A stretch of DNA of 64,000 nt from Tubulanus polymorphus (GCF_964204645.1 NC_134029.1:16982950-17046949), one strand, 5' to 3'. Counted from the first letter of the stretch, positions 1-64,000 are shown. Numbers and translations: made by a program. Notes: generated by a model not told the origin, from the letters alone.

Positions 1-981
1 TCTGATGAAAATATTCAATCTGAGATCTTACGAATGATGTTATTTTAGCCCTCTACTTCTGAAAACTGAATAGCGCGCTGTGAACTTCATCTTCAAAACA
101 AATTTGTTGAAAGGCAGTGTATCGAAAAACTGTACGTACAGTGCACTGCGAACTGAACGCGGCGTCTTCTCACTTAAAAAATTATTGACTTGACAGATTA
201 GTTCGATTTTCGACCGCAGCGGCGCTCTACGACATTGGACAAAAGAAACTTTCTACCTTTTGCCGATTTGATACTCACAAAATTATTTCAATGAAACGAC
301 CTTGAGATGATCGCAAAGCGAGAAAAATCCCGCAAAATACTGTCCGTACAGTGTCGCCCCTGTGTTATTTAGCCGCATTACACAATTTGACGTTACGCTT
401 ACACATTTTGGCGGTGTACTATGACATTTTGTCAAAGTACAGACAAATAGACGAAACGCTGATTTTTGGCGGGAATGGCCGCCCATAAAAACCAACATGC
501 CGACAAACCGAAAGTTTACCTACGTACTCACATAGCGAGGTTCTGACATACCAGCAAACTATTGAATTATTAGTATGAGGCCGCGTAAGATACATTGATT
601 TTTTACTACTTATGAATAAATATAATGGCGAGAGTCGAGAGACTCCTCAGATCGTCTTTTTTTCATATTTTTTTTGATAGTCATAGTGACATCAGATCAG
701 GCAAATTGCATTTGACCAGGAATCGTCATATCTCTTCGTATATGGAAAGCGACGACCGGTTTTTTGCGAGTTGTGGCCCAACGATCGGTTTTAGGACGGT
801 AGAAACTACGACGCAACAACTGCTCGAAATAGCCAATCGACTCAAAGACAGTATTTTCGTGAATCTCGAAAGCGTTATGAATGATATAGTTCGTCCACTA
901 AATTTTGAATGCTGCAACCAACTAAAAGTTAATAGCGCCTAATAAAAGTCGTCAATTCTTTGACGGTAGAGTACGTTAAGG

Positions 982-1113
982 GAACCGATGCTTTCAACGT
1001 GGTATGGCCGTAGACAACGAAATTGAAAAATCTACCGCTTTTGAATATCTCCTCAGATCGTCTCTTTTTCCAGAGGTCATATTTTCAGCACAATCCTTCT
1101 AACCTTCACCGCG
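982..1113 (-). pseudogene. Truncated 5S rRNA fragment (first ~34 nt) plus its upstream flank
   Basis: 982-1015 matches the 5' end of the 5S gene (10992-11025); 1016-1113 is homologous to the upstream flank at 11026-11123 (TACCGCTTTTGAATATCTCCTCAGATCGTCTCTT). Confidence 0.85.
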
Positions 1114-2159
1114 TAATTAGAACGTTTTATTAACTGCCAGTCCGGCCCACCAATGGACAAACTGCAGTTGTAACTGAAAATGCGTACTGATATCGTGACT
1201 AAAGAACGACAAGATATACTTTATTTTCGATAAATGAAAATCATCATATTCAGTATTTTTGCGTAATTTTTTTAATGGTTTTACGATAGGAAAACTATAA
1301 TTCATCAACTGACAAGTGTAGTCTTCAATGGCCAATGTCGTTGTTGAGGAAATAAGGCAAATAGGAAATGATTTTATCGGAAAGTGGCATGCTTAGAAGC
1401 GGAGCCAGTTGCAACGAGTTACACATGCTCTTCTTCAATTTCTGCAACGTGCTGTGAAAAGCTAGATGATAGTTGAGCACAGTCATCCCTGACGGTCGAT
1501 CGATTGGAATTCGACCGGCCTAGCAATCAATTATCGATGGGCGATAACGGCAGCACCTTATGGTGTAAGGAGGTTGTACGCCCTTAAAATGAGGCGGTTC
1601 ATTATTGATGTACTGGTTTTAAAATCCGCTAGCTAAATGAGCATTGCCGGCAGCACCACAAGGCCGCCCTTATACTAGCCACAGTAACAAGGAAGCCGCT
1701 CCCGTTATCGCCGCGCCGATATGTTGGTTTGTCATCGATTGAGGTGTCTCCATGGAAAGTTTCCAATGGGGTACCCGCAGTGCTACTTGACATTCGAGGA
1801 TTCCACTAATGGCATGCGAGGATCCGCCAGGTTTGCTAGTAGATCGTTGGTCATCCGCGTTCGTTTTCTTCTACATTTCAATTAATCAGTAATACACGAC
1901 GCGTAACCAACGTTGGTTTTTCATCGGTAATTTTAATGTCGTTGTATTTAGTCTCTTTGTTAGCCTAGTAAAAGGCTTCAGTGTTTTGTCGATTGTAACG
2001 TAAATCGGAAAAATCCGGAATTCGAGATTTAACGAATTTCTTATCATTTTATATACAAATGTATCCATATTGTTTGTCGAGTGAGAGAGTGCTAATTCTC
2101 GACGAGTTAAAATGCGAAAACGTCGGGTCGCCCGGCCTAGAATGCGTATAAGCTCACGC

Positions 2160-2500
2160 CCGTGTCATTCCAATGCTTGTCGAGTCGCGGTTTAAAACAG
2201 CTAGCGAGGGTTCCTCGGCCACGTTGGTGGGCAACTTGTTCCACTGGTTTGTTGCCCTGTGTTGCAGATAATTTCCGCGAATGCTCGTTTTATATCTCAG
2301 TTTTAGAATCATGAGGCTGTGACCACGGGTACGAATACTTCTCTGATGCGGCGGTACGAAATTTTGCGAAACAGAATAGAAGTTATGGAACAGCTTATAA
2401 ACCTCGATCGATATTGAAGTCTTTGCCTGTATAAGGGAGCGATCGAATGTGTTTAATTAGCTTAGTACCCGGCGTTGGATCGCTTCTAGTTTCATAAATG
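2160..2500 (-). mobile_element. Degenerate CR1-type LINE, 3' end of ORF2
   Basis: Manual translation of the minus strand gives RTRGHSLMILKLRYKTSIRGNYLQHRATNQWNKLPTNVAE, then after a frameshift FKPRLDKHW. This resembles the TRGH...WN.LP...FK.RLD tail of CR1 ORF2. Boundaries approximate. Confidence 0.7.
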
Positions 2501-2760
2501 TGAAAATACTACGTTCATAAATGATTCATAAATTCATAAATGTGCGCAGCGCTAAATGCGTACGCAAAATGCGCTCGTGTGCGGGGGCCTTTAGGAACCG
2601 GAATTCATCTAAATGTCTGAAGGAGTTCCTAATTACGTAAGGCATACTATGTAATTAAGTCTCAATGAACTTTTCTCATAAATGGATCAAAGATTCATGA
2701 AAATCATATATAACCGATATATCTGAGTACAAGAATGAAATTATATTGCATATTAGGGGC

Positions 2761-3318
2761 TATATTGGGGTGATAAATTAGTAGTTTGCATAGAGGGAGG
2801 GAAGCCAGAGTTCAGGGCAGTGGCTGAAGTTAGTAAACAACCTACGTAGATGCTTACGTTGCACATAAGACACTGAATAGAAGATAGGTGAAAGTGACGT
2901 GAGTATCTGCGTAGGGTTGCTGGTTATAGCGGCAGCCTTGAGCTCTGGTATGGCTAGGAAGTGAACAAGTAATAAACTCGTGACGTATAACATATGTAGA
3001 AGTATACGTCACGAGTAACATGAAATAATATAAAAAGGGAGGGTCAGCACAGTAAGGGAGAGAGAGATGCTAGAGTGGCGGAGAAGCCTAAAAATACGAG
3101 CTGTAGGAAGGAATAAGAATTGTGCGGGAAAATAAAGAAAGAACGTAGACCCACGAGAAGAGTTGTTATTATTCCGGAGTCAGAGGGATATCACTTATCG
3201 GATTAATCGGAGCCAACAACGACAACACGAGGGGAGAACGCAACGCGGCCCCCACAACAATTGGTTGAGAAACTCAACCCCACAACATTGTTGGAGAACC
3301 GAAAGCAACCCCACAACA
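2761..3318 (+). mobile_element. Possible degenerate solo LTR
   Basis: TATAAAA box near 3028, purine-rich tract, AATAAA near 3131, ending in repeated CCCCACAACA. No clean TSD seen. Confidence 0.3.
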
Positions 3319-6300
3319 GCTGTCGTGATAATATATGGATTGAGGAGTCTGGAAATTCAGTTCAATGTTCATTGAAAATGAACTAATTTCGACAACGGAC
3401 GACCTATTGCTTGTCACGCCATCTGGCCCCATTACAGTAACGGTAACGTTCCGAGTAAAAAAAAAAAAAACGAAACAAAAAACTGTTTGCCGACATTTCT
3501 TTTCCAGATTCATTAAATCGATTGTAGACATGTTGTTTGTGTATGAGTGAGATCACAGATGGAGGTCGTATATGTGTATGCCAATGTCGTATACATATTG
3601 AACAAGAAAATTAATTTTAGAAAATTATTTGACGCCTGGGAAAAAAATGTAGAATCTTATGGGCTAAGCTAATGTGGAATTGCAAATTTGAAATCGAAGT
3701 TTTAAGAAATTTGGGGAATGATGAGATTTGGCGATTGGGTAGATGATACAGGTCTTCGACTCTAGTAGTGGTTTAAATTTTTTTATTGAAAATTCTCAAT
3801 AATTGATCGCGAACTTGCGACCGACTTCATTTACTTATGCCTCTAAGCTGGTCTGCAACTTCATTGCCTCCATGGATGAAGAAAGAGCTCTTCTGATGTC
3901 TGCTTCATTATGACTTCGAGCATATCGTGTGGCCTAGCCAGCCGGCCCGGTCCCCGGGCCCGGGCCACGCGTTTGGCTGTCACTCGATTTCCTAGAGTCT
4001 TGAGTCTGGGTGGGTTGAAGTAGACATTGTCATTTAAAATAACATGCTTATGTTGTTCTGTATGAATTACCCGTGTGTCATGTATGTTGTATTAATTTAT
4101 TTTAAAATTTGTATTTATTGAATTTGGGAATTTTATCCCGGAATTTCAATGTAATAAGGATCAATAAAGAATTGAATTGAATTGTCACCTAATACACATG
4201 CCATCAGAGGACACAGAGCCGTATATGACAGCTATGCTACTATAAATTGCTAATCTCACGAAACTTGCATAATCCTAATATCAAACATATTTTCACAAAC
4301 GATTGAATATTGAAATTATGTGTTTACACATTTTCATATTGACCGCTTGTAGCCGCTGATGAAATTCACGCCGGCCCTACACACATCGTAGATAGCTTCG
4401 TCATTCCACCGGCATGCCCACGTCAGGGTCTGACTTTTATATCAGACTTCCGCATCGTGTATACATCCGCCATTTAACCGAATAATCCGATTTACTTATC
4501 ATTTCTATTTATGCCTGCCGCTTCTGATATAATCATTCATCCTTTACTATTACAATACGTCTTCTAATGATATTCAATGCAATATAACATTTCGACGTTC
4601 AAATATAGGTCATTATATAATCACAGGAAGCCATTCTACATCTATGTCAATAATATTTTGCCAGATAGCTTGTTTGTGTACACATAAACCTGTGACGTTT
4701 TGCACATCGATTTACGGCTGTCGTTTGTAAAATGACGCTGAATGGTTAGCATTGTTTAGGTTTCATAATGGTAACGTTTTATAAGGCGTCAAAAAAGGTT
4801 CAAATATACGTATACCGTATATCTACCACGATAATATGGTCTTCATCAAATGAGCATCTGTGCAAAACATAAATACATTTAGTTAATAAATGCATAAGAT
4901 GGAATTACATTATTGTATGTGTGCGTACGCAACATAGTTTCATGGCAATTGTTATGTACCGGTACAATAAAAAACCTAAATCTATTTCGCTAACGTCTCT
5001 AGCCATAAATATCTTGTTTATTGAACTGTCTTCCGAGGGTGTGGCATTATTATTGCATATTTGACCCTACGGTACCAACCAGGTTTGCACAATAGGTAAT
5101 AATTCAGTGATACCGATAAAGGGTGTTTTGAGAAAGGAAGAAATATATCTTACAAGTAACACGATGGCATCGCCACCCTTGTTATTAATCCCCTTGAGTA
5201 TTAATCAACTTAAAGTAAAAGTAAAACAAGTAATGTTATCAACAAATGTAAAAGATTGAATTATTGTATGTCCTGTATCACAGAACAAGCATCTCTTACC
5301 CCGACTGAAATGATACCAAAAATAGTATCTGATAAGGGCCGTGAAAACTATTTCACCATCGATCAGCCTCTTATGTTCATCGGCATTTCGTAGATTTCAT
5401 TATGAGAAGACAATAATTTCGTATTTAAATGTATCAGCCACAAATCAGCACGTACGTATCTGTGTGTTCACATCTTTGGAGAGATCCCCTCTCAGTTAGA
5501 TTCAACATCCGTGTCAACAAATCTTTAGCTATATTTAAAGTGAAAACGTTGAGACGAAACGACTGAACCCACCAACTTATTCGAGAGCGACGTCACATCT
5601 TCATTTGCTCTTTATACTTTCTGCTTATATATGATTTGTGTTCGAGAGGTAAAACCTTGTTCAGTCCGGCGATAATCATACAAAATGCATTAAATCATTT
5701 TCTTAATGACATTATACCATAATTAATGACCGTAGTATTTTACCAGTAATTTTTATTTTCCCTATTAATGATCGAATTTTCATACTACGATTCCCCCTAA
5801 TTGTTAGTTATGTAATTTTGTGGTTTTTTGCTATTTGCTATGTAATTATTTGTGGAACAATACTAAACTGAAACGGGAACTGTTATACACAAACGTGCGT
5901 GAAGTGAAAATACGTCAGGTGTAATCATGTTAATGTTTATATACCTCCGCCTCTCGGTTCAAATCAGGTTTATGCAGGCATAGGCTTACAAATCAAATTG
6001 GCTATAGTTTTAAGTTAGTTAGCGCAGTTAATGAATAATCATCATTTGTTAATTATATCAAAAAACAAATTCTTGAAAAAAATGATACAACACAATTACA
6101 TAATACTGTATGGCGGATACATGAAGATAATTCAAGTATAAATACATTAAATACATAATATACCAAAGGTAATTGAAAGCCTTTCCACATAGATTTACGA
6201 CATACATGGCATATATTTCTGTGGTCACACTGCACATAGTTAGATTACCCGTTCATCAGTTGAAGAGGGATATTAAAGTCTTTCAGAAAGATTGCATGAC

Positions 6301-6329
6301 CTACTAGCACTGGATATTAAGTGGATGAA

Positions 6330-6780
6330 TCTCTCTTTGTTCAGGTTTGTCCAGTAAGTTATTGGTAAATAGCTTTGTGCAGAAAATGCAGGACAGATTA
6401 AGGCAAAATGGTACTCGTCCTCAATTTCATTCAGATTACAAATCTACAAATCCAATTAGTATATGGTATCTTGGGTCTGGCCCAACATCCAGTTTCGACT
6501 AACAGATCATGACTAGAACATCTAAACCTTGCAATCCTTATACGTACGTCCTTATGTAAACCTAGATATGATTCACAGATTACCCCCTTCTTAAATTCAC
6601 GAAAATAATTGGCTTTAGATGAGTTTTATTAAAAAGTATGCCATATAATTGCTGCTTGAACTGATCAAGCATGCTAAGCTCGACTGAGCGCAATAACCAC
6701 TTTTCATTGTCAACTCGCTGGTCTAACCAGAATTGGCCATATCCATATAAATCCTGATCGAGTTTATACGACATGATTGT
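6330..6780 (-). mobile_element. Degenerate non-LTR retrotransposon, C-terminal fragment
   Basis: Minus strand reads RFRCSSHDLLVETG...ICNLNEIEDEYHFALICP across a frameshift, matching the SSH.L.IETG / C..C...ED..H....CP tail of LINE ORF2. Confidence 0.7.
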
Positions 6781-6929
6781 TCACGTCAAATGACAGTCAA
6801 CTGTAACTTTTCACCTCAGTAAACAGCCTTCTTGCTTAACGTCCAATACGATGGATTGTGCTTACTTAAAACTGTGACTCTCCCTTGTGCTTGACGTATC
6901 TATGTGTCTTAATATGGCATTGGCCTAAT

Positions 6930-7770
6930 ATGGCGGGTGGTGCTAATTTAAAGTAATTGAATGTCAAGTTGACATCCACAATAATCATATTAATTTTAGC
7001 CATCAGACCGAAATCAGTTGAAATATACACCTCATTTGTACTTCTGGTTAATCTGGGCATGATATATGGCATTTTATATTTTCAAAATAGCCCACGATAG
7101 CCATTTTTGATTTTTCGAATGTCAATGGCATCCCTCTCCAAACTAGTAATATATCATCTTTTACGATTAAGCACACTAAAATGGAAATAGATGTCATTTG
7201 TACTTATGGCTTATCTGGGACCTGATGGCAATTCAGATTTTTCAAAATCTGACGGTGACCATTTTTTAATTTTTTTTAGGTCAAGGTCATCTCCAAACCA
7301 TTAATTTGTCATTTTATATGATATAACACACAAATATTAGTGGAAATAGATAACTCATTTGTACGTCTGGATATCTGAAGCCTGATAGGTGATTTTCTAT
7401 ACTTTTAAAATCTCCGACGGTGGCCATGTTGGAATTTTCAAGGCCAGGGTCATCTCCAAACTATGAATATACCATTCCATATGATCTAGCACACTATAGT
7501 TTGTTGAAATAGACACATATGTTGTTCCTCGGCTTATCTGGGGCCTGATATATGGCATTTCACATTATTCAAAATTGCCGATGATGGCTATTTTGGATTT
7601 TAAAAAGTCAAGGTCATCTCTCCAAACTATTAATCAACCATTTCCCTTGATAAAGCACAGTCAGTAGAAATAGATACCTCATTTGTAATGATGCCTTCTC
7701 TGGGGCCTGAAATATGGTATAAATATGATTTCTATTGTGGGTGGTGGCCAGCATTTTCAAAATGAAGACT
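6930..7770. repeat. Diverged tandem repeat, ~162-bp unit, ~5 copies
   Basis: CTCATTTGTAC-like anchors recur near 7031, 7193, 7354, 7515 and 7678, with shared CATCTCCAAAC and TTTTCAAAAT blocks. Confidence 0.75.
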
Positions 7771-7847
7771 GTATATTGTATAAACATACGTATATACAAT
7801 ACCCACGTACCTGTGCCGCTTTCTTACTGACTTTTTATCAGTGTGCA

Positions 7848-8566
7848 TAGGGAATGACCCTGCTATTTTTTTGATTGGTAGATTTCGTTTGATTTGTTTT
7901 GATTTGGGCCCTCTCGTTTGACCGTGACACATCCACGGACCTAACATGCACCGTAGATTAGAAACACAAATCTGCCCCCGGTACAACTTCTACTTTTAGG
8001 CAAACTCATCACCACATACGAAGTAACAAATTGCACCCTTCATTGGAGCTGCACCGTGGATGTCATCAAGTGCGCTCATCTGAATAATTTGCGTAACGAA
8101 ATATTGTGCTATTTTTAATCCAGTCAACAACAGGGACAATCATCTTCGGGGACTTATACATCGATACCCGAGAAAAACTACAATAAACTTTCGGACTATT
8201 TACACGTGGAAAACAACCCAAGAAAACTATAAATGGACAAAATTGTCTTCAACCTTGCAATAGCGGTATAATTATTTCCAAAATCTCGATTTATTAAATT
8301 AGGCAGCCGACAAAATTAACTTCAATCATTCGCCTGCCGGTTCTGGCTGGTTACGAAATTGCCAATTATGCACTCCAATTTAAACAAAGAATTTTGTAAG
8401 ATCGACAGCCGATAACAGAACTATGAATGTGCTTCGATTTTCGATTTCAGAATCAAACTCCTGATACGCTTCCGGCCGGTGTGGTGGGTTTGTACGGGAC
8501 ACCTAATCAAAGCAAATCAAATCAAACGAAACCTACAAATCAAACAAATAACAGGGTCAATCCCTA
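7848..8566. mobile_element. Non-autonomous DNA transposon (MITE) with ~60-bp imperfect TIRs
   Basis: Left TAGGGAATGACCCTGCTATTTTTTGATTGGTAGATTTCGTTTGATTTG versus the reverse complement of the right end TAGGGATTGACCCTGTTATTTGTTTGATTTGTAGGTTTCGTTTGATTTG. Confidence 0.7.
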
Positions 8567-9289
8567 TTTTAAGATCAAACAAGCATTTAATTTCAGATAA
8601 TCATTCATATAGCCTTGTTAGTGGTAGCCTTGACTGGCTACCACTCAATAAACGAGTAAACCTTCATTATCGATTTTTCTCAAAACTAAGGATTTTAATT
8701 CTCCGCAAGCAATGCACACGTCGTGTGGTAACTTTCAATTGGATTCGGTATCTGCACCAAAATTCTTCTGGATTTGTTTTTTACTATATACGCTCTTTTT
8801 ACTGAGCATTGGTTTTGGGAGCAGGAACTGATGAATATGGAGATACCCATACGTAAAATGTCATATTTGCCGTTTTTATTTAGTTTATTTAGAACTTTCT
8901 TCAGTGAATTATGATGGTGAATGTGTTGTCAATGTTATGCTTTTTTGACCGTTCGTCCGATGGTTGATGATTAAGGGACGGAGACGAATCGTGACAGATA
9001 TACCGTTAAAAAAGTTTTGATTTACCTGGTGCAAGAGCAAAATCAACTTGTTATTAATAAGACAAACAGATGGAATAAAGTGCGCAAATCTGTGCCATAC
9101 GCGACCTGTGCCGACCCGGCGCCTGAGGTGTAATGCCTGAGGTAATGCAAGTTGTGACATATCAGGTGCCGATTTAAAAGAATGTGGATGATATTAGATT
9201 ATTTCTATGGCACTTTTTCAGCAACCAATTGTATGGTCCCAATCGAACCCAGAAACTAAAATCCCTACATTTCGTCATCTCTTCATTTA

Positions 9290-10279
9290 TCAATTTTTCG
9301 CTCTGGTGTTCTTCGAAGAGCGGAATAAGAATTTCATTTGTTCCTTAAAGTTTCTACTGTACACATAATAGAATATGCCGTTCACAGCCGAATTCATGGC
9401 TTGAAAAATTTCATTTAAAAGTAATATCCGCCAGGTAATAGACCACGGAAAATAAAGTCCTAAAACATTAAATAGCATATCAGGGAAAACTGACACCATA
9501 AAAATGGCGACAAATACCATTCTGTGAGCCGTTCCATCTTTATTTTGTTTACTCGCATCTACACCGGTCAGCTGTCTCCTAGTACTAGCGTGAATTTGTA
9601 ATTTGATTATCATAACCAAATTCAGAAGTGGTATGAGAGAGAATGGCAGGTAAGTCGAGAAAATGATTTTCAACAAATACGAATATTTTGGGGGACTGTA
9701 AACCTGTTTGGCACCGGGGACAGTGAGGCCGTATGTACATGTCCCATTTACATACGCAACAATTCTGTTCTGCGCCCGATACGAAGTTACTCCACACCAT
9801 ATAAGAATCCAAACGGCTGAAATTGCGTAACAATGTTTCAAATTCCAATATCTCTTTGCTTTAAGCGGAAAACATATGTGAAATGCTCGATCGAACGTCA
9901 CCAGTAAGGTCAAACTGTTGCGTATGTCAGATCCCCATTTTGAGATAATATTGCCAGCTATGTTAAGTTCAGTGGCTCCCAAACCGACGTTTAAATACAG
10001 TCCGATCTTTCCATAGCGAATAAGTTTCAAAACCCAAGTAAAATGGTTATAAATAATGATAGCGATACAACAGACAATATCAAAAACAGCCAGTAACAAT
10101 AAGATGAAATGCGAAGTTGCCGAATTATTCATTTTATGAAGTCGATAAAGCACGACCAACGTAACCGAATTGGTGATGAGACCGAACCATCCGACCGGTC
10201 CTATCACCGTAACAGCAACAAGATTCCAAACTCTGCTAATGCGAGGCAAGCATTTGTCTATAAGTGATGCGTTCAACAT
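9290..10279 (-). CDS. Intronless rhodopsin-like (class A) GPCR, peptide/chemoreceptor-like, 329 aa
   Basis: Seven hydrophobic segments; GLITN (TM1), LAVFD (TM2), TFDRAFHICFPL (DRY-like), PFSLIP (TM5), NSAVNGIFYY (NPxxY-like) and helix 8 SRNFKEQ. Confidence 0.9.
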   Translation of the reverse strand: MLNASLIDKCLPRISRVWNLVAVTVIGPVGWFGLITNSVTLVVLYRLHKMNNSATSHFILLLLAVFDIVCCIAIIIYNHFTWVLKLIRYGKIGLYLNVGLGATELNIAGNIISKWGSDIRNSLTLLVTFDRAFHICFPLKAKRYWNLKHCYAISAVWILIWCGVTSYRAQNRIVAYVNGTCTYGLTVPGAKQVYSPPKYSYLLKIIFSTYLPFSLIPLLNLVMIIKLQIHASTRRQLTGVDASKQNKDGTAHRMVFVAIFMVSVFPDMLFNVLGLYFPWSITWRILLLNEIFQAMNSAVNGIFYYVYSRNFKEQMKFLFRSSKNTRAKN

Positions 10280-10906
10280 TATTGCTACTGAATTGCTGTC
10301 GAGTGCGCGATGGCAAAATTATATATCAGGTGAACACGCCCAGAATTCTGGAATGTTTTTTTTTGTATATTGTAAAGACAATTGTTCTGTACTTCAGAAG
10401 ATACATATTGAAAATTGACACCGTGATATATATACACGTAGTAATAGATATCTATCATTGCGCATCCACTAAACCAAGTGAAGCACATGAAAAGAATTTA
10501 GTCTGGACTGAAGTTCTAGGACCATTTCTATTCTTAGCTCTTTTGGGCCCGTCTTTCTAACATAATTTGGAAAAATTTTTAAACATATTTCTATTCGGCT
10601 TCTGCTAAACTACGTAATTGCTACCAACTAGAACTTAAAAGGGGTGAATAAAAGTTGACAATCGTTCGTAGAGCGTATTAGGTTGGATTTGCCAGTCCCA
10701 AAGTGTTTGGGGTTACAATGACGGGTCATAAGTCGAGCTGAACCTGGTATCAGTAAAAATGTGATTTTGTAAATGAAAACAAGGGAAATTCGGGCGATTA
10801 TCTTTTCACTCAAATTCGTGAAGACAAAAACACGAGAAACACGCACAACGGCTTTTTGAAACGTTTTATTGTGAATTTTTGAAATAGATTAATGAAAATG
10901 GTGAAA

Positions 10907-11025
10907 AAGTCTACAGCACCCGGTATTCCCAGGCGGTCACCCATCCAAGTACTAAGGGGCCCGACATTGCTTAACTTCAGTGATCGGACGAGAACCGGTG
11001 CTTTCAACGTGGTATGGCCGTAGAC
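10907..11025 (-). rRNA. 5S rRNA gene (solitary, possibly decaying copy)
   Basis: GTCTACGGCCATACCACGTTGAAAGCACCGGTTCTCGTCCGATC...AGTACTTGGATGGGTGACCGCCTGGGAATACCGGGTGCTGTAGACTT, 119 nt, followed by a T5 Pol III terminator (10904-10908). Confidence 0.95.
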
Positions 11026-11524
11026 AACAAAACTAAAAAATGTACCGCTTTTGAATATCTCCTCAGATCGTCTCTTCTTTCAAAATCATATTTTCGGCAC
11101 AATCCTTCAAAGTTTAACCGCGCGAAAATCCAAAAAGTTTTTCTCGCGATGAAATTTTTTAACCCGTGATATTTCACAAAAATATGAAAACTTAAAACTA
11201 TCTATAGTGCTTGCTTTGGAATTAGCAAGGCATGCATTCTAGATTAAAGATGATTTTTCACTACTGTCAAGTAATAGCCTGTGGAAACCAATTCTCATCA
11301 CATGAGATTTGTTTTATAATCAGCTGCTCGCGCTACAATTATTCCTTTATATAGAACAGTCAGACTGCAGCATGTGACACAGGATTAATATTATGCTTCC
11401 ATTGCATACGTGTATATGTATAATATGAACAATATCAGATTGGAATAAACTCGCGAGGTGAATTAACTAATGTAGCCGCCACAAAAGCTGTGTTTTCATT
11501 TTGCAGATAATTTGAACTGTTGCA

Positions 11525-14500
11525 ATGGACACTGAGTATATTGTTGACGAGGTCCTGACTAAACTCGGTAAAATAGGAAAGTGGCAATTAATAGTGTTTC
11601 ATCTGTGGTGTATTCCAGCATCTATGATACTAGCATTTCAGGGATATATGCTTGTATTTGTAGGTAAGTATAAAATAATCTATCACATGGACTGGATTAA
11701 GCGTATAGTTCCACAAATGAGAAAATATCAGGGACTTATACATTTACCACAAAATTTCAAATCGGGGCATTTGGAAAGACAGAGAAGCGAAGGATCGTCA
11801 TCTGAATTGGACTAGGCTGCTTTTGCTAGGCCATTCAACACGCCGAAAAAATTGGCCGGAACAGTTAGTTGTAGAGAAAGTCTATTCCAAAGTTCTCAGG
11901 AAAAATATGCCAAGAATATGCTTTGCCCCAAAACGCTCGTGAAAACGATCCAACTGTGGCAGTGGTTTCCTGCTACTGCAGTAATTTGCAGCCTATTGGA
12001 TGCAGCTAAATTCTTGCCCTGTGCTTGGATGAATCCATTTCTACGGTACGGTACCGTAAAACTGAGGCCACGTTGTTCTATTTTTTTTAGCTTGGTCATT
12101 GAAAGAACTATTAAGGATTTTGTTTTAACCAACATAGTATGTGGCTTTTTCAACTGTGTATTTTAGCTGGCTCACCCCCTCATCACTGCCGTGTACCAGG
12201 CACATATAAACCTCTATTACCAGTTGGAGAATATGGACATATGTCACAATGTCGGATGTACAGAAATCTTACAATTGATAACAGTACTGTGACGTGTAAA
12301 GACGGTTGGATTTATAACAAATCTCAATACGGCAACACTGTCGTTACTCAAGTAAGTTTGAAAAAATAATTCAACCCAACTTTTATAGCCAGGATGCCAT
12401 GAGTGGTTTGACTGTAGTTTCAAAATAAATTGCCCATGTGCAAAGTGTGGTTTACCTTGAAAGCTAGAGGTTGTTTGGGGTAAGGGCATTGCTTGAAAAA
12501 TCTTGTATTTCATCTTTCTCAAAGAATTATTTTGTAGTCAAATAAGACCACAAATATACATTTCGTAGGGTACAGGTAGGCGCGGCAGGGAAACTATTTT
12601 ATATTTTCAAAGAAATATTTTTCACAATATGAAAAAATATTCAAATAAAATTCATATGATGTCACATATCAGAGAGCGGCTGAATATTTAGTCTTGGAAA
12701 CCTCTTCCAATGTATGGCCGCGGAATCTAAACGCGCCCAGTAAGAAATCGGCGTATTAGATCGTTTTAAATCCTGGAATTTACAACTACAATATTCAGAC
12801 CTCGACTTATACTTGTAGTTTGCTGCTTAATATTTTCAGGTCACAAGAAATTACAATTTATTATAAATTATATCAAACAGAAAACATAGCGCTCATCTTC
12901 TGTTGATGAAATGTCAGACGCGCCAGCAAGCAGCGTTTACAGTATCACTATAGTAGTGTATACTGTCATCCTCGCTTGCCAAGGGTCCAGTATCACTCCC
13001 GAACTCGCTTCCACCAGCCCCCTAGCCTCACGAAGCGTGATTTCATTACTGGCGCTGTTGCGCATGACGTCATATATCGATTTGCGAAATACTTCCTTGT
13101 TCGGTAAAACGTTCGCTGATTGGTCCATTTAACGGGAAAACCAACAGAAGTCTACTGTCGGTTTGTTACAAGCGCTGTGATTGGTACGACCGGATTCTAG
13201 TCGGCTAGTAACGACTCCAACGACTCGTGAGGTCAAGGGGTTCGGGGAACGGCTTTAGCGTAGTGGGTTCGAATCCCTTGACGGGTGAAGACGGTTTACT
13301 GTACGAGCGTGTTTGTGTATGCAACAGTCTATAGCGCTCTCTGCGCGCACGAGGAGGCCTTGTGTAAGTGAATGTTCGCTTGCAATTCAGTGTCAATCAA
13401 ATCAATCGCCGGGTATTAAAATGAAACAATACCTATGTGCATGGCGGATAATAATTATCTCATCAGCAATGAGCATTTGAAATTTGCACGTAATACGGCA
13501 CCTAGTCCAATGAAACGTTCGCCATGCTATGGCTTTCCCAAAATTATTTCAGTAGCGCCGGAATTCCCCGTATATCCCCAAAACAGCCAATCGCATTCGC
13601 TCGTAGAGACAACGCCCCCCCCCCCCCCCCCCAATCGAGGTCATTGCAATTTTATACTCGAGAGCTAAGAACTTTCCCGCCAAAAACAGTTTATCGTAGA
13701 ATTTTAACAAAGTTGACCATGTACATCGACGGAGGTTCGTCATGTCTTCAAGCGCATCGATTATACGTCGTTTAACCCGAGAACCAATGAAACAAATGCT
13801 CACATAAAAAAACGTACCACGATTTTACATGAAATTGGCTCAATGCCAACTTCATATCGCAGACAAAGGTAAACCAAAAATAGTTCATTAGGGGCGTTGA
13901 ACCTAGAACTTGTGTATTTAACTCCGCGTGTTAATTGATTAACAATAATTGTTTGTTTTCAGTGGGATTTAGTGTGTGATAAAGCATATATAGCAGAACT
14001 AACTATGTCTCTATTCATTATCGGAACATTTATTGGCTTCATGATATTCGGACCTCTACTTGATAAATTTGGACGACGGCGGATCTATTTTATATCGCAA
14101 GTAGCAGTGCTTCTAGCTGGGATAGCTACTGCTTTTTCTGTCAATGTTGTATTATATTGCGTCTGCAGAACTATTACTGGAATACTTTCCGTGGTAGGTT
14201 CTATGTTTATTTTTTCATAATTTTGTTTAAACTTTTTTGAACGAAGAGAACCACTTATCTCGATTCGCCGTTATCATCACATAATAATCGTCGCATATGT
14301 TTTGTGCGAAATGGAATTTAAATTCCATACAATCGGCGGTTGATCGATGGAACGATGAAAATAGTTTCTAAGCTTAATTGACATTACGGTACAATCGTTT
14401 CGGGTTGATAAATCTAAAAAGTTATGACTTGTAAACTTCCAGTGCCTTGTAATATTTGTAATAGATCCAATTGAAATTTATCGATAGGGAGTCAGTCAGA

Positions 14501-17500
14501 GCGCATTCTTGTCGTCGTGTGAAATGATTCCCTCAACAGTTAGAGCTAAATACAATCAATATCAATATATCTGGGCGTCTGCTTCGATGTTGATATTAGG
14601 AGGATTAGCTTATTCGTTACCTAACTGGAAGCATCTACACCTTGCTCTCGCCTGTATTCCATTTGCATTTTCTTTCGGAATCCGGTAAGCTATCATATAC
14701 TATATATGTATCATAGGCTGTATGCCCAGCCAGATAATTGAATGTTTTCGTTGCTTAAGAGGTTCGACAGCTGGGGCTAATTCCAGAACATAGGGTTAAT
14801 TTAAATAGATGAAATTTTAGGCGATACAAAAAAATGAAAAACCTGTACGCATAAGAATGATTGCCGCAAAATTAAAATATCCATGCCTGTTCAATATTTC
14901 ATGTATTCGTTTCACATGTCTTTGCCTTTTCTAGCTTTATGCCGGAATCGATTCCATGGCTCATATCAGAAGGTCGAATAGCTGAAGCCGAGTCTATTGT
15001 ACATTATGCGGCAAAACTCAACAATATCCATATTGAAGAACATCCCTTTGCTGCCTGTTTAGAAAACGATGCGAATAATTTGGATGCATACGAGGAAACT
15101 GATAATCTACTGGTTCCACGTGATAGACTGGTTGCTGTACAAAATAAGGACAATAGTTTATTAGATTTATTCAAACACCCGCTACTCAGGCGTGCCGTTA
15201 TAATCATATTCTTTGCATGGTTAGTATATCGATCAAAACAGGGCTGGTTCAAAACTTGTCAAAGTAAACTTTACGAGTTAATTACTTGTAAACACGCTTA
15301 AAATAATGCATTTATCGGACAATGGGGGATGTCGACTGGCATTAGGCTACAGACGCAACGCTATCATCTCAAAAGCGCCATCGTCTCTGGAGCTGAACCA
15401 CCTGTTTTTCATCAGGGGAGGATAGACTCAAAATTTGGCCAATTCATTTTTGGCCTAGGCCTTGTGGAACCTCTTATTACCGAGTAAAACTAATTTTGGC
15501 TTTATATGGAGAGATATGAAGGGGGCAAGCCTCATAACTTACAGTTACAATCAAAAAGGTTGATATAAATGATGATTTGGTTGAGACTGAAATTATTGGG
15601 TTTACGCCCTCTGCCCCGCATCTGCATCTATTCTCCTTTGACTTGGGGGGGGGGGGTAGTTGCACAATCGAGACTAAAGCCGGGCGTAGGTCGGTTGGTC
15701 GTTGCGAAGCGATCATCGCTGGCGGCCGCAGTGAGTCGCGTCGCAAGCCGTCGCAAGGCCCACCAACGCCCGGCTTAAGACAGTTCAAAAAGGAGAAAAA
15801 GAATGTAACATTAGACTGTAGAAATGCTTATTTACATTCCCAACTCTACCGGAAAAGGCGGGGTTTAGTCTATATAATCTAATATCAATGCGACTTATGA
15901 ATCTTTGAAGGTTTGTGAATACGTCTATATACAACGCAATAGCACTGAATTCTACAGATTTAGGAATCGGAAACCGTTACGTTAGTTTCTGCGTATCGAA
16001 TTTAGCTGATCTTCCCGCTGGTTTGGTTACATTTTTCGTTTTAGATCGGTAAGGGATAAGCAAAGTAGCATGTTTTCACAATCTAATCTATAGAACCATT
16101 GAAATAGAGAAGTTCCCAGTTTCTAGGCGCCTATATACAGACATTCCAGTCATTATTTAACCAGGCCAGTTGTTTTGAGAATATATATTTGTAAGGCTGG
16201 GGCGTTCGGTTCCTTATAATCCCCTGTAGAGAAATACCGGGATCGTGGGGCGTTTGGTTCCTAATATTGCCCTGTACAGAGGTGCTGGGATTGTGGGGTG
16301 TTTGGTTCCTAATATTGCCCTGTACAGAGGTGCTGGGATCGTGAGGCGTTTGATTCCTAATATTCCCCTGTACAGAGGTGCTGGGATCGTGGGGTGTTTG
16401 ATTCCTAATATTCCCCTGTACAGAGGTGCTGGGATCGTGGGGTGTTTGGTTCCTAATATTTCCCTAGGATCGTGGGGCGTTCGGTTCTTCATATTCCCCT
16501 GTACAGAGGTGCCGGGATTGGGGCGTTCGGCTCCTGATACTCCCCTCTAGTGAGGTGCTGGGATCGTGGTATGTCGAATTGTCGGGTATGTCGGGATTGT
16601 CGGATTGCCGGTATGTCGGGAGTGTCGGAATGTCGGGAATGCCGATGTTATAATTCACATACAGAATTATGAACCAAATCACTCATTCATTTTGTCTTAA
16701 GCTTCCACAATGAGGGACTATATTACCATATATTATACTTGATCCAAACTGAGGACCGCATATTTTAACCGCACGTCAAAAATTGCGACTTTTATTGATT
16801 TTGTAATATCTAAGTGTTTATTAAAGCAATATTTCCAATCTTTGCTGAGGTTAAAGAGCTTTATTTGCAGTTTTGGCCTCCGTTGAAATTTTTTCAATAT
16901 ATTTCCTGAGGACTGATCTGCATTTCATTTCCTTTAAAATGGTCTATAGATAAAGTTAATCAAGCAAGGGACAGGAGAGCTATATGATATTCAATCTAAA
17001 CTTGTGTTTTAAAAACGAGCGCAAATTAACGCAACAATGGGGACCTCGAGGGATCGCCACAAAATGGCGCCTAGAAACTGGAAACTTCTTTATTTTTAGC
17101 ATTTATCTCGGGATGGTTCTAAACCTGGCACGGCATGGTATGCTTATGAACCAATGCTGCACACTGGAATTAAAAGTTCACGTATGAAATAAAGCGTAGA
17201 CTCAAATTAGTCATCCACGGGCGAGTGATATATACGTACATACATTAAAACGGGAAAAGTTTCTTTCATTCCTGGTCAATGTGTGTTTCCGTCCAGGGCA
17301 ATGAGATCGTGACATGCAAACAAGAGCCCCAAGGGGCACTATGGCCAGCCTGTCAGCTTTTCATAAAATGGCAAATGATGATGCATTCTGTGGGTTAGAT
17401 ATGTCAAAGTACACTCCCCGCTGATAGTCAATACCTAATAATTTCAAAGTAGCACAGACAGCGACTGGATCTGGCAGGAACAAATACCTCAGATAAATCT

Positions 17501-20500
17501 TCCCTTGGTCTTATTGATTTTAATGCGGAATAGAATTGAATTTGCTCAACAAAACAAAATTGAATTGGATTTGATATATTTTGCAGAATAAAATTTGATT
17601 GAATTTGTAGTTTGAGCACATGGCTAATTAGCATATCAAGATCATATATGCGATTTAAGAAAAAGCTATTTTTCCGGACTGCACATTGGTCGATGATATT
17701 TTCTGTAGTGCTAATAAAAATATTCCTTCCAAAAACCAAATCAACTAAAGCTTTCACAGAAATCGATCTTGAAATAAAATTTTAAATCTAAAAATAAAAC
17801 CAGGAAGTAAAATGGTAGACAAGACGATACCGCGGGTTCACGTGAACACCTGCTGATTTATGCGGCTAAGCCAATCATAGAGGAGTCTTTGCTTTCTGAT
17901 TGGCTATTCAAAACCAATATTTTTGCGATCAGATATTCGCGAAAAAGCTCAAATAAATTTTAACGAGGCCCTCTTCTAAATTCAGCTACGTATAGTTTGG
18001 AGAATGGATAATGCTTTAATGAATGATTTGTAAATATAATGTGAATATAATGTGAATATATGCTCAGTTGCTACTATTGCAATTATGTTGCTCGTAGGTT
18101 GCACAGACAAAGAGCCTTTGCTCTGGAAACCATGTAATTTAAATTCGCTCCACTCAAAATTGCGGCTTTTCTACAGAATATTAGGGTTTAGGATCTAGAG
18201 GGTTAGGGGTTATGATTGTTGTGGTAAGGATTAGAGTAAGGTTTTACATTCAGATAGGGTACGTGTAAAAAAGTTTGGTCCTGGCAAGGTGGCTTATTTT
18301 CGTAGATCATTTACAATCGTCTAAGTACAGGGGATTTGCGCATGTGCATTTCTCTTACTGTCTGGGATGGAAACGCGCATCAACCTTCTATCTTTGGAGG
18401 CTGGACTGAGCAGCCAATATCTCATTTCAAGTGATGAAACCAGAAACTTTTAGCATTCGTATAGATCGATTAACTTCTTCAGTGGAAGGCACCGAAGGAG
18501 ACTTGTCATGAACGATCTTTGCCACGACGTGTCTCATTCTTGCGGTGTCCAAAAATAGCTTGAATCCTTAGCTAAATCCTTATAGCATCCCACCACAATA
18601 ATCATTATTCGATATATAAGTCAAGTTCAAGTTATATCAAGTTCAAGTTCAAGTCAAGTTATATTCAAGTTATATCCAGGCATTCTGCAAAAAAGAAGCT
18701 GAGAATCTAAAAGAAATATGTGCTGTGTTTACGATTTTCAGATATGGAAGACGAAAACCAATGAGTTTATTCCATATAATGGGTGGAATCTCGCTAATTA
18801 TTGGTGTAAATATCCCAGCATCAGTAGGTAAGGATATTATACTTAATTATATAAACGGATTAAGTATTAGCAAAACTAGCCGTTACGATGAGCGTGGTTC
18901 ACAAAGGGTTATTTCTGTTTCTGTTAAGTGGCCCGCAAAGCGAGCTGCGTCAAATCATCCATCATACCCGTCATCATCACACTCTCCACCATCTCCACCA
19001 CGATCACCATCAATGAATCATGAATCAGTCATCGAGCCATTGGGTTCGGCAGTTAGTTCAGGCCATTCATCCAGTCAACCAGTCATCCAGTCTATCAGTC
19101 ATCCAATCACCTAGTCGACCAGTCGTCTAGTCATGGAGTCGGCCAGTCATGAAGTCGTCCATGCAACGAGTCGTCCATTCATCCAGTCTACCAGTCATCC
19201 GGTCGTCCAGTCATTCAGTCACCCCCAGTCATTCGGTCGAACAATTAATGACCAGTCATGCAGACGACCGGTCATTATGTCGAACTATCACCCAGCCAAC
19301 CAGTCAGCTGCATAGACTCTGAAGTGCGGATGAATATGTGACTCGTCCTACCGCATCATACACTTGGGCAAATAAATTTTACAAAAATATTATGTATTCG
19401 CCCTGCAATACGGCTGATCACAGGAAACTCCTCCAGTTCGACCCAGGGGCGGATCCAGGGGGATGGGTAGACAGTATTGGAAGGAAATTTAAGGGCACCT
19501 TTCTGATCTTAGGGCACACCCAGTATCCAGGTCAATGCGAGCGCCGAAGGCGGGAAGTGCTTAGAGGGGGGTGGGGGTCTGGGGGCCCACCCCCAGAAAA
19601 TTTTGAAAATATGGTACCATTTAAAGGCTTTGAGAGGGCTTCTAGAGGCTAGCAGAGCAATCCAGAAAAAACGAATTCGAGACAAGATTTCAACAGATGC
19701 GGATAAAAAATGAAGCTGGCGAACCCATGAAAGAATGGTTGTCGCCAACTTCGCCTAGTGCCCCTATAATCTTTAAAAGTGCCCCTTAACAATTATACAG
19801 AATACGGCTAAGTGCCCCTTCATTGTTAACAATCGGCAGAAATTGCCTCGTCTTCACATTTATCCTTATGTCGTGTGCCATCTTCCAAACCAAAAGTGCC
19901 CCTAAAATTTTAAAAATAGGCAAAAAGTGCCCTTTTCTTCAACATTTTCCGCGTATAGTGCCCTCTTCTAAAGTACGAGTGCCCCTTTAGCCCTCCCTGA
20001 AAAGGCAAGGACAAGGTGCCCTCATCTAAAGCATGAGTGCCCCTTGCAAAAGGAAAGTGCCCTTTTTAATTTATCATGATTAAAGGCTTTACAAATATGA
20101 TTATCTCTCCTCACTTTCTCGGCAGCAGTATATACCGATTAATTTTATAATTATGGCCGGATTACGGACACGGAATTAGCGGTTGCTGAAATAATGCCGT
20201 CAAAAATATTGCCGGTGAAATTTCGAAGGGCACTTAAAAATTCTAGACCGTATTGGGCAATACGGCTAATACGGTCTGGATCCGCCCCTGCGACCGATTT
20301 TAGGATAACTGTCAAAATGAAACATCAAATTTACACGTCAAACTGAGACAGTTGCCACTAAAAATCACTAAACCGCCATCTACACTGTAGAGATGGCATA
20401 AAAAATAGATGTTTAATGGCATGTAGCGCTTAACATTAAACCTCCTGGTTACATATCGTTTATTTTTGCTAAGTTGTGCGGCAAACTTTGAAGCATAGCC

Positions 20501-22468
20501 CATAGAAATGGTCAAATTATATGATGAGCAACCAAAGATCTATTATGGGAAGGCCTATGGGGAAGTATTTGGACTTAATGGTTAAATGTGCGTAGGCCTT
20601 TATACAAAGAGGGCTGAAAATCATCGAAATTCTGCGTAAGGCTTAGTTCCTACTGAATGAACTAAGTAGAGAATCTGAACGAAGATATGCATTTTATGCG
20701 AAGGAGAAGATAAGAACTGAAGTACGCCATAGGACATTTGCTGAAAGCCTAAATATTCATATGATACCATTTATATTATTTTTTTACAATGTAGGTAATG
20801 CTCAACTCATCCGGAATTGTTTGACATTTTTCGGTCGGTTTTGTGTCGCGGCAGTAGCTAACATTATAAGTTTGTTCGCTGTAGAAATATTTCCAACAAC
20901 TCACAGGTAAACCCTGACTTTGAAAACCGAAATTTACATTTTGCTTAACAACCTCAAGTTTTTTTTATCTACAATTATGAAATATTTCAGCATGAATTCA
21001 TAGTAATGTATTTCAGAGGAAGTGGATATTGTTTTGTGTTAGTTGCCGATGGAATAGCGGCATGTCTTTCACCATTTAGCATTCCGCTGGTAAGTTTAAA
21101 AACAGCCAAATATGTAAACTACATACTTTGCCACTTAGATTTAAAAAGTACACATTTCAACGGAATAGCAACACGACGTTTACGACGTTTATGTCACCTC
21201 AATGTACTAAACAAATCTTAAAAATCAGGGGCGGATCCAGACCGTATTAGCCGTATTGCCCAATACGGTCTAGAATTTTTAAGTGCCCTTCGAAATTTCA
21301 CCGGCAATATTTTTGACGGCATTATTTCAGCAACTGCTAATTCCGTGTCCGTAATCCGGGCATAATTATAAAATTAATCGGTATATACTGCTGCCGAGAA
21401 AGTGAGGAGAGATAATCATATTTGTAAAGCCTTTAATCATGATAAATTAAAAAGGGCACTTTCCTTTTGCAAGGGGCACTCATGCTTTAGATGGGGGCAC
21501 CTTGTCCTTGCCTTTTCAGGGAGGGCTAAAGGGGCACTCGTACTTTAGAAGAGGGCACTATACGCGGAAAATGATGAAGAAAAGGGCACTTTTTTGCCTA
21601 TTTTTAAAATTTTAGGGGCACTTTTGGTTTGGAAGATGGCACACGACATAAGGATAAATGTGAAGACGAGGCAATTTCTGCCGATTGTTAACAATGAAGG
21701 GGCACTTAGCCGTATTCTGTATAATTGTTAAGGGGGGCACTTTTAAAGATTATAGGGGCACTAGGCGAAGTTGGCGACAACCATTCTTTCATGGGCTCGC
21801 CAGCTTCATTTTTTATCCGCATCTGTTGAAATCTTGTCTCGAATTCGTTTATTCTGGATTGCTCTGCTAGCCTCTAGAAGCCCTCTCAAAGCCTTTAAAT
21901 GGTACCATATTTTCAAAATTTTCTGGGGGTGGACCCAGACCCCCCCTCTAAGCACTTCCCGCCTTCGACGCTCGCATTGACCTGGATACTGGGTGTGCCC
22001 TAAGATCAGAAAGGTGCCCTTAAATTTCCTTCCAATACTGTCTACCCATCCCCCTGGATCCGCCCCTGAAAATATACTACCCACGTTTTATCCTGAAACT
22101 GAAAACGAATCCCTAATCCGTATCGTAAACTTAACGCTGTAAACCTGACCATTAAGCTGCGCTTAACGTAAATACACGCATGCATCATCCTTATATTAAA
22201 TTGTAAAACAAATATTTCTGTGAGATTCTATGTTTTTCAGTTGAAGTCGTTTCCATGGTTAATCTTGTTGATATTTGGTGTGTTGTCATCGTGTGTTGGT
22301 TTAGCTGTTCTATTGCTAGCTGAAACCGCTAATCAACCTTTACCAAGCACCATAGCTGATATAGAAACCCTGATTTGGCCAAAGTTTCCTCAATTCCGCT
22401 TATTTCCAACGAAACCAAGTACAGTGCCTATAAATTATTCGAATGTTTCCGATGATGAACACCATTAA
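11525..22468 (+). CDS. SLC22/organic cation transporter-like MFS protein, 10 coding exons, 557 aa
   Basis: Exons with GT/AG boundaries and consistent phases: 11525-11663, 12167-12351, 13963-14193, 14488-14684, 14935-15219, 15911-16048, 18742-18827, 20795-20906, 21017-21089, 22241-22468 (1674 nt). Motifs: HHCRVP, WDLVCD, DKFGRR, MPESIPWL, DRYGRR, EIFPTTHR, LAET. Confidence 0.92.
13221..13290 (+). other. tRNA-derived sequence (SINE head or tRNA pseudogene) in SLC22 intron 2
   Basis: B-box GGTTCGAATCC at 13266-13276 with only a weak A-box-like sequence upstream; no proper cloverleaf seen. Confidence 0.3.
16199..16645. repeat. 48-bp minisatellite (~7 copies) followed by short TGTCGGGA-type repeats
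   Basis: Unit CCTAATATTCCCCTGTACAGAGGTGCTGGGATCGTGGGGTGTTTGGTT; 16572-16645 is made of 8-9-bp GTCGG repeats. Confidence 0.9.
18955..19310. repeat. Degenerate low-complexity (CAGT/CATC)n repeat
   Basis: Recurrent CAGTCATCCAGTC-type motifs. Confidence 0.65.
19444..20290 (+). mobile_element. MITE copy 1 (847 bp), 15-bp TIR CAGGGGCGGATCCAG, 5-bp TSD CGACC, in SLC22 intron 7
   Basis: Perfect TIRs; CGACC on both flanks; internal GTGCCC repeats. Confidence 0.92.
21226..22068 (-). mobile_element. MITE copy 2 (843 bp), inverted relative to copy 1, 5-bp TSD AAAAT, in SLC22 intron 9
   Basis: Near-identical reverse complement of 19444-20290; same TIRs; AAAAT on both flanks. Confidence 0.92.
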
Positions 22469-23156
22469 ATTTCATTCAGACAGACCACAAATAATTTACT
22501 CTACGCACGAAGATACCAATTTCTAGATACGGATAAACGTTCTACAATACGTATGTCTCGGGCCCAGTTTTGCGGGATTGTTTTATCTCAAATTATTGGT
22601 ATGGTTGGTATTGGCCCTTCGACTGGTACTGACAAATCGGTCTGAGTTAGGCGAAGTCCAAGTTAAGGAATGGAAAAATATATTACGGCGTCAAGAAATA
22701 AGCTCAATTCACACAGTGAATGATAGTTCTAATCCGCAGAGATGAATAAGCCATTCCGTATGGTATCCGAGAATCAAGTAACCGCCGACTATACGCACAT
22801 GCATCTATATTTCCATTTGCGCCATCAGCTGTGATGGTTCCACTGGATATTGTTCAATCCTTTCAATTAAACACTAAATGTATTGTAAAATGCCACTAGA
22901 AAGATACTTTTAATAGGACGACAGAGACAGAGAAATTAAAACTCAAACTCGGGGTGAAGATGAGTTAAATTGGTTGGATCTTGGAGTAATCAGTTCAGTC
23001 TGATTACTCCAAGGTTGGATAAGGCTTACACACTGTAGTGCTTTTTAAACATGTTTGCAAGTCAGGTCCAAATGAAGTTCCACTGTATTAGACAAAGAGT
23101 TGAGATTATAGTCAGCAATGCAAAGGTATTAGGCTACAGAGATTTAAGACAAAACA

Positions 23157-23608
23157 AGTAATAGGGGTAATAGGCTTTCAAGCCAAAGGTCGAACGGTCG
23201 AGCTCGTAAAAATGAAAAACATAAAAATAATTACAATTTCTACTTGAATTACTCGCGAAACTCATAAAAATGAAAAATAAATTCTCACACACTCGAATTT
23301 ATTTTTCATTTTTATGAGTTTCACTCCTAATTCAAGTAGAAATTGTAATTATTTTCATGTTTTTCATTTTTTACTCACCCGCCCGTTCAACCTTTAACCT
23401 GAAAGCCTATTACCCCTATTACTCTTAAAATAATCATATACATGAATAACATTTAAATTGACAGATTATTCAATATAAAAGTATATATTTACAACATTAT
23501 TTCAATATTTATATTTGTATGAGTTAGATTTTTAAACATTTAAAGTGTTAGTAAAGTGTGATTGAAATAATACATGATATAAATCATTGAACTTCTAAAA
23601 TCAATTTA
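23157..23608 (+). repeat. Polinton left TIR (452 bp); outer 267 bp (23157-23423) is an imperfect palindrome
   Basis: Reverse complement of 49188-49630 apart from a 9-bp indel and roughly 8 substitutions. Confidence 0.95.
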
Positions 23609-23754
23609 AAAAAAAAATTTGATATTAAAATGGAAGCAAATAAGTACTACTGCCCAACATGTAATATCAATATAGATAAATCCCAAAAAGGAAGACACAA
23701 TAAAACTAAAACACATTTAGAGAATAAATTGAAACTAGAATATAAAGATGATAT

Positions 23755-23948
23755 TGTGATGGAATATGTCCATCAGTCGTTTTCTATGTTGTAACTGGAG
23801 GGTGCTGCCCTCTCTCTCTCGAAAATACAGAACAATAGGTGATTGTGTTAATATCTTTTGTCCGCCTTTTTACTGGTTTTTGGGCTCTCAGAGTCGATAT
23901 TTGGAGGAAACTTCTACTGTGGAACAGGCAGAATAGGACCTCGTTACA
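23755..23948 (+). repeat. Gypsy 5' LTR (194 bp)
   Basis: TGTGATGG...CGTTACA; differs from the 3' LTR by one substitution and one TC microsatellite unit. Confidence 0.95.
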
Positions 23949-23950
23949 TC

Positions 23951-23971
23951 TGGTGGCAGCGTAGTGGGATT
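23951..23971 (+). promoter_or_regulatory. Primer-binding site, tRNA-Leu-like
   Basis: TGGTGGCAGCG(TA)GTGGGATT is complementary, with a 2-nt bulge, to the 3' end of animal tRNA-Leu(AAG/UAG) (...AATCCCACCGCTGCCACCA, from recall). Confidence 0.75.
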
Positions 23972-24190
23972 TGATTGTGAAAAAACCAGTTGAAATTGAG
24001 TTGAAGCGGTGAACACGTTTTTCTCCGTTTAGTCTGTGTAAATTACGGTTACTTTTTGTGTGTACTTAACGTATTTTTTTACCTACTTCGTAATTCCTAG
24101 TACATATTTAGTATTTTTAAGTGCCTGTTTCCCCTACATTTATTTGCGGTCCTGTATTTTCTGTGTCATTTATATAAAAGAATAGTAATT

Positions 24191-27100
24191 ATGTCGGATG
24201 TCGAGAATGATGTGTGTGAGCCCTTGGCCTTATCTAGGCCTATGTCACCAACGGCCGGAGCTGCACATCATGACCTCCTGGTTAGTGGGGAGGGTAACCT
24301 CTCGTTAAAACCAAAACGTGGCCGTCCAACGAAGACAAAAGCCGAAAATTTGAAAACATCTGAGGATTCCATCCTCCAGCGACTGACTGAAGTGATGGAG
24401 AGGGTCGTGACGAGAGATGCACCCACCCCGAAAATGTACAATATTCCGGCACCCAAGCCCTATACCATGGGACACAATTTCCGCGTTTGGCTCGAAAGGT
24501 TTGACGCGTTCGCTGACCTGGCCCAGATTAGTTCTCGCATCAACGGGGGCGAACAGCGTAAATCACACCTGATGATGCGACTTGACCATGAGGCATACCA
24601 GGCTGTCTCGAACCTACGTCTCGACTCGAGCCTGTCGTATGATGATTTCTGTCGGCGGCTATCATCCCGTTTCCAACAAACAAAGACTGTGGATGACTTT
24701 AAGATGTTGTTGAAAGGGAGGGACCAAAAGACAACTGAATCTGTGGAACGCTATGCCGACGAGTTAGCAGAACTGGCAAGGAACGCATACCCTGGCATTG
24801 CCTTCGAGCTGCAGGATGAATTGGCCAAAGACCAATTCCTTAAAGGTAATAGCCTACCCGTCTCAGCGAAGCAGTCAATGTATGCGGCCCAGCCAAGTTC
24901 GTTGGCTGCAGCAGTCGCTCAAGCACGGACTCTGGAAACAGCGAGACGGTTGACTGAGGGCACGACTCATAAACAAAAAGTATCCGTTAACCAGACCCAG
25001 CTCGACTCGACTAGCTCAGCCATAACCAAACAACTCGACGAATTGAAATCGATGATGGGAACGCTGATGACTCGAGTAGGCCATTTGGAAGCAGTTGTCT
25101 CTGGTAACGGCAATCGTCGACCGCCCACCGATGACAAATGTTGGCGTTGCAGGGATGCAGACCACCCCAAAAACTTGTGCCCACAAGTTAAATGCTATAA
25201 TTGCGGGGGGAGTGGTCACTATTCAAGTAACTGCCACCTACCTCTAAGGGAAACCAGGGAAACGAGAAGCGGGGTTTTCAGGGGGCAGTGGAAGCCCCAT
25301 CAGGAAATAGTCCCCCCTGTACCGCTGTATATACCCCCCGCAAGACGTAGGAAAAATCGGATGAATATGGCAAATGGTCTAACGTGCGATGCAAGTAGAG
25401 ATGCACCTATTGATGGTTACCATCATACTAGCCCCACCACCGTGAGACCATCAAACCATATTCAAATGATATCGAGACCATCAAACCATATTCAAACGAC
25501 ACCTCAAGATGGATATGTGGTTGCTGGCCCGGCATGTGATTCTAGTGGAGATACACCTACTGATGGTCCGCATCCTACTAGAACCATCACTGTTAGACCA
25601 CCACAACATACCCAAAGTATAGAAGAAAATCGACGTGACCCTTCGGAGAACAGTGAGGCTCCCAGTCCGGCTACGGAAAACACTTGTCACAAGTTGCGCG
25701 ACACCAAGGTTCAAACAACAGGGACAGAACCAGCCCAGACGAGCTTAGTTACAAACATCGGAACAGTGAGGCTCCACGCCTCGGGCCTTTTCTGTGATGC
25801 CGTAGTAAATGACCATTCGAAAGCGGTGGTACTCCTGGACACTGGTGCCTCCTGCACAATCATTAGAGGTTCGGTATGGGACTCTAGTAGCCCGACTGGT
25901 GAAGCCGCTGCACTGAGGCCAATCGAAGGAATCGTGACAACGGCTACCGGTCAGCCAATGGAGTTACGTGGATTAGCTGATGTATGTCTGAGAGTTGGAA
26001 CTGAAGAATTTCATGTCCCCATGATCGTCAGTGAGGATTTGGCAAAAGACTGCTTGCTTGGAAGTGATTTCTTCGAGAAATATGGCTGCAACATAGATTA
26101 CCGTAACAAAGTGCTCCGCTTCGGAAGCCTCAGCGAGGTGCCTGTCCGCCAGAGCCCCAAACGCGCGAGCGCTTGCAGGGTGTTCATCAGTAAGAGCCAA
26201 ATCATTCCAGCTGGATCCGAGGTGGTGGTAAATGGATACATGAAACGGAGTTATGCTCATAATAATTCGACCTCAGGGATGATCAGCAGCTGTGGACGGA
26301 ATAATTTTTGCACTGGGAAAACACTGGTGGTACCGGAGGCAAACCAGATACCGGTTCGGCTGGCTAACTTCTCGGATGAGGCTTGTAGAGTCGACAGGGG
26401 CCAGACTATTGGTCTATTCTGCCCCCTACAGTCAGTTGACATCATGACTGTCGACGACCATGCTCAAAACCCGTCAACTCCAAAAATCCAGCTGCAGGGT
26501 GGTGACAATACTGAATTCATGGACCTCTTGAGAGAATTGAAAATCGACCAGCTTGAAATCCCCACTGACATGAAAACACAGCTTGTTGACATCATACGGG
26601 AGCACAAGTCAGTATTCTCGATGGGAGACTTTGACATTGGTCGAACAGATTCGCTTGAATTCGAGATTGACACCGGTGACCACCCACCGATAAAACAACA
26701 TCCCCGTCGGCTACCCCCCGGTAGGAGAGCTTTTGTTGAGGGGACGACCAAGGAGCTTTTAGAACACGACTTGATCCGGCCATCCACCAGCCCGTGGTCA
26801 AGCCCAATAGTTCTAGCGAAAAAGGCCGATGGTTCCCTGCGTCTATGCTGCGATTACCGCCGACTCAATGACGCAACAGTCAAAGACGCTCACCCATTAG
26901 GTCGAATAGACAGTACCCTAGAGGCTTTATCGGGCGCAACCTGGTTCTCGTCCCTCGATTTAACCAGCGGATACTGGCAGGTCCCAATAAAGGAATCAGA
27001 CAAACATAAGACCGCATTCACGACTGAAAACCATCTATTTGAGTGGAATGTCATGCCGTTTGGAGTCTGTAATGCCCCGGCGTCATTCAGCAGACTGATG

Positions 27101-29836
27101 GCAATGGTACTGGATGATGTTGCATGGAAAACATGCCTTATCTACCTGGATGACGTAGTGGTGTTTAGTCATGATCTACCAACCCATCTGACGCGATTAC
27201 AAGAGGTATTTCGTTGCTTTCAGAAAGCCGGTCTCAAGCTAAAACCGAGGAAGTGCTCGCTTTTCCAGCGGCGCCTCAAGTTTTTGGGGCATGTAGTAAG
27301 CGAGGCCGGTGTCGAAACCGACGGTGCCAAATGCGATCGAGTCAGGGATTGGCCGACCCCAACGTCAGTTACCGTCTTGTGACATATTACTCGCAATTCA
27401 TCAAGGATTTCGCCGACTTGACAGCCCCGCTACACCGCCTTACGAGGAAAAATGAACCATTCGTCTGGACATTCAAGCAACAACTAGCGTTTGACGGACT
27501 GAAAGAAAAGCTGACCAGCTCCCCTATCCTGGCATTCCCAGATTTCTCGGAGGGTGCTGGAGAGTTCATTTTGGACTGTGACGCCTCTAACTGGGCTATC
27601 GGAGGGGTGCTGTCACAACTACAACACGATGGTTCTGAGAGAGTGATCGAGTACAGTAGCCGCACGCTGAAAGGTGGAGAGGAGAACTATTGTGCCACCA
27701 GGCGCGAAATGTTGGCCTTGGTTGACATGATTGATCACTTCCGCCACCATTTACTAGGCAGGAAATTCAAAGTTCGCACAGACCACGCAGCACTCAAGTG
27801 GCTACAAACCTTCAAAAACCCTTAGGGCCAAGTGGCTCGGTGGCTTGAACGCCTGTCGGAATATGATTTCGTGATCGAACATTGAGCTGGAAGCAAACAT
27901 TTGAACGCAGACGCCCTGTCTCGCATCCCTAAGAGACAGAGGAAACATGAGGACTGCCCAACTTGTGGTGACACTGGTCCATCTATATACCAGGTGACTG
28001 CAAAACATCAGGGCGATTTGACAGCGCACTCCACTGGCTTGTCCAGGAACAAAATAATCGAGGCGCAAGTAAATGACCCCGAAATATCAGAAATTAGGGA
28101 GTTCTTGGCCGGAGATGGGGTCAAGAACAAGAAACGGCTACAACGGTGTGGTAGAACAGCGAGGAGCCTCTATAGTCTGGTTGAGCGTCTAGAGCTTTTA
28201 GATGGCATTCTTGCACTTAAACCACTTCCGGGGGCTACCTCAACGAGACACCGAGTGGTACTACCCATTTCACTGACTGATGGAACCATAGGAGTCATAC
28301 ATCAGGGATTTGCGGGGAAACATCTTGGTACCAAAAAGACAGAGTGCAAAATTAGGGAAAGATTCTGGGTATTAGGCCTCTCAGCTAGGGTCAGGGATTT
28401 TGTTCGGGGCTGCAAAACTTGCCAAGAGTGCAAGTCCCCGTCTAAACTACCAAAAGCCCCAATGATGTCTACACCGGTAGGGCGACGCTTCCAGCGTGTA
28501 CATATAGACATCGTGGGCCCATTACCGAGAACCCGCCGCGGCATGGCCAATCCGCACGGAAAAGGCCTCCGTGGTGGCACGTGCCCTTGTGAACGAGTGG
28601 GTCACCCGTTATGGCTGCCCTGAATCCATCCACTCGGACAAAGGCGCGAACTTCGAGTCGAAGGTTTTCATGGAGATGTGTAGGATCTTGGCTATTGAAA
28701 AGACCAGAACCACTGCCTACCGTCCTATGGGCAATGGGCAGGTGGAAAATTTCAATAAGTCCCTGAAGGCCATGCTGACTACCGCCGTCAATGAGTATGG
28801 AACAAACTGGGACGAGGAACTACCTGCGTGTTTGATGGCATTTCGTTCAAGCGTCCAGCACTTCACTCTTGAAACGCCGTTCTACTTGATGTACGCCGAG
28901 GAAATGTCACTACCGATCGACATCAGCGTAGGCTTGCCCGAGGACCACCAACCAAGGACTAAGTATGGCATGGACCTCTCTGACCGCCTCACTAAGTCAC
29001 ACAACATTGTTCGTGATCGACTAGTGATGGCACAAAGGCGTCAGAAAATGGACTATGACCGTTTCGCAAAACGCGGGGGTTACAAGGTCGGGGATCGCGT
29101 GTGGCTGATGAGCCATTTCTTGAAAAAGGACGAGGCATCTAAGTTCCACCGGAAATGGAAAGGGCCTTACGTCGTGACCGAGAGACTATCGGAGGTGAAT
29201 TACAGGGTTGTCCTGGAACCAGGCGCCGATCCGAGGGCGGTGAAGAGAAAGCGGGTTGTGCACTTCAATGATATGAAACCGTGCTTCCTGTCTAGTGAGA
29301 CCGTGACCATAGGTCATAAAAAACCTAGACAGGAACCGGTTAAAACGACCGATCCCGAGGAGCAACCAACCCTCAATGACGACGAGGGGGAGGAAGATGA
29401 ATACTGTGTCTGGACACGGTCACACCCCGAGACAACGGCGGTTATTCAAGAACCTCTTGTAACAAACCCTACCCAAAACCATCGCGAGCCTCCTACTCAA
29501 AACCGCTCCAAGCCTGGGCCTTTGAACATTACAGACACTGAGGGGCACAGAAGACTCAGGCCCAGAGTAGGGATCAGGCGCCCTAGTCGATTCGTAAACT
29601 CATGTACAGTCAATAACGATGATTCGCTAGCCAACCAAAATAGGGCCTCAGACCCTTTGGTGGATCCAAACACACTTATAGGACCTCCAGTTGCCTCGGA
29701 CAAGATTGAGCAGAACAACATTTTTGATATAGAACTGATCCAAAATTGCCAGAAATGTCGCGAAGTTCGGTCCCGGATTAACATGAGGAAAGGCTACTGG
29801 TTAGAAATGGGCCGGTACCTTAAATCAAAGGGTTAA
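24191..29836 (+). pseudogene. Gypsy gag-pol polyprotein, disrupted after RT
   Basis: Two CCHC knuckles, protease LLDTGAS, RT YLDD, RNase H DCDASN...TDHAAL, integrase HHCC and SDKG...E. Frameshifting deletions near 27378 and 28545; in-frame stops near 27823 (TAG) and 27883 (TGA). Confidence 0.95.
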
Positions 29837-30082
29837 ATCCTATATATATATTTAGTACCCTTGTATATAACCCTGTATATATATTTACTTAGTTTTAGTA
29901 GATAGTTTATTATCATTTGTAACTGGTGGTGACTAGGATTTCAGACCCCTTGCACCTCCTGATGGTATGCTTGGGACCACCCACCTTGCATGATTCGGGT
30001 GGTATCTGAATGAACGGAATCTCCGCCATTTAGTCTTGTCGTTGCAGCCAACTCATGATTTGAACTATTTATCGTTTCTAGC

Positions 30083-30916
30083 ATGGACTGTATCGAGTTC
30101 GACCAGTTATCTAGCCTCCACGAGGCGACACAGACCCTTAAACGGCAGGTCTCGAAAGAAGTCTGTTCCACCCTTCACAGACAGGACAAGACCCTCAGCG
30201 AATTGAGAGCCAAGATGGGCAGACTTTATAACTCTGCCGTAGAACAGTCGTTTGTGGAGGATCCTGGTCGCATAGTAACCGGTGCGGTAGTAACCGGTCT
30301 CAAGACGACAAAGACCCGACGTTTTCGGCCGAAGATGAGCACAGCTGCATTTGAGTACATCAGCCAGGAACTAGTGAACGCCCTGGCCGAATGTGGTGGT
30401 GACTCCTCGCACATCTGGTCGAAACTTGGAGACTTGAAACAGAGGGCAGTTGAGGACTTACCAATCGTGTTGCTGGGAGACTCGATGTTTACGGGGCTAA
30501 AGGCCAGCGGCGGTTTGATTCCAATTTGCCACCCTGGTGAACGACTCGGTGATTTGTTGGAGTACCTCCCACATGTATCCTTTAGGGCAAGAGCGATTGT
30601 GGTCACGCATGGTATGAACCATGCCGGCGATTATGGCAGGACGACAGAGGAGTTGGCGGAAGTTTTGGCGCTACTCAAGGGCAAGCACCCTTCTGTTCCC
30701 CTTTTCCACCTACAGACCCCTGTCCCTCCTTGCTGGCGTGGTGACCACAATCGGGTAAACAACATCAACCGGGTTAACGTCTTCGCCCTCCGTGCCGGGT
30801 TCCAACAGGCCGACCATCCAGATATCCCGGATTCTGATTTTGTGGGGATCCACTACAAAAAGTCGGCCATGCACTATGTCTGTCGGGAAATAATCCGTGT
30901 GGTAGATCGCGTCTGA
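30083..30916 (+). CDS. Gypsy accessory ORF: coiled-coil N-terminus plus SGNH/GDSL hydrolase-like domain, 277 aa
   Basis: IVLLGDSM (block I), HPG (II), THGMNH (III), VGIHY (V, the Asp is missing); lies between pol and the 3' LTR. Confidence 0.72.
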   Translation: MDCIEFDQLSSLHEATQTLKRQVSKEVCSTLHRQDKTLSELRAKMGRLYNSAVEQSFVEDPGRIVTGAVVTGLKTTKTRRFRPKMSTAAFEYISQELVNALAECGGDSSHIWSKLGDLKQRAVEDLPIVLLGDSMFTGLKASGGLIPICHPGERLGDLLEYLPHVSFRARAIVVTHGMNHAGDYGRTTEELAEVLALLKGKHPSVPLFHLQTPVPPCWRGDHNRVNNINRVNVFALRAGFQQADHPDIPDSDFVGIHYKKSAMHYVCREIIRVVDRV

Positions 30917-31416
30917 ATGTGTTTCCTTCGGTACCTAACGATGGTTCACCTGGAGTCGCTTATTCTTTGTAATGTTAGTGACAAAAAGCCATTCAGTCCA
31001 AATACTACACGTGACCCCCCAGATGTAGCACACCCCATTGCGAACAGTTTCTTTCCGTTTTCTTTTGATTGTATTTTTCAGCTTCCCAGGACGAGGAACA
31101 GTGGCAGAGGGGCAAGCCAAGTGCAGTGTCCATTGGCCGTATCTACCTTTTGATGGTATAGATATTTTTGGTTAGACACTACGCTTAGGTGCGCCCCGAA
31201 AACAAACCACAAACCATTAGTGGAGATCGAAAGCTGCATGTATTATCATCACTGAGATGCAACCCTAATGCGAAACAACAACTACGTCGTGTTAGATGTC
31301 TACTGTATCCAGAGCCGAGAAGTTTGGAGCTTAATATACTATTATAAGGACTATAATTAAATTTGTGTAGATATTTTGACTATATATTCCTGTTTAAATA
31401 GGAGTTTGAACAAGTT

Positions 31417-31428
31417 GAAGGGGGGTGG
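31417..31428 (+). promoter_or_regulatory. Polypurine tract
   Basis: GAAGGGGGGTGG directly before the 3' LTR. Confidence 0.85.
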
Positions 31429-31624
31429 TGTGATGGAATATGTCCATCAGTCGTTTTCTATGTTGTAACTGGAGGGTGCTGCCCTCTCTCTCTCTCGAAA
31501 ATACAGAACAATAGGTGATTGTGTTAATATCTTTTTTCCGCCTTTTTACTGGTTTTTGGGCTCTCAGAGTCGATATTTGGAGGAAACTTCTACTGTGGAA
31601 CAGGCAGAATAGGACCTCGTTACA
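31429..31624 (+). repeat. Gypsy 3' LTR (196 bp)
   Basis: Direct repeat of 23755-23948. Confidence 0.95.
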
Positions 31625-34600
31625 ATATATTAGCAACTAAATTAGATGAATTAAAGAATGAAAAAGAAACATACAAATGTGATACATGTAATCAATCATT
31701 CAGTGATAAAAGATATTATAATGAACATTTAAAATCTAAAAGTCATATTAGAAATAAGAATAATGATATTTTAGGTGAAGATTATTTTGATAAAGATAAT
31801 GATAAGAAACAGAAGACAATTAAAAGCATAAAAAATAAATTAAACAATAAAAGACCATACATGGAAGATGTAAGAAATTATATTAATTCATTAGATAATA
31901 AAAAAGATATAGAGATAACCGAAGCATTTAAAAGTGATATTGGCCCAGCAGCTATCGAGTTTAAATTTCATAAAGGAAAAACATTAGAAGAAAATAAAAA
32001 ACATTTAGAAAATATGAAAGAAATAATAAAAATAATAACTGATGTTGAATATCCTAAAATTAGTATATCTTCTAAAGTAAAGTTTATAAAATCTTAAGAT
32101 AAACCAATATATAATATAAATTCTCATTCACAACATATTATATATAAACAACATATAGATGATAAATTAGATAAATGTTATAATGAAGTAAAAACTAAAA
32201 TAGAAGAGAAATATTTTGAAGTATCTGGTTTCATATTTGATGAAATAATATTTATGACTTTACATGTTTATAACACAAAATATGATAAGTTAACTAAATC
32301 AAAACCAATTGATGAAAATAATGTATCATATTATAAAGAACCAGACATTGAAGCATCGAGTTATATTAAACTACCATTTAAAACTAATGCTGTAATAAAT
32401 GTACAAAATGAAGATGATAAATGTTTTCTATGGGCAATAATTAGTTGTTTACACCCAGTTGAAGATTATAAACAACATAGTTTTAGATTAACTAATTATA
32501 AACCATTTGAAAATAATTATAAGATAGATAAGTATCCTGTTATAATTAAAAATATCCCAAAAATAGAAAGAGATAATAATATAAAGATAAATGTATTTGA
32601 TTTAATCAAATTACCAAATACAAAAGGTAACAATATAAAACATTATACATTAGAACCTTTATATCTATCAAAAGATTATGATTCAAACGATGTTATAGAT
32701 ATACTATATTATGAGAATCATTATATGTGGATTAAACAAATCGATTTATTTTTTAAATCAGAAAATGATCACCATAATAAAATATATCTATGTAGAAAAT
32801 GTTTACATAGATTCAGTAATGAAAGTACATTATTAAATCATAAACAATTATGTGAAAATCATGATTATTGTAAATTAGTTTTACCAAATGAAAAGGATAA
32901 AATATTAGAATTCAAAAAATATGATTACAAAAATAAAGTACCATTTGTAATATATGGAGATTTTGAATCATTAAATAAAGAATCAACTGATCAAGATAGA
33001 AAAGAAATATATTATAAAAGAAAGAAATTAAATTCTAATGAAAATTATTTTTCGGAAGAACCACCAATAACAAATACAATTAAATAGATCCATCAATCAG
33101 CTGCAGCTTTCGGGTTATATATTAAATCTGATTATCCAGAACTAATTGAAAGTGTATATTATCATTATAGAAATGAAAATGTTATCAATCATTTTTGTGA
33201 CTTATTAATTGAATATGAAATAAAATTTAACGAAAAGTTAAATAAAAATATAGAAATTATAATGACAGAAGAAGATAAAGAAGTATTTGCGTTTGCAGAT
33301 AAATGTTATTATTGTGAAAAGATATTTAATTATAAAGATAAAAAAGTAAGAGACCATGATCATTTGAACGGAAAGTTTAGAGGCGCTGCACATGAGAATT
33401 GTAACTTACAAGCTAAGAAAATTAATTTTGTACCAGTTATATTTCATAATCTATCAGGATATGATGCACATTTATTTATCAAACAGTTATGCCATAAAAT
33501 AGAAGAAATTAATAATGAAATAGAAATATTAAATTCAAATAGATCAAAAGATAAAATACCAACTTATAAATTTAGAATGTTAGCTAAAACATCTGAGAAT
33601 TATATATCATTCCAATTTGGTTGCCTAAGATTTATAGATTCATATAGATTTTTAAATAGTTCATTAGATAACTTATCAAAATCATTAGTTGATGATGAAT
33701 TAAAAATATTAAAACAACACTATCCAAATAATGATGATTTTCAATTAATGAGATATAAAGGAGCAATTCCATATTCATTTTATAAATCACATAATGATTT
33801 CAATATAACTGAATTATTGAAAGAACAATTCTATGATGAATTAAAAAATGAATATGTTAAAGATGAAGTATATAATAGAACATTGAATATTTGGAATCAT
33901 TTTAGAATGAAAAATCATGGGCAATTAGTAGATTTATATCTAAAATCAGATGTATTATTATTATCCGATATATTCGAAAGGTTTAGAGATGTAAACCTAA
34001 AATATTTCAATATTGATCCGTGTCATTGTTATTCTAGCCCAGGTTTAACATGGGATTGTGGATTAAAATTTACAGATATAAAAATGGATTTGTTAACAAA
34101 TATAGATCAATTACTATTATTTGAAAAATCTATAAGAGGAGTTTCAGGTGTATTAGGCGATAGATATTTCAATGTAAATAATAACCCTGGATATAAGTTA
34201 TTATATATAAATGCAAATAATTTGTATGGTTGGGCAATGATGGAACCACAACCTTATGGAGTATTTGAAATAAGTGAAGTTTCACAACATGAAAATAATG
34301 ATAAATTTGATTGGAAGAAAAGAATCCTAGATATTGCAGATGATTCAGATACTGGTTACTTCTTTGTTGTAGATTTAGAATATCCTGAACATATTAAATT
34401 TAAATCTAGAAATCTAGCATACTGTCCCGAACATAAAACTGTAACTCATGAAGAATTATCAAATTACCAAAAAAGAATCAAACCCGAAAATCATATTCAT
34501 ACAGAAAAGTTAATGGTAACTCAAGAAGATAAATATAATTATGTAGTACATTATTGAATGTTGAAGTTTTATCTATAACAAGGAATGGTTCTAAAAAAAG

Positions 34601-35572
34601 TACATAGACATATTTCATTTAGTCAATCTAAGTGGTTAGAAAAATATATAGATTTTAACACCAAACAGAGAACTGAAGCTAAAACTGATTTCGACTAAAG
34701 ATTTCTTCAAGTTAATGAATAATGCATTCTATGGTAAGACTTGTGAAAATATTAGAAATAGAAATGATATTGAGTTAGTTAGTAATGGTAAAAGGATACG
34801 GCATTTACAATCATATCCTAAGTTTTTAGGTAACAGAATATTTGATGAAAATTTAGCCGCAGTTAAGATGTGAAGAACATCAATGAAATTTAATTAACCA
34901 ATCTATGTTGGAGCATCAGTTTTAGAATTATCAAAATTACTAATGTATGAATTCTATTATAATGTATTACAACCACTTTTTGGAAAAAAAATATAGAAAT
35001 ACTATATTTTGATACTGACAGTTACATATTAAAGATAAAAACTAATAACATATCTGATGATTTAAAAACATTAAAACATCATTATAATATAGTAATTATC
35101 CTAAAGATCATGAATTGTTTAGCAATGATAATAAAAAAGTTCCAGGGAAGTTTAAGGATGAATTAGGTGGCGAAGAAATGATTGAATTCATTGGTATTAG
35201 ATCTAAAATGTATTCATATAAAACTAAAGAACATGAAGCTAAAAAGTTAAAAGGAATAACCAAAAGTGTAGTAGAAAAGAATATTCATTTCAAAGATTAC
35301 ATCAATTGTATATTCAATGAAGAAGTTAGAAAACATAAGATGAGATGTTTAAGATCTGAAGATCATGAAATGTTTATTGAAGAAATTGAAAAGATAAGTC
35401 TAAACCCATTTGATGATAAAAGATATATTTTAGATGATGGAATTCATACAGTTGCTTATGGTTGCAATTTAGATGAATACTTAAAATTTAAAAGAGAAGA
35501 AACAAAAGAGAAGGAAATAATGAAAAGAATTCTAACGTGTTAATCAAATTTTAATAAAAATATGTATTATAA

Positions 35573-35919
35573 ATGGAGAGTAAACAAGCACACAGTGAGA
35601 ACAACAAATTATTTCTAGATAGAATAAAAGATACTTCAAATGTCAAATCAGTAGATTATAAATTTAAGAAGAATTAATAATCCATATGAAATATCTAATT
35701 ACAAATATTGATACAGTTACTAACAAATATGGAGATCAATTAGTTATACACTTAGAATATGAAGGATTAAAAGGAAATACATATAAATTCAGAACATATT
35801 TACCGGATAGATTTCATAGATTATCAAGTGAAGATATAGAAGAATTATGTTCTGGAGATTTCTATTTCGTATACAAAGGTAAGAATGAAAAAGGGCATCA
35901 TGAAATAGATTTCGAATAA
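35573..35919 (+). pseudogene. Small Polinton protein (frameshifted), possibly OB-fold/ssDNA-binding
   Basis: TAAATG start at 35573, frameshifting into TNKYGDQLVIHL...TYLPDRF. The pattern resembles small Maverick ORFs next to pPolB; function is inference. Confidence 0.4.
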
Positions 35920-35936
35920 GAAAATATGTAAAATAA

Positions 35937-36692
35937 ATGGTAGAATTAAAAGAATACAGAATATTTGTTGATTCTAGAAGACTTACAAATTATAAATCAC
36001 ATAATTTACGAGTACAATTAGATAGAGAATTCAAGAATTGTGTAGATTTAAAATTAGTTAATATAAGTTTATGTAATTCTTTTTATAATATATCGGATAA
36101 AACTTTTGAACATTGAGGGTTTATGATTTATATGAGAAATAAAGATAAATGGTTTCACATATTTTTAAAACCAGGATTATATAATTTAGAATCATTAGCG
36201 CAGGAAATTAATAGAAGAGCTCGGTTGAAAATCGGGGGCACTTCTGTATTCGAAATTAAATTTAATAAAATTGCTAGTACTAATAAAATTAGAATAAAGA
36301 TATCTAATGAACAACATAAATTTATGGTAAACAAACCACTGGCTAAAATGTTAGGAATTAAACCGCTTACAGTTACTGGAAACGCAGAAGGCAGCTCAAA
36401 TATAATACCTTTTACACACTTTTATATTTATTGCAATTTAATCGAGCCTACAAAAACTTTCGAAGCAACTAAAGAAACAATTTGTAGTTCTAATATACTA
36501 AATATTTTACCGCTAAAAAATTTTAAACAATTTGGAACTCAAATAAATTATAATTTAACAGAATGTGATTTTAAACCTTGCATTCCTCAATTTAATAATT
36601 TTAAATTAGAAATAAGAAATCACAATGGATATTTAATTGAATTGAATAACTTTCCTGTAATTTATGAATTAGTTATAAGATGTAGAGAGTAA
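35937..36692 (+). pseudogene. Minor capsid (penton-like) protein with one internal stop
   Basis: ATG at 35937 is in frame with the 36123 ORF (TGA at 36114). Motifs DS...N.RVQL, NSFYNI, PGLYNLESL, FYIYCNLIEP and LEIRNHNG..IELN are typical of Polinton pentons. Confidence 0.75.
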
Positions 36693-36708
36693 TTATTTCA
36701 TTATATAA

Positions 36709-37062
36709 ATGAATATAACTGTTGGACCGAGTATATGTTTTGGGTTTGATTTTAAACGTGAGAAAGAAATGAAATTTAACATTAATGATGTAATTACACA
36801 TATCAAAAATATTGCATTTTCTAATGAAACAACATTTGAGTATGAAACAACAATAGATAAAGAAACTTTTAATGTAGAAAAGATTACTAATTTAATTAGA
36901 GAATCTTTAAGATTTTATGAATTAGATGAAGATTTTATCATCGATGATATTAAAAAAATAATAATTGAAATATATACAAATGAAACTAGTAATGAAATAA
37001 ATGTTGAATTAATCGTAAATAAGTTAACTAAATATTTTGATGATAGTAATTTTTTTGATTAA
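36709..37062 (+). CDS. Polinton hypothetical protein, 117 aa
   Basis: Intact ORF with TAAATG start inside the co-oriented gene block. Confidence 0.6.
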   Translation: MNITVGPSICFGFDFKREKEMKFNINDVITHIKNIAFSNETTFEYETTIDKETFNVEKITNLIRESLRFYELDEDFIIDDIKKIIIEIYTNETSNEINVELIVNKLTKYFDDSNFFD

Positions 37063-37065
37063 TAA

Positions 37066-37287
37066 ATGAGTGATAATAAGTGGATAATAACTGGATTATA
37101 TAATGGAGCATTACTATCAGTTGGAACTGTTGGTTATTCAATGGTATTAAAAAAAGTATTCAAAATGGGAAGTGTTAATGTTGATAGATTTGATATAAAT
37201 GATATTTTAAAATTAACATTAGCAGTTACTTTATCTAATTTAACTATTGATTATTTAGAAAAACAAAAATATATTCCTCCCATATAA
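37066..37287 (+). CDS. Small predicted membrane protein, 73 aa
   Basis: Hydrophobic GALLSVGTVGYSMVL and ILKLTLAVTL segments; T7-N6-TAAATG start. Confidence 0.65.
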   Translation: MSDNKWIITGLYNGALLSVGTVGYSMVLKKVFKMGSVNVDRFDINDILKLTLAVTLSNLTIDYLEKQKYIPPI

Positions 37288-37311
37288 ATGCATAATTATT
37301 TTACTAAATAA

Positions 37312-37734
37312 ATCGCTTCTGCAGTTATAACTATTATAGGATCGGCAATTGTTAACGCTTTAGCATTTACTGGTGGTGGTTATTTATTCAAGCATATTGA
37401 TAAAAATAGTTCAATAGGAGAACAAAGAAGACATAACTTAGCATTAGAGAAATACAATAAAGCAGCAGAAGAATACAGAGAAAAACGACAAAACTATATG
37501 GATTATATTAACAAGGAATTATATGATCAGAAGATTTCACATAGAGATTTTCAATCAGTTGATGATGCCATGAGTTTATATAACGCGGTAACCAATAAAG
37601 AAAAATTACATCTATACAAACCTAAATTATCAGATTATTATACCCCAAGTAAAGAACAACAGAAATATGAAATAATATGGATTTTAGGTGGAACAGTTAT
37701 TGTTATATTTGTTGCTTATAAGTTTACTAATTAG
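37312..37734 (+). pseudogene. Membrane protein whose start codon appears mutated (ATG to ATC)
   Basis: TAAATC at 37309 opens a frame ASAVITIIGSAIVNALAFTGGGYLF...RRHNLALE continuous with the 37498 ORF; hydrophobic N- and C-termini. Confidence 0.65.
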
Positions 37735-37753
37735 TAATTTTTTTGCTAAATAA

Positions 37754-38179
37754 ATGGAAGATAATATTGATATCATTCCTCATGATATCAGTAAAACTAA
37801 ATTAAAAATATATTTAGAAAAACAAATATTAGAATTTGAAAGTGACTTAAAAGTTAAAAAGAAAAAATATTTAAAATCTAAAATTATATATTATTTGATT
37901 ATAAGTGGTTCGGTTACAATTAGTTCTGTAATAACATTTCTAGCAATATTCAGCCCATTAACACCTTTAGCTATATCAATTGGTGTATTAGGATTAAGTT
38001 CAAGTGTTTTAACTGGTATAAGTTCAAAATTAAATATAAAAAGTAATAAAGAAAAAATTAAAACTAATATAAAAGAAATTAATAAATTAAAGAATACACT
38101 AGATTATATAATAAGTTTAAATGGTCATATAACAGTTGAAGAACAAGATAAATTATTAAAAGACTTAATAAATTATTAA
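37754..38179 (+). CDS. Two-TM coiled-coil protein, 141 aa
   Basis: Hydrophobic hairpin IIYYLIISGSVTISSVITFLAIF / LAISIGVLGLSSSVLTGI flanked by charged helices. Confidence 0.7.
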   Translation: MEDNIDIIPHDISKTKLKIYLEKQILEFESDLKVKKKKYLKSKIIYYLIISGSVTISSVITFLAIFSPLTPLAISIGVLGLSSSVLTGISSKLNIKSNKEKIKTNIKEINKLKNTLDYIISLNGHITVEEQDKLLKDLINY

Positions 38180-38195
38180 TTTTTTAATTATATAA

Positions 38196-39520
38196 ATGGT
38201 AGATAGTTTTCCAAAAGCTTTCCAATATAATAAATCAATTAAATATAATATTCCAGCAATAGCTTTTAATAAAGATATTACATATAGAAATGAAGTTTTA
38301 GATTCATTAATTGATTTATATATTTATGTTACTGAAAGTTATAATTTTCATGTAAAGATGGAAAATATATTTCATGTGTATACAATTAATTTCAAAAATT
38401 CAAATGAGGCAATACAATGGTTATTAAAATCTAATATGAAGTATTGGAAGAACCAATTAAATTTTGCTGTTTATTGCGCAACAACAGGATGTGGAATTAG
38501 TTGGAATGATCATTTAAACAAACCAAGTTTACCATTGATGTTATCACTTCATACAGATTTCATACATATTTTCAAATAAAATTAATATTAGATGAATTAG
38601 AATGTCCTTTACCAGGTTCAAAATATTTTAAAGAATTGAATAATAATATTAATTTTTCTAAGTTTTATAAAATATGTTATGAATTTAATATTAATTCAAA
38701 TAAAGATTTTAGAGCAAAAATTGGAACAATGGGTGGATTAGGAATATTGTATACTAAAGAATTTGGAAAAATAATGACAAATTCAGATATAAGAACACTA
38801 AATTGGAATGAATTACCAAAATATTATAATAATATACAACAACAAAATAATAATGGTTGGGTTTATTTCATTTTAGAAAATAGTGAAGGTTTTACTAAAG
38901 CTGGAATACAAAGAATAAATCAATCTATTAGAACTTATTTGATATGTATTTTAGGTGCGCAAGTTGAAACAAGATCCCCAATAATTGGAAATGATAACAC
39001 TTCATTCGATGCGCAGAAACAATTCAAAGTATTATTTGAAGATTCAATTCATAATGATAAAAATAGATCTATTCCAGAAAACAATGTAAGATATCAAAAT
39101 TATTTAGATAAATCACATATTAGATTAAATTATTGTATAGGCCCTAATCTATTTATTTCTAATGATTTAGTATTAAAGATGGGAAATATAATTGGTTATA
39201 ATAATCTAATTAAAACTGCACCAATAAATAATTCATTTGGATTAAATGATATAAATAAAAAGATAATTACTGCTCCAAAATTAATGGAAGGTGAAAAAAA
39301 TAAAAAACATATTCAATCAACAGAAACTAAAACTAAGAATATTAAATTAAATAATGATTCTAAAATAAAAGATTACAATACATCAGAAAATATTAGAACT
39401 GATAATATTCAACATGATATAATTAGAACTGATAATGATAATAAATCCCATGAAAATACTAAATTAGCTATAACTTGTATAGGAATTGTTATAGGAGGAA
39501 AATCATATTTTAAATTTTAA
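38196..39520 (+). pseudogene. Polinton protein of unknown function with C-terminal hydrophobic anchor (frameshifted)
   Basis: ORFs 38196-38579 and 38636-39520 appear to be one gene; motifs WKNQLNFAVYCATTGCGIS, GFTKAGIQRINQSIRTY, ILGAQ. Confidence 0.6.
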
Positions 39521-39536
39521 TTTTTTTATTATATAA

Positions 39537-41276
39537 ATGGATGTAGAAGGAGGTGGAGAAGATATTGGAATGGATAATTTTGATGAACCTGGCATAACTG
39601 ATGAACAACAACCTGATTTTAGTGAAACAAGTTTTAATGATGATAATAAAACAGCATATAACAATAATTTAAATAATGATGAAGATGATGATGATTTTGA
39701 TGATGATGATTATGATGGAATTAATTCCGAATTACGTGAAAAATTAATCAAATATTTAAAAGCTCCTGAAAGTGGTAGAATTAGAAACAACTAGAACAGA
39801 AAGAAAAGAATTTATGAAACTATTAGAAAAACAACAAGAAAAATATCCTGATAAACCTATGGAATTATATAGAATGAAATCTAGAGTAACAGATACAATT
39901 GTTAACGAATTATTACCAAAAGTTGTAATAGATGAAATTGATTCAGAAGGTGTTGTAGAACAAATTTTAAAAGATGACCCATTTTTCATGAATAATTTAG
40001 AATTTAAAAATGATTCATGGTATTATAATCTTGAATTAAATAGGAATATTGTAACAATTCAATTATCTAGAATGGGTCAAGAAAATATTTTTGAACCTGG
40101 AATGCGAGCATTATCTACAATTGAAGGTTCAAAAGGTGGTAGAGAATTTCTCAGAATTATATGGAATGCACTCGATAGAATAAATAAAGAAGAACCAATT
40201 CCTATTATTGATGTAAACAAATATTCACCATTTAAAAATCCAAATCCAAATCCTACTTTTGTTTATCCAGAAACTGATGAAGATTTTGCAAATCGATTAG
40301 ATAAATTAAGAAATTCAACACCAGAAACATCGAGAAGAGACACTCAACAAATTGATAATGATTCAAGTCAATTACAATTATCATTAGAAAAACAAATTGA
40401 TAGTTTAAGAGATTCAGAAGAACTGATGAATAGTATATCAGATACACCCGATCCTGAAACTGGAATAAATCGAATACAATCTTTACTAGAAAAAGGATTA
40501 CTTGATTTAACTGATGATGAATTAGAGGCATATCCTGAACAAACACGTAGAGAAATTAAAGGTATGCAAGAATCGGCTGATAAAATTGCGAATGAAAAAA
40601 GTATAAGAGATATTGAAATTAGAAATTTAGAAAAAGAATTAACTGATAAAAATAAAGAAATAGAACAATTAAAGTCTGATCTTGATCGTCAAATAATTGA
40701 TGAAATATAGAATATAGGCAAAAAGAATTACGTTTAGAAAAAGAAATTAATAATTTAAAAGATAATTTAGAAGTACAAAAAGAAGAAATTAATTCATTAT
40801 TAAAATCATATGATTATAATATTAATAGATTAAAAGTTATTTTTAAAGATTTGTTGATAAAACCAAATTCTGAAATATCATTGAAAGATAGAATAAAATT
40901 ATTATTTAAGTTAGAAGGTATAACAATTCTTTCAATTCTAACAGCTGTAACTATGTTATTTACAACAATTGGTTTAGCTATATCAAATTCACTGAAATCT
41001 ACTCCTACTCCAAATAAACCAGATAAACCCCCAGATAATAATAATTCTATACAAGATAAAGTAAAGGATGGTTTAAAGAAATTAGCAAAATATTTATGGG
41101 AACTATCGAAAAAATCCGCTGCAGCATTACCAGGAATTATTGCATCAATTGTTGGTTTTATATTGAAATCTGCAGGAAACATTATTAACTTTGCTGCTGA
41201 ACATATTATTTTATTTTTAATTACAGTTGTAAGTGCTATTATTTTTGGATTAGTAAACATGATTAAAAATAAATAA
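39537..41276 (+). pseudogene. Large acidic/coiled-coil protein with C-terminal multi-TM region (frameshifted)
   Basis: ORFs 39537-39794, 39772-40710 and 40851-41276 share one TAAATG start; ends in hydrophobic GITILSILTAV... and ALPGIIASIVGFIL...IILFLITVVSAIIFG. Confidence 0.6.
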
Positions 41277-41296
41277 TTAATTTTTTTGTTAAATAA

Positions 41297-42544
41297 ATGA
41301 GTGGGAGTTATATCAATCCTTCTAAGAATCATAGAATATCTAATGCTATTAAAGCAGAAAGATCACATCATATAATTACTCATAACCCTTCTTATATTAA
41401 TCCTGATGAAACTTTATATGTTAGAATTCCGAGATTAACACAAAATACTTTTCATGTTCCAAATAGTATTTATTTATCAGCCGATATAAAAGTAATCGGT
41501 AATAATAATAATTATGTTGTTGATAATGTTGGAAGATATTTGATTAAAAAATTAACAATTAAGATTGGTCCAGAAACAGTTTTCTCATTAGATGATTATA
41601 ATTCATTTATGCATTATAAAGATTTATGGTTAACTAAAGAAAATAGAAATAATATGATATTTCAAGGCATCCAATCAGAAAACCAAAATAAATTAAGATC
41701 AGAAGCACATAATGCAATATCAACTAATGCTGTAGATAAATTGATAAAAAGTATATATGGAAGCAAATATAAAATTCCATTAGACTTTGAATTGATAAAT
41801 AACAATGCACCTTTATATAAATACGCAATTCAAGAAGACGTTATATTCGAAATAACATTTGCTCCTGTTAATGAAATTGTAATATCTAGCGTTAATAAAG
41901 ATATGAGTTATAAATTATCGAATATATGTTTAGAATATGATACAGTAACTGATGAAAATATTTCAAGTATAATTCAAACTAAATACAATCAAGGATTTTC
42001 ATTATTATATGATTATATTGATAAATTTAAAACCGTAACTATTAATGCAAATGATGAAATTATTAATGAGAATATTAACTTCCCAAGAAGATCTATTAAA
42101 GGTATATTAATATTTTTTACCATTGCAACATATTCTAATGGTGCAATAAATGTTGATAATTATTATAATCCTGAAATAACAAAAGTAGAAATAACTATCG
42201 AAGGAATAGCAAATAAAATATTTTGTCAAGGAATGAGAATGATTGATCAATGGCCAGAAATTAGAAAACATTTTATGAATGAAAAAGTAAAATCATCTGA
42301 AAATTGTAATATTAATCAAATTGATTATTATACCGGTAATAAATATGCATTATGGTTAGATTTTAGAACAACAGAGGATAATTCATTACATGGTTCTGGA
42401 AAAAAATTACAGAACACTAAAGATGGAATACAATTATTCATGACAAAGAATAAAGGAATCAAAAATTTCAAAATGCACATTTATATTATATCTGACGCGC
42501 AATTAAATATTGTAAATTCTCAATTGAATAGTGTTATGTATTAA
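41297..42544 (+). CDS. Major capsid protein (double jelly-roll, putative), 415 aa, intact
   Basis: Size, beta-rich composition and position; motifs HNPS...LYVRIP, VVDNVGR.LIKKL.I, LSNICLEYD, YALWLDFR. Fold is inferred, not computed. Confidence 0.8.
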   Translation: MSGSYINPSKNHRISNAIKAERSHHIITHNPSYINPDETLYVRIPRLTQNTFHVPNSIYLSADIKVIGNNNNYVVDNVGRYLIKKLTIKIGPETVFSLDDYNSFMHYKDLWLTKENRNNMIFQGIQSENQNKLRSEAHNAISTNAVDKLIKSIYGSKYKIPLDFELINNNAPLYKYAIQEDVIFEITFAPVNEIVISSVNKDMSYKLSNICLEYDTVTDENISSIIQTKYNQGFSLLYDYIDKFKTVTINANDEIINENINFPRRSIKGILIFFTIATYSNGAINVDNYYNPEITKVEITIEGIANKIFCQGMRMIDQWPEIRKHFMNEKVKSSENCNINQIDYYTGNKYALWLDFRTTEDNSLHGSGKKLQNTKDGIQLFMTKNKGIKNFKMHIYIISDAQLNIVNSQLNSVMY

Positions 42545-42576
42545 AATTTTAACTTTGATAAAAACTTATATAATAA

Positions 42577-43497
42577 ATGGAAGGAGGTAAAGTATATAAA
42601 CATATTCCATACATCGATACACATGAAAATAATGATGGTTTATATTATGTAATACCTTGTAATATAGCTTTGATATTTGATCCTATTTTCAAAATTTATA
42701 AAACTAAACTAATAGCAATCGATAATAATAAAAGTGGTGTTGTTGATAATTTAAGTAATGTAATTGATAATAATGTAATACCTTCTACATCTAATAATGC
42801 AATACCTTCTACATCTAATAATGTAATACCTACTACATCTAATAATGTAATACCTTCTACATCTAATAACGTAATACCTTCTACATCTAATAATGTAATA
42901 CCTTCTACATCTAATAATGCAATAATATTAAATGTTAGTGAAAATAGAAATTATTGTGATTATTGTAAAGGTGAATTTTCAAACGCTCCATCAAATTGGA
43001 ATAATCATATGAATACAAATTCACATATTACTTAATGTTATAAAACGTGTTGGTTTAAGAGAATTTATAGAACACCCATTTAGATATGTTACAAAGTTTG
43101 TTTCAAATCAAAAAGTAAATGGTAAAGAATTATATGAAGATTTATTATTAGCAACACCTAATAAAGATAAATTAGATTTAACCGATGCTATTAAATTAGA
43201 ATCAAACATTGTAAATGAAATATTAGGAGCAAACACTAATAAAGATAATAATGAAAATGGTGCCGTATGGCACCCACATGGTGATATAGTTACAGGAAAG
43301 CGCATTGATAATAAAGATTCTATGAAACTTAAATCAGAAAATAAAGATATAGTTGAGATGACTAATAAGTATATCAATAAACCAATTATTTATGAAGATA
43401 CGGTAGAGCATTTGAATAAATTGTTAGGGTCTGATGATGAATTGGAGAGTGATGATGAAAGTGATTCAGAAAGTAATTATCTAACACTCAAAAAGTA
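42577..43497 (+). pseudogene. Protein with NNVIPSTS repeats and a C2H2 finger (frameshifted)
   Basis: 24-bp tandem repeat at 42770-42920; YCDYC...H....SH; continues in another frame after 43035 to an acidic tail. Confidence 0.55.
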
Positions 43498-43836
43498 ATA
43501 AAGGTTGAAAATTGTATAAAATAATAGTAAATAAAAAAGGGGGTTTTAAGTATTAAGGTATCTAATACGTATTTAATACATATCTAATACGTATTTAATA
43601 CATATTATTTGAAAATACCTTAAATTATATTTCTTTTTTAAATTTATATTGAAACCCCAGAAATAATAAATAACCTTTATTATTTTCAAACTTATTCATA
43701 TATTAGTTGAAAAAAATAAAAATAAATTGGTTGAAAATTGTATGAATAATATTTATTTAAAAAATGGGGTATTAATGTATTTAATACGTATCTAATACGT
43801 ATTTAAAACGTATTAGATAGATAGATATATAAATAG

Positions 43837-44451
43837 TTATTTTATAAACTTATATTCATAGGGAAATTGTAGTCTCAGTAATAATTTTGAACCTTTATTA
43901 TTCTTTAATTTATTCATATATTCATCATGTAATTCAGTAGGTATAATTTGATTTTCTTCCAATGATTGTTGCATAGATTTTTTATCTTTGTTATAAAATA
44001 AAACTAGAAATCTTATATTCTCCCTAAAGTCTTTAACAATTGAATTATATTTTTGATTTAAAACCCATGTTGTTATCCCAAAATGTCTTCCAGAGAAAGC
44101 TAGATAACATAACTCACTTTCTCTAATTTTTGAATCATGTAAATTTGCGCAATCATCTACAATGAATAATGTATTTGATCCTTTATAAGTATCAATTGCT
44201 ATTTTTATACAATTATCTAAATTTTCTTTTACTGTTTTAGGATCTAATATAATAAACTTTTTTATCTTAACTATATCTCTATTATATGTTTTATTCATTT
44301 CATAAGTAGGACAGAATAATATTATATTATCAAAATGATTCTTATAAATAGTTTCTAACAAGTCTAATATGAAATGTGTTTTACCACAATTGGTTACTCC
44401 AGTAACTACTAACATATTATGCGGTTCAAATATAAATAAATCTTTATTCAT
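43837..44451 (-). CDS. A32/FtsK-HerA-like genome packaging ATPase, 204 aa
   Basis: Walker A GVTNCGKT, Walker B LFIVDD, arginine finger SGRH and sensor VLNQ. Confidence 0.92.
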   Translation of the reverse strand: MNKDLFIFEPHNMLVVTGVTNCGKTHFILDLLETIYKNHFDNIILFCPTYEMNKTYNRDIVKIKKFIILDPKTVKENLDNCIKIAIDTYKGSNTLFIVDDCANLHDSKIRESELCYLAFSGRHFGITTWVLNQKYNSIVKDFRENIRFLVLFYNKDKKSMQQSLEENQIIPTELHDEYMNKLKNNKGSKLLLRLQFPYEYKFIK

Positions 44452-45529
44452 TTATTCTTTTAATTTTACTAGATAAAATCCATTCATTAAATTTATCATC
44501 ATATCCTTTATATTTCACCAAAGAATACTTTTTTCCTTTAAGAGTTTTTGTTTTCAATACTTTTTCTATTTTGTATTCTATTTCATCTGGATTTGGTACA
44601 AGTGATAATTTTTGTTCATAGAAATAACCTAATATTTATTCATCTTTTAGATCTTCTAGTTTATAAACAAATGGTTTAGTTAATATTATCTTTTTAATCT
44701 TGAATATTTCCTCAGTAAAATTTGGGGTATAACCTTTATAAAATGTTTTTCTATATTTAGATATTCTTATGTGTTGTCCTATTTTAAATTTAGGTTCACC
44801 GAAATCATGTGTAACAAACACACCATACAAATTATTCCAAACTATTTCTGAATTATCTTCTTTTCTAGCTTGTATAGGTTTCATACCAATACTTGAATGT
44901 TTAGAATTATTATAACCTTTCACTAAATCATCTAATACATCGATATATTTATATGTTTCATTAGCAGTAAAGTATTTCCACATTCTAGTTTTCAATGTTT
45001 TATTAAATCTTTCTATAATAGATGCTTTTTTATCTGAATGTGTTGAAAAATAATCTACATCGTTATCAGATAATAGTTTTTTAAAATGTTTGTTATAAAA
45101 TTCCTTACCTTCATCAAATTGTATCTTATCTGGAATAGCTTCTTTAAATATTGATTTAAAAGCATTTGTCACCTCTATTCCAGTTTTATTTTTGATTGGA
45201 ATTGACCATGCGTATCTACTGAATATGTCTATAACATTTAATATCCAGAAATATCCTTTGTTGTATTCTTCTAAGTTCTTCATGTCAATTAAATCTGCTT
45301 GCCATTGTTGATCGATATATGAAACCATAACTTTTCTTGTTAAATAAGTTCTATCCATTTTCTTGTGGATTTGATATGTTGGTTGATTTTGTAACCATGA
45401 TTTTAATTCACTATATTTTATATTTTCATTATCAGATTTAATTTTACTCCATAATTCTGAAACGTTAGAATATGATACTTCACTTTCTGGGTTATAATAT
45501 AAATCTCTTAAATATTGTTCTTTTTTCAT
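44452..45529 (-). pseudogene. Retroviral-type (rve) integrase with C-terminal chromodomain cut off by a premature stop
   Basis: WQADLIDM, IDIFSRYAW, QFDEGKEF, IIERFNKTLK. After the TAA at 44636-44638 the frame continues YKIEKVLKTK...SLVKYKGYDDKFNEWI (chromodomain) to a stop at 44452. Confidence 0.92.
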
Positions 45530-45899
45530 CTTCTTTTAATCCATTAATAATAATTTAGATTTAGTTTCAATGATTTATGATTTGACTTATTTTCTGGTAT
45601 GATAGGTTTATTGTCATTGGAATCATCTTTATCATCAGATTTGAATTTTGATTTATATATTACACCGGATAATATAATAACTGTTACTACTAATCAAATT
45701 GTAATATATAATTTATAATTACTTCCAGCATTAGAAGAATCAGATGGATTATTACTTGAATCAATATCAGATAAAGTCTGTGATTCATTTATATCAGTTA
45801 ATTTCTTTTTCTTAGTTTTTTTTTAATTCTGCAGATCTTTTACCTAATTCTCTTGCCCATTTAATTTGTTTTTCAGATCTAACCTTTTTCATAACGCTA

Positions 45900-46509
45900 T
45901 CACTCATTTATTTTAGTTAATTTTTGTTCTGATTCATTTTCTGTTTCCCCATTTGGTTGTAGTTCATCTGTTTCGTTCTTCACTGATTTATATTCCATAG
46001 GCTTGATATCCGAAAATGTTATGACACCAGTAGAAATTAATGTCATAACCGATCCTAATTGGAATGAAGCATATCTAACCCATTTGTGTAATTCAGTCAT
46101 AACTAAGTAGTCATTTTTCAAATCACTATATAATTTATTTATCATTAATTGGTATTAACTGGTTACATAATTTTGAATAACATTTGACAATACCATCTGA
46201 AATAGAATCATTTATTCGGGCTGCTAATCTTGCCTCTTCATAAATCTTAAAATATTTTTTTACTTTATCTGGTTTCATAGCATCTAATTCTTGAAAAGTA
46301 ATAATTCTATTTAGAAACTCTCTACACTTTCCGCTAGCAATCAATAGTTCAAGATGGTGTTTACAATATAAATAGTATTCATAATCTATATTACAATTAA
46401 CTTGAATATTATTTTCAATTTTGGCCGGAATATCCTTATTATCACTAATGCCCAAATCATCTAATGTTTTTTCAATATCAATATTATTCTTACTCGACTT
46501 CTTTGACAT
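45900..46509 (-). pseudogene. Polinton hypothetical protein (two overlapping frames)
   Basis: ORFs 46135-46509 and 45900-46145 overlap by 11 nt; only 46509 has a TAAATG start. Confidence 0.55.
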
Positions 46510-46809
46510 TTATATTAGAGAAATTTAATAAGAAAAATATTATAAGTATTATAAAATGATACCAGTATCTCTTTAGATTAATACTAGCTTAGTTAAAGGT
46601 AAAGAATTTTAGTATTAGTTATTGTTTTTTAGTATTTTTTATTTGCGATATAAAGTATTCTTTTTTGAAAAGAAAATATTAAAAAAACAATAACTAATAC
46701 TAGCTAGTTGAAGATATGTAATTTCTAATATATTTTATTTGAATTCTATTTGATATCGCACTACTTTTGTTTATCTATTAGGAGCAGTAATTATAACTGT
46801 CCAGATAAG

Positions 46810-47025
46810 TCATTTCGGATCCTTGATATCAAATTCCTCAACATATTGTTCATTATTTGGATTATTGTTCCATTGATCAATAAATTTCTTTGCCTTTGTT
46901 AACTGTTCTAAATATAACTGTAAATCTAGTTTATTAGATTTGATTTGATTTTCTTTCTTTTCAAGAGGTCTTAAATTTTTCCAATTCCAAATAAGTTTTT
47001 TATTGTATTCATCATTCCTTTCCAT
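46810..47025 (-). pseudogene. Truncated duplicate of the HNH protein C-terminus
   Basis: NDEYNKKLIWNWKNLRPLEKKEN.IKSNKLDLQLYL is nearly identical to part of 48498-49166. Confidence 0.75.
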
Positions 47026-47232
47026 TTATAAATCAAATTTTTATTAAAATTGATTAACATTTTAGAATCCTCTTCCATTTCTTCGACTAACGTCATCCTT
47101 TTTCATTCCTCGCTGCTTTTGATAAGTCATTTCGGATCCTCGATAATAAATCCTCAACTGAAAATCAATTCAACGAAACGACTGGTGGAAATATTATTTC
47201 ATAAACACATATATTTATTATGTAAATTTTAG

Positions 47233-47590
47233 CGATCGATAATAGAACAATGGAGAACAATAGAAAAGCGGTCCAATCGGACCGGTTATTGCAAAATACA
47301 CAGTTATATTTTTATTCTGTAAACTACAACATTCAAACATAGAAATGTAACCCATCAATACTGAGCAGCTGTTTCCGTCAACAACGATCAATAATAGAAC
47401 AATGGAGAACAATAGAAAAGCGGTCCAATCGGACCGGTTATTGCGCAATACTTAGTTAACAGTAAACAATCAATACAGAACAACCGCCGCCATTAACAAC
47501 GATCAATAATAGAACAATGGAGAACAATAGAAAAGCGGTCCAATCGGACCGGTTATTGCGCAATACTTAGTGAACAGTAAACAATACAAT
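47233..47590. repeat. Three direct repeats, each with a palindromic core
   Basis: CGATC(A/G)ATAATAGAACAATGGAGAACAATAGAAAAGCGGTCCAATCGGACCGGTTATTGC starts near 47233, 47386 and 47500. Confidence 0.9.
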
Positions 47591-47662
47591 ATTAAAACAG
47601 ATATATACAATCGAGATTACATTTTTTGATATCTATATTACAAAGACCTCCAGTGTTATAAT

Positions 47663-48130
47663 TTATAATTTTGTCCAGAATTCTTTAATTACTGGATTGT
47701 TTCCAATCATTTCTTCAATTTCTGGTAAATATCTGACTACTTCACTAAATGCTAATCCTAATATTTTGAATTTTTCATATTTTATTAATCTACCTACTCT
47801 TCTCAGTTTTCTTTCAAAACCGGCACTGATATCTCCACTCATTTTCTTAGTTTTCGATTCTTTGAGTCCCAACAGCAATTTAAGTCGCGTTGCTGGTAAT
47901 TTTGGTAATTGTAGTTCGCGCGGTAATTGTTTATTATGTATTACATCACTCAGAATTTTCACCATTTCTTGATGATAGTCCAAATGTTCTTGTAATTTTT
48001 GTGAAGTTTGTTCGTCAATTACGAGAGTTTTATCCTCCATTTCTATTGATTCCTGTGTTTCACTATCCGTCGTTTCTGGTTCCTCATCCATTGGTTGGCT
48101 TGGAATTTCTGGTTGATCTCTGTATTCCAT
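47663..48130 (-). CDS. Polinton hypothetical protein, 155 aa, acidic N-terminus
   Basis: Intact ORF with TAAAATG start; no recognisable motif. Confidence 0.55.
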   Translation of the reverse strand: MEYRDQPEIPSQPMDEEPETTDSETQESIEMEDKTLVIDEQTSQKLQEHLDYHQEMVKILSDVIHNKQLPRELQLPKLPATRLKLLLGLKESKTKKMSGDISAGFERKLRRVGRLIKYEKFKILGLAFSEVVRYLPEIEEMIGNNPVIKEFWTKL

Positions 48131-48497
48131 TTTAATCTAAAAGATGTCGTGAAAATGAATTACTGTACTTAAATATGTTTAAAGGTTTCCCTACTTCATA
48201 ATAACTACAAAAAACGGTACTTACACTTAGATTTAGAACTGTAAACTGTGTTTTGAGAGAGAATATCCAATACGTACTATGTATGTGAAAGTTGATTTCT
48301 AACTGCCGACGTGGCGCACGTTCAACCAAACTAATTATTTCTGCACGTTTGCCTGGATTGTAACAGATGTTCCTTTGTGATGAAGTTAATTAATTCTTTA
48401 GAATTGAAAACAAGATATATTTGGCAACATATGTTTTAGTAGTAAGCAAAAGCTATGTATTATATACATACAAAGCTCAAATAGAATTGCCAGCTTT

Positions 48498-49166
48498 CTA
48501 ACCACTGATTAAAACCTCAGAATGCGGTTGATTCTGTGAAATACTATTCCACAATTCAACAAATGTCTTTGCTTTATCCAGTTGATCTAAATATAACTGT
48601 AAATCTAGTTTATTAGATTTAATTATGTTTTCCTTCTTTTCTAAAGGTCTTAGATTCTTCCAATTCCAAATAAGTTTTTTATTGTATTCATCATTCATGT
48701 CAAATTTAGAAATCGGCAACACGTGATCAATATGAAAGTATTCACCATAATTATCTATATTCATTTTATCATCGAATTGATATATTATCCATGATTTGAG
48801 AAATTCATCTGAACAACCCAACAAATTAGATAATGTTTCTGAATGTGTTTCTTTGTTGAATAATTGTGTTAATCTAGATCTTAAGCATTGTTTCAATCTA
48901 AAATTAAGATCTGTTTGATATCTTTCTCTCATATATTCTGCCATATAATAATTATAATGTTCTATATTATCTTCTCGGTATTGTTTGGTGTATAGTTTAA
49001 AACAAGTTTTACAGCAATATTGAAAACCATCTTTGCTAATCTTACGCTTATTAAATTCTGTTATAGCTAATTTATCTATTTCACATTTAGAACACTTCTT
49101 GTAGTATATATTTATGACACCAGTGTTATTTGTAATATTGATAGTTCGTGGTTGTTCTGGTTCCAT
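48498..49166 (-). CDS. HNH endonuclease-like protein with N-terminal Cys4 module, 222 aa
   Basis: KKCSKC...EF....KDG....CKTC and FHIDHVLPISKFD...NWKNLRPL...EN..KSNK, an HNH type seen in large DNA viruses and phages. Confidence 0.78.
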   Translation of the reverse strand: MEPEQPRTINITNNTGVINIYYKKCSKCEIDKLAITEFNKRKISKDGFQYCCKTCFKLYTKQYREDNIEHYNYYMAEYMRERYQTDLNFRLKQCLRSRLTQLFNKETHSETLSNLLGCSDEFLKSWIIYQFDDKMNIDNYGEYFHIDHVLPISKFDMNDEYNKKLIWNWKNLRPLEKKENIIKSNKLDLQLYLDQLDKAKTFVELWNSISQNQPHSEVLISG

Positions 49167-49187
49167 TTATTATACATATTTTTTTAC

Positions 49188-49630
49188 TAAATTGATTTTA
49201 GAAGTTCAATGATTTATATCATGTATCATTTCAATCACACTTTACTAATACTTTTAATGTTTAAACATCTAACTCATACAAATATAAATAGTGAAATAAT
49301 GTTGTAAATATATACTTTTATATTGAATAATCTGTCAATTTAAATGTTATTCGTGTATATGATTATTTTAAGAGTAATAGGGGTAATAGGCTTTCAGGTT
49401 AAAGGTTGAACGGGCGGGTGAGTAAAAAATGAAAATAATTACATTTTCTACTTGAATTAGGAGTGAAACTCATAAAAATGAAAAATAAATTCGAGTGTGT
49501 GAGAATTTATTTTTCATTTTTATGAGTTTCGCGAGTAATTCAAGTAGAAATTGTAATTATTTTCATGTTTTTCATTTTTACGAGCTCGACCGTTCGACCT
49601 TTGGCTTGAAAGCCTATTACCCCTATTACT
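49188..49630 (-). repeat. Polinton right TIR (443 bp); outer 258 bp (49373-49630) is an imperfect palindrome
   Basis: Inverted copy of 23157-23608. Confidence 0.95.
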
Positions 49631-50995
49631 AAAACAGAGCAGTTGGCATCCCTGCACATTTGAAAACTAGAGGACCAAAGGTCCTGAGGCTCGAAATATG
49701 TAAGCAACCGACTTACTATTGATGATGCAACGCGATGCAACGCGACGATCGCGTCGCATCGCAAGGTCGACCTACGCCCGGCTTTAGATACGATTAGAGG
49801 GGTTGAGACACGAAGGTATCATTCTAGCCATGATGCATGTTTAATCCATATACTATCAAGGTTACAAAGTACTTACCACTGACCATATGATACAGTCTGC
49901 TCTTGGGACAATCGCCAAGAACCCATGACATAGGTCAATAACCATGCAGTCCATGGGGTACAAGCTTTACATCCACGTGTTAACACAGTTGATTTGACGC
50001 TCTTCACAGACTGAACAAAAGGCCAACTGCTCCAGCTGTACGCTTAGGGCCTGGAGCTTTTCTAACGATCCACCAAGTGGAACAGAATAAATATTTTCCA
50101 TCTCCAGGGTAAAAATCCCCTAGGTAAAAATCTCCTATGTAAAAATCCCTAATTCTTCAAAGTAGGTAAATATCCCCCTCTTTATGAATGCATTCTAAGT
50201 AGATATACAATCTTAAGGTCAATTAATTCATATTACTGATACATATATCCAATTAATTCATATTTTTCTGTGGAACACCATAAGGATATCATGAGCATAC
50301 AAACTATAGTATATGATACATAACAAATTCACAGTTCGTTGATACTAAATTTATTAGTACTTAAGGTTATCGCACAGCTTAACCCTTTCAGTGCGTCTAC
50401 ACCGCAGCGCGGTGTATAAATTGGTGATGGATTTTGCTAGTACACCGCACGACAGTGTATTGATGTAATTAGTAATTATCTCTCTTGAAAAATGACAGCA
50501 CCTGTCAAACATAGTGAAATACTGGTAACGATACACCGCACCGCGGTGTAGATGCACTATAGTGGTAGTCCTATTAGTCAACACGCTAGGGTGGAATTTA
50601 AAAAAATTTTCAAATTATCTCCAGCACTATAGGGTATTAATTTGAAAGTTAAACGAGCCTTACCTGAAAGGTGAAGTTTGACTGGAATTCTATAGAGTGA
50701 GGTTATGGGTTGGAGATCAAATGAGATATGCCTCGCACATGCGCCATCAGTATTCAACAAATACTGTTTTGGAGCCCTAACAATGGGAGTGGAAGGGAGG
50801 GCATTTGATCTCCAACCCATAACCTCACTCTATAGAATTCCAGTCAAACTTCACCTTTCAGGTAAGGCTCGTTTAACTTTCAAATTGTATTTCGTTTCGG
50901 TTATGGGTTTTGGAGACCCAATGAGACTTCAAAGAAGCGACAAAACAGTAACAACTCAAATGTACGTAGTATTGCGAAAATTTATTAACATATAA

Positions 50996-51990
50996 TCACT
51001 TCTTCAATACTCCTTCCACAAAATTCTGCGAATCATGTTTAATTGGTTTTCCATAATACTTAGCAAAAGTCGCTGCGTTAGACCAACCAGCCGTTTTCAA
51101 AATATCTTCCAAAGGCACATCGTTCAGCTTAGCTTTCGAGGTAGCTGCCGCCCTTACACTATGAGGCTTAAATACTTTTGTATCAATTCCAGCCTGCGAC
51201 ATCGCAGTTTTTACCCATCTGCTTATTGTATCTCTCGAAACTGCTTTGTATGGTTTTACGTAACTAACGAACAATCTAGGTTCAGATTCCCGAATATCCT
51301 TAGTTCTCCTAATATATTCCGACAATGCAAGATGAGCACAAATTAACCTATTTACATAATACTTTTTAATACAAACATCTGGGGGAATATATCCCCTTTG
51401 TGACTGTTTTAAATCGGTTCTCCCAAAATAAAACTTATAATTCTCGTTCTCTTTAATCATCTGATCTAATCGTAACAAACTCAATGACTGCGCTGGTCTG
51501 GCAGCCATAATCAACGATAATAACATCACAAGTTTCAAAGTCAACTATTTCAAACTTAAAAATCTAACAGGCGATAAACTCTCCGCCCAATTTAAAACAA
51601 CAGAAACATCCCATATATAAGTATATCTAACCTGGGGCGGTCTCAAATTGTACAATCCTTTCATAAATCTAGACACCAAGGGGTGAGCCCCTATACTCAT
51701 TGAATTATATCTCCCAACAACTTCTACAATCTGAGCAACAGCAGACCTCGCTGTGTTCACTGCACTGTAACTTAAGGTTTCTACATCAACAAGATAAACA
51801 AAAAATTCGAGATACTACTCTACAGAGGGATGAATTGGATTAACTTTCCATTTATTACAAAACCGTTTCCATTTCCTGAGAAAAACTTCATACTGTTGAT
51901 GTGTGCCCTTTTTCCATGAGGCCAACAATATCTCTCTAGTCCTTGTTGAAAACGTCTGTTTTTCTCCTGACCTCCAGAAACTAGACAGGC
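50996..51990 (-). pseudogene. DIRS tyrosine recombinase, with stops
   Basis: MNTARSAV, HPLVSRFMKG, R in AARPAQSL, HSVR, TAGWSN..TFAKYY. 5' boundary approximate. Confidence 0.9.
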
Positions 51991-53810
51991 AACTAATGTC
52001 AGTCTGTCCTTCAACAAGTGAGTTTCTCCCTGTCGCGTTATCAGCCAATCGACTTTCGGCAGAGTTACGGGGATGTCTATCAATAATTTCAAAAGTGTTG
52101 TCATCCATCAGCGGAACTACTAATACTGCTGCTGGAGTTTCGTCCATTCGAATCTTCTGTAGGCATCTTCCCACAAGACTGAAAGGTGGAAACATATAAC
52201 AAAGATTAAATTTCCATGACACATAAAATGCATTGACAATTGTCGCCCCTGGGTCCGGGCGCCATGATACGTAAATCGGCAACTGTGCATTCATTCTAGA
52301 AGCAAATAAGTCAATGGCTGGCATCCCATATTTCATCACAATCTTTCTGAATATAGAGGAATCTAACTTCCATTCTGCTTCATCACAGAAATGTCTGCTC
52401 TCAAAATCCGCATCCACATTTAACTTTCCAGGTATATGTGAAGCTGAAAGCTAGATACCCCTTATTTTACACCATTCCCAGATTTCACGACCCAGGCTAT
52501 TAAGGCTTTTGACTTTTGTACCACCCATATGGTTTATATACGAAATGGCAGATGTGTTGTCCATCTTCAGATGGACATGGGTATCTTTCATTTTTGAACA
52601 GAAGGATTTTAGAGCAAAGAATCCGGCTTTTAATTCTAAGAAGTTTATAGATTGATTCTCTTCAGCGTCATCTTTCCTCCATCTCCCTCCAGTTCTATTA
52701 CTCAAGTATTCTGCCCCCCAGCCTTGAAAGGAAGCATCACTTGAAATAACGGCATTCGGTTCCCCTCGAGATATCTTCCGCTCTGCCGTATGCAGGTTCT
52801 CAACCCACCATTTTAATTCCTGTTTCATCTCACATGACACAATCATTGTTTTATCATAATTTCCTTTACTCTTTTGTAAAGCTATGATTTTCTCACCTTC
52901 TAAATTTCTATAGTACATCATTCCATAGTCCACAGCAGGCAAAGCTGCCACGATGAGTCCTATAACCTTTGCCACAATTCTAATCGTCTCAATGTTCTTC
53001 TGTAATAAATTAGAGCAATCAGTTAAGATGTACTCTTTTTTCTTTTCAGTCAGAGTGACTATCATTTCATTGGAGTTTATAACGAAACCCAAATGTGTAA
53101 TAACTTGAGACCCGTCTTTAGTAGTCTTCGTATAATTAATGATATACCCTAATTCTTCTTGCAACTCAATCGTGTCAACCTTATCCTGCTGGGATTGTGA
53201 TTCAGTGTCTGAGATTATAATTTCATCATCAATGTAACCACTTATTGTTATCCCCATCTTCCTTAAGGAAGATAAAACTGGCTTACACAATTTCGTGTAA
53301 GTCCGAGGTCCTGATGCAAGGCCATTTGGTATGCATGTATACTGATACAATTTTCCATTGAACATGAATCTAAGCCATCTCCGGTCTTCCGGGTGGACTG
53401 ATATACAATAATACGCATCTTTAATAATAATCAATAGACTGCATAAAACACCCAGGTGTAACCAGCTTGAGAACAGCTTCAAAAGTGTCCATCTTGAAGT
53501 GATGGTATTCCAGAAATTTATTCAAATTTTTCAAATTCAGAATAACTCGATATGCCCCCTCTTCTTTTTTCGGGCGAATAAAAATATTCGATATAAATTC
53601 TGGATAGCTATGATCAGTCATTTTTATAACACCTGATTCCAAGAATCTATCAAGCTGCACCTGAATAATTGCAGTTTCTGTATCATTAAATCTCAACGGC
53701 TTGGGTACCCAGTGCTGAACTGGTACCTTACCATCAATAAATTCAAGCCTGTGGCCAGAAACATCTCTCAAGATGGTTACATCTGATGTGATCTTTTTCC
53801 AGTTTTCCAA
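51820..53810 (-). pseudogene. DIRS pol: RT, RNase H and methyltransferase-like domain (frameshifted)
   Basis: RVILNLKNLN, HFKMD, KDAYY, PNGLASGP, YIDD, SDASFQGWG, INFLELKA, MDNTSA, IDLFAS, YMFPPF. Confidence 0.92.
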
Positions 53811-53869
53811 ATGAAACTGTAGACTTCCAGCGGTTTTAATAGTAAAATCTGACTTTCTACTAACCTGAC

Positions 53870-55163
53870 TTAGTCTTGTTTGACTTGTTTCAGACTCTTT
53901 CCTTTCTTGTATTTGCTGTGGCTCGGCCCGCTTCCACCGTGCAAACGGGCCTGCTGGTAGTTTAAATAACTATTCTGTTTTGAGCCGAAATGTTTGTGCA
54001 TATGGCTATATGGGCTGTACGATGTAGATGCGCCGCGCCCTTTCCACGGTCTCCAATTCCAAGCCCTGTTTCTTAAGCCTGAAGTCTGTGGTTTTAACTT
54101 AGACCCAACACGGTTCACATCAGTAATATCTTTGAATGTTTTTTCCACATTTCCTCCGAAAAGTTTTTGGTATGAGGAACAGACGAGGAACACAAATGAG
54201 TATACTCATTTTTCAAATCCGGTTTTAACAGTTCTCTTCGTCGCAAACATAAGTTATGGTATCCATGACCTAGCAGCGCTAAGGCAGAAGAATATTCCTC
54301 GATGTCGTTACTCGGCTTCTCGGCCGATTCGCAAATATTAAACTTATCCGCCAGATAAGTAAGACAGACCGCTGCCTTTGCGATGCAAGTCTGAGTGACT
54401 TGTAACTTTGCATCCATCGCCTGTGACTTCGTCGAAATAATATCCCAAACCAGTTGGTCAACTTCCACGGGCAGGAGAGTCTCACAATTGTCCGGTCTCT
54501 CATATTTTTTACAAAGGTCTTCATACGATTCATCGCTAATCCCTTCTTGGAATAGCCCATGCACAATATTGGCAAGGTCTCCATCCACAGAAACTCCTGT
54601 GGTTTCTTTAGTTTGCCATTTATTCAGCATTGCTGAAAAAATGCTATTAGGCCTACTCGAGCCAGCGGCTTGAGCACTTCCCTCGGCAGAACTTGGTTTG
54701 CTCTTTTTTGCTGGGGTCCCTCATAGTCCTCATCGTCCGAAATATCATGCCGTTTTGTGCATTGTTGGTCGAAATCGGAAATCCAAACCGAATCACTGCC
54801 GACCTCGTCGCCGCACCCGGCTTCCCACATAACACTCACTTTTTCCTTCATCGCAACCTGGGACTGGATTACATCAGTCAAAAGTTTCTCGATCCGTTGA
54901 AAATCTGAAGCGTTATTATTAGAATCTTTCTTTTCTTTTACCTTCGAAGACCCGGCAGTTCGACAACGCGACGCGCTGGAACCAGAAATCGCCGCTGTGG
55001 AAGGCAAAATCGACGTAGCGGAGCTTGCAGCCGCCATTTTGTTTTTCTCGGAATTTCCACCCGACCTCGTCGAGGGCTTCTTCGAGTGTTTTTCCTGGGA
55101 AACACTAACACTAACAGGAGCCACGCTCCCATCTCCAGGTTCCGGTACTGTTCCTTCTTGCAT
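53870..55163 (-). pseudogene. DIRS gag-like ORF (two frameshifts)
   Basis: Pieces from 55163 (MQEGTV) through 54115-54630 (YERPDNC...VDQLVW...LRRRELLKP) to 53870 (KLFGG plus basic tail). Confidence 0.75.
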
Positions 55164-55919
55164 AATCGATCTCAAATCTTGAAAAACCCGCAAGTGGAAC
55201 GTAAAAATCCGAAAAATTTTATGAGCGTGAACTCTCGCAATGGCGTCAAGAGGCAACTGATGGCGCATGCGCGAGGCATATCTCAATGGATCTCCAAAAC
55301 CCATAACCGAAACAGAATTAGTCAGCACTGAAAGGGTTAATGAAAGGGTTCATCGCACATTTCAAAAATATTACACTTGCTTGGATCTAAAATATTTCAA
55401 ATAAAAAGTTCATTATTTCTTACAATTCATGGCACCACACAGCTCAAATATACCACAACAAAAGTTCACAGTCAAAAATATTCCACTTCGAATTTTAAGA
55501 TATTATAAATAATAAGTTCATTACTAAAGTTCATAAGTTCATTATTATTATATCAATTCTAACAATTGATTTTATTCTAACAGTTTACTCAAGAATTTAT
55601 CACAATGAAAGATTTCATTGCACAGTGCAAACATATTTTCCAGTCTCATTGCAGATGAATAAAATTGTAGAAACATTTTTTTTTGAAATGTTCTTGAAAA
55701 GTGGAGATTTTTACCCAGGGGATATTTAGGGGATTTTTACCATAACTGTGTATCCCTACTGGGTATCAAATAAGTTTCAATATTCATTTTCAATGTCATT
55801 AAAAATATTTATTGTATAAAATTGAATACAAAATACATGAAATGAGTCATAACATTTTTGTTGAAAAAGTATGGACGGTATATATGAAATTAATCTTTTC
55901 ATTTGAGGACTATTTTAAG

Positions 55920-58099
55920 TTAAAAGTTTGCAAAATCATATTCGCGATTCATTCTTAAGGTAACCGTTAATGTTTGTTTATCTGCGTCCCACTGAGCTCT
56001 GCCATTTTTATGGTCAACGGAATGAGGTAAATGGAGTCCAAGTTTACTACAACAAAAAATGAAAACAAGTACCGGTTGTTGGATGGCATAAAGACATGTT
56101 GAGCATTCTTACACACGATTATAAACATTAATTTTAATATTGATTTGTGGATTTACAGAAAATGTCTTTCTGGTGCAAACACAAGGGTCGATGGGTTGGA
56201 TCCATGGTGTATCGAGTATTCCCAATTAGAAATATTTTCTTAGTCATGACATGTATTTTACCCTAAAAATTAGCAAGTAGCCACAAATAGCTCTGCTCTA
56301 ATAGACATTTTGACATAGACTTATTTAATACATTGAATTCATCAAAGCCTCCATAGCAATGTTCATGTGAGAATGTTCGAATCGCGCTCTTATTCGGAAC
56401 TATGAAGCACAGAACACATTATGACATGCCCATACTCAGGGGTTCCAACAAATATGCTTGAATTTGTGAAATTGCGGCTCTTTGCATTTAATTTTCTGCC
56501 GGACACTATACTACCAGGACCCGACATTTCCTTACAAAATGTTCCACTTTCATGAAAATATCAAACCTCTTAAGACATGGCTGGCTAACGTTGTCTGATG
56601 AACGTTATAAAACCAACCGCAAATGAAAAATCTAGGCTGTATTGCAAAATAATGATGTTTAATCCCAATCTCTCATCAACTGATTTATGATTGGTCCCAA
56701 CTAATCCGGATTAAGCAGTTTGACTTTCTATATCATCAATAGCAATAACTCCTGTATATCTTCTTGATTTTTTACATGCTTATGGCTATCTGCTTGAACT
56801 GATTGTGCTACGACTATTTCATTAGTCGAAAAACAATAACTTGTTAGGTTCCCCAATAAACCCTGAAACGTATTTGCTGCAATGGTGCCATATAACATTA
56901 CAGCATCACTGTATGTATACAAGGGCAGTTACGTAGTCATTTTGGTACAGCACTTGGCTGACACACAGATCAGAGAGCTGGTTCACCTCCAGTGCAGAGT
57001 GAAAATATGTTTTTTTAATTCCACATTCTTGCTCACAACAATGTTACCAGTGGCCTCCACGGGCACAGTATAATCGCCAACACATTTTTTGATTTATACA
57101 TTCTAGAATACTCCAACTAAATCCCCGGCCAGTATTTCGATGAGTTTTAAGTTCTGGGCTAAAAAACATGTGTAGTTTCCACAGGTTTTTCGCTAGTATA
57201 CAATAATCATGTCTTGCACACTTTGATTTCGCAGTGTTCAGGTTAAGCGATTTATGGTTGGCCTATTCAGAACGGTCAATACTTACAATTTATTCGTTCG
57301 TAGATCTAAGAATTTTTGTTTCACATCGAGATCCATTTCTTTAGCCATTGTACCGGGTAGCTTGATTTTGATAACCATATCCTCGCAACTAGCTGTCGAT
57401 GGCGTTTTATTTCCCATTTGAAGATAAATGTCCTCACTATTCACAGACTGTTTATAGATTATTTCATATCTAGAAAAATGAAGATAATTCCAAAAATGTT
57501 TCACTCAAAGCTCGTATAGCCTAATCCGGAGTTAAATGCAGAATTTGATCACACTCAGACATTATTGATATTCACAGTCAGCTTTTTGAACAAAAAGTGA
57601 TATATGTTATCTGTTTGGTTTAAAACCAGACCACAGGTTTATTATAGAGACTAATCTTAGTTGGGTTGAATCAATGAAATATTTTAACTCGGGTCAGGTC
57701 TAAAAACTAATCTTAAGCCTATCACGCCACAGATATAGGATATAAACAAGACAAAGAAAAGATTTGTGGCTTGTTTTGTGACTGTTCTCTTTTTCGCTTT
57801 GCGCGATTGTGGGAGACGTAATCAGAACAGATAAACACAAATTAGTTTCGGGTTTATTTCTGAAGAGGCTTTACTCAGGCCGTGTTTAGTATCTTTTTCA
57901 GGTAGGTTCCAAAAACTTACTCAGGTTGGGGTCGTGAATCGTATATATCATCATGTTCTGCGCCATCATTCAATTCTTCATCGAGCCAGATGTCTTTGGA
58001 TTTACTCTTCACATCACCGGTGGTACCCGCAGTTGATGAGACACTTGGTTTTACCGATGCTATACTAGCAGGACCCATCTTTGCGACTGCAGTTTGAGG
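55920..58099 (-). CDS. PIH1D3: PIH1 domain-containing protein 3 / dynein axonemal assembly factor 6, last three coding exons
   Basis: Exons 58099-57921, 57469-57287 and 56046-55920 with GT/AG sites and matching phases: MGPASI...KDIW...DSRPQPEYEIIYKQSVNSEDIYLQMGNKTPSTASCEDMVIKIKLP...LDLRTNKFKLGLHLPHSVD...AQWD...LTVTLRMNREYDFANF. First exon not located. Confidence 0.88.
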
Positions 58100-59584
58100 C
58101 TGAAATCATTTTTTAAATCTACATTTTTTTAGGAAATGCATTGGATATTCAGACAAAGCCAATTCAAATTCATGCTGAGAGTTTGTGGAAGTAGGCAACG
58201 CATAGAACCTCATCTGCTTCTTCTAATCGGATAGGGTTTATGAAGTATTTCCAAATCTCAGCATTATGGGGTAGAGGGTTCGCATTGGAACGCGGATACA
58301 TTTATCTAAAACAAGGCAACCAAACTCGAAAAGTTACCACCGCGAATTTACCACCGCTTTACGACTCCGTAAATATAGCCACTTTGTATTTTATATACCG
58401 GTAGGCCTATACTACAGAGACATTGGATTTAAACAGATTATCATTTCTACATCTACACCACAGGGGTTTGGCGATGGGCTTGGATTTTATTTCCGGGTTG
58501 CTGATAACCTCGCGAGAATGGCGCTAAATATGAACTGCGAATAAATTCAAAATATCACGGAAATACCTTGTGTTTATATTGTTTATTTATCCGCTAGGCC
58601 TATAAAGTTTCGATAAACAATTGGTCGTTAAGAATCATTATCAGACGGTCGTCACGCTTTACTATATATAAAATCACAAGGGATGAAACGCCAGGCCTCC
58701 GCTGTACTTAAATTTTCAGCCAGAAAGTTGGGACAGTCACGTGAAATTCTGATGACGTCATCGCATTTAAAACTTCAACACGAAAAGTTAACATATTCAC
58801 AGACCGATATCAATTGTCAGATTATGATTCTATGAAATAAAGGTATGACTGCAGTTTAGGTGTCCCTAATGGTTATGTACCTAACCTTACCATATATATA
58901 TGAGCCATCCACGTTCCCGTCTCGACCCGTTACTGTCTCGACCCGTTCCCGTCTCGACCCTACCGTACAATAGCGCCACCACAGTCGATTATTTGAACTA
59001 AAACACTACGACGCGTATCGGATTCGTTTTTCGCATGTGAACCTACTAACAATTTTAAAAAATCAAATTAGATTTTTGAAAACTTTTCATTGAAAAGATC
59101 GAATGATGGAAACGGTATAAGCTTTAATTTTTAGATACCTTCACTAGAAAGATTTTAGCCTGGATTCTGTCATTCAGCAGATTGCGTCAATCACGAGAGG
59201 TGTGGATCTGCACTTACCAAGAAAACGCCTCCAATGTCAACAGAAGTAAAAATTCAAGATGCGAAGTAAGCAATTTCCCGTCGAGATTTCCTCCCAGAAA
59301 TAATATATATTTACTGGTAAAGCTAAACTAATTTCAAATATAATCTTGAATGAATTACACGAGTGTAATTATTTTGGTTTCTAAAAAATAAAATCAACTT
59401 TCTTTAAATCTCTCAAACCGTTTTTTTCAAAAAATGACCCGGCCCGGGGCATTTTGTTAGGGGCATGTTTATTGCCATTAATCAATTCGAATTCATCAAA
59501 TTTATGAAGAAAATTAATGTATGAATTTTGAAAAAAAATAAAGATGATTGTTAAATTCATGACGCGTTATCTTTCTCTACAGAT

Positions 59585-62500
59585 CCCGTGGGTCTTTCTC
59601 CATGGACCCTATGTTCCTGTCTCGACCCTTCAAACCTGTCTCTACTCTCTACACAGTCCCGTGGACACCATGTTCCCGTCTCGACCCTTCAAACCTGTCT
59701 CTACTCTTTACACAGTCCCGTAGACACCATGTTCCCGTCTCGACCCTTCAAAACTGTCTCTACTCTTTACACAGTCCCGTGGACACTATGTTCCTGTCTC
59801 GACCCTTCAAAACTGTCTCTACTCTCTAGACAGTCCCGTGGACCCTATGTTCCCGTCTCGACCCTTCAAAACTGTCTCTACTCTCTAGACAGTCCCGTAG
59901 ACACCATGTTCCCGTCTCGACCCTTCACACCTGTCTCTACTCTCTAGACAGTCCCGTGGACCCTATGTTCCCGTCTCGACCCTTCACATCTGTCTCTACT
60001 CTCTAGACAGTCCCGTAGACACCATGTTCCCGTCTCGACCCTTCAAACCTGTCTCTACTCTCTACACAGTCCCGTGGACACCATGTTCCCGTCTCGACCC
60101 TTCAAAACTGTCTCTACTCTCTAGACAGTCCCGTAGACACCATGTTCCCGTCTCGACCCTTCACACCTGTCTCTACTCTCTAGACAGTCCCGTGGACCCT
60201 ATGTTCCCGTCTCGACCCTTCACATCTGTCTCTACTCTCTAGACAGTCCCGTAGACACCATGTTCCCGTCTCGACCCTTCAAAACTGTCTCTACTCTCTA
60301 GACAGTCCCGTGGACCCTATGTTCCCGTCTCGACCCTTCAAAACTGTCTCTACTCTCTACACAGTCCCGTGGACCCTATGTTCCCGTCTCGACCCTTCTA
60401 ACCTGTCTCTAGTCTCTACACAGTCCCGTGGACACTATGTTCCCGTCTCGACCCTTCTAACCTGTCTCTAGTCTCTACACAGTCCCGTGGACCCTATGTT
60501 CCCGTCTCGACCCTTCTAACCTGTCTCTAGTCTCTACACAGTCCCGTGGACCCTATGTTCCCGTCTCGACCCTTCTAACCTGTCTCTAGTCTCTACACAG
60601 TCCCGTGGACCCTATGTTCCCGTCTCGACCCTTCTAACCTGTCTCTAGTCTCTACACAGTCCCGTGGACACCATGTTCCCGTCTCGACCCTTCTAACCTG
60701 TCTCTAGTCTCTACACAGTCCCGTGGACCCTATGTTCCCGTCTCGACCCTTCTAACCTGTCTCTAGTCTCTACACAGTCCCGTGGACCCTATGTTCCCGT
60801 CTCGACCCTTCTAACCAGTCTCTAGTCTCTACACAGTCCCGTGGACCCTATGTTCCCGTCTCGACCCTTCTAACCTGTCTCTAGTCTCTACACATTCCTG
60901 TGGACCCTATGTTCCCGTCTCGACCCTTCAAAACTGTCTCTAGTCTCTACACAGTCCCGTGGACACCATGTTCCCGTCTCGACCCTTCTAACCTGTCTCT
61001 AGTCTCTACACAGTCCCGTGGACACCATGTTCCCGTCTCGACCCTTCTAACCTGTCTCTAGTCTCTACACAGTCCCGTGGACCCTATGTTCCCGTCTCGA
61101 CCCTTCTAACCTGTCTCTAGTCTCTACACAGTCCCGTGGACCCTATGTTCCCGTCTCGACCCTTCTAACCTGTCTCTAGTCTCTACACAGTCCCGTGGAC
61201 ACTATGTTCCCGTCTCGACCCTTCTAACCTGTCTCTAGTCTCTACACAGTCCCGTGGACCCTATGTTCCCGTCTCGACCCTTCTAACCTGTCTCTAGTCT
61301 CTACACAGTCCCGTGGACCCTATGTTCCCGTCTCGACCCTTCTAACCTGTCTCTAGTCTCTACACAGTCCCGTGGACCCTATGTTCCCGTCTCGACCCTT
61401 CTAACCTGTCTCTAGTCTCTACACAGTCCCGTGGACACCATGTTCCCGTCTCGACCCTTCTAACCTGTCTCTAGTCTCTACACAGTCCCGTGGACCCTAT
61501 GTTCCCGTCTCGACCCTTCTAACCTGTCTCTAGTCTCTACACAGTCCCGTGGACCCTATGTTCCCGTCTCGACCCTTCTAACCTGTCTCTAGTCTCTACA
61601 CAGTCCCGTGGACATTATGTTCCTGTCTCGACCCTTCTAACCTGTCTCTAGTCTCTACACAGTCCCGTGGACCCTATGTTCCCGTCTCGACCCTTCTAAC
61701 CAGTCTCTAGTCTCTACACAGTCCCGTGGACATTATGTTCCTGTCTCGACCCTTCTAACCTGTCTCTAGTCTCTACACAGTCCCGTGGACCCTATGTTCC
61801 CGTCTCGACCCTTCTAACCTGTCTCTAGTCTCTACACAGTCCCGTGGACACCATGTTCCCGTCTCGACCCTTCTAACCTGTCTCTAGTCTCTACACAGTC
61901 CCGTGGACCCTATGTTCCCGTCTCGACCCTTCTAACCTGTCTCTAGTCTCTACACAGTCCCGTGGACCCTATGTTCCCGTCTCGACCCTTCTAACCTGTC
62001 TCTAGTCTCTACACAGTCCCGTGGACACTATGTTCCCGTCTCGACCCTTCTAACCTGTCTCTAGTCTCTACACAGTCCCGTGGACCCTATGTTCCCGTCT
62101 CGACCCTTCTAACCTGTCTCTAGTCTCTACACAGTCCCGTGGACCCTATGTTCCCGTCTCGACCCTTCTAACCTGTCTCTAGTCTCTACACAGTCCCGTG
62201 GACCCTATGTTCCCGTCTCGACCCTTCTAACCTGTCTCTAGTCTCTACACAGTCCCGTGGACACCATGTTCCCGTCTCGACCCTTCTAACCTGTCTCTAG
62301 TCTCTACACAGTCCCGTGGACCCTATGTTCCCGTCTCGACCCTTCTAACCTGTCTCTAGTCTCTACACAGTCCCGTGGACCCTATGTTCCCGTCTCGACC
62401 CTTCTAACCAGTCTCTAGTCTCTACACAGTCCCGTGGACATTATGTTCCTGTCTCGACCCTTCTAACCTGTCTCTAGTCTCTACACAGTCCCGTGGACCC

Positions 62501-62812
62501 TATGTTCCCGTCTCGACCCTTCTAACCTGTCTCTAGTCTCAACACAGTCCCGTGGACCCTATGTTCCCGTCTCGACCCTTCTAACCTGTCTCTAGTCTCT
62601 ACACAGTCCCGTGGACCCTATGTTCCCGTCTCGACCCTTCTAACCTGTCTCTAGTCTCTACACAGTCCCGTGGACCCTATGTTCCCGTCTCGACCCTTCT
62701 AACCTGTCTCTACTCTCTACACAGTCCTGTGGACACCATGTTCCCGTCTCGACCCTTCACACCTGTCTCTACTCTCTACACAGTCCTGTGGACACCATGT
62801 TCCCGTCTCGAC
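59585..62812 (+). repeat. 59-bp satellite array, ~54 copies
   Basis: Unit CCCGTGGACCCTATGTTCCCGTCTCGACCCTTCTAACCTGTCTCTAGTCTCTACACAGT. Confidence 0.97.
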
Positions 62813-63390
62813 ATTTTTAGTGGACACAGGTTTAGTGAAGCCATTAAGATGGTGGCTGTGTGTTACGTATCTTGTATCAAGATATTTCGATATAAGTAAT
62901 GATTTGTCATTCACGATTTGTCGGGCTACAACAGGCAGAAAAAAATGAAAATTAAGATGAGAATGAAAGCCTTTCGTATTGAAGACCATGGGATTCAGCC
63001 AAGGAACATTGTAACCTAGTTATACTTCTGATATACCTACCGAATTATCGATTATCAAAAATCTAGAATTTCGACTATTAGGACAATGTCGGTTGTAATC
63101 TTCTGGTTCTTTGAGTTCGTTCTAATGAGTTGTCATTGTAATGTGTATGGTACATATTCCTTAAAATTTCACTGAGTTTGATTGAAAATTGTAGAAATTT
63201 TCCTTATGTATACATGTATCAATATTCAGTCTGTCGGCATCGATTTTGTAGATTTCTCATCTTTTTAATCAATGAATATTCGACCAATTTTAATATTAAT
63301 TTCCATCTTTTTTAAAGGCTTGTCCCACTGAGTGGAAATATTACAAGCCGATTAGATATGTCAGAGTATCCCAGAAACTGTCTAGAAACG

Positions 63391-64000
63391 GATGTGAAGG
63401 GTCGAGACGGGAACATGGTGTCCACGGGACTGTGTAGAGAGTAGAGACAGTTTTGAAGGGTCGAGACGGGAACATAGGGTCCACGGGACTGTGTAGAGAC
63501 TAGAGACAGGTTAGAAGGGTCGAGACGGGAACATAGGGTCCACGGGACTGTGTAGAGACTAGAGACAGGTTAGAAGGGTCGAGACGGGAACATAGGGTCC
63601 ACGGGACTGTGTAGAGACTAGAGACAGGTTAGAAGGGTCGAGACGGGAACATAGTGTCCACGGGACTGTGTAGAGACTAGAGACAGGTTAGAAGGGTCGA
63701 GACGGGAACATAGGGTCCACGGGACTGTGTAGAGACTAGAGACAGGTTAGAAGGGTCGAGACGGGAACATAGGGTCCACGGGACTGTGTAGAGACTAGAG
63801 ACAGGTTAGAAGGGTCGAGACGGGAACATAGGGTCCACGGGACTGTGTAGAGACTAGAGACAGGTTAGAAGGGTCGAGACGGGAACATAGGGTCCACGGG
63901 ACTGTGTAGAGACTAGAGACAGGTTAGAAGGGTCGAGACGGGAACATAGGGTCCACGGGACTGTGTAGAGACTAGAGACAGGTTAGAAGGGTCGAGACGG
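63391..64000 (-). repeat. Same 59-bp satellite in inverted orientation, running off the window
   Basis: Reverse complement of the unit above, ~10 copies visible. Confidence 0.97.

Follow-up and report, generated by a model that had tools for sequence, protein, structure and literature searches.

The Polinton in the window (the whole 64,000-nucleotide stretch of Tubulanus polymorphus DNA that was analysed) belongs to a clade whose genes open with an A-run or T-run, a T nine bases before the start word, and TAAATG. This signal is probably (roughly 0.6) a poxvirus-type post-replicative promoter, which a co-infecting pox-like virus would serve in trans with its polymerase. The pox-like helper reading is drawn from the motif, its fixed spacing, its restriction to the clade, its likeness to poxvirus starts in register, and an element that carries no RNA polymerase gene.

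The element and its genes

The Polinton spans 23157-49630, and the range of 35545-49190 given by an earlier sequence-only reading was too small. A 6-bp target duplication (AAAACA) lies on both sides (23151-23156 and 49631-49636). The element measures 18,604 bp once an LTR insertion is subtracted, and its G+C content is about 24.5%, versus 39% in the flanks. The first 267 nt of the left terminal inverted repeat form an imperfect palindrome (hairpin of -96 kcal/mol, z -22). No Rfam families were found in 23000-50000. The features are as follows; L-numbers denote fetched related loci, and T(-9) the T nine bases before TAAATG.

23157..49630, no strand: Maverick/Polinton, decayed copy, called from its repeats, target duplication and gene set
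23157..23638, + strand: terminal inverted repeat of the left end, some 483 bp long and 95% to the right copy
23630..23754, + strand: 5' piece of pPolB with a zinc finger; start TAAAATG preceded by an A-run
23755..31624, + strand: Ty3/Gypsy-type LTR retroelement inside pPolB, outside the promoter system (196-bp LTRs, 4-bp target duplication ATAT)
31625..35543, + strand: rest of pPolB with an endonuclease VII domain, in several pieces owing to stops and frameshifts (PF03175, E 3e-9; PF02945)
35557..35575, + strand: A-run/T(-9)/TAAATG opening a small gene that has an L003 homologue (35573-35919, two pieces)
35921..35939, + strand: A-run/T(-9)/TAAATG opening the gene for the penton, a minor capsid protein (35937-36692, two pieces)
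36693..36711, + strand: T-rich variant opening a 117-aa gene that belongs to no known family (36709-37062; 67% to L003)
37050..37068, + strand: T7-N6-TAAATG start of a 73-aa gene common to distant Polintons (37066-37287)
37296..37314, + strand: same layout with TAAATC, leaving a conserved Polinton gene (37312-37734) without a start codon in the window copy
37738..37756, + strand: T7-N6-TAAATG start of a 141-aa two-helix membrane protein gene (37754-38179)
38180..38198, + strand: T6 variant opening a conserved but fragmented Polinton gene (38196-39520)
39521..39539, + strand: T7-N6-TAAATG start of a coiled-coil/membrane gene (39537-41276, in pieces)
41281..41299, + strand: T7-N6-TAAATG opening the gene for the major capsid protein (41297-42544, an open frame of 415 aa)
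42561..42579, + strand: A-run with C instead of T at -9, opening a fragmented repeat/zinc-finger gene (42577-43498)
43545..43833, no strand: convergence point of the two gene blocks, with palindromes and short repeats
44449..44467, - strand: A-run/T(-9)/TAAATG opening the gene for an A32-like packaging ATPase (43837-44451, open; PF04665, E 1.6e-11)
44636..45529, - strand: retroviral-type integrase (PF00665, E 1.7e-9)
45905..45923, - strand: AAATT/TAAATG start (45907) of a short basic gene (homologues in L001, L003 and L005)
46507..46525, - strand: AATTT/TAAATG start of a conserved Polinton gene (45900-46509, two pieces)
47023..47041, - strand: A-run/T(-9)/TAAATG opening a 71-aa gene that duplicates part of the HNH-type gene
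47663..48130, - strand: 155-aa ORF with start TAAAATG and no relatives among the fetched loci
49164..49182, - strand: A-run/T(-9)/TAAATG start of the HNH-type gene (48498-49166), at the inner edge of the terminal repeat
49158..49630, - strand: right terminal inverted repeat

The pPolB gene is broken, and its PF03175 match lies on one piece. The major capsid gene has 924 homologues and a weak PF16903 match (E 0.007), and the HNH call for the gene at 49166 comes from a weak HNH match in its L001 homologue. The gene at 35937 is identified as the penton gene by the predicted fold of its L003 orthologue, a low-confidence model that matched the mavirus penton (E 7.7e-5) and the PBCV-1 penton chain (Z 10.1, rmsd 2.9, 127 aligned). 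The first ATG of the integrase (45529) lacks TAAATG in the window copy, and TAAATG is present in its L001 orthologue. Structures like the repeats and palindromes at the convergence point also occur in L001, L003 and L005.

RNA polymerase and transcription-factor families were absent from the 31 window ORFs and 44 ORFs of relatives. As the longest open frame outside pPolB is only 415 aa, the element has no room for an RNA polymerase gene, in agreement with the earlier claim that it has none of its own. No tie to transcription was found for the 117-aa ORF at 36709 (no atlas match, no database homologue) or for the 155-aa ORF at 48130 (poor structure model, pLDDT 47).

About 50-100 related copies at 85-99% identity were found in a DNA run (X1) with the same species label. 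The summed contig depth of the element in X1 far exceeded that of the host flanks, and this was not used as evidence of replication because summing over short, overlapping contigs gives values that are too high and because X1 may itself be the sample of origin.

The start signal in the window and in its relatives

TAAATG stands at 14 of the 18 inferred gene starts. The background was 300 dinucleotide shuffles in 300-nt blocks, over which bare TAAATG was mildly enriched (50 vs 37.5; 7/300 shuffles). T7-N6-TAAATG was found four times (37066, 37754, 39537, and 41297) against a mean of 0.07, and A4-N9-TAAATG seven times against 0.91 expected; 0/300 shuffles reached either count. Six of the seven A-type sites are gene starts (35573, 35937, 42577, 44451, 47025, and 49166) and one lies inside pPolB; the A-class sites are partly dependent, since 23630 and 49166 each sit in one copy of the terminal repeat, and the stretches 35519-35583 and 47015-47079 are 83% alike. 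The longer form AAAATATGTA-N3-TAAATG occurs three times (35573, 35937, and 49166), and the variant TAAAATG is at 23630 and 48130. T at -9 with only A/T at -13..-10 marked 13/14 gene starts and 4/36 other TAAATG sites (Fisher p 8e-8).

All sites in the earlier list were present at their coordinates when checked in the sequence, although 37312 reads TAAATC and the starts at 44451 (ATPase), 45907, and 46509 had been missed. The same reading had sorted the sites into two fixed classes, late and intermediate, with the T class serving the capsid/membrane block. That assignment to the block stands in part, but the penton gene (35937) is class A. The counts of motif types are two-peaked, yet the A-to-T boundary slides between starts, orthologous genes switch class, and exact T7-N6-TAAATG opens, among the matches listed, both poxvirus A14L (classed late) and F13L (classed intermediate), which is at odds with two fixed classes. 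They are better read as one grammar, an A-run passing into a T-run with a near-fixed T nine bases before TAAATG, whose A-rich and T-rich ends may tune timing or strength rather than define fixed gene classes.

For ORFs of at least 100 aa, 51/60 started with TAAATG in 15 clade loci (fragments of 1.7-11.5 kb, whose orthologous genes are not independent counts), compared with 7/270 in 63 loci of distant Polintons. Base composition was addressed by several counts: 1/30 in the 11 AT-rich loci among the distant Polintons, 10/89 in AT-rich giant-virus bins, and still 19/22 in clade loci of 30-44% G+C. Over all ATGs of the clade loci, 141/2272 were in TAAATG, and one clade locus, L014, had 0/2 TAAATG starts. 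T was at -9 in 48/51 clade starts and at -10 in 37/51, and the T(-9) pattern was found at 43/51 starts vs 9/74 non-start TAAATG sites after the near-duplicates L002 and L013 were dropped. Enrichment over shuffled AT-rich DNA and spacing conserved in relatives, the absence of either having been named beforehand as refuting the idea, were both found.

The TAAATG trait marks one capsid-protein clade: its carriers occupy one side of a branch in the capsid tree (18 rows, SH-aLRT 99.6, quick tree), and their capsid proteins are only about 50% alike. No capsid relatives were found in the viral contigs or prokaryote genomes searched.

Poxvirus promoters and competing readings

Poxvirus late and intermediate promoters are described as having TAAAT(G) over the start codon and, some 10 nt upstream, a tract rich in T or alternatively one rich in A (PMC11980589; PMC5294985), and the clade shares both parts. 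In a central 18-kb orthopoxvirus stretch, 10/20 ORFs started with TAAATG (T at -10 in nine, at -9 in six), and all ten, named by order and length, are orthologues of genes classed intermediate/late in PMC11980589. A salmon gill poxvirus stretch gave 11/19, with both AAAAT and TTTTT cores; the poxvirus controls were limited to three short stretches. As a class separate from late promoters, intermediate ones would have a TAAA initiator, no T at -10, and an AT-rich core 15-19 nt upstream; AAAAT cores of the clade lack T at -10 and resemble the A15L-type poxvirus start. The match to poxvirus promoters proposed earlier is seen in register with real post-replicative gene starts.

The likeness is not complete. 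The T peak is at -9 in the clade and at -10/-11 in chordopoxviruses, a shift of 1-2 bases, and the signal opens 85% of clade genes vs about half in poxviruses. No early-type promoters were detected, the poxvirus early core occurring in 5/63 upstream regions vs 2.2 expected (22/300 shuffles); pPolB and the integrase, expected to be early, have the same or a similar start as the other genes. Avoidance in coding strands of TTTTTNT, the poxvirus early terminator, proved unspecific: its ratio (0.35) was only somewhat lower than that of the mirror image (0.47) and of distant Polintons (0.56).

A host signal is unlikely. It would be a lineage-specific polymerase II initiator with a very short 5' UTR, or a translation-start context (an A-rich Kozak with an in-frame stop just before ATG), with nuclear transcription as in other Polintons. 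Integrated copies do reside in the nucleus, clade loci could share a host lineage, and in distant Polintons ATG is preceded by AAA more often than by any other triplet (42/270). Compactness alone is no argument against polymerase II, since tight head-to-head pairs are as common in distant Polintons (6 vs 35 pairs, p 0.33). However, TAA precedes ATG in only 7/270 starts of other animal-type Polintons, and a start context accounts neither for a T held in place 12 bases ahead of ATG nor for the scarcity of C/G, which are almost missing at -13..-9. The established TATA-to-start spacing of polymerase II is 25-30 nt (PMC5294985), so a TATA-like element touching ATG would put the start inside the gene. 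TATA-box, Inr, baculovirus late, mimivirus early, and yeast linear-plasmid motifs were not enriched in 63 upstream regions. Within coding strands, neither AATAAA nor splice-like words told the clade apart from distant Polintons.

It is also rather improbable that the helper is another carrier of a pox-related polymerase, either an asfar- or ego-like virus or a pGKL2-type cytoplasmic linear element, possibly a sister Polinton. The yeast elements pGKL1/pGKL2 are linear DNA with pPolB, a TAAAN initiator, slipped poly(A) leaders, and a pox-related polymerase, one element leaning on the polymerase of the other, as described in PMC6211774; the late promoters of African swine fever virus are likewise bipartite, TATTT then TATATA (PMC5294985), and the -9 peak of the clade is unlike chordopoxviruses. 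Against this, the clade initiator is TAAATG in 51/60, not TATATG, and the ATNTGA core carried by pGKL elements was not enriched (12/63 vs 15.7 expected). pGKL2 encodes its polymerase, whereas no polymerase gene was found in the fetched clade fragments, and the window Polinton has capsid and integrase genes.

There is little chance that the motif is a relic, kept by descent in plain transposons whose clade ancestor needed a pox-like helper. The window copy is broken in many genes and has its many close copies in X1, but the spacing has been preserved between sub-branches whose capsids are about 50% identical and through rearrangements into head-to-head pairs, which would need selection to persist for a long time. 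The mild excess of bare TAAATG might speak for mere stop-start coupling or for chance, given the AT-rich DNA, but this reading is refuted by upstream stops 3-32 nt away at all 10 same-strand junctions of the plus-strand block, by head-to-head pairs 19-30 nt apart in which both genes have TAAATG and no gene lies upstream, and by negative AT-matched controls.

Probable helper dependence and its meaning for Polintons

The element resembles animal Mavericks/Polintons (Polintoviricetes; adintoviruses) in its terminal inverted repeats, 6-bp target duplication, pPolB, rve integrase, A32 ATPase, major capsid and penton genes, and size (about 18.6 kb). It differs in the TAAATG signal with fixed spacing at nearly all genes of its clade, absent from the 63 more distant loci, and in terminal repeats that open with the 267-nt hairpin. 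An adenovirus-type cysteine protease, a hallmark of Polinton group 1 as characterised in 10.64898/2026.06.19.733378, was not matched among the 31 ORFs of this decayed copy.

Virophages and helper-dependent Polinton-like viruses (PLVs; mavirus/CroV, Sputnik/mimivirus, and Gezel-14T/PgV) also lack their own polymerase and have upstream motifs matching the promoter of a large virus. Mavirus carries pPolB and an rve integrase and integrates. These systems have protist hosts, mimivirus-type helpers, and dependence shown by experiment; the window Polinton has an animal host and a pox-type motif. Helper-promoter sharing is established for other virophages according to 10.1101/2022.07.28.501842; here the likeness is to promoters of known poxviruses. 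A profile of 50 capsid sequences matched no solved virophage capsid, no virophage maturation protease was found among the window ORFs, and the Polinton is not filed under virophages (Lavidaviridae). The entomopoxvirus-associated PLVs (AHEV_PLV1/2, CBEV_PLV1, and Ca_PLV1) are likewise small and proposed as parasites of invertebrate poxviruses, but the description in PMC11296320 sets them apart (about 12 kb, cysteine protease, no rve integrase, highly diverged capsids). They are tied to poxviruses by co-purification, and "promoter" occurs 0 times in the main text and supplement of that report.

Under the pox-like helper reading, the integrated copy itself is nuclear, and transcription would take place inside the cytoplasmic factory of the helper, initiating on the A-run of TAAAT and giving a slipped 5' poly(A) leader. 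The Polinton would be replicated by its own pPolB and packaged by the ATPase and capsid that it encodes, and its integrase would store it in the germ line of the host. This would be the virophage way of life of mavirus and Gezel-14T, but the helper would be pox-like and the host an invertebrate. The earlier proposal of such a virophage retains its enriched grammar, kept spacing, poxvirus register, and missing polymerase, and loses its fixed late and intermediate classes. More tentatively, this clade of animal Polintons as a whole could consist of endogenous poxvirus virophages in the germ line of non-insect invertebrates, switched on by an undescribed pox-like branch and replicating in its factory.

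The intermediate factor A23, used as a helper query, gave 41 matches, every named one from a chordopoxvirus, and a profile search gave 13 representatives, eight of them diverged and without a name, for which scans found no underlying DNA. The T-class pattern was present at no fewer than 116 loci in viral contigs, opening an ORF at at least 14, and singled out no helper among the matches listed. No report of TAAATG promoters in Polintons was found in the literature searched, which lay outside most subscription papers, Repbase, bioRxiv supplements, and figures.

The finding touches the question of how animal Mavericks/Polintons live, be it as nuclear viruses in their own right, as transposons, or as parasites that need a helper. 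One clade has a clear, countable signature that is missing from its sister clades, and it is the signature of a cytoplasmic virus. If the pox-like helper reading is true, virophage life would extend from protists to animal germ lines, and pox-like viruses would be predicted in invertebrate groups without such viruses in the literature searched. The clade promoters would record the consensus of an undescribed pox-like branch, and the motif would allow "transposon" Polintons that are really viruses dependent on a helper to be recognised by sequence, and would point to where the missing poxviruses live. The question would then be testable by ordinary RNA 5'-end mapping and a reporter assay.

Organization of the element and its surroundings

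The element was delimited as a Maverick/Polinton, and a host gene was located in its left flank:

23157-49630 (no strand assigned): Maverick/Polinton with terminal inverted repeats of ~483 bp (95% identity) and a 6-bp target duplication
9290-10279 (minus strand): host Srw-like GPCR, 329 aa, intronless, whose closest atlas clusters are molluscan and rotiferan, weakly suggesting a non-insect invertebrate as host

The G+C content was 24.5% in the element versus 39% in the flanks. Pfam matches in the element were obtained for pPolB, an rve integrase, and an A32-like ATPase. The capsid gene product (415 aa) had 924 homologues, and an orthologue of gene 35937 was predicted, in a low-confidence model, to have a fold resembling the pentons of mavirus and PBCV-1. 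This copy is decayed, with a 7.9-kb Gypsy-type element inserted in pPolB and numerous genes fragmented. The proposal that the element has no RNA polymerase gene of its own was borne out: the longest open frame outside pPolB was 415 aa, and no polymerase or transcription-factor family was found among 31 ORFs of the window and 44 ORFs of relatives.

Each terminal repeat opens with a 267-nt imperfect palindrome (23157-23423 and 49373-49630), with the outer end sequence recurring inverted 267 nt inward (hairpin of -96 kcal/mol, z -22); this arrangement resembles a hairpin telomere that has been opened. Short repeats and palindromes, possibly a 3'-end signal or an origin, were observed 3' of the plus-strand block, where converging genes meet or close by, in this element and at three capsid loci of relatives (no strand assigned):

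43545-43833: the window
3720-3837: L001
9173-9340: L003
3163-3275: L005

The Gypsy element carries an additional 277-aa ORF downstream of pol (30083-30916) with a weak GDSL/SGNH match (E 0.008), where depth was raised approximately tenfold in sequencing run X4. In the flanks, we observed a DIRS-like tyrosine-recombinase retroelement (50996-55304) with RT and phage-integrase matches, 54 copies of a 59-bp satellite and, after them, a block of this unit in inverted orientation (59603-62812 and 63396-64000), and, on the left, an 850-bp inverted repeat with 98% identity (19444-20290 and 21226-22068).

In a DNA run with the same species label, depth was ~460-820 over the element versus 6-12 in unique flank bins, which corresponds to roughly 50-100 related copies, and both termini showed mixed loose ends. 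The summed contig depth in run X1 was thousands-fold above the unique flank over 31608-47035, unlike 47036-48363, where it was not raised likewise; in the raw reads of run X6, element depth was only ~50-100 times that of the unique flank. The excess in X1 may be an artefact of the assembly graph, or it may come from a higher copy number or from amplified DNA.

The start-site motif in the element and its relatives

Every promoter site listed in the sequence-only reading was present in the window, and both of its patterns were enriched. T7-N6-TAAATG (class T) occurred four times against 0.07 expected and A4-N9-TAAATG (class A) seven times against 0.91 (0/300 block shuffles each); six of the seven class A sites were at gene starts, and two pairs of class A sites were duplicates of each other. 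TAAATG opened 14 of the 18 inferred starts, TAAAATG two, and TAAATC one, while the integrase start carried none of these. As the shuffles ignore that genes begin with ATG, starts were also compared with non-start TAAATG sites: T at -9 (counted upstream of TAAATG) with only A or T at -13 to -10 was found at 13/14 TAAATG starts versus 4/36 other TAAATG sites in the element. Stop-start coupling was ruled out: at each of the 10 same-strand junctions of the plus-strand block, 3-32 nt separate the motif from the preceding stop, and in head-to-head pairs only 19-30 nt apart, both genes start with TAAATG.

The relatives were 78 capsid loci from a metagenome scan. The capsid gene started with TAAATG at 13 of the 14 loci with at least 51% identity. 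Of the 41 more distant loci examined, five had no ATG that could be located, and the capsid gene started with TAAATG at none of the other 36. The close group was defined after this gap had been seen, and L042 (58%) was then added. In a quick capsid tree, one side of a branch (18/53 rows, SH-aLRT 99.6) comprised the window together with the 15 clade loci and two proteins from databases. TAAATG opened 51/60 ORFs of at least 100 aa in the clade versus 7/270 outside, where the clade counts include orthologous genes and are not independent, although the upstream pattern repeats on unrelated genes and in rearranged gene orders. The fraction was 1/30 in AT-rich outsider loci and 19/22 in clade loci with a G+C content of at least 30%; L014 (0/2) was the clade exception. 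The upstream spacing was conserved, with the pattern at 43/51 starts versus 9/74 non-starts after dropping the near-duplicates L002 and L013. A deoxynucleoside kinase gene (PF01712, E 1e-31) is present in two relatives within the clade (L003 10343-10981 and L010 2898-3380), which fits replication where nucleotides are scarce. Clade capsid proteins in the cluster of database protein P0045 were labelled with several Bartonella names, on contigs below 1.7 kb, and are likely contamination by eukaryotic DNA.

At clade starts, T was found at -9 in 48/51, T at -10 in 37/51, and A at -15 in 40/51, and C and G were almost absent from -13 to -9. This interval consisted of A's followed by T's in 51/65 starts, and its T count was two-peaked (13, 8, 7, 16, and 21 starts with zero to four T's; 1.8, 10.4, 22.7, 22.0, and 8.0 by chance). 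Thus, the two promoter classes proposed from the sequence exist as the extremes of a sliding A-to-T boundary, but a class is not bound to a gene. The assignment of class T to capsid and membrane genes held only in part: the penton gene was A-rich in the window and L003, and the capsid gene, T-rich in most loci, was A-rich in L010, L012, and L013.

Comparison with poxviruses

In poxvirus records, the class T pattern opened an A14-family gene (Pfam) and a gene with a PLD-like match, which we take to be F13L-like. In the A-gene region of an orthopoxvirus record (L199), 10/20 ORFs started with TAAATG, with T at -10 in nine and at -9 in six, and an A15L-type start had an A-rich core (gene names assigned from their order and length). 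A stretch of salmon gill poxvirus (L211) had 11/19 TAAATG starts, with both A-rich and T-rich cores. The T peak was at -11/-10 in pooled chordopox starts (84% and 89%, n=19; three of nine loci, close kin), whereas it was at -9 in the Polinton clade (94% of 50). AT-rich giant-virus bins had 10/89 TAAATG starts (seven stretches, four bins, each bin chosen for holding one motif match).

According to PMC11980589, A14 is classed as late and F13L as intermediate; late promoters have TAAAT(G) across the start codon and, ten bases upstream, a conserved T accompanied by further T's, and intermediate promoters have TAAA without a conserved upstream T. Other papers place a T-rich core 5-7 bp ahead of TAAAT in late promoters (PMC5294985) and record TAAATG in an entomopoxvirus (PMC3061580) and salmon gill poxvirus (PMC4542343).

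The database proteins P0200-P0207 and P0213 are diverged members of PF05718 (above the cut-off), the family of the intermediate transcription factor of poxviruses; five share a cluster of their own, and one is on a 170-kb contig. Eight of 13 representatives of this family were diverged homologues from public assemblies.

Proposed transcription by a pox-like helper and its alternatives

The motif has a conserved spacing and a pox-like register and is restricted to one clade. We favor transcription in trans by a pox-like helper virus, with a virophage-like life, at a probability of roughly 60%. A hypothetical pox-type polymerase supplied in trans would initiate inside TAAAT, and the RNAs would carry poly(A) leaders; the element would copy and package itself within the helper's factory and would be stored in the germ line via its own integrase. 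Reactivation of a nuclear copy is reported for mavirus, by a route that is unsettled. Two results count against a pox-like helper: head-to-head pairs were equally tight in distant Polintons, and the depletion of the early terminator TTTTTNT was not specific.

In 63 upstream regions, no enrichment was observed for the TATA box, Inr, the late motif of baculoviruses, the early motif of mimivirus, or the yeast UCS. It is unlikely that the motif is a host signal. A polymerase from another pox-related source seems slightly less probable still; yeast linear elements have a TAAAN initiator (PMC6211774). A pure relic is very improbable.

Sputnik, mavirus, and Gezel-14T are established cases of promoters shared with a helper (10.1101/2022.07.28.501842). 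PLVs were recovered from entomopoxvirus occlusion bodies (PMC11296320), but their gene content is unlike that of the element, and the accessible text has no promoter analysis. The word "promoter" is absent from the available text of two 2026 PLV surveys (10.64898/2026.06.19.733378; 10.64898/2026.10.13.758929), an animal-virus survey (10.1101/2024.03.25.586562), and the egovirus preprint (10.1101/2024.03.23.586382). In the literature text searched, no report of the TAAATG motif in Polintons was found. Although not classified as a virophage, the element is a Maverick/Polinton member that likely works like the virophage of a pox-like virus.
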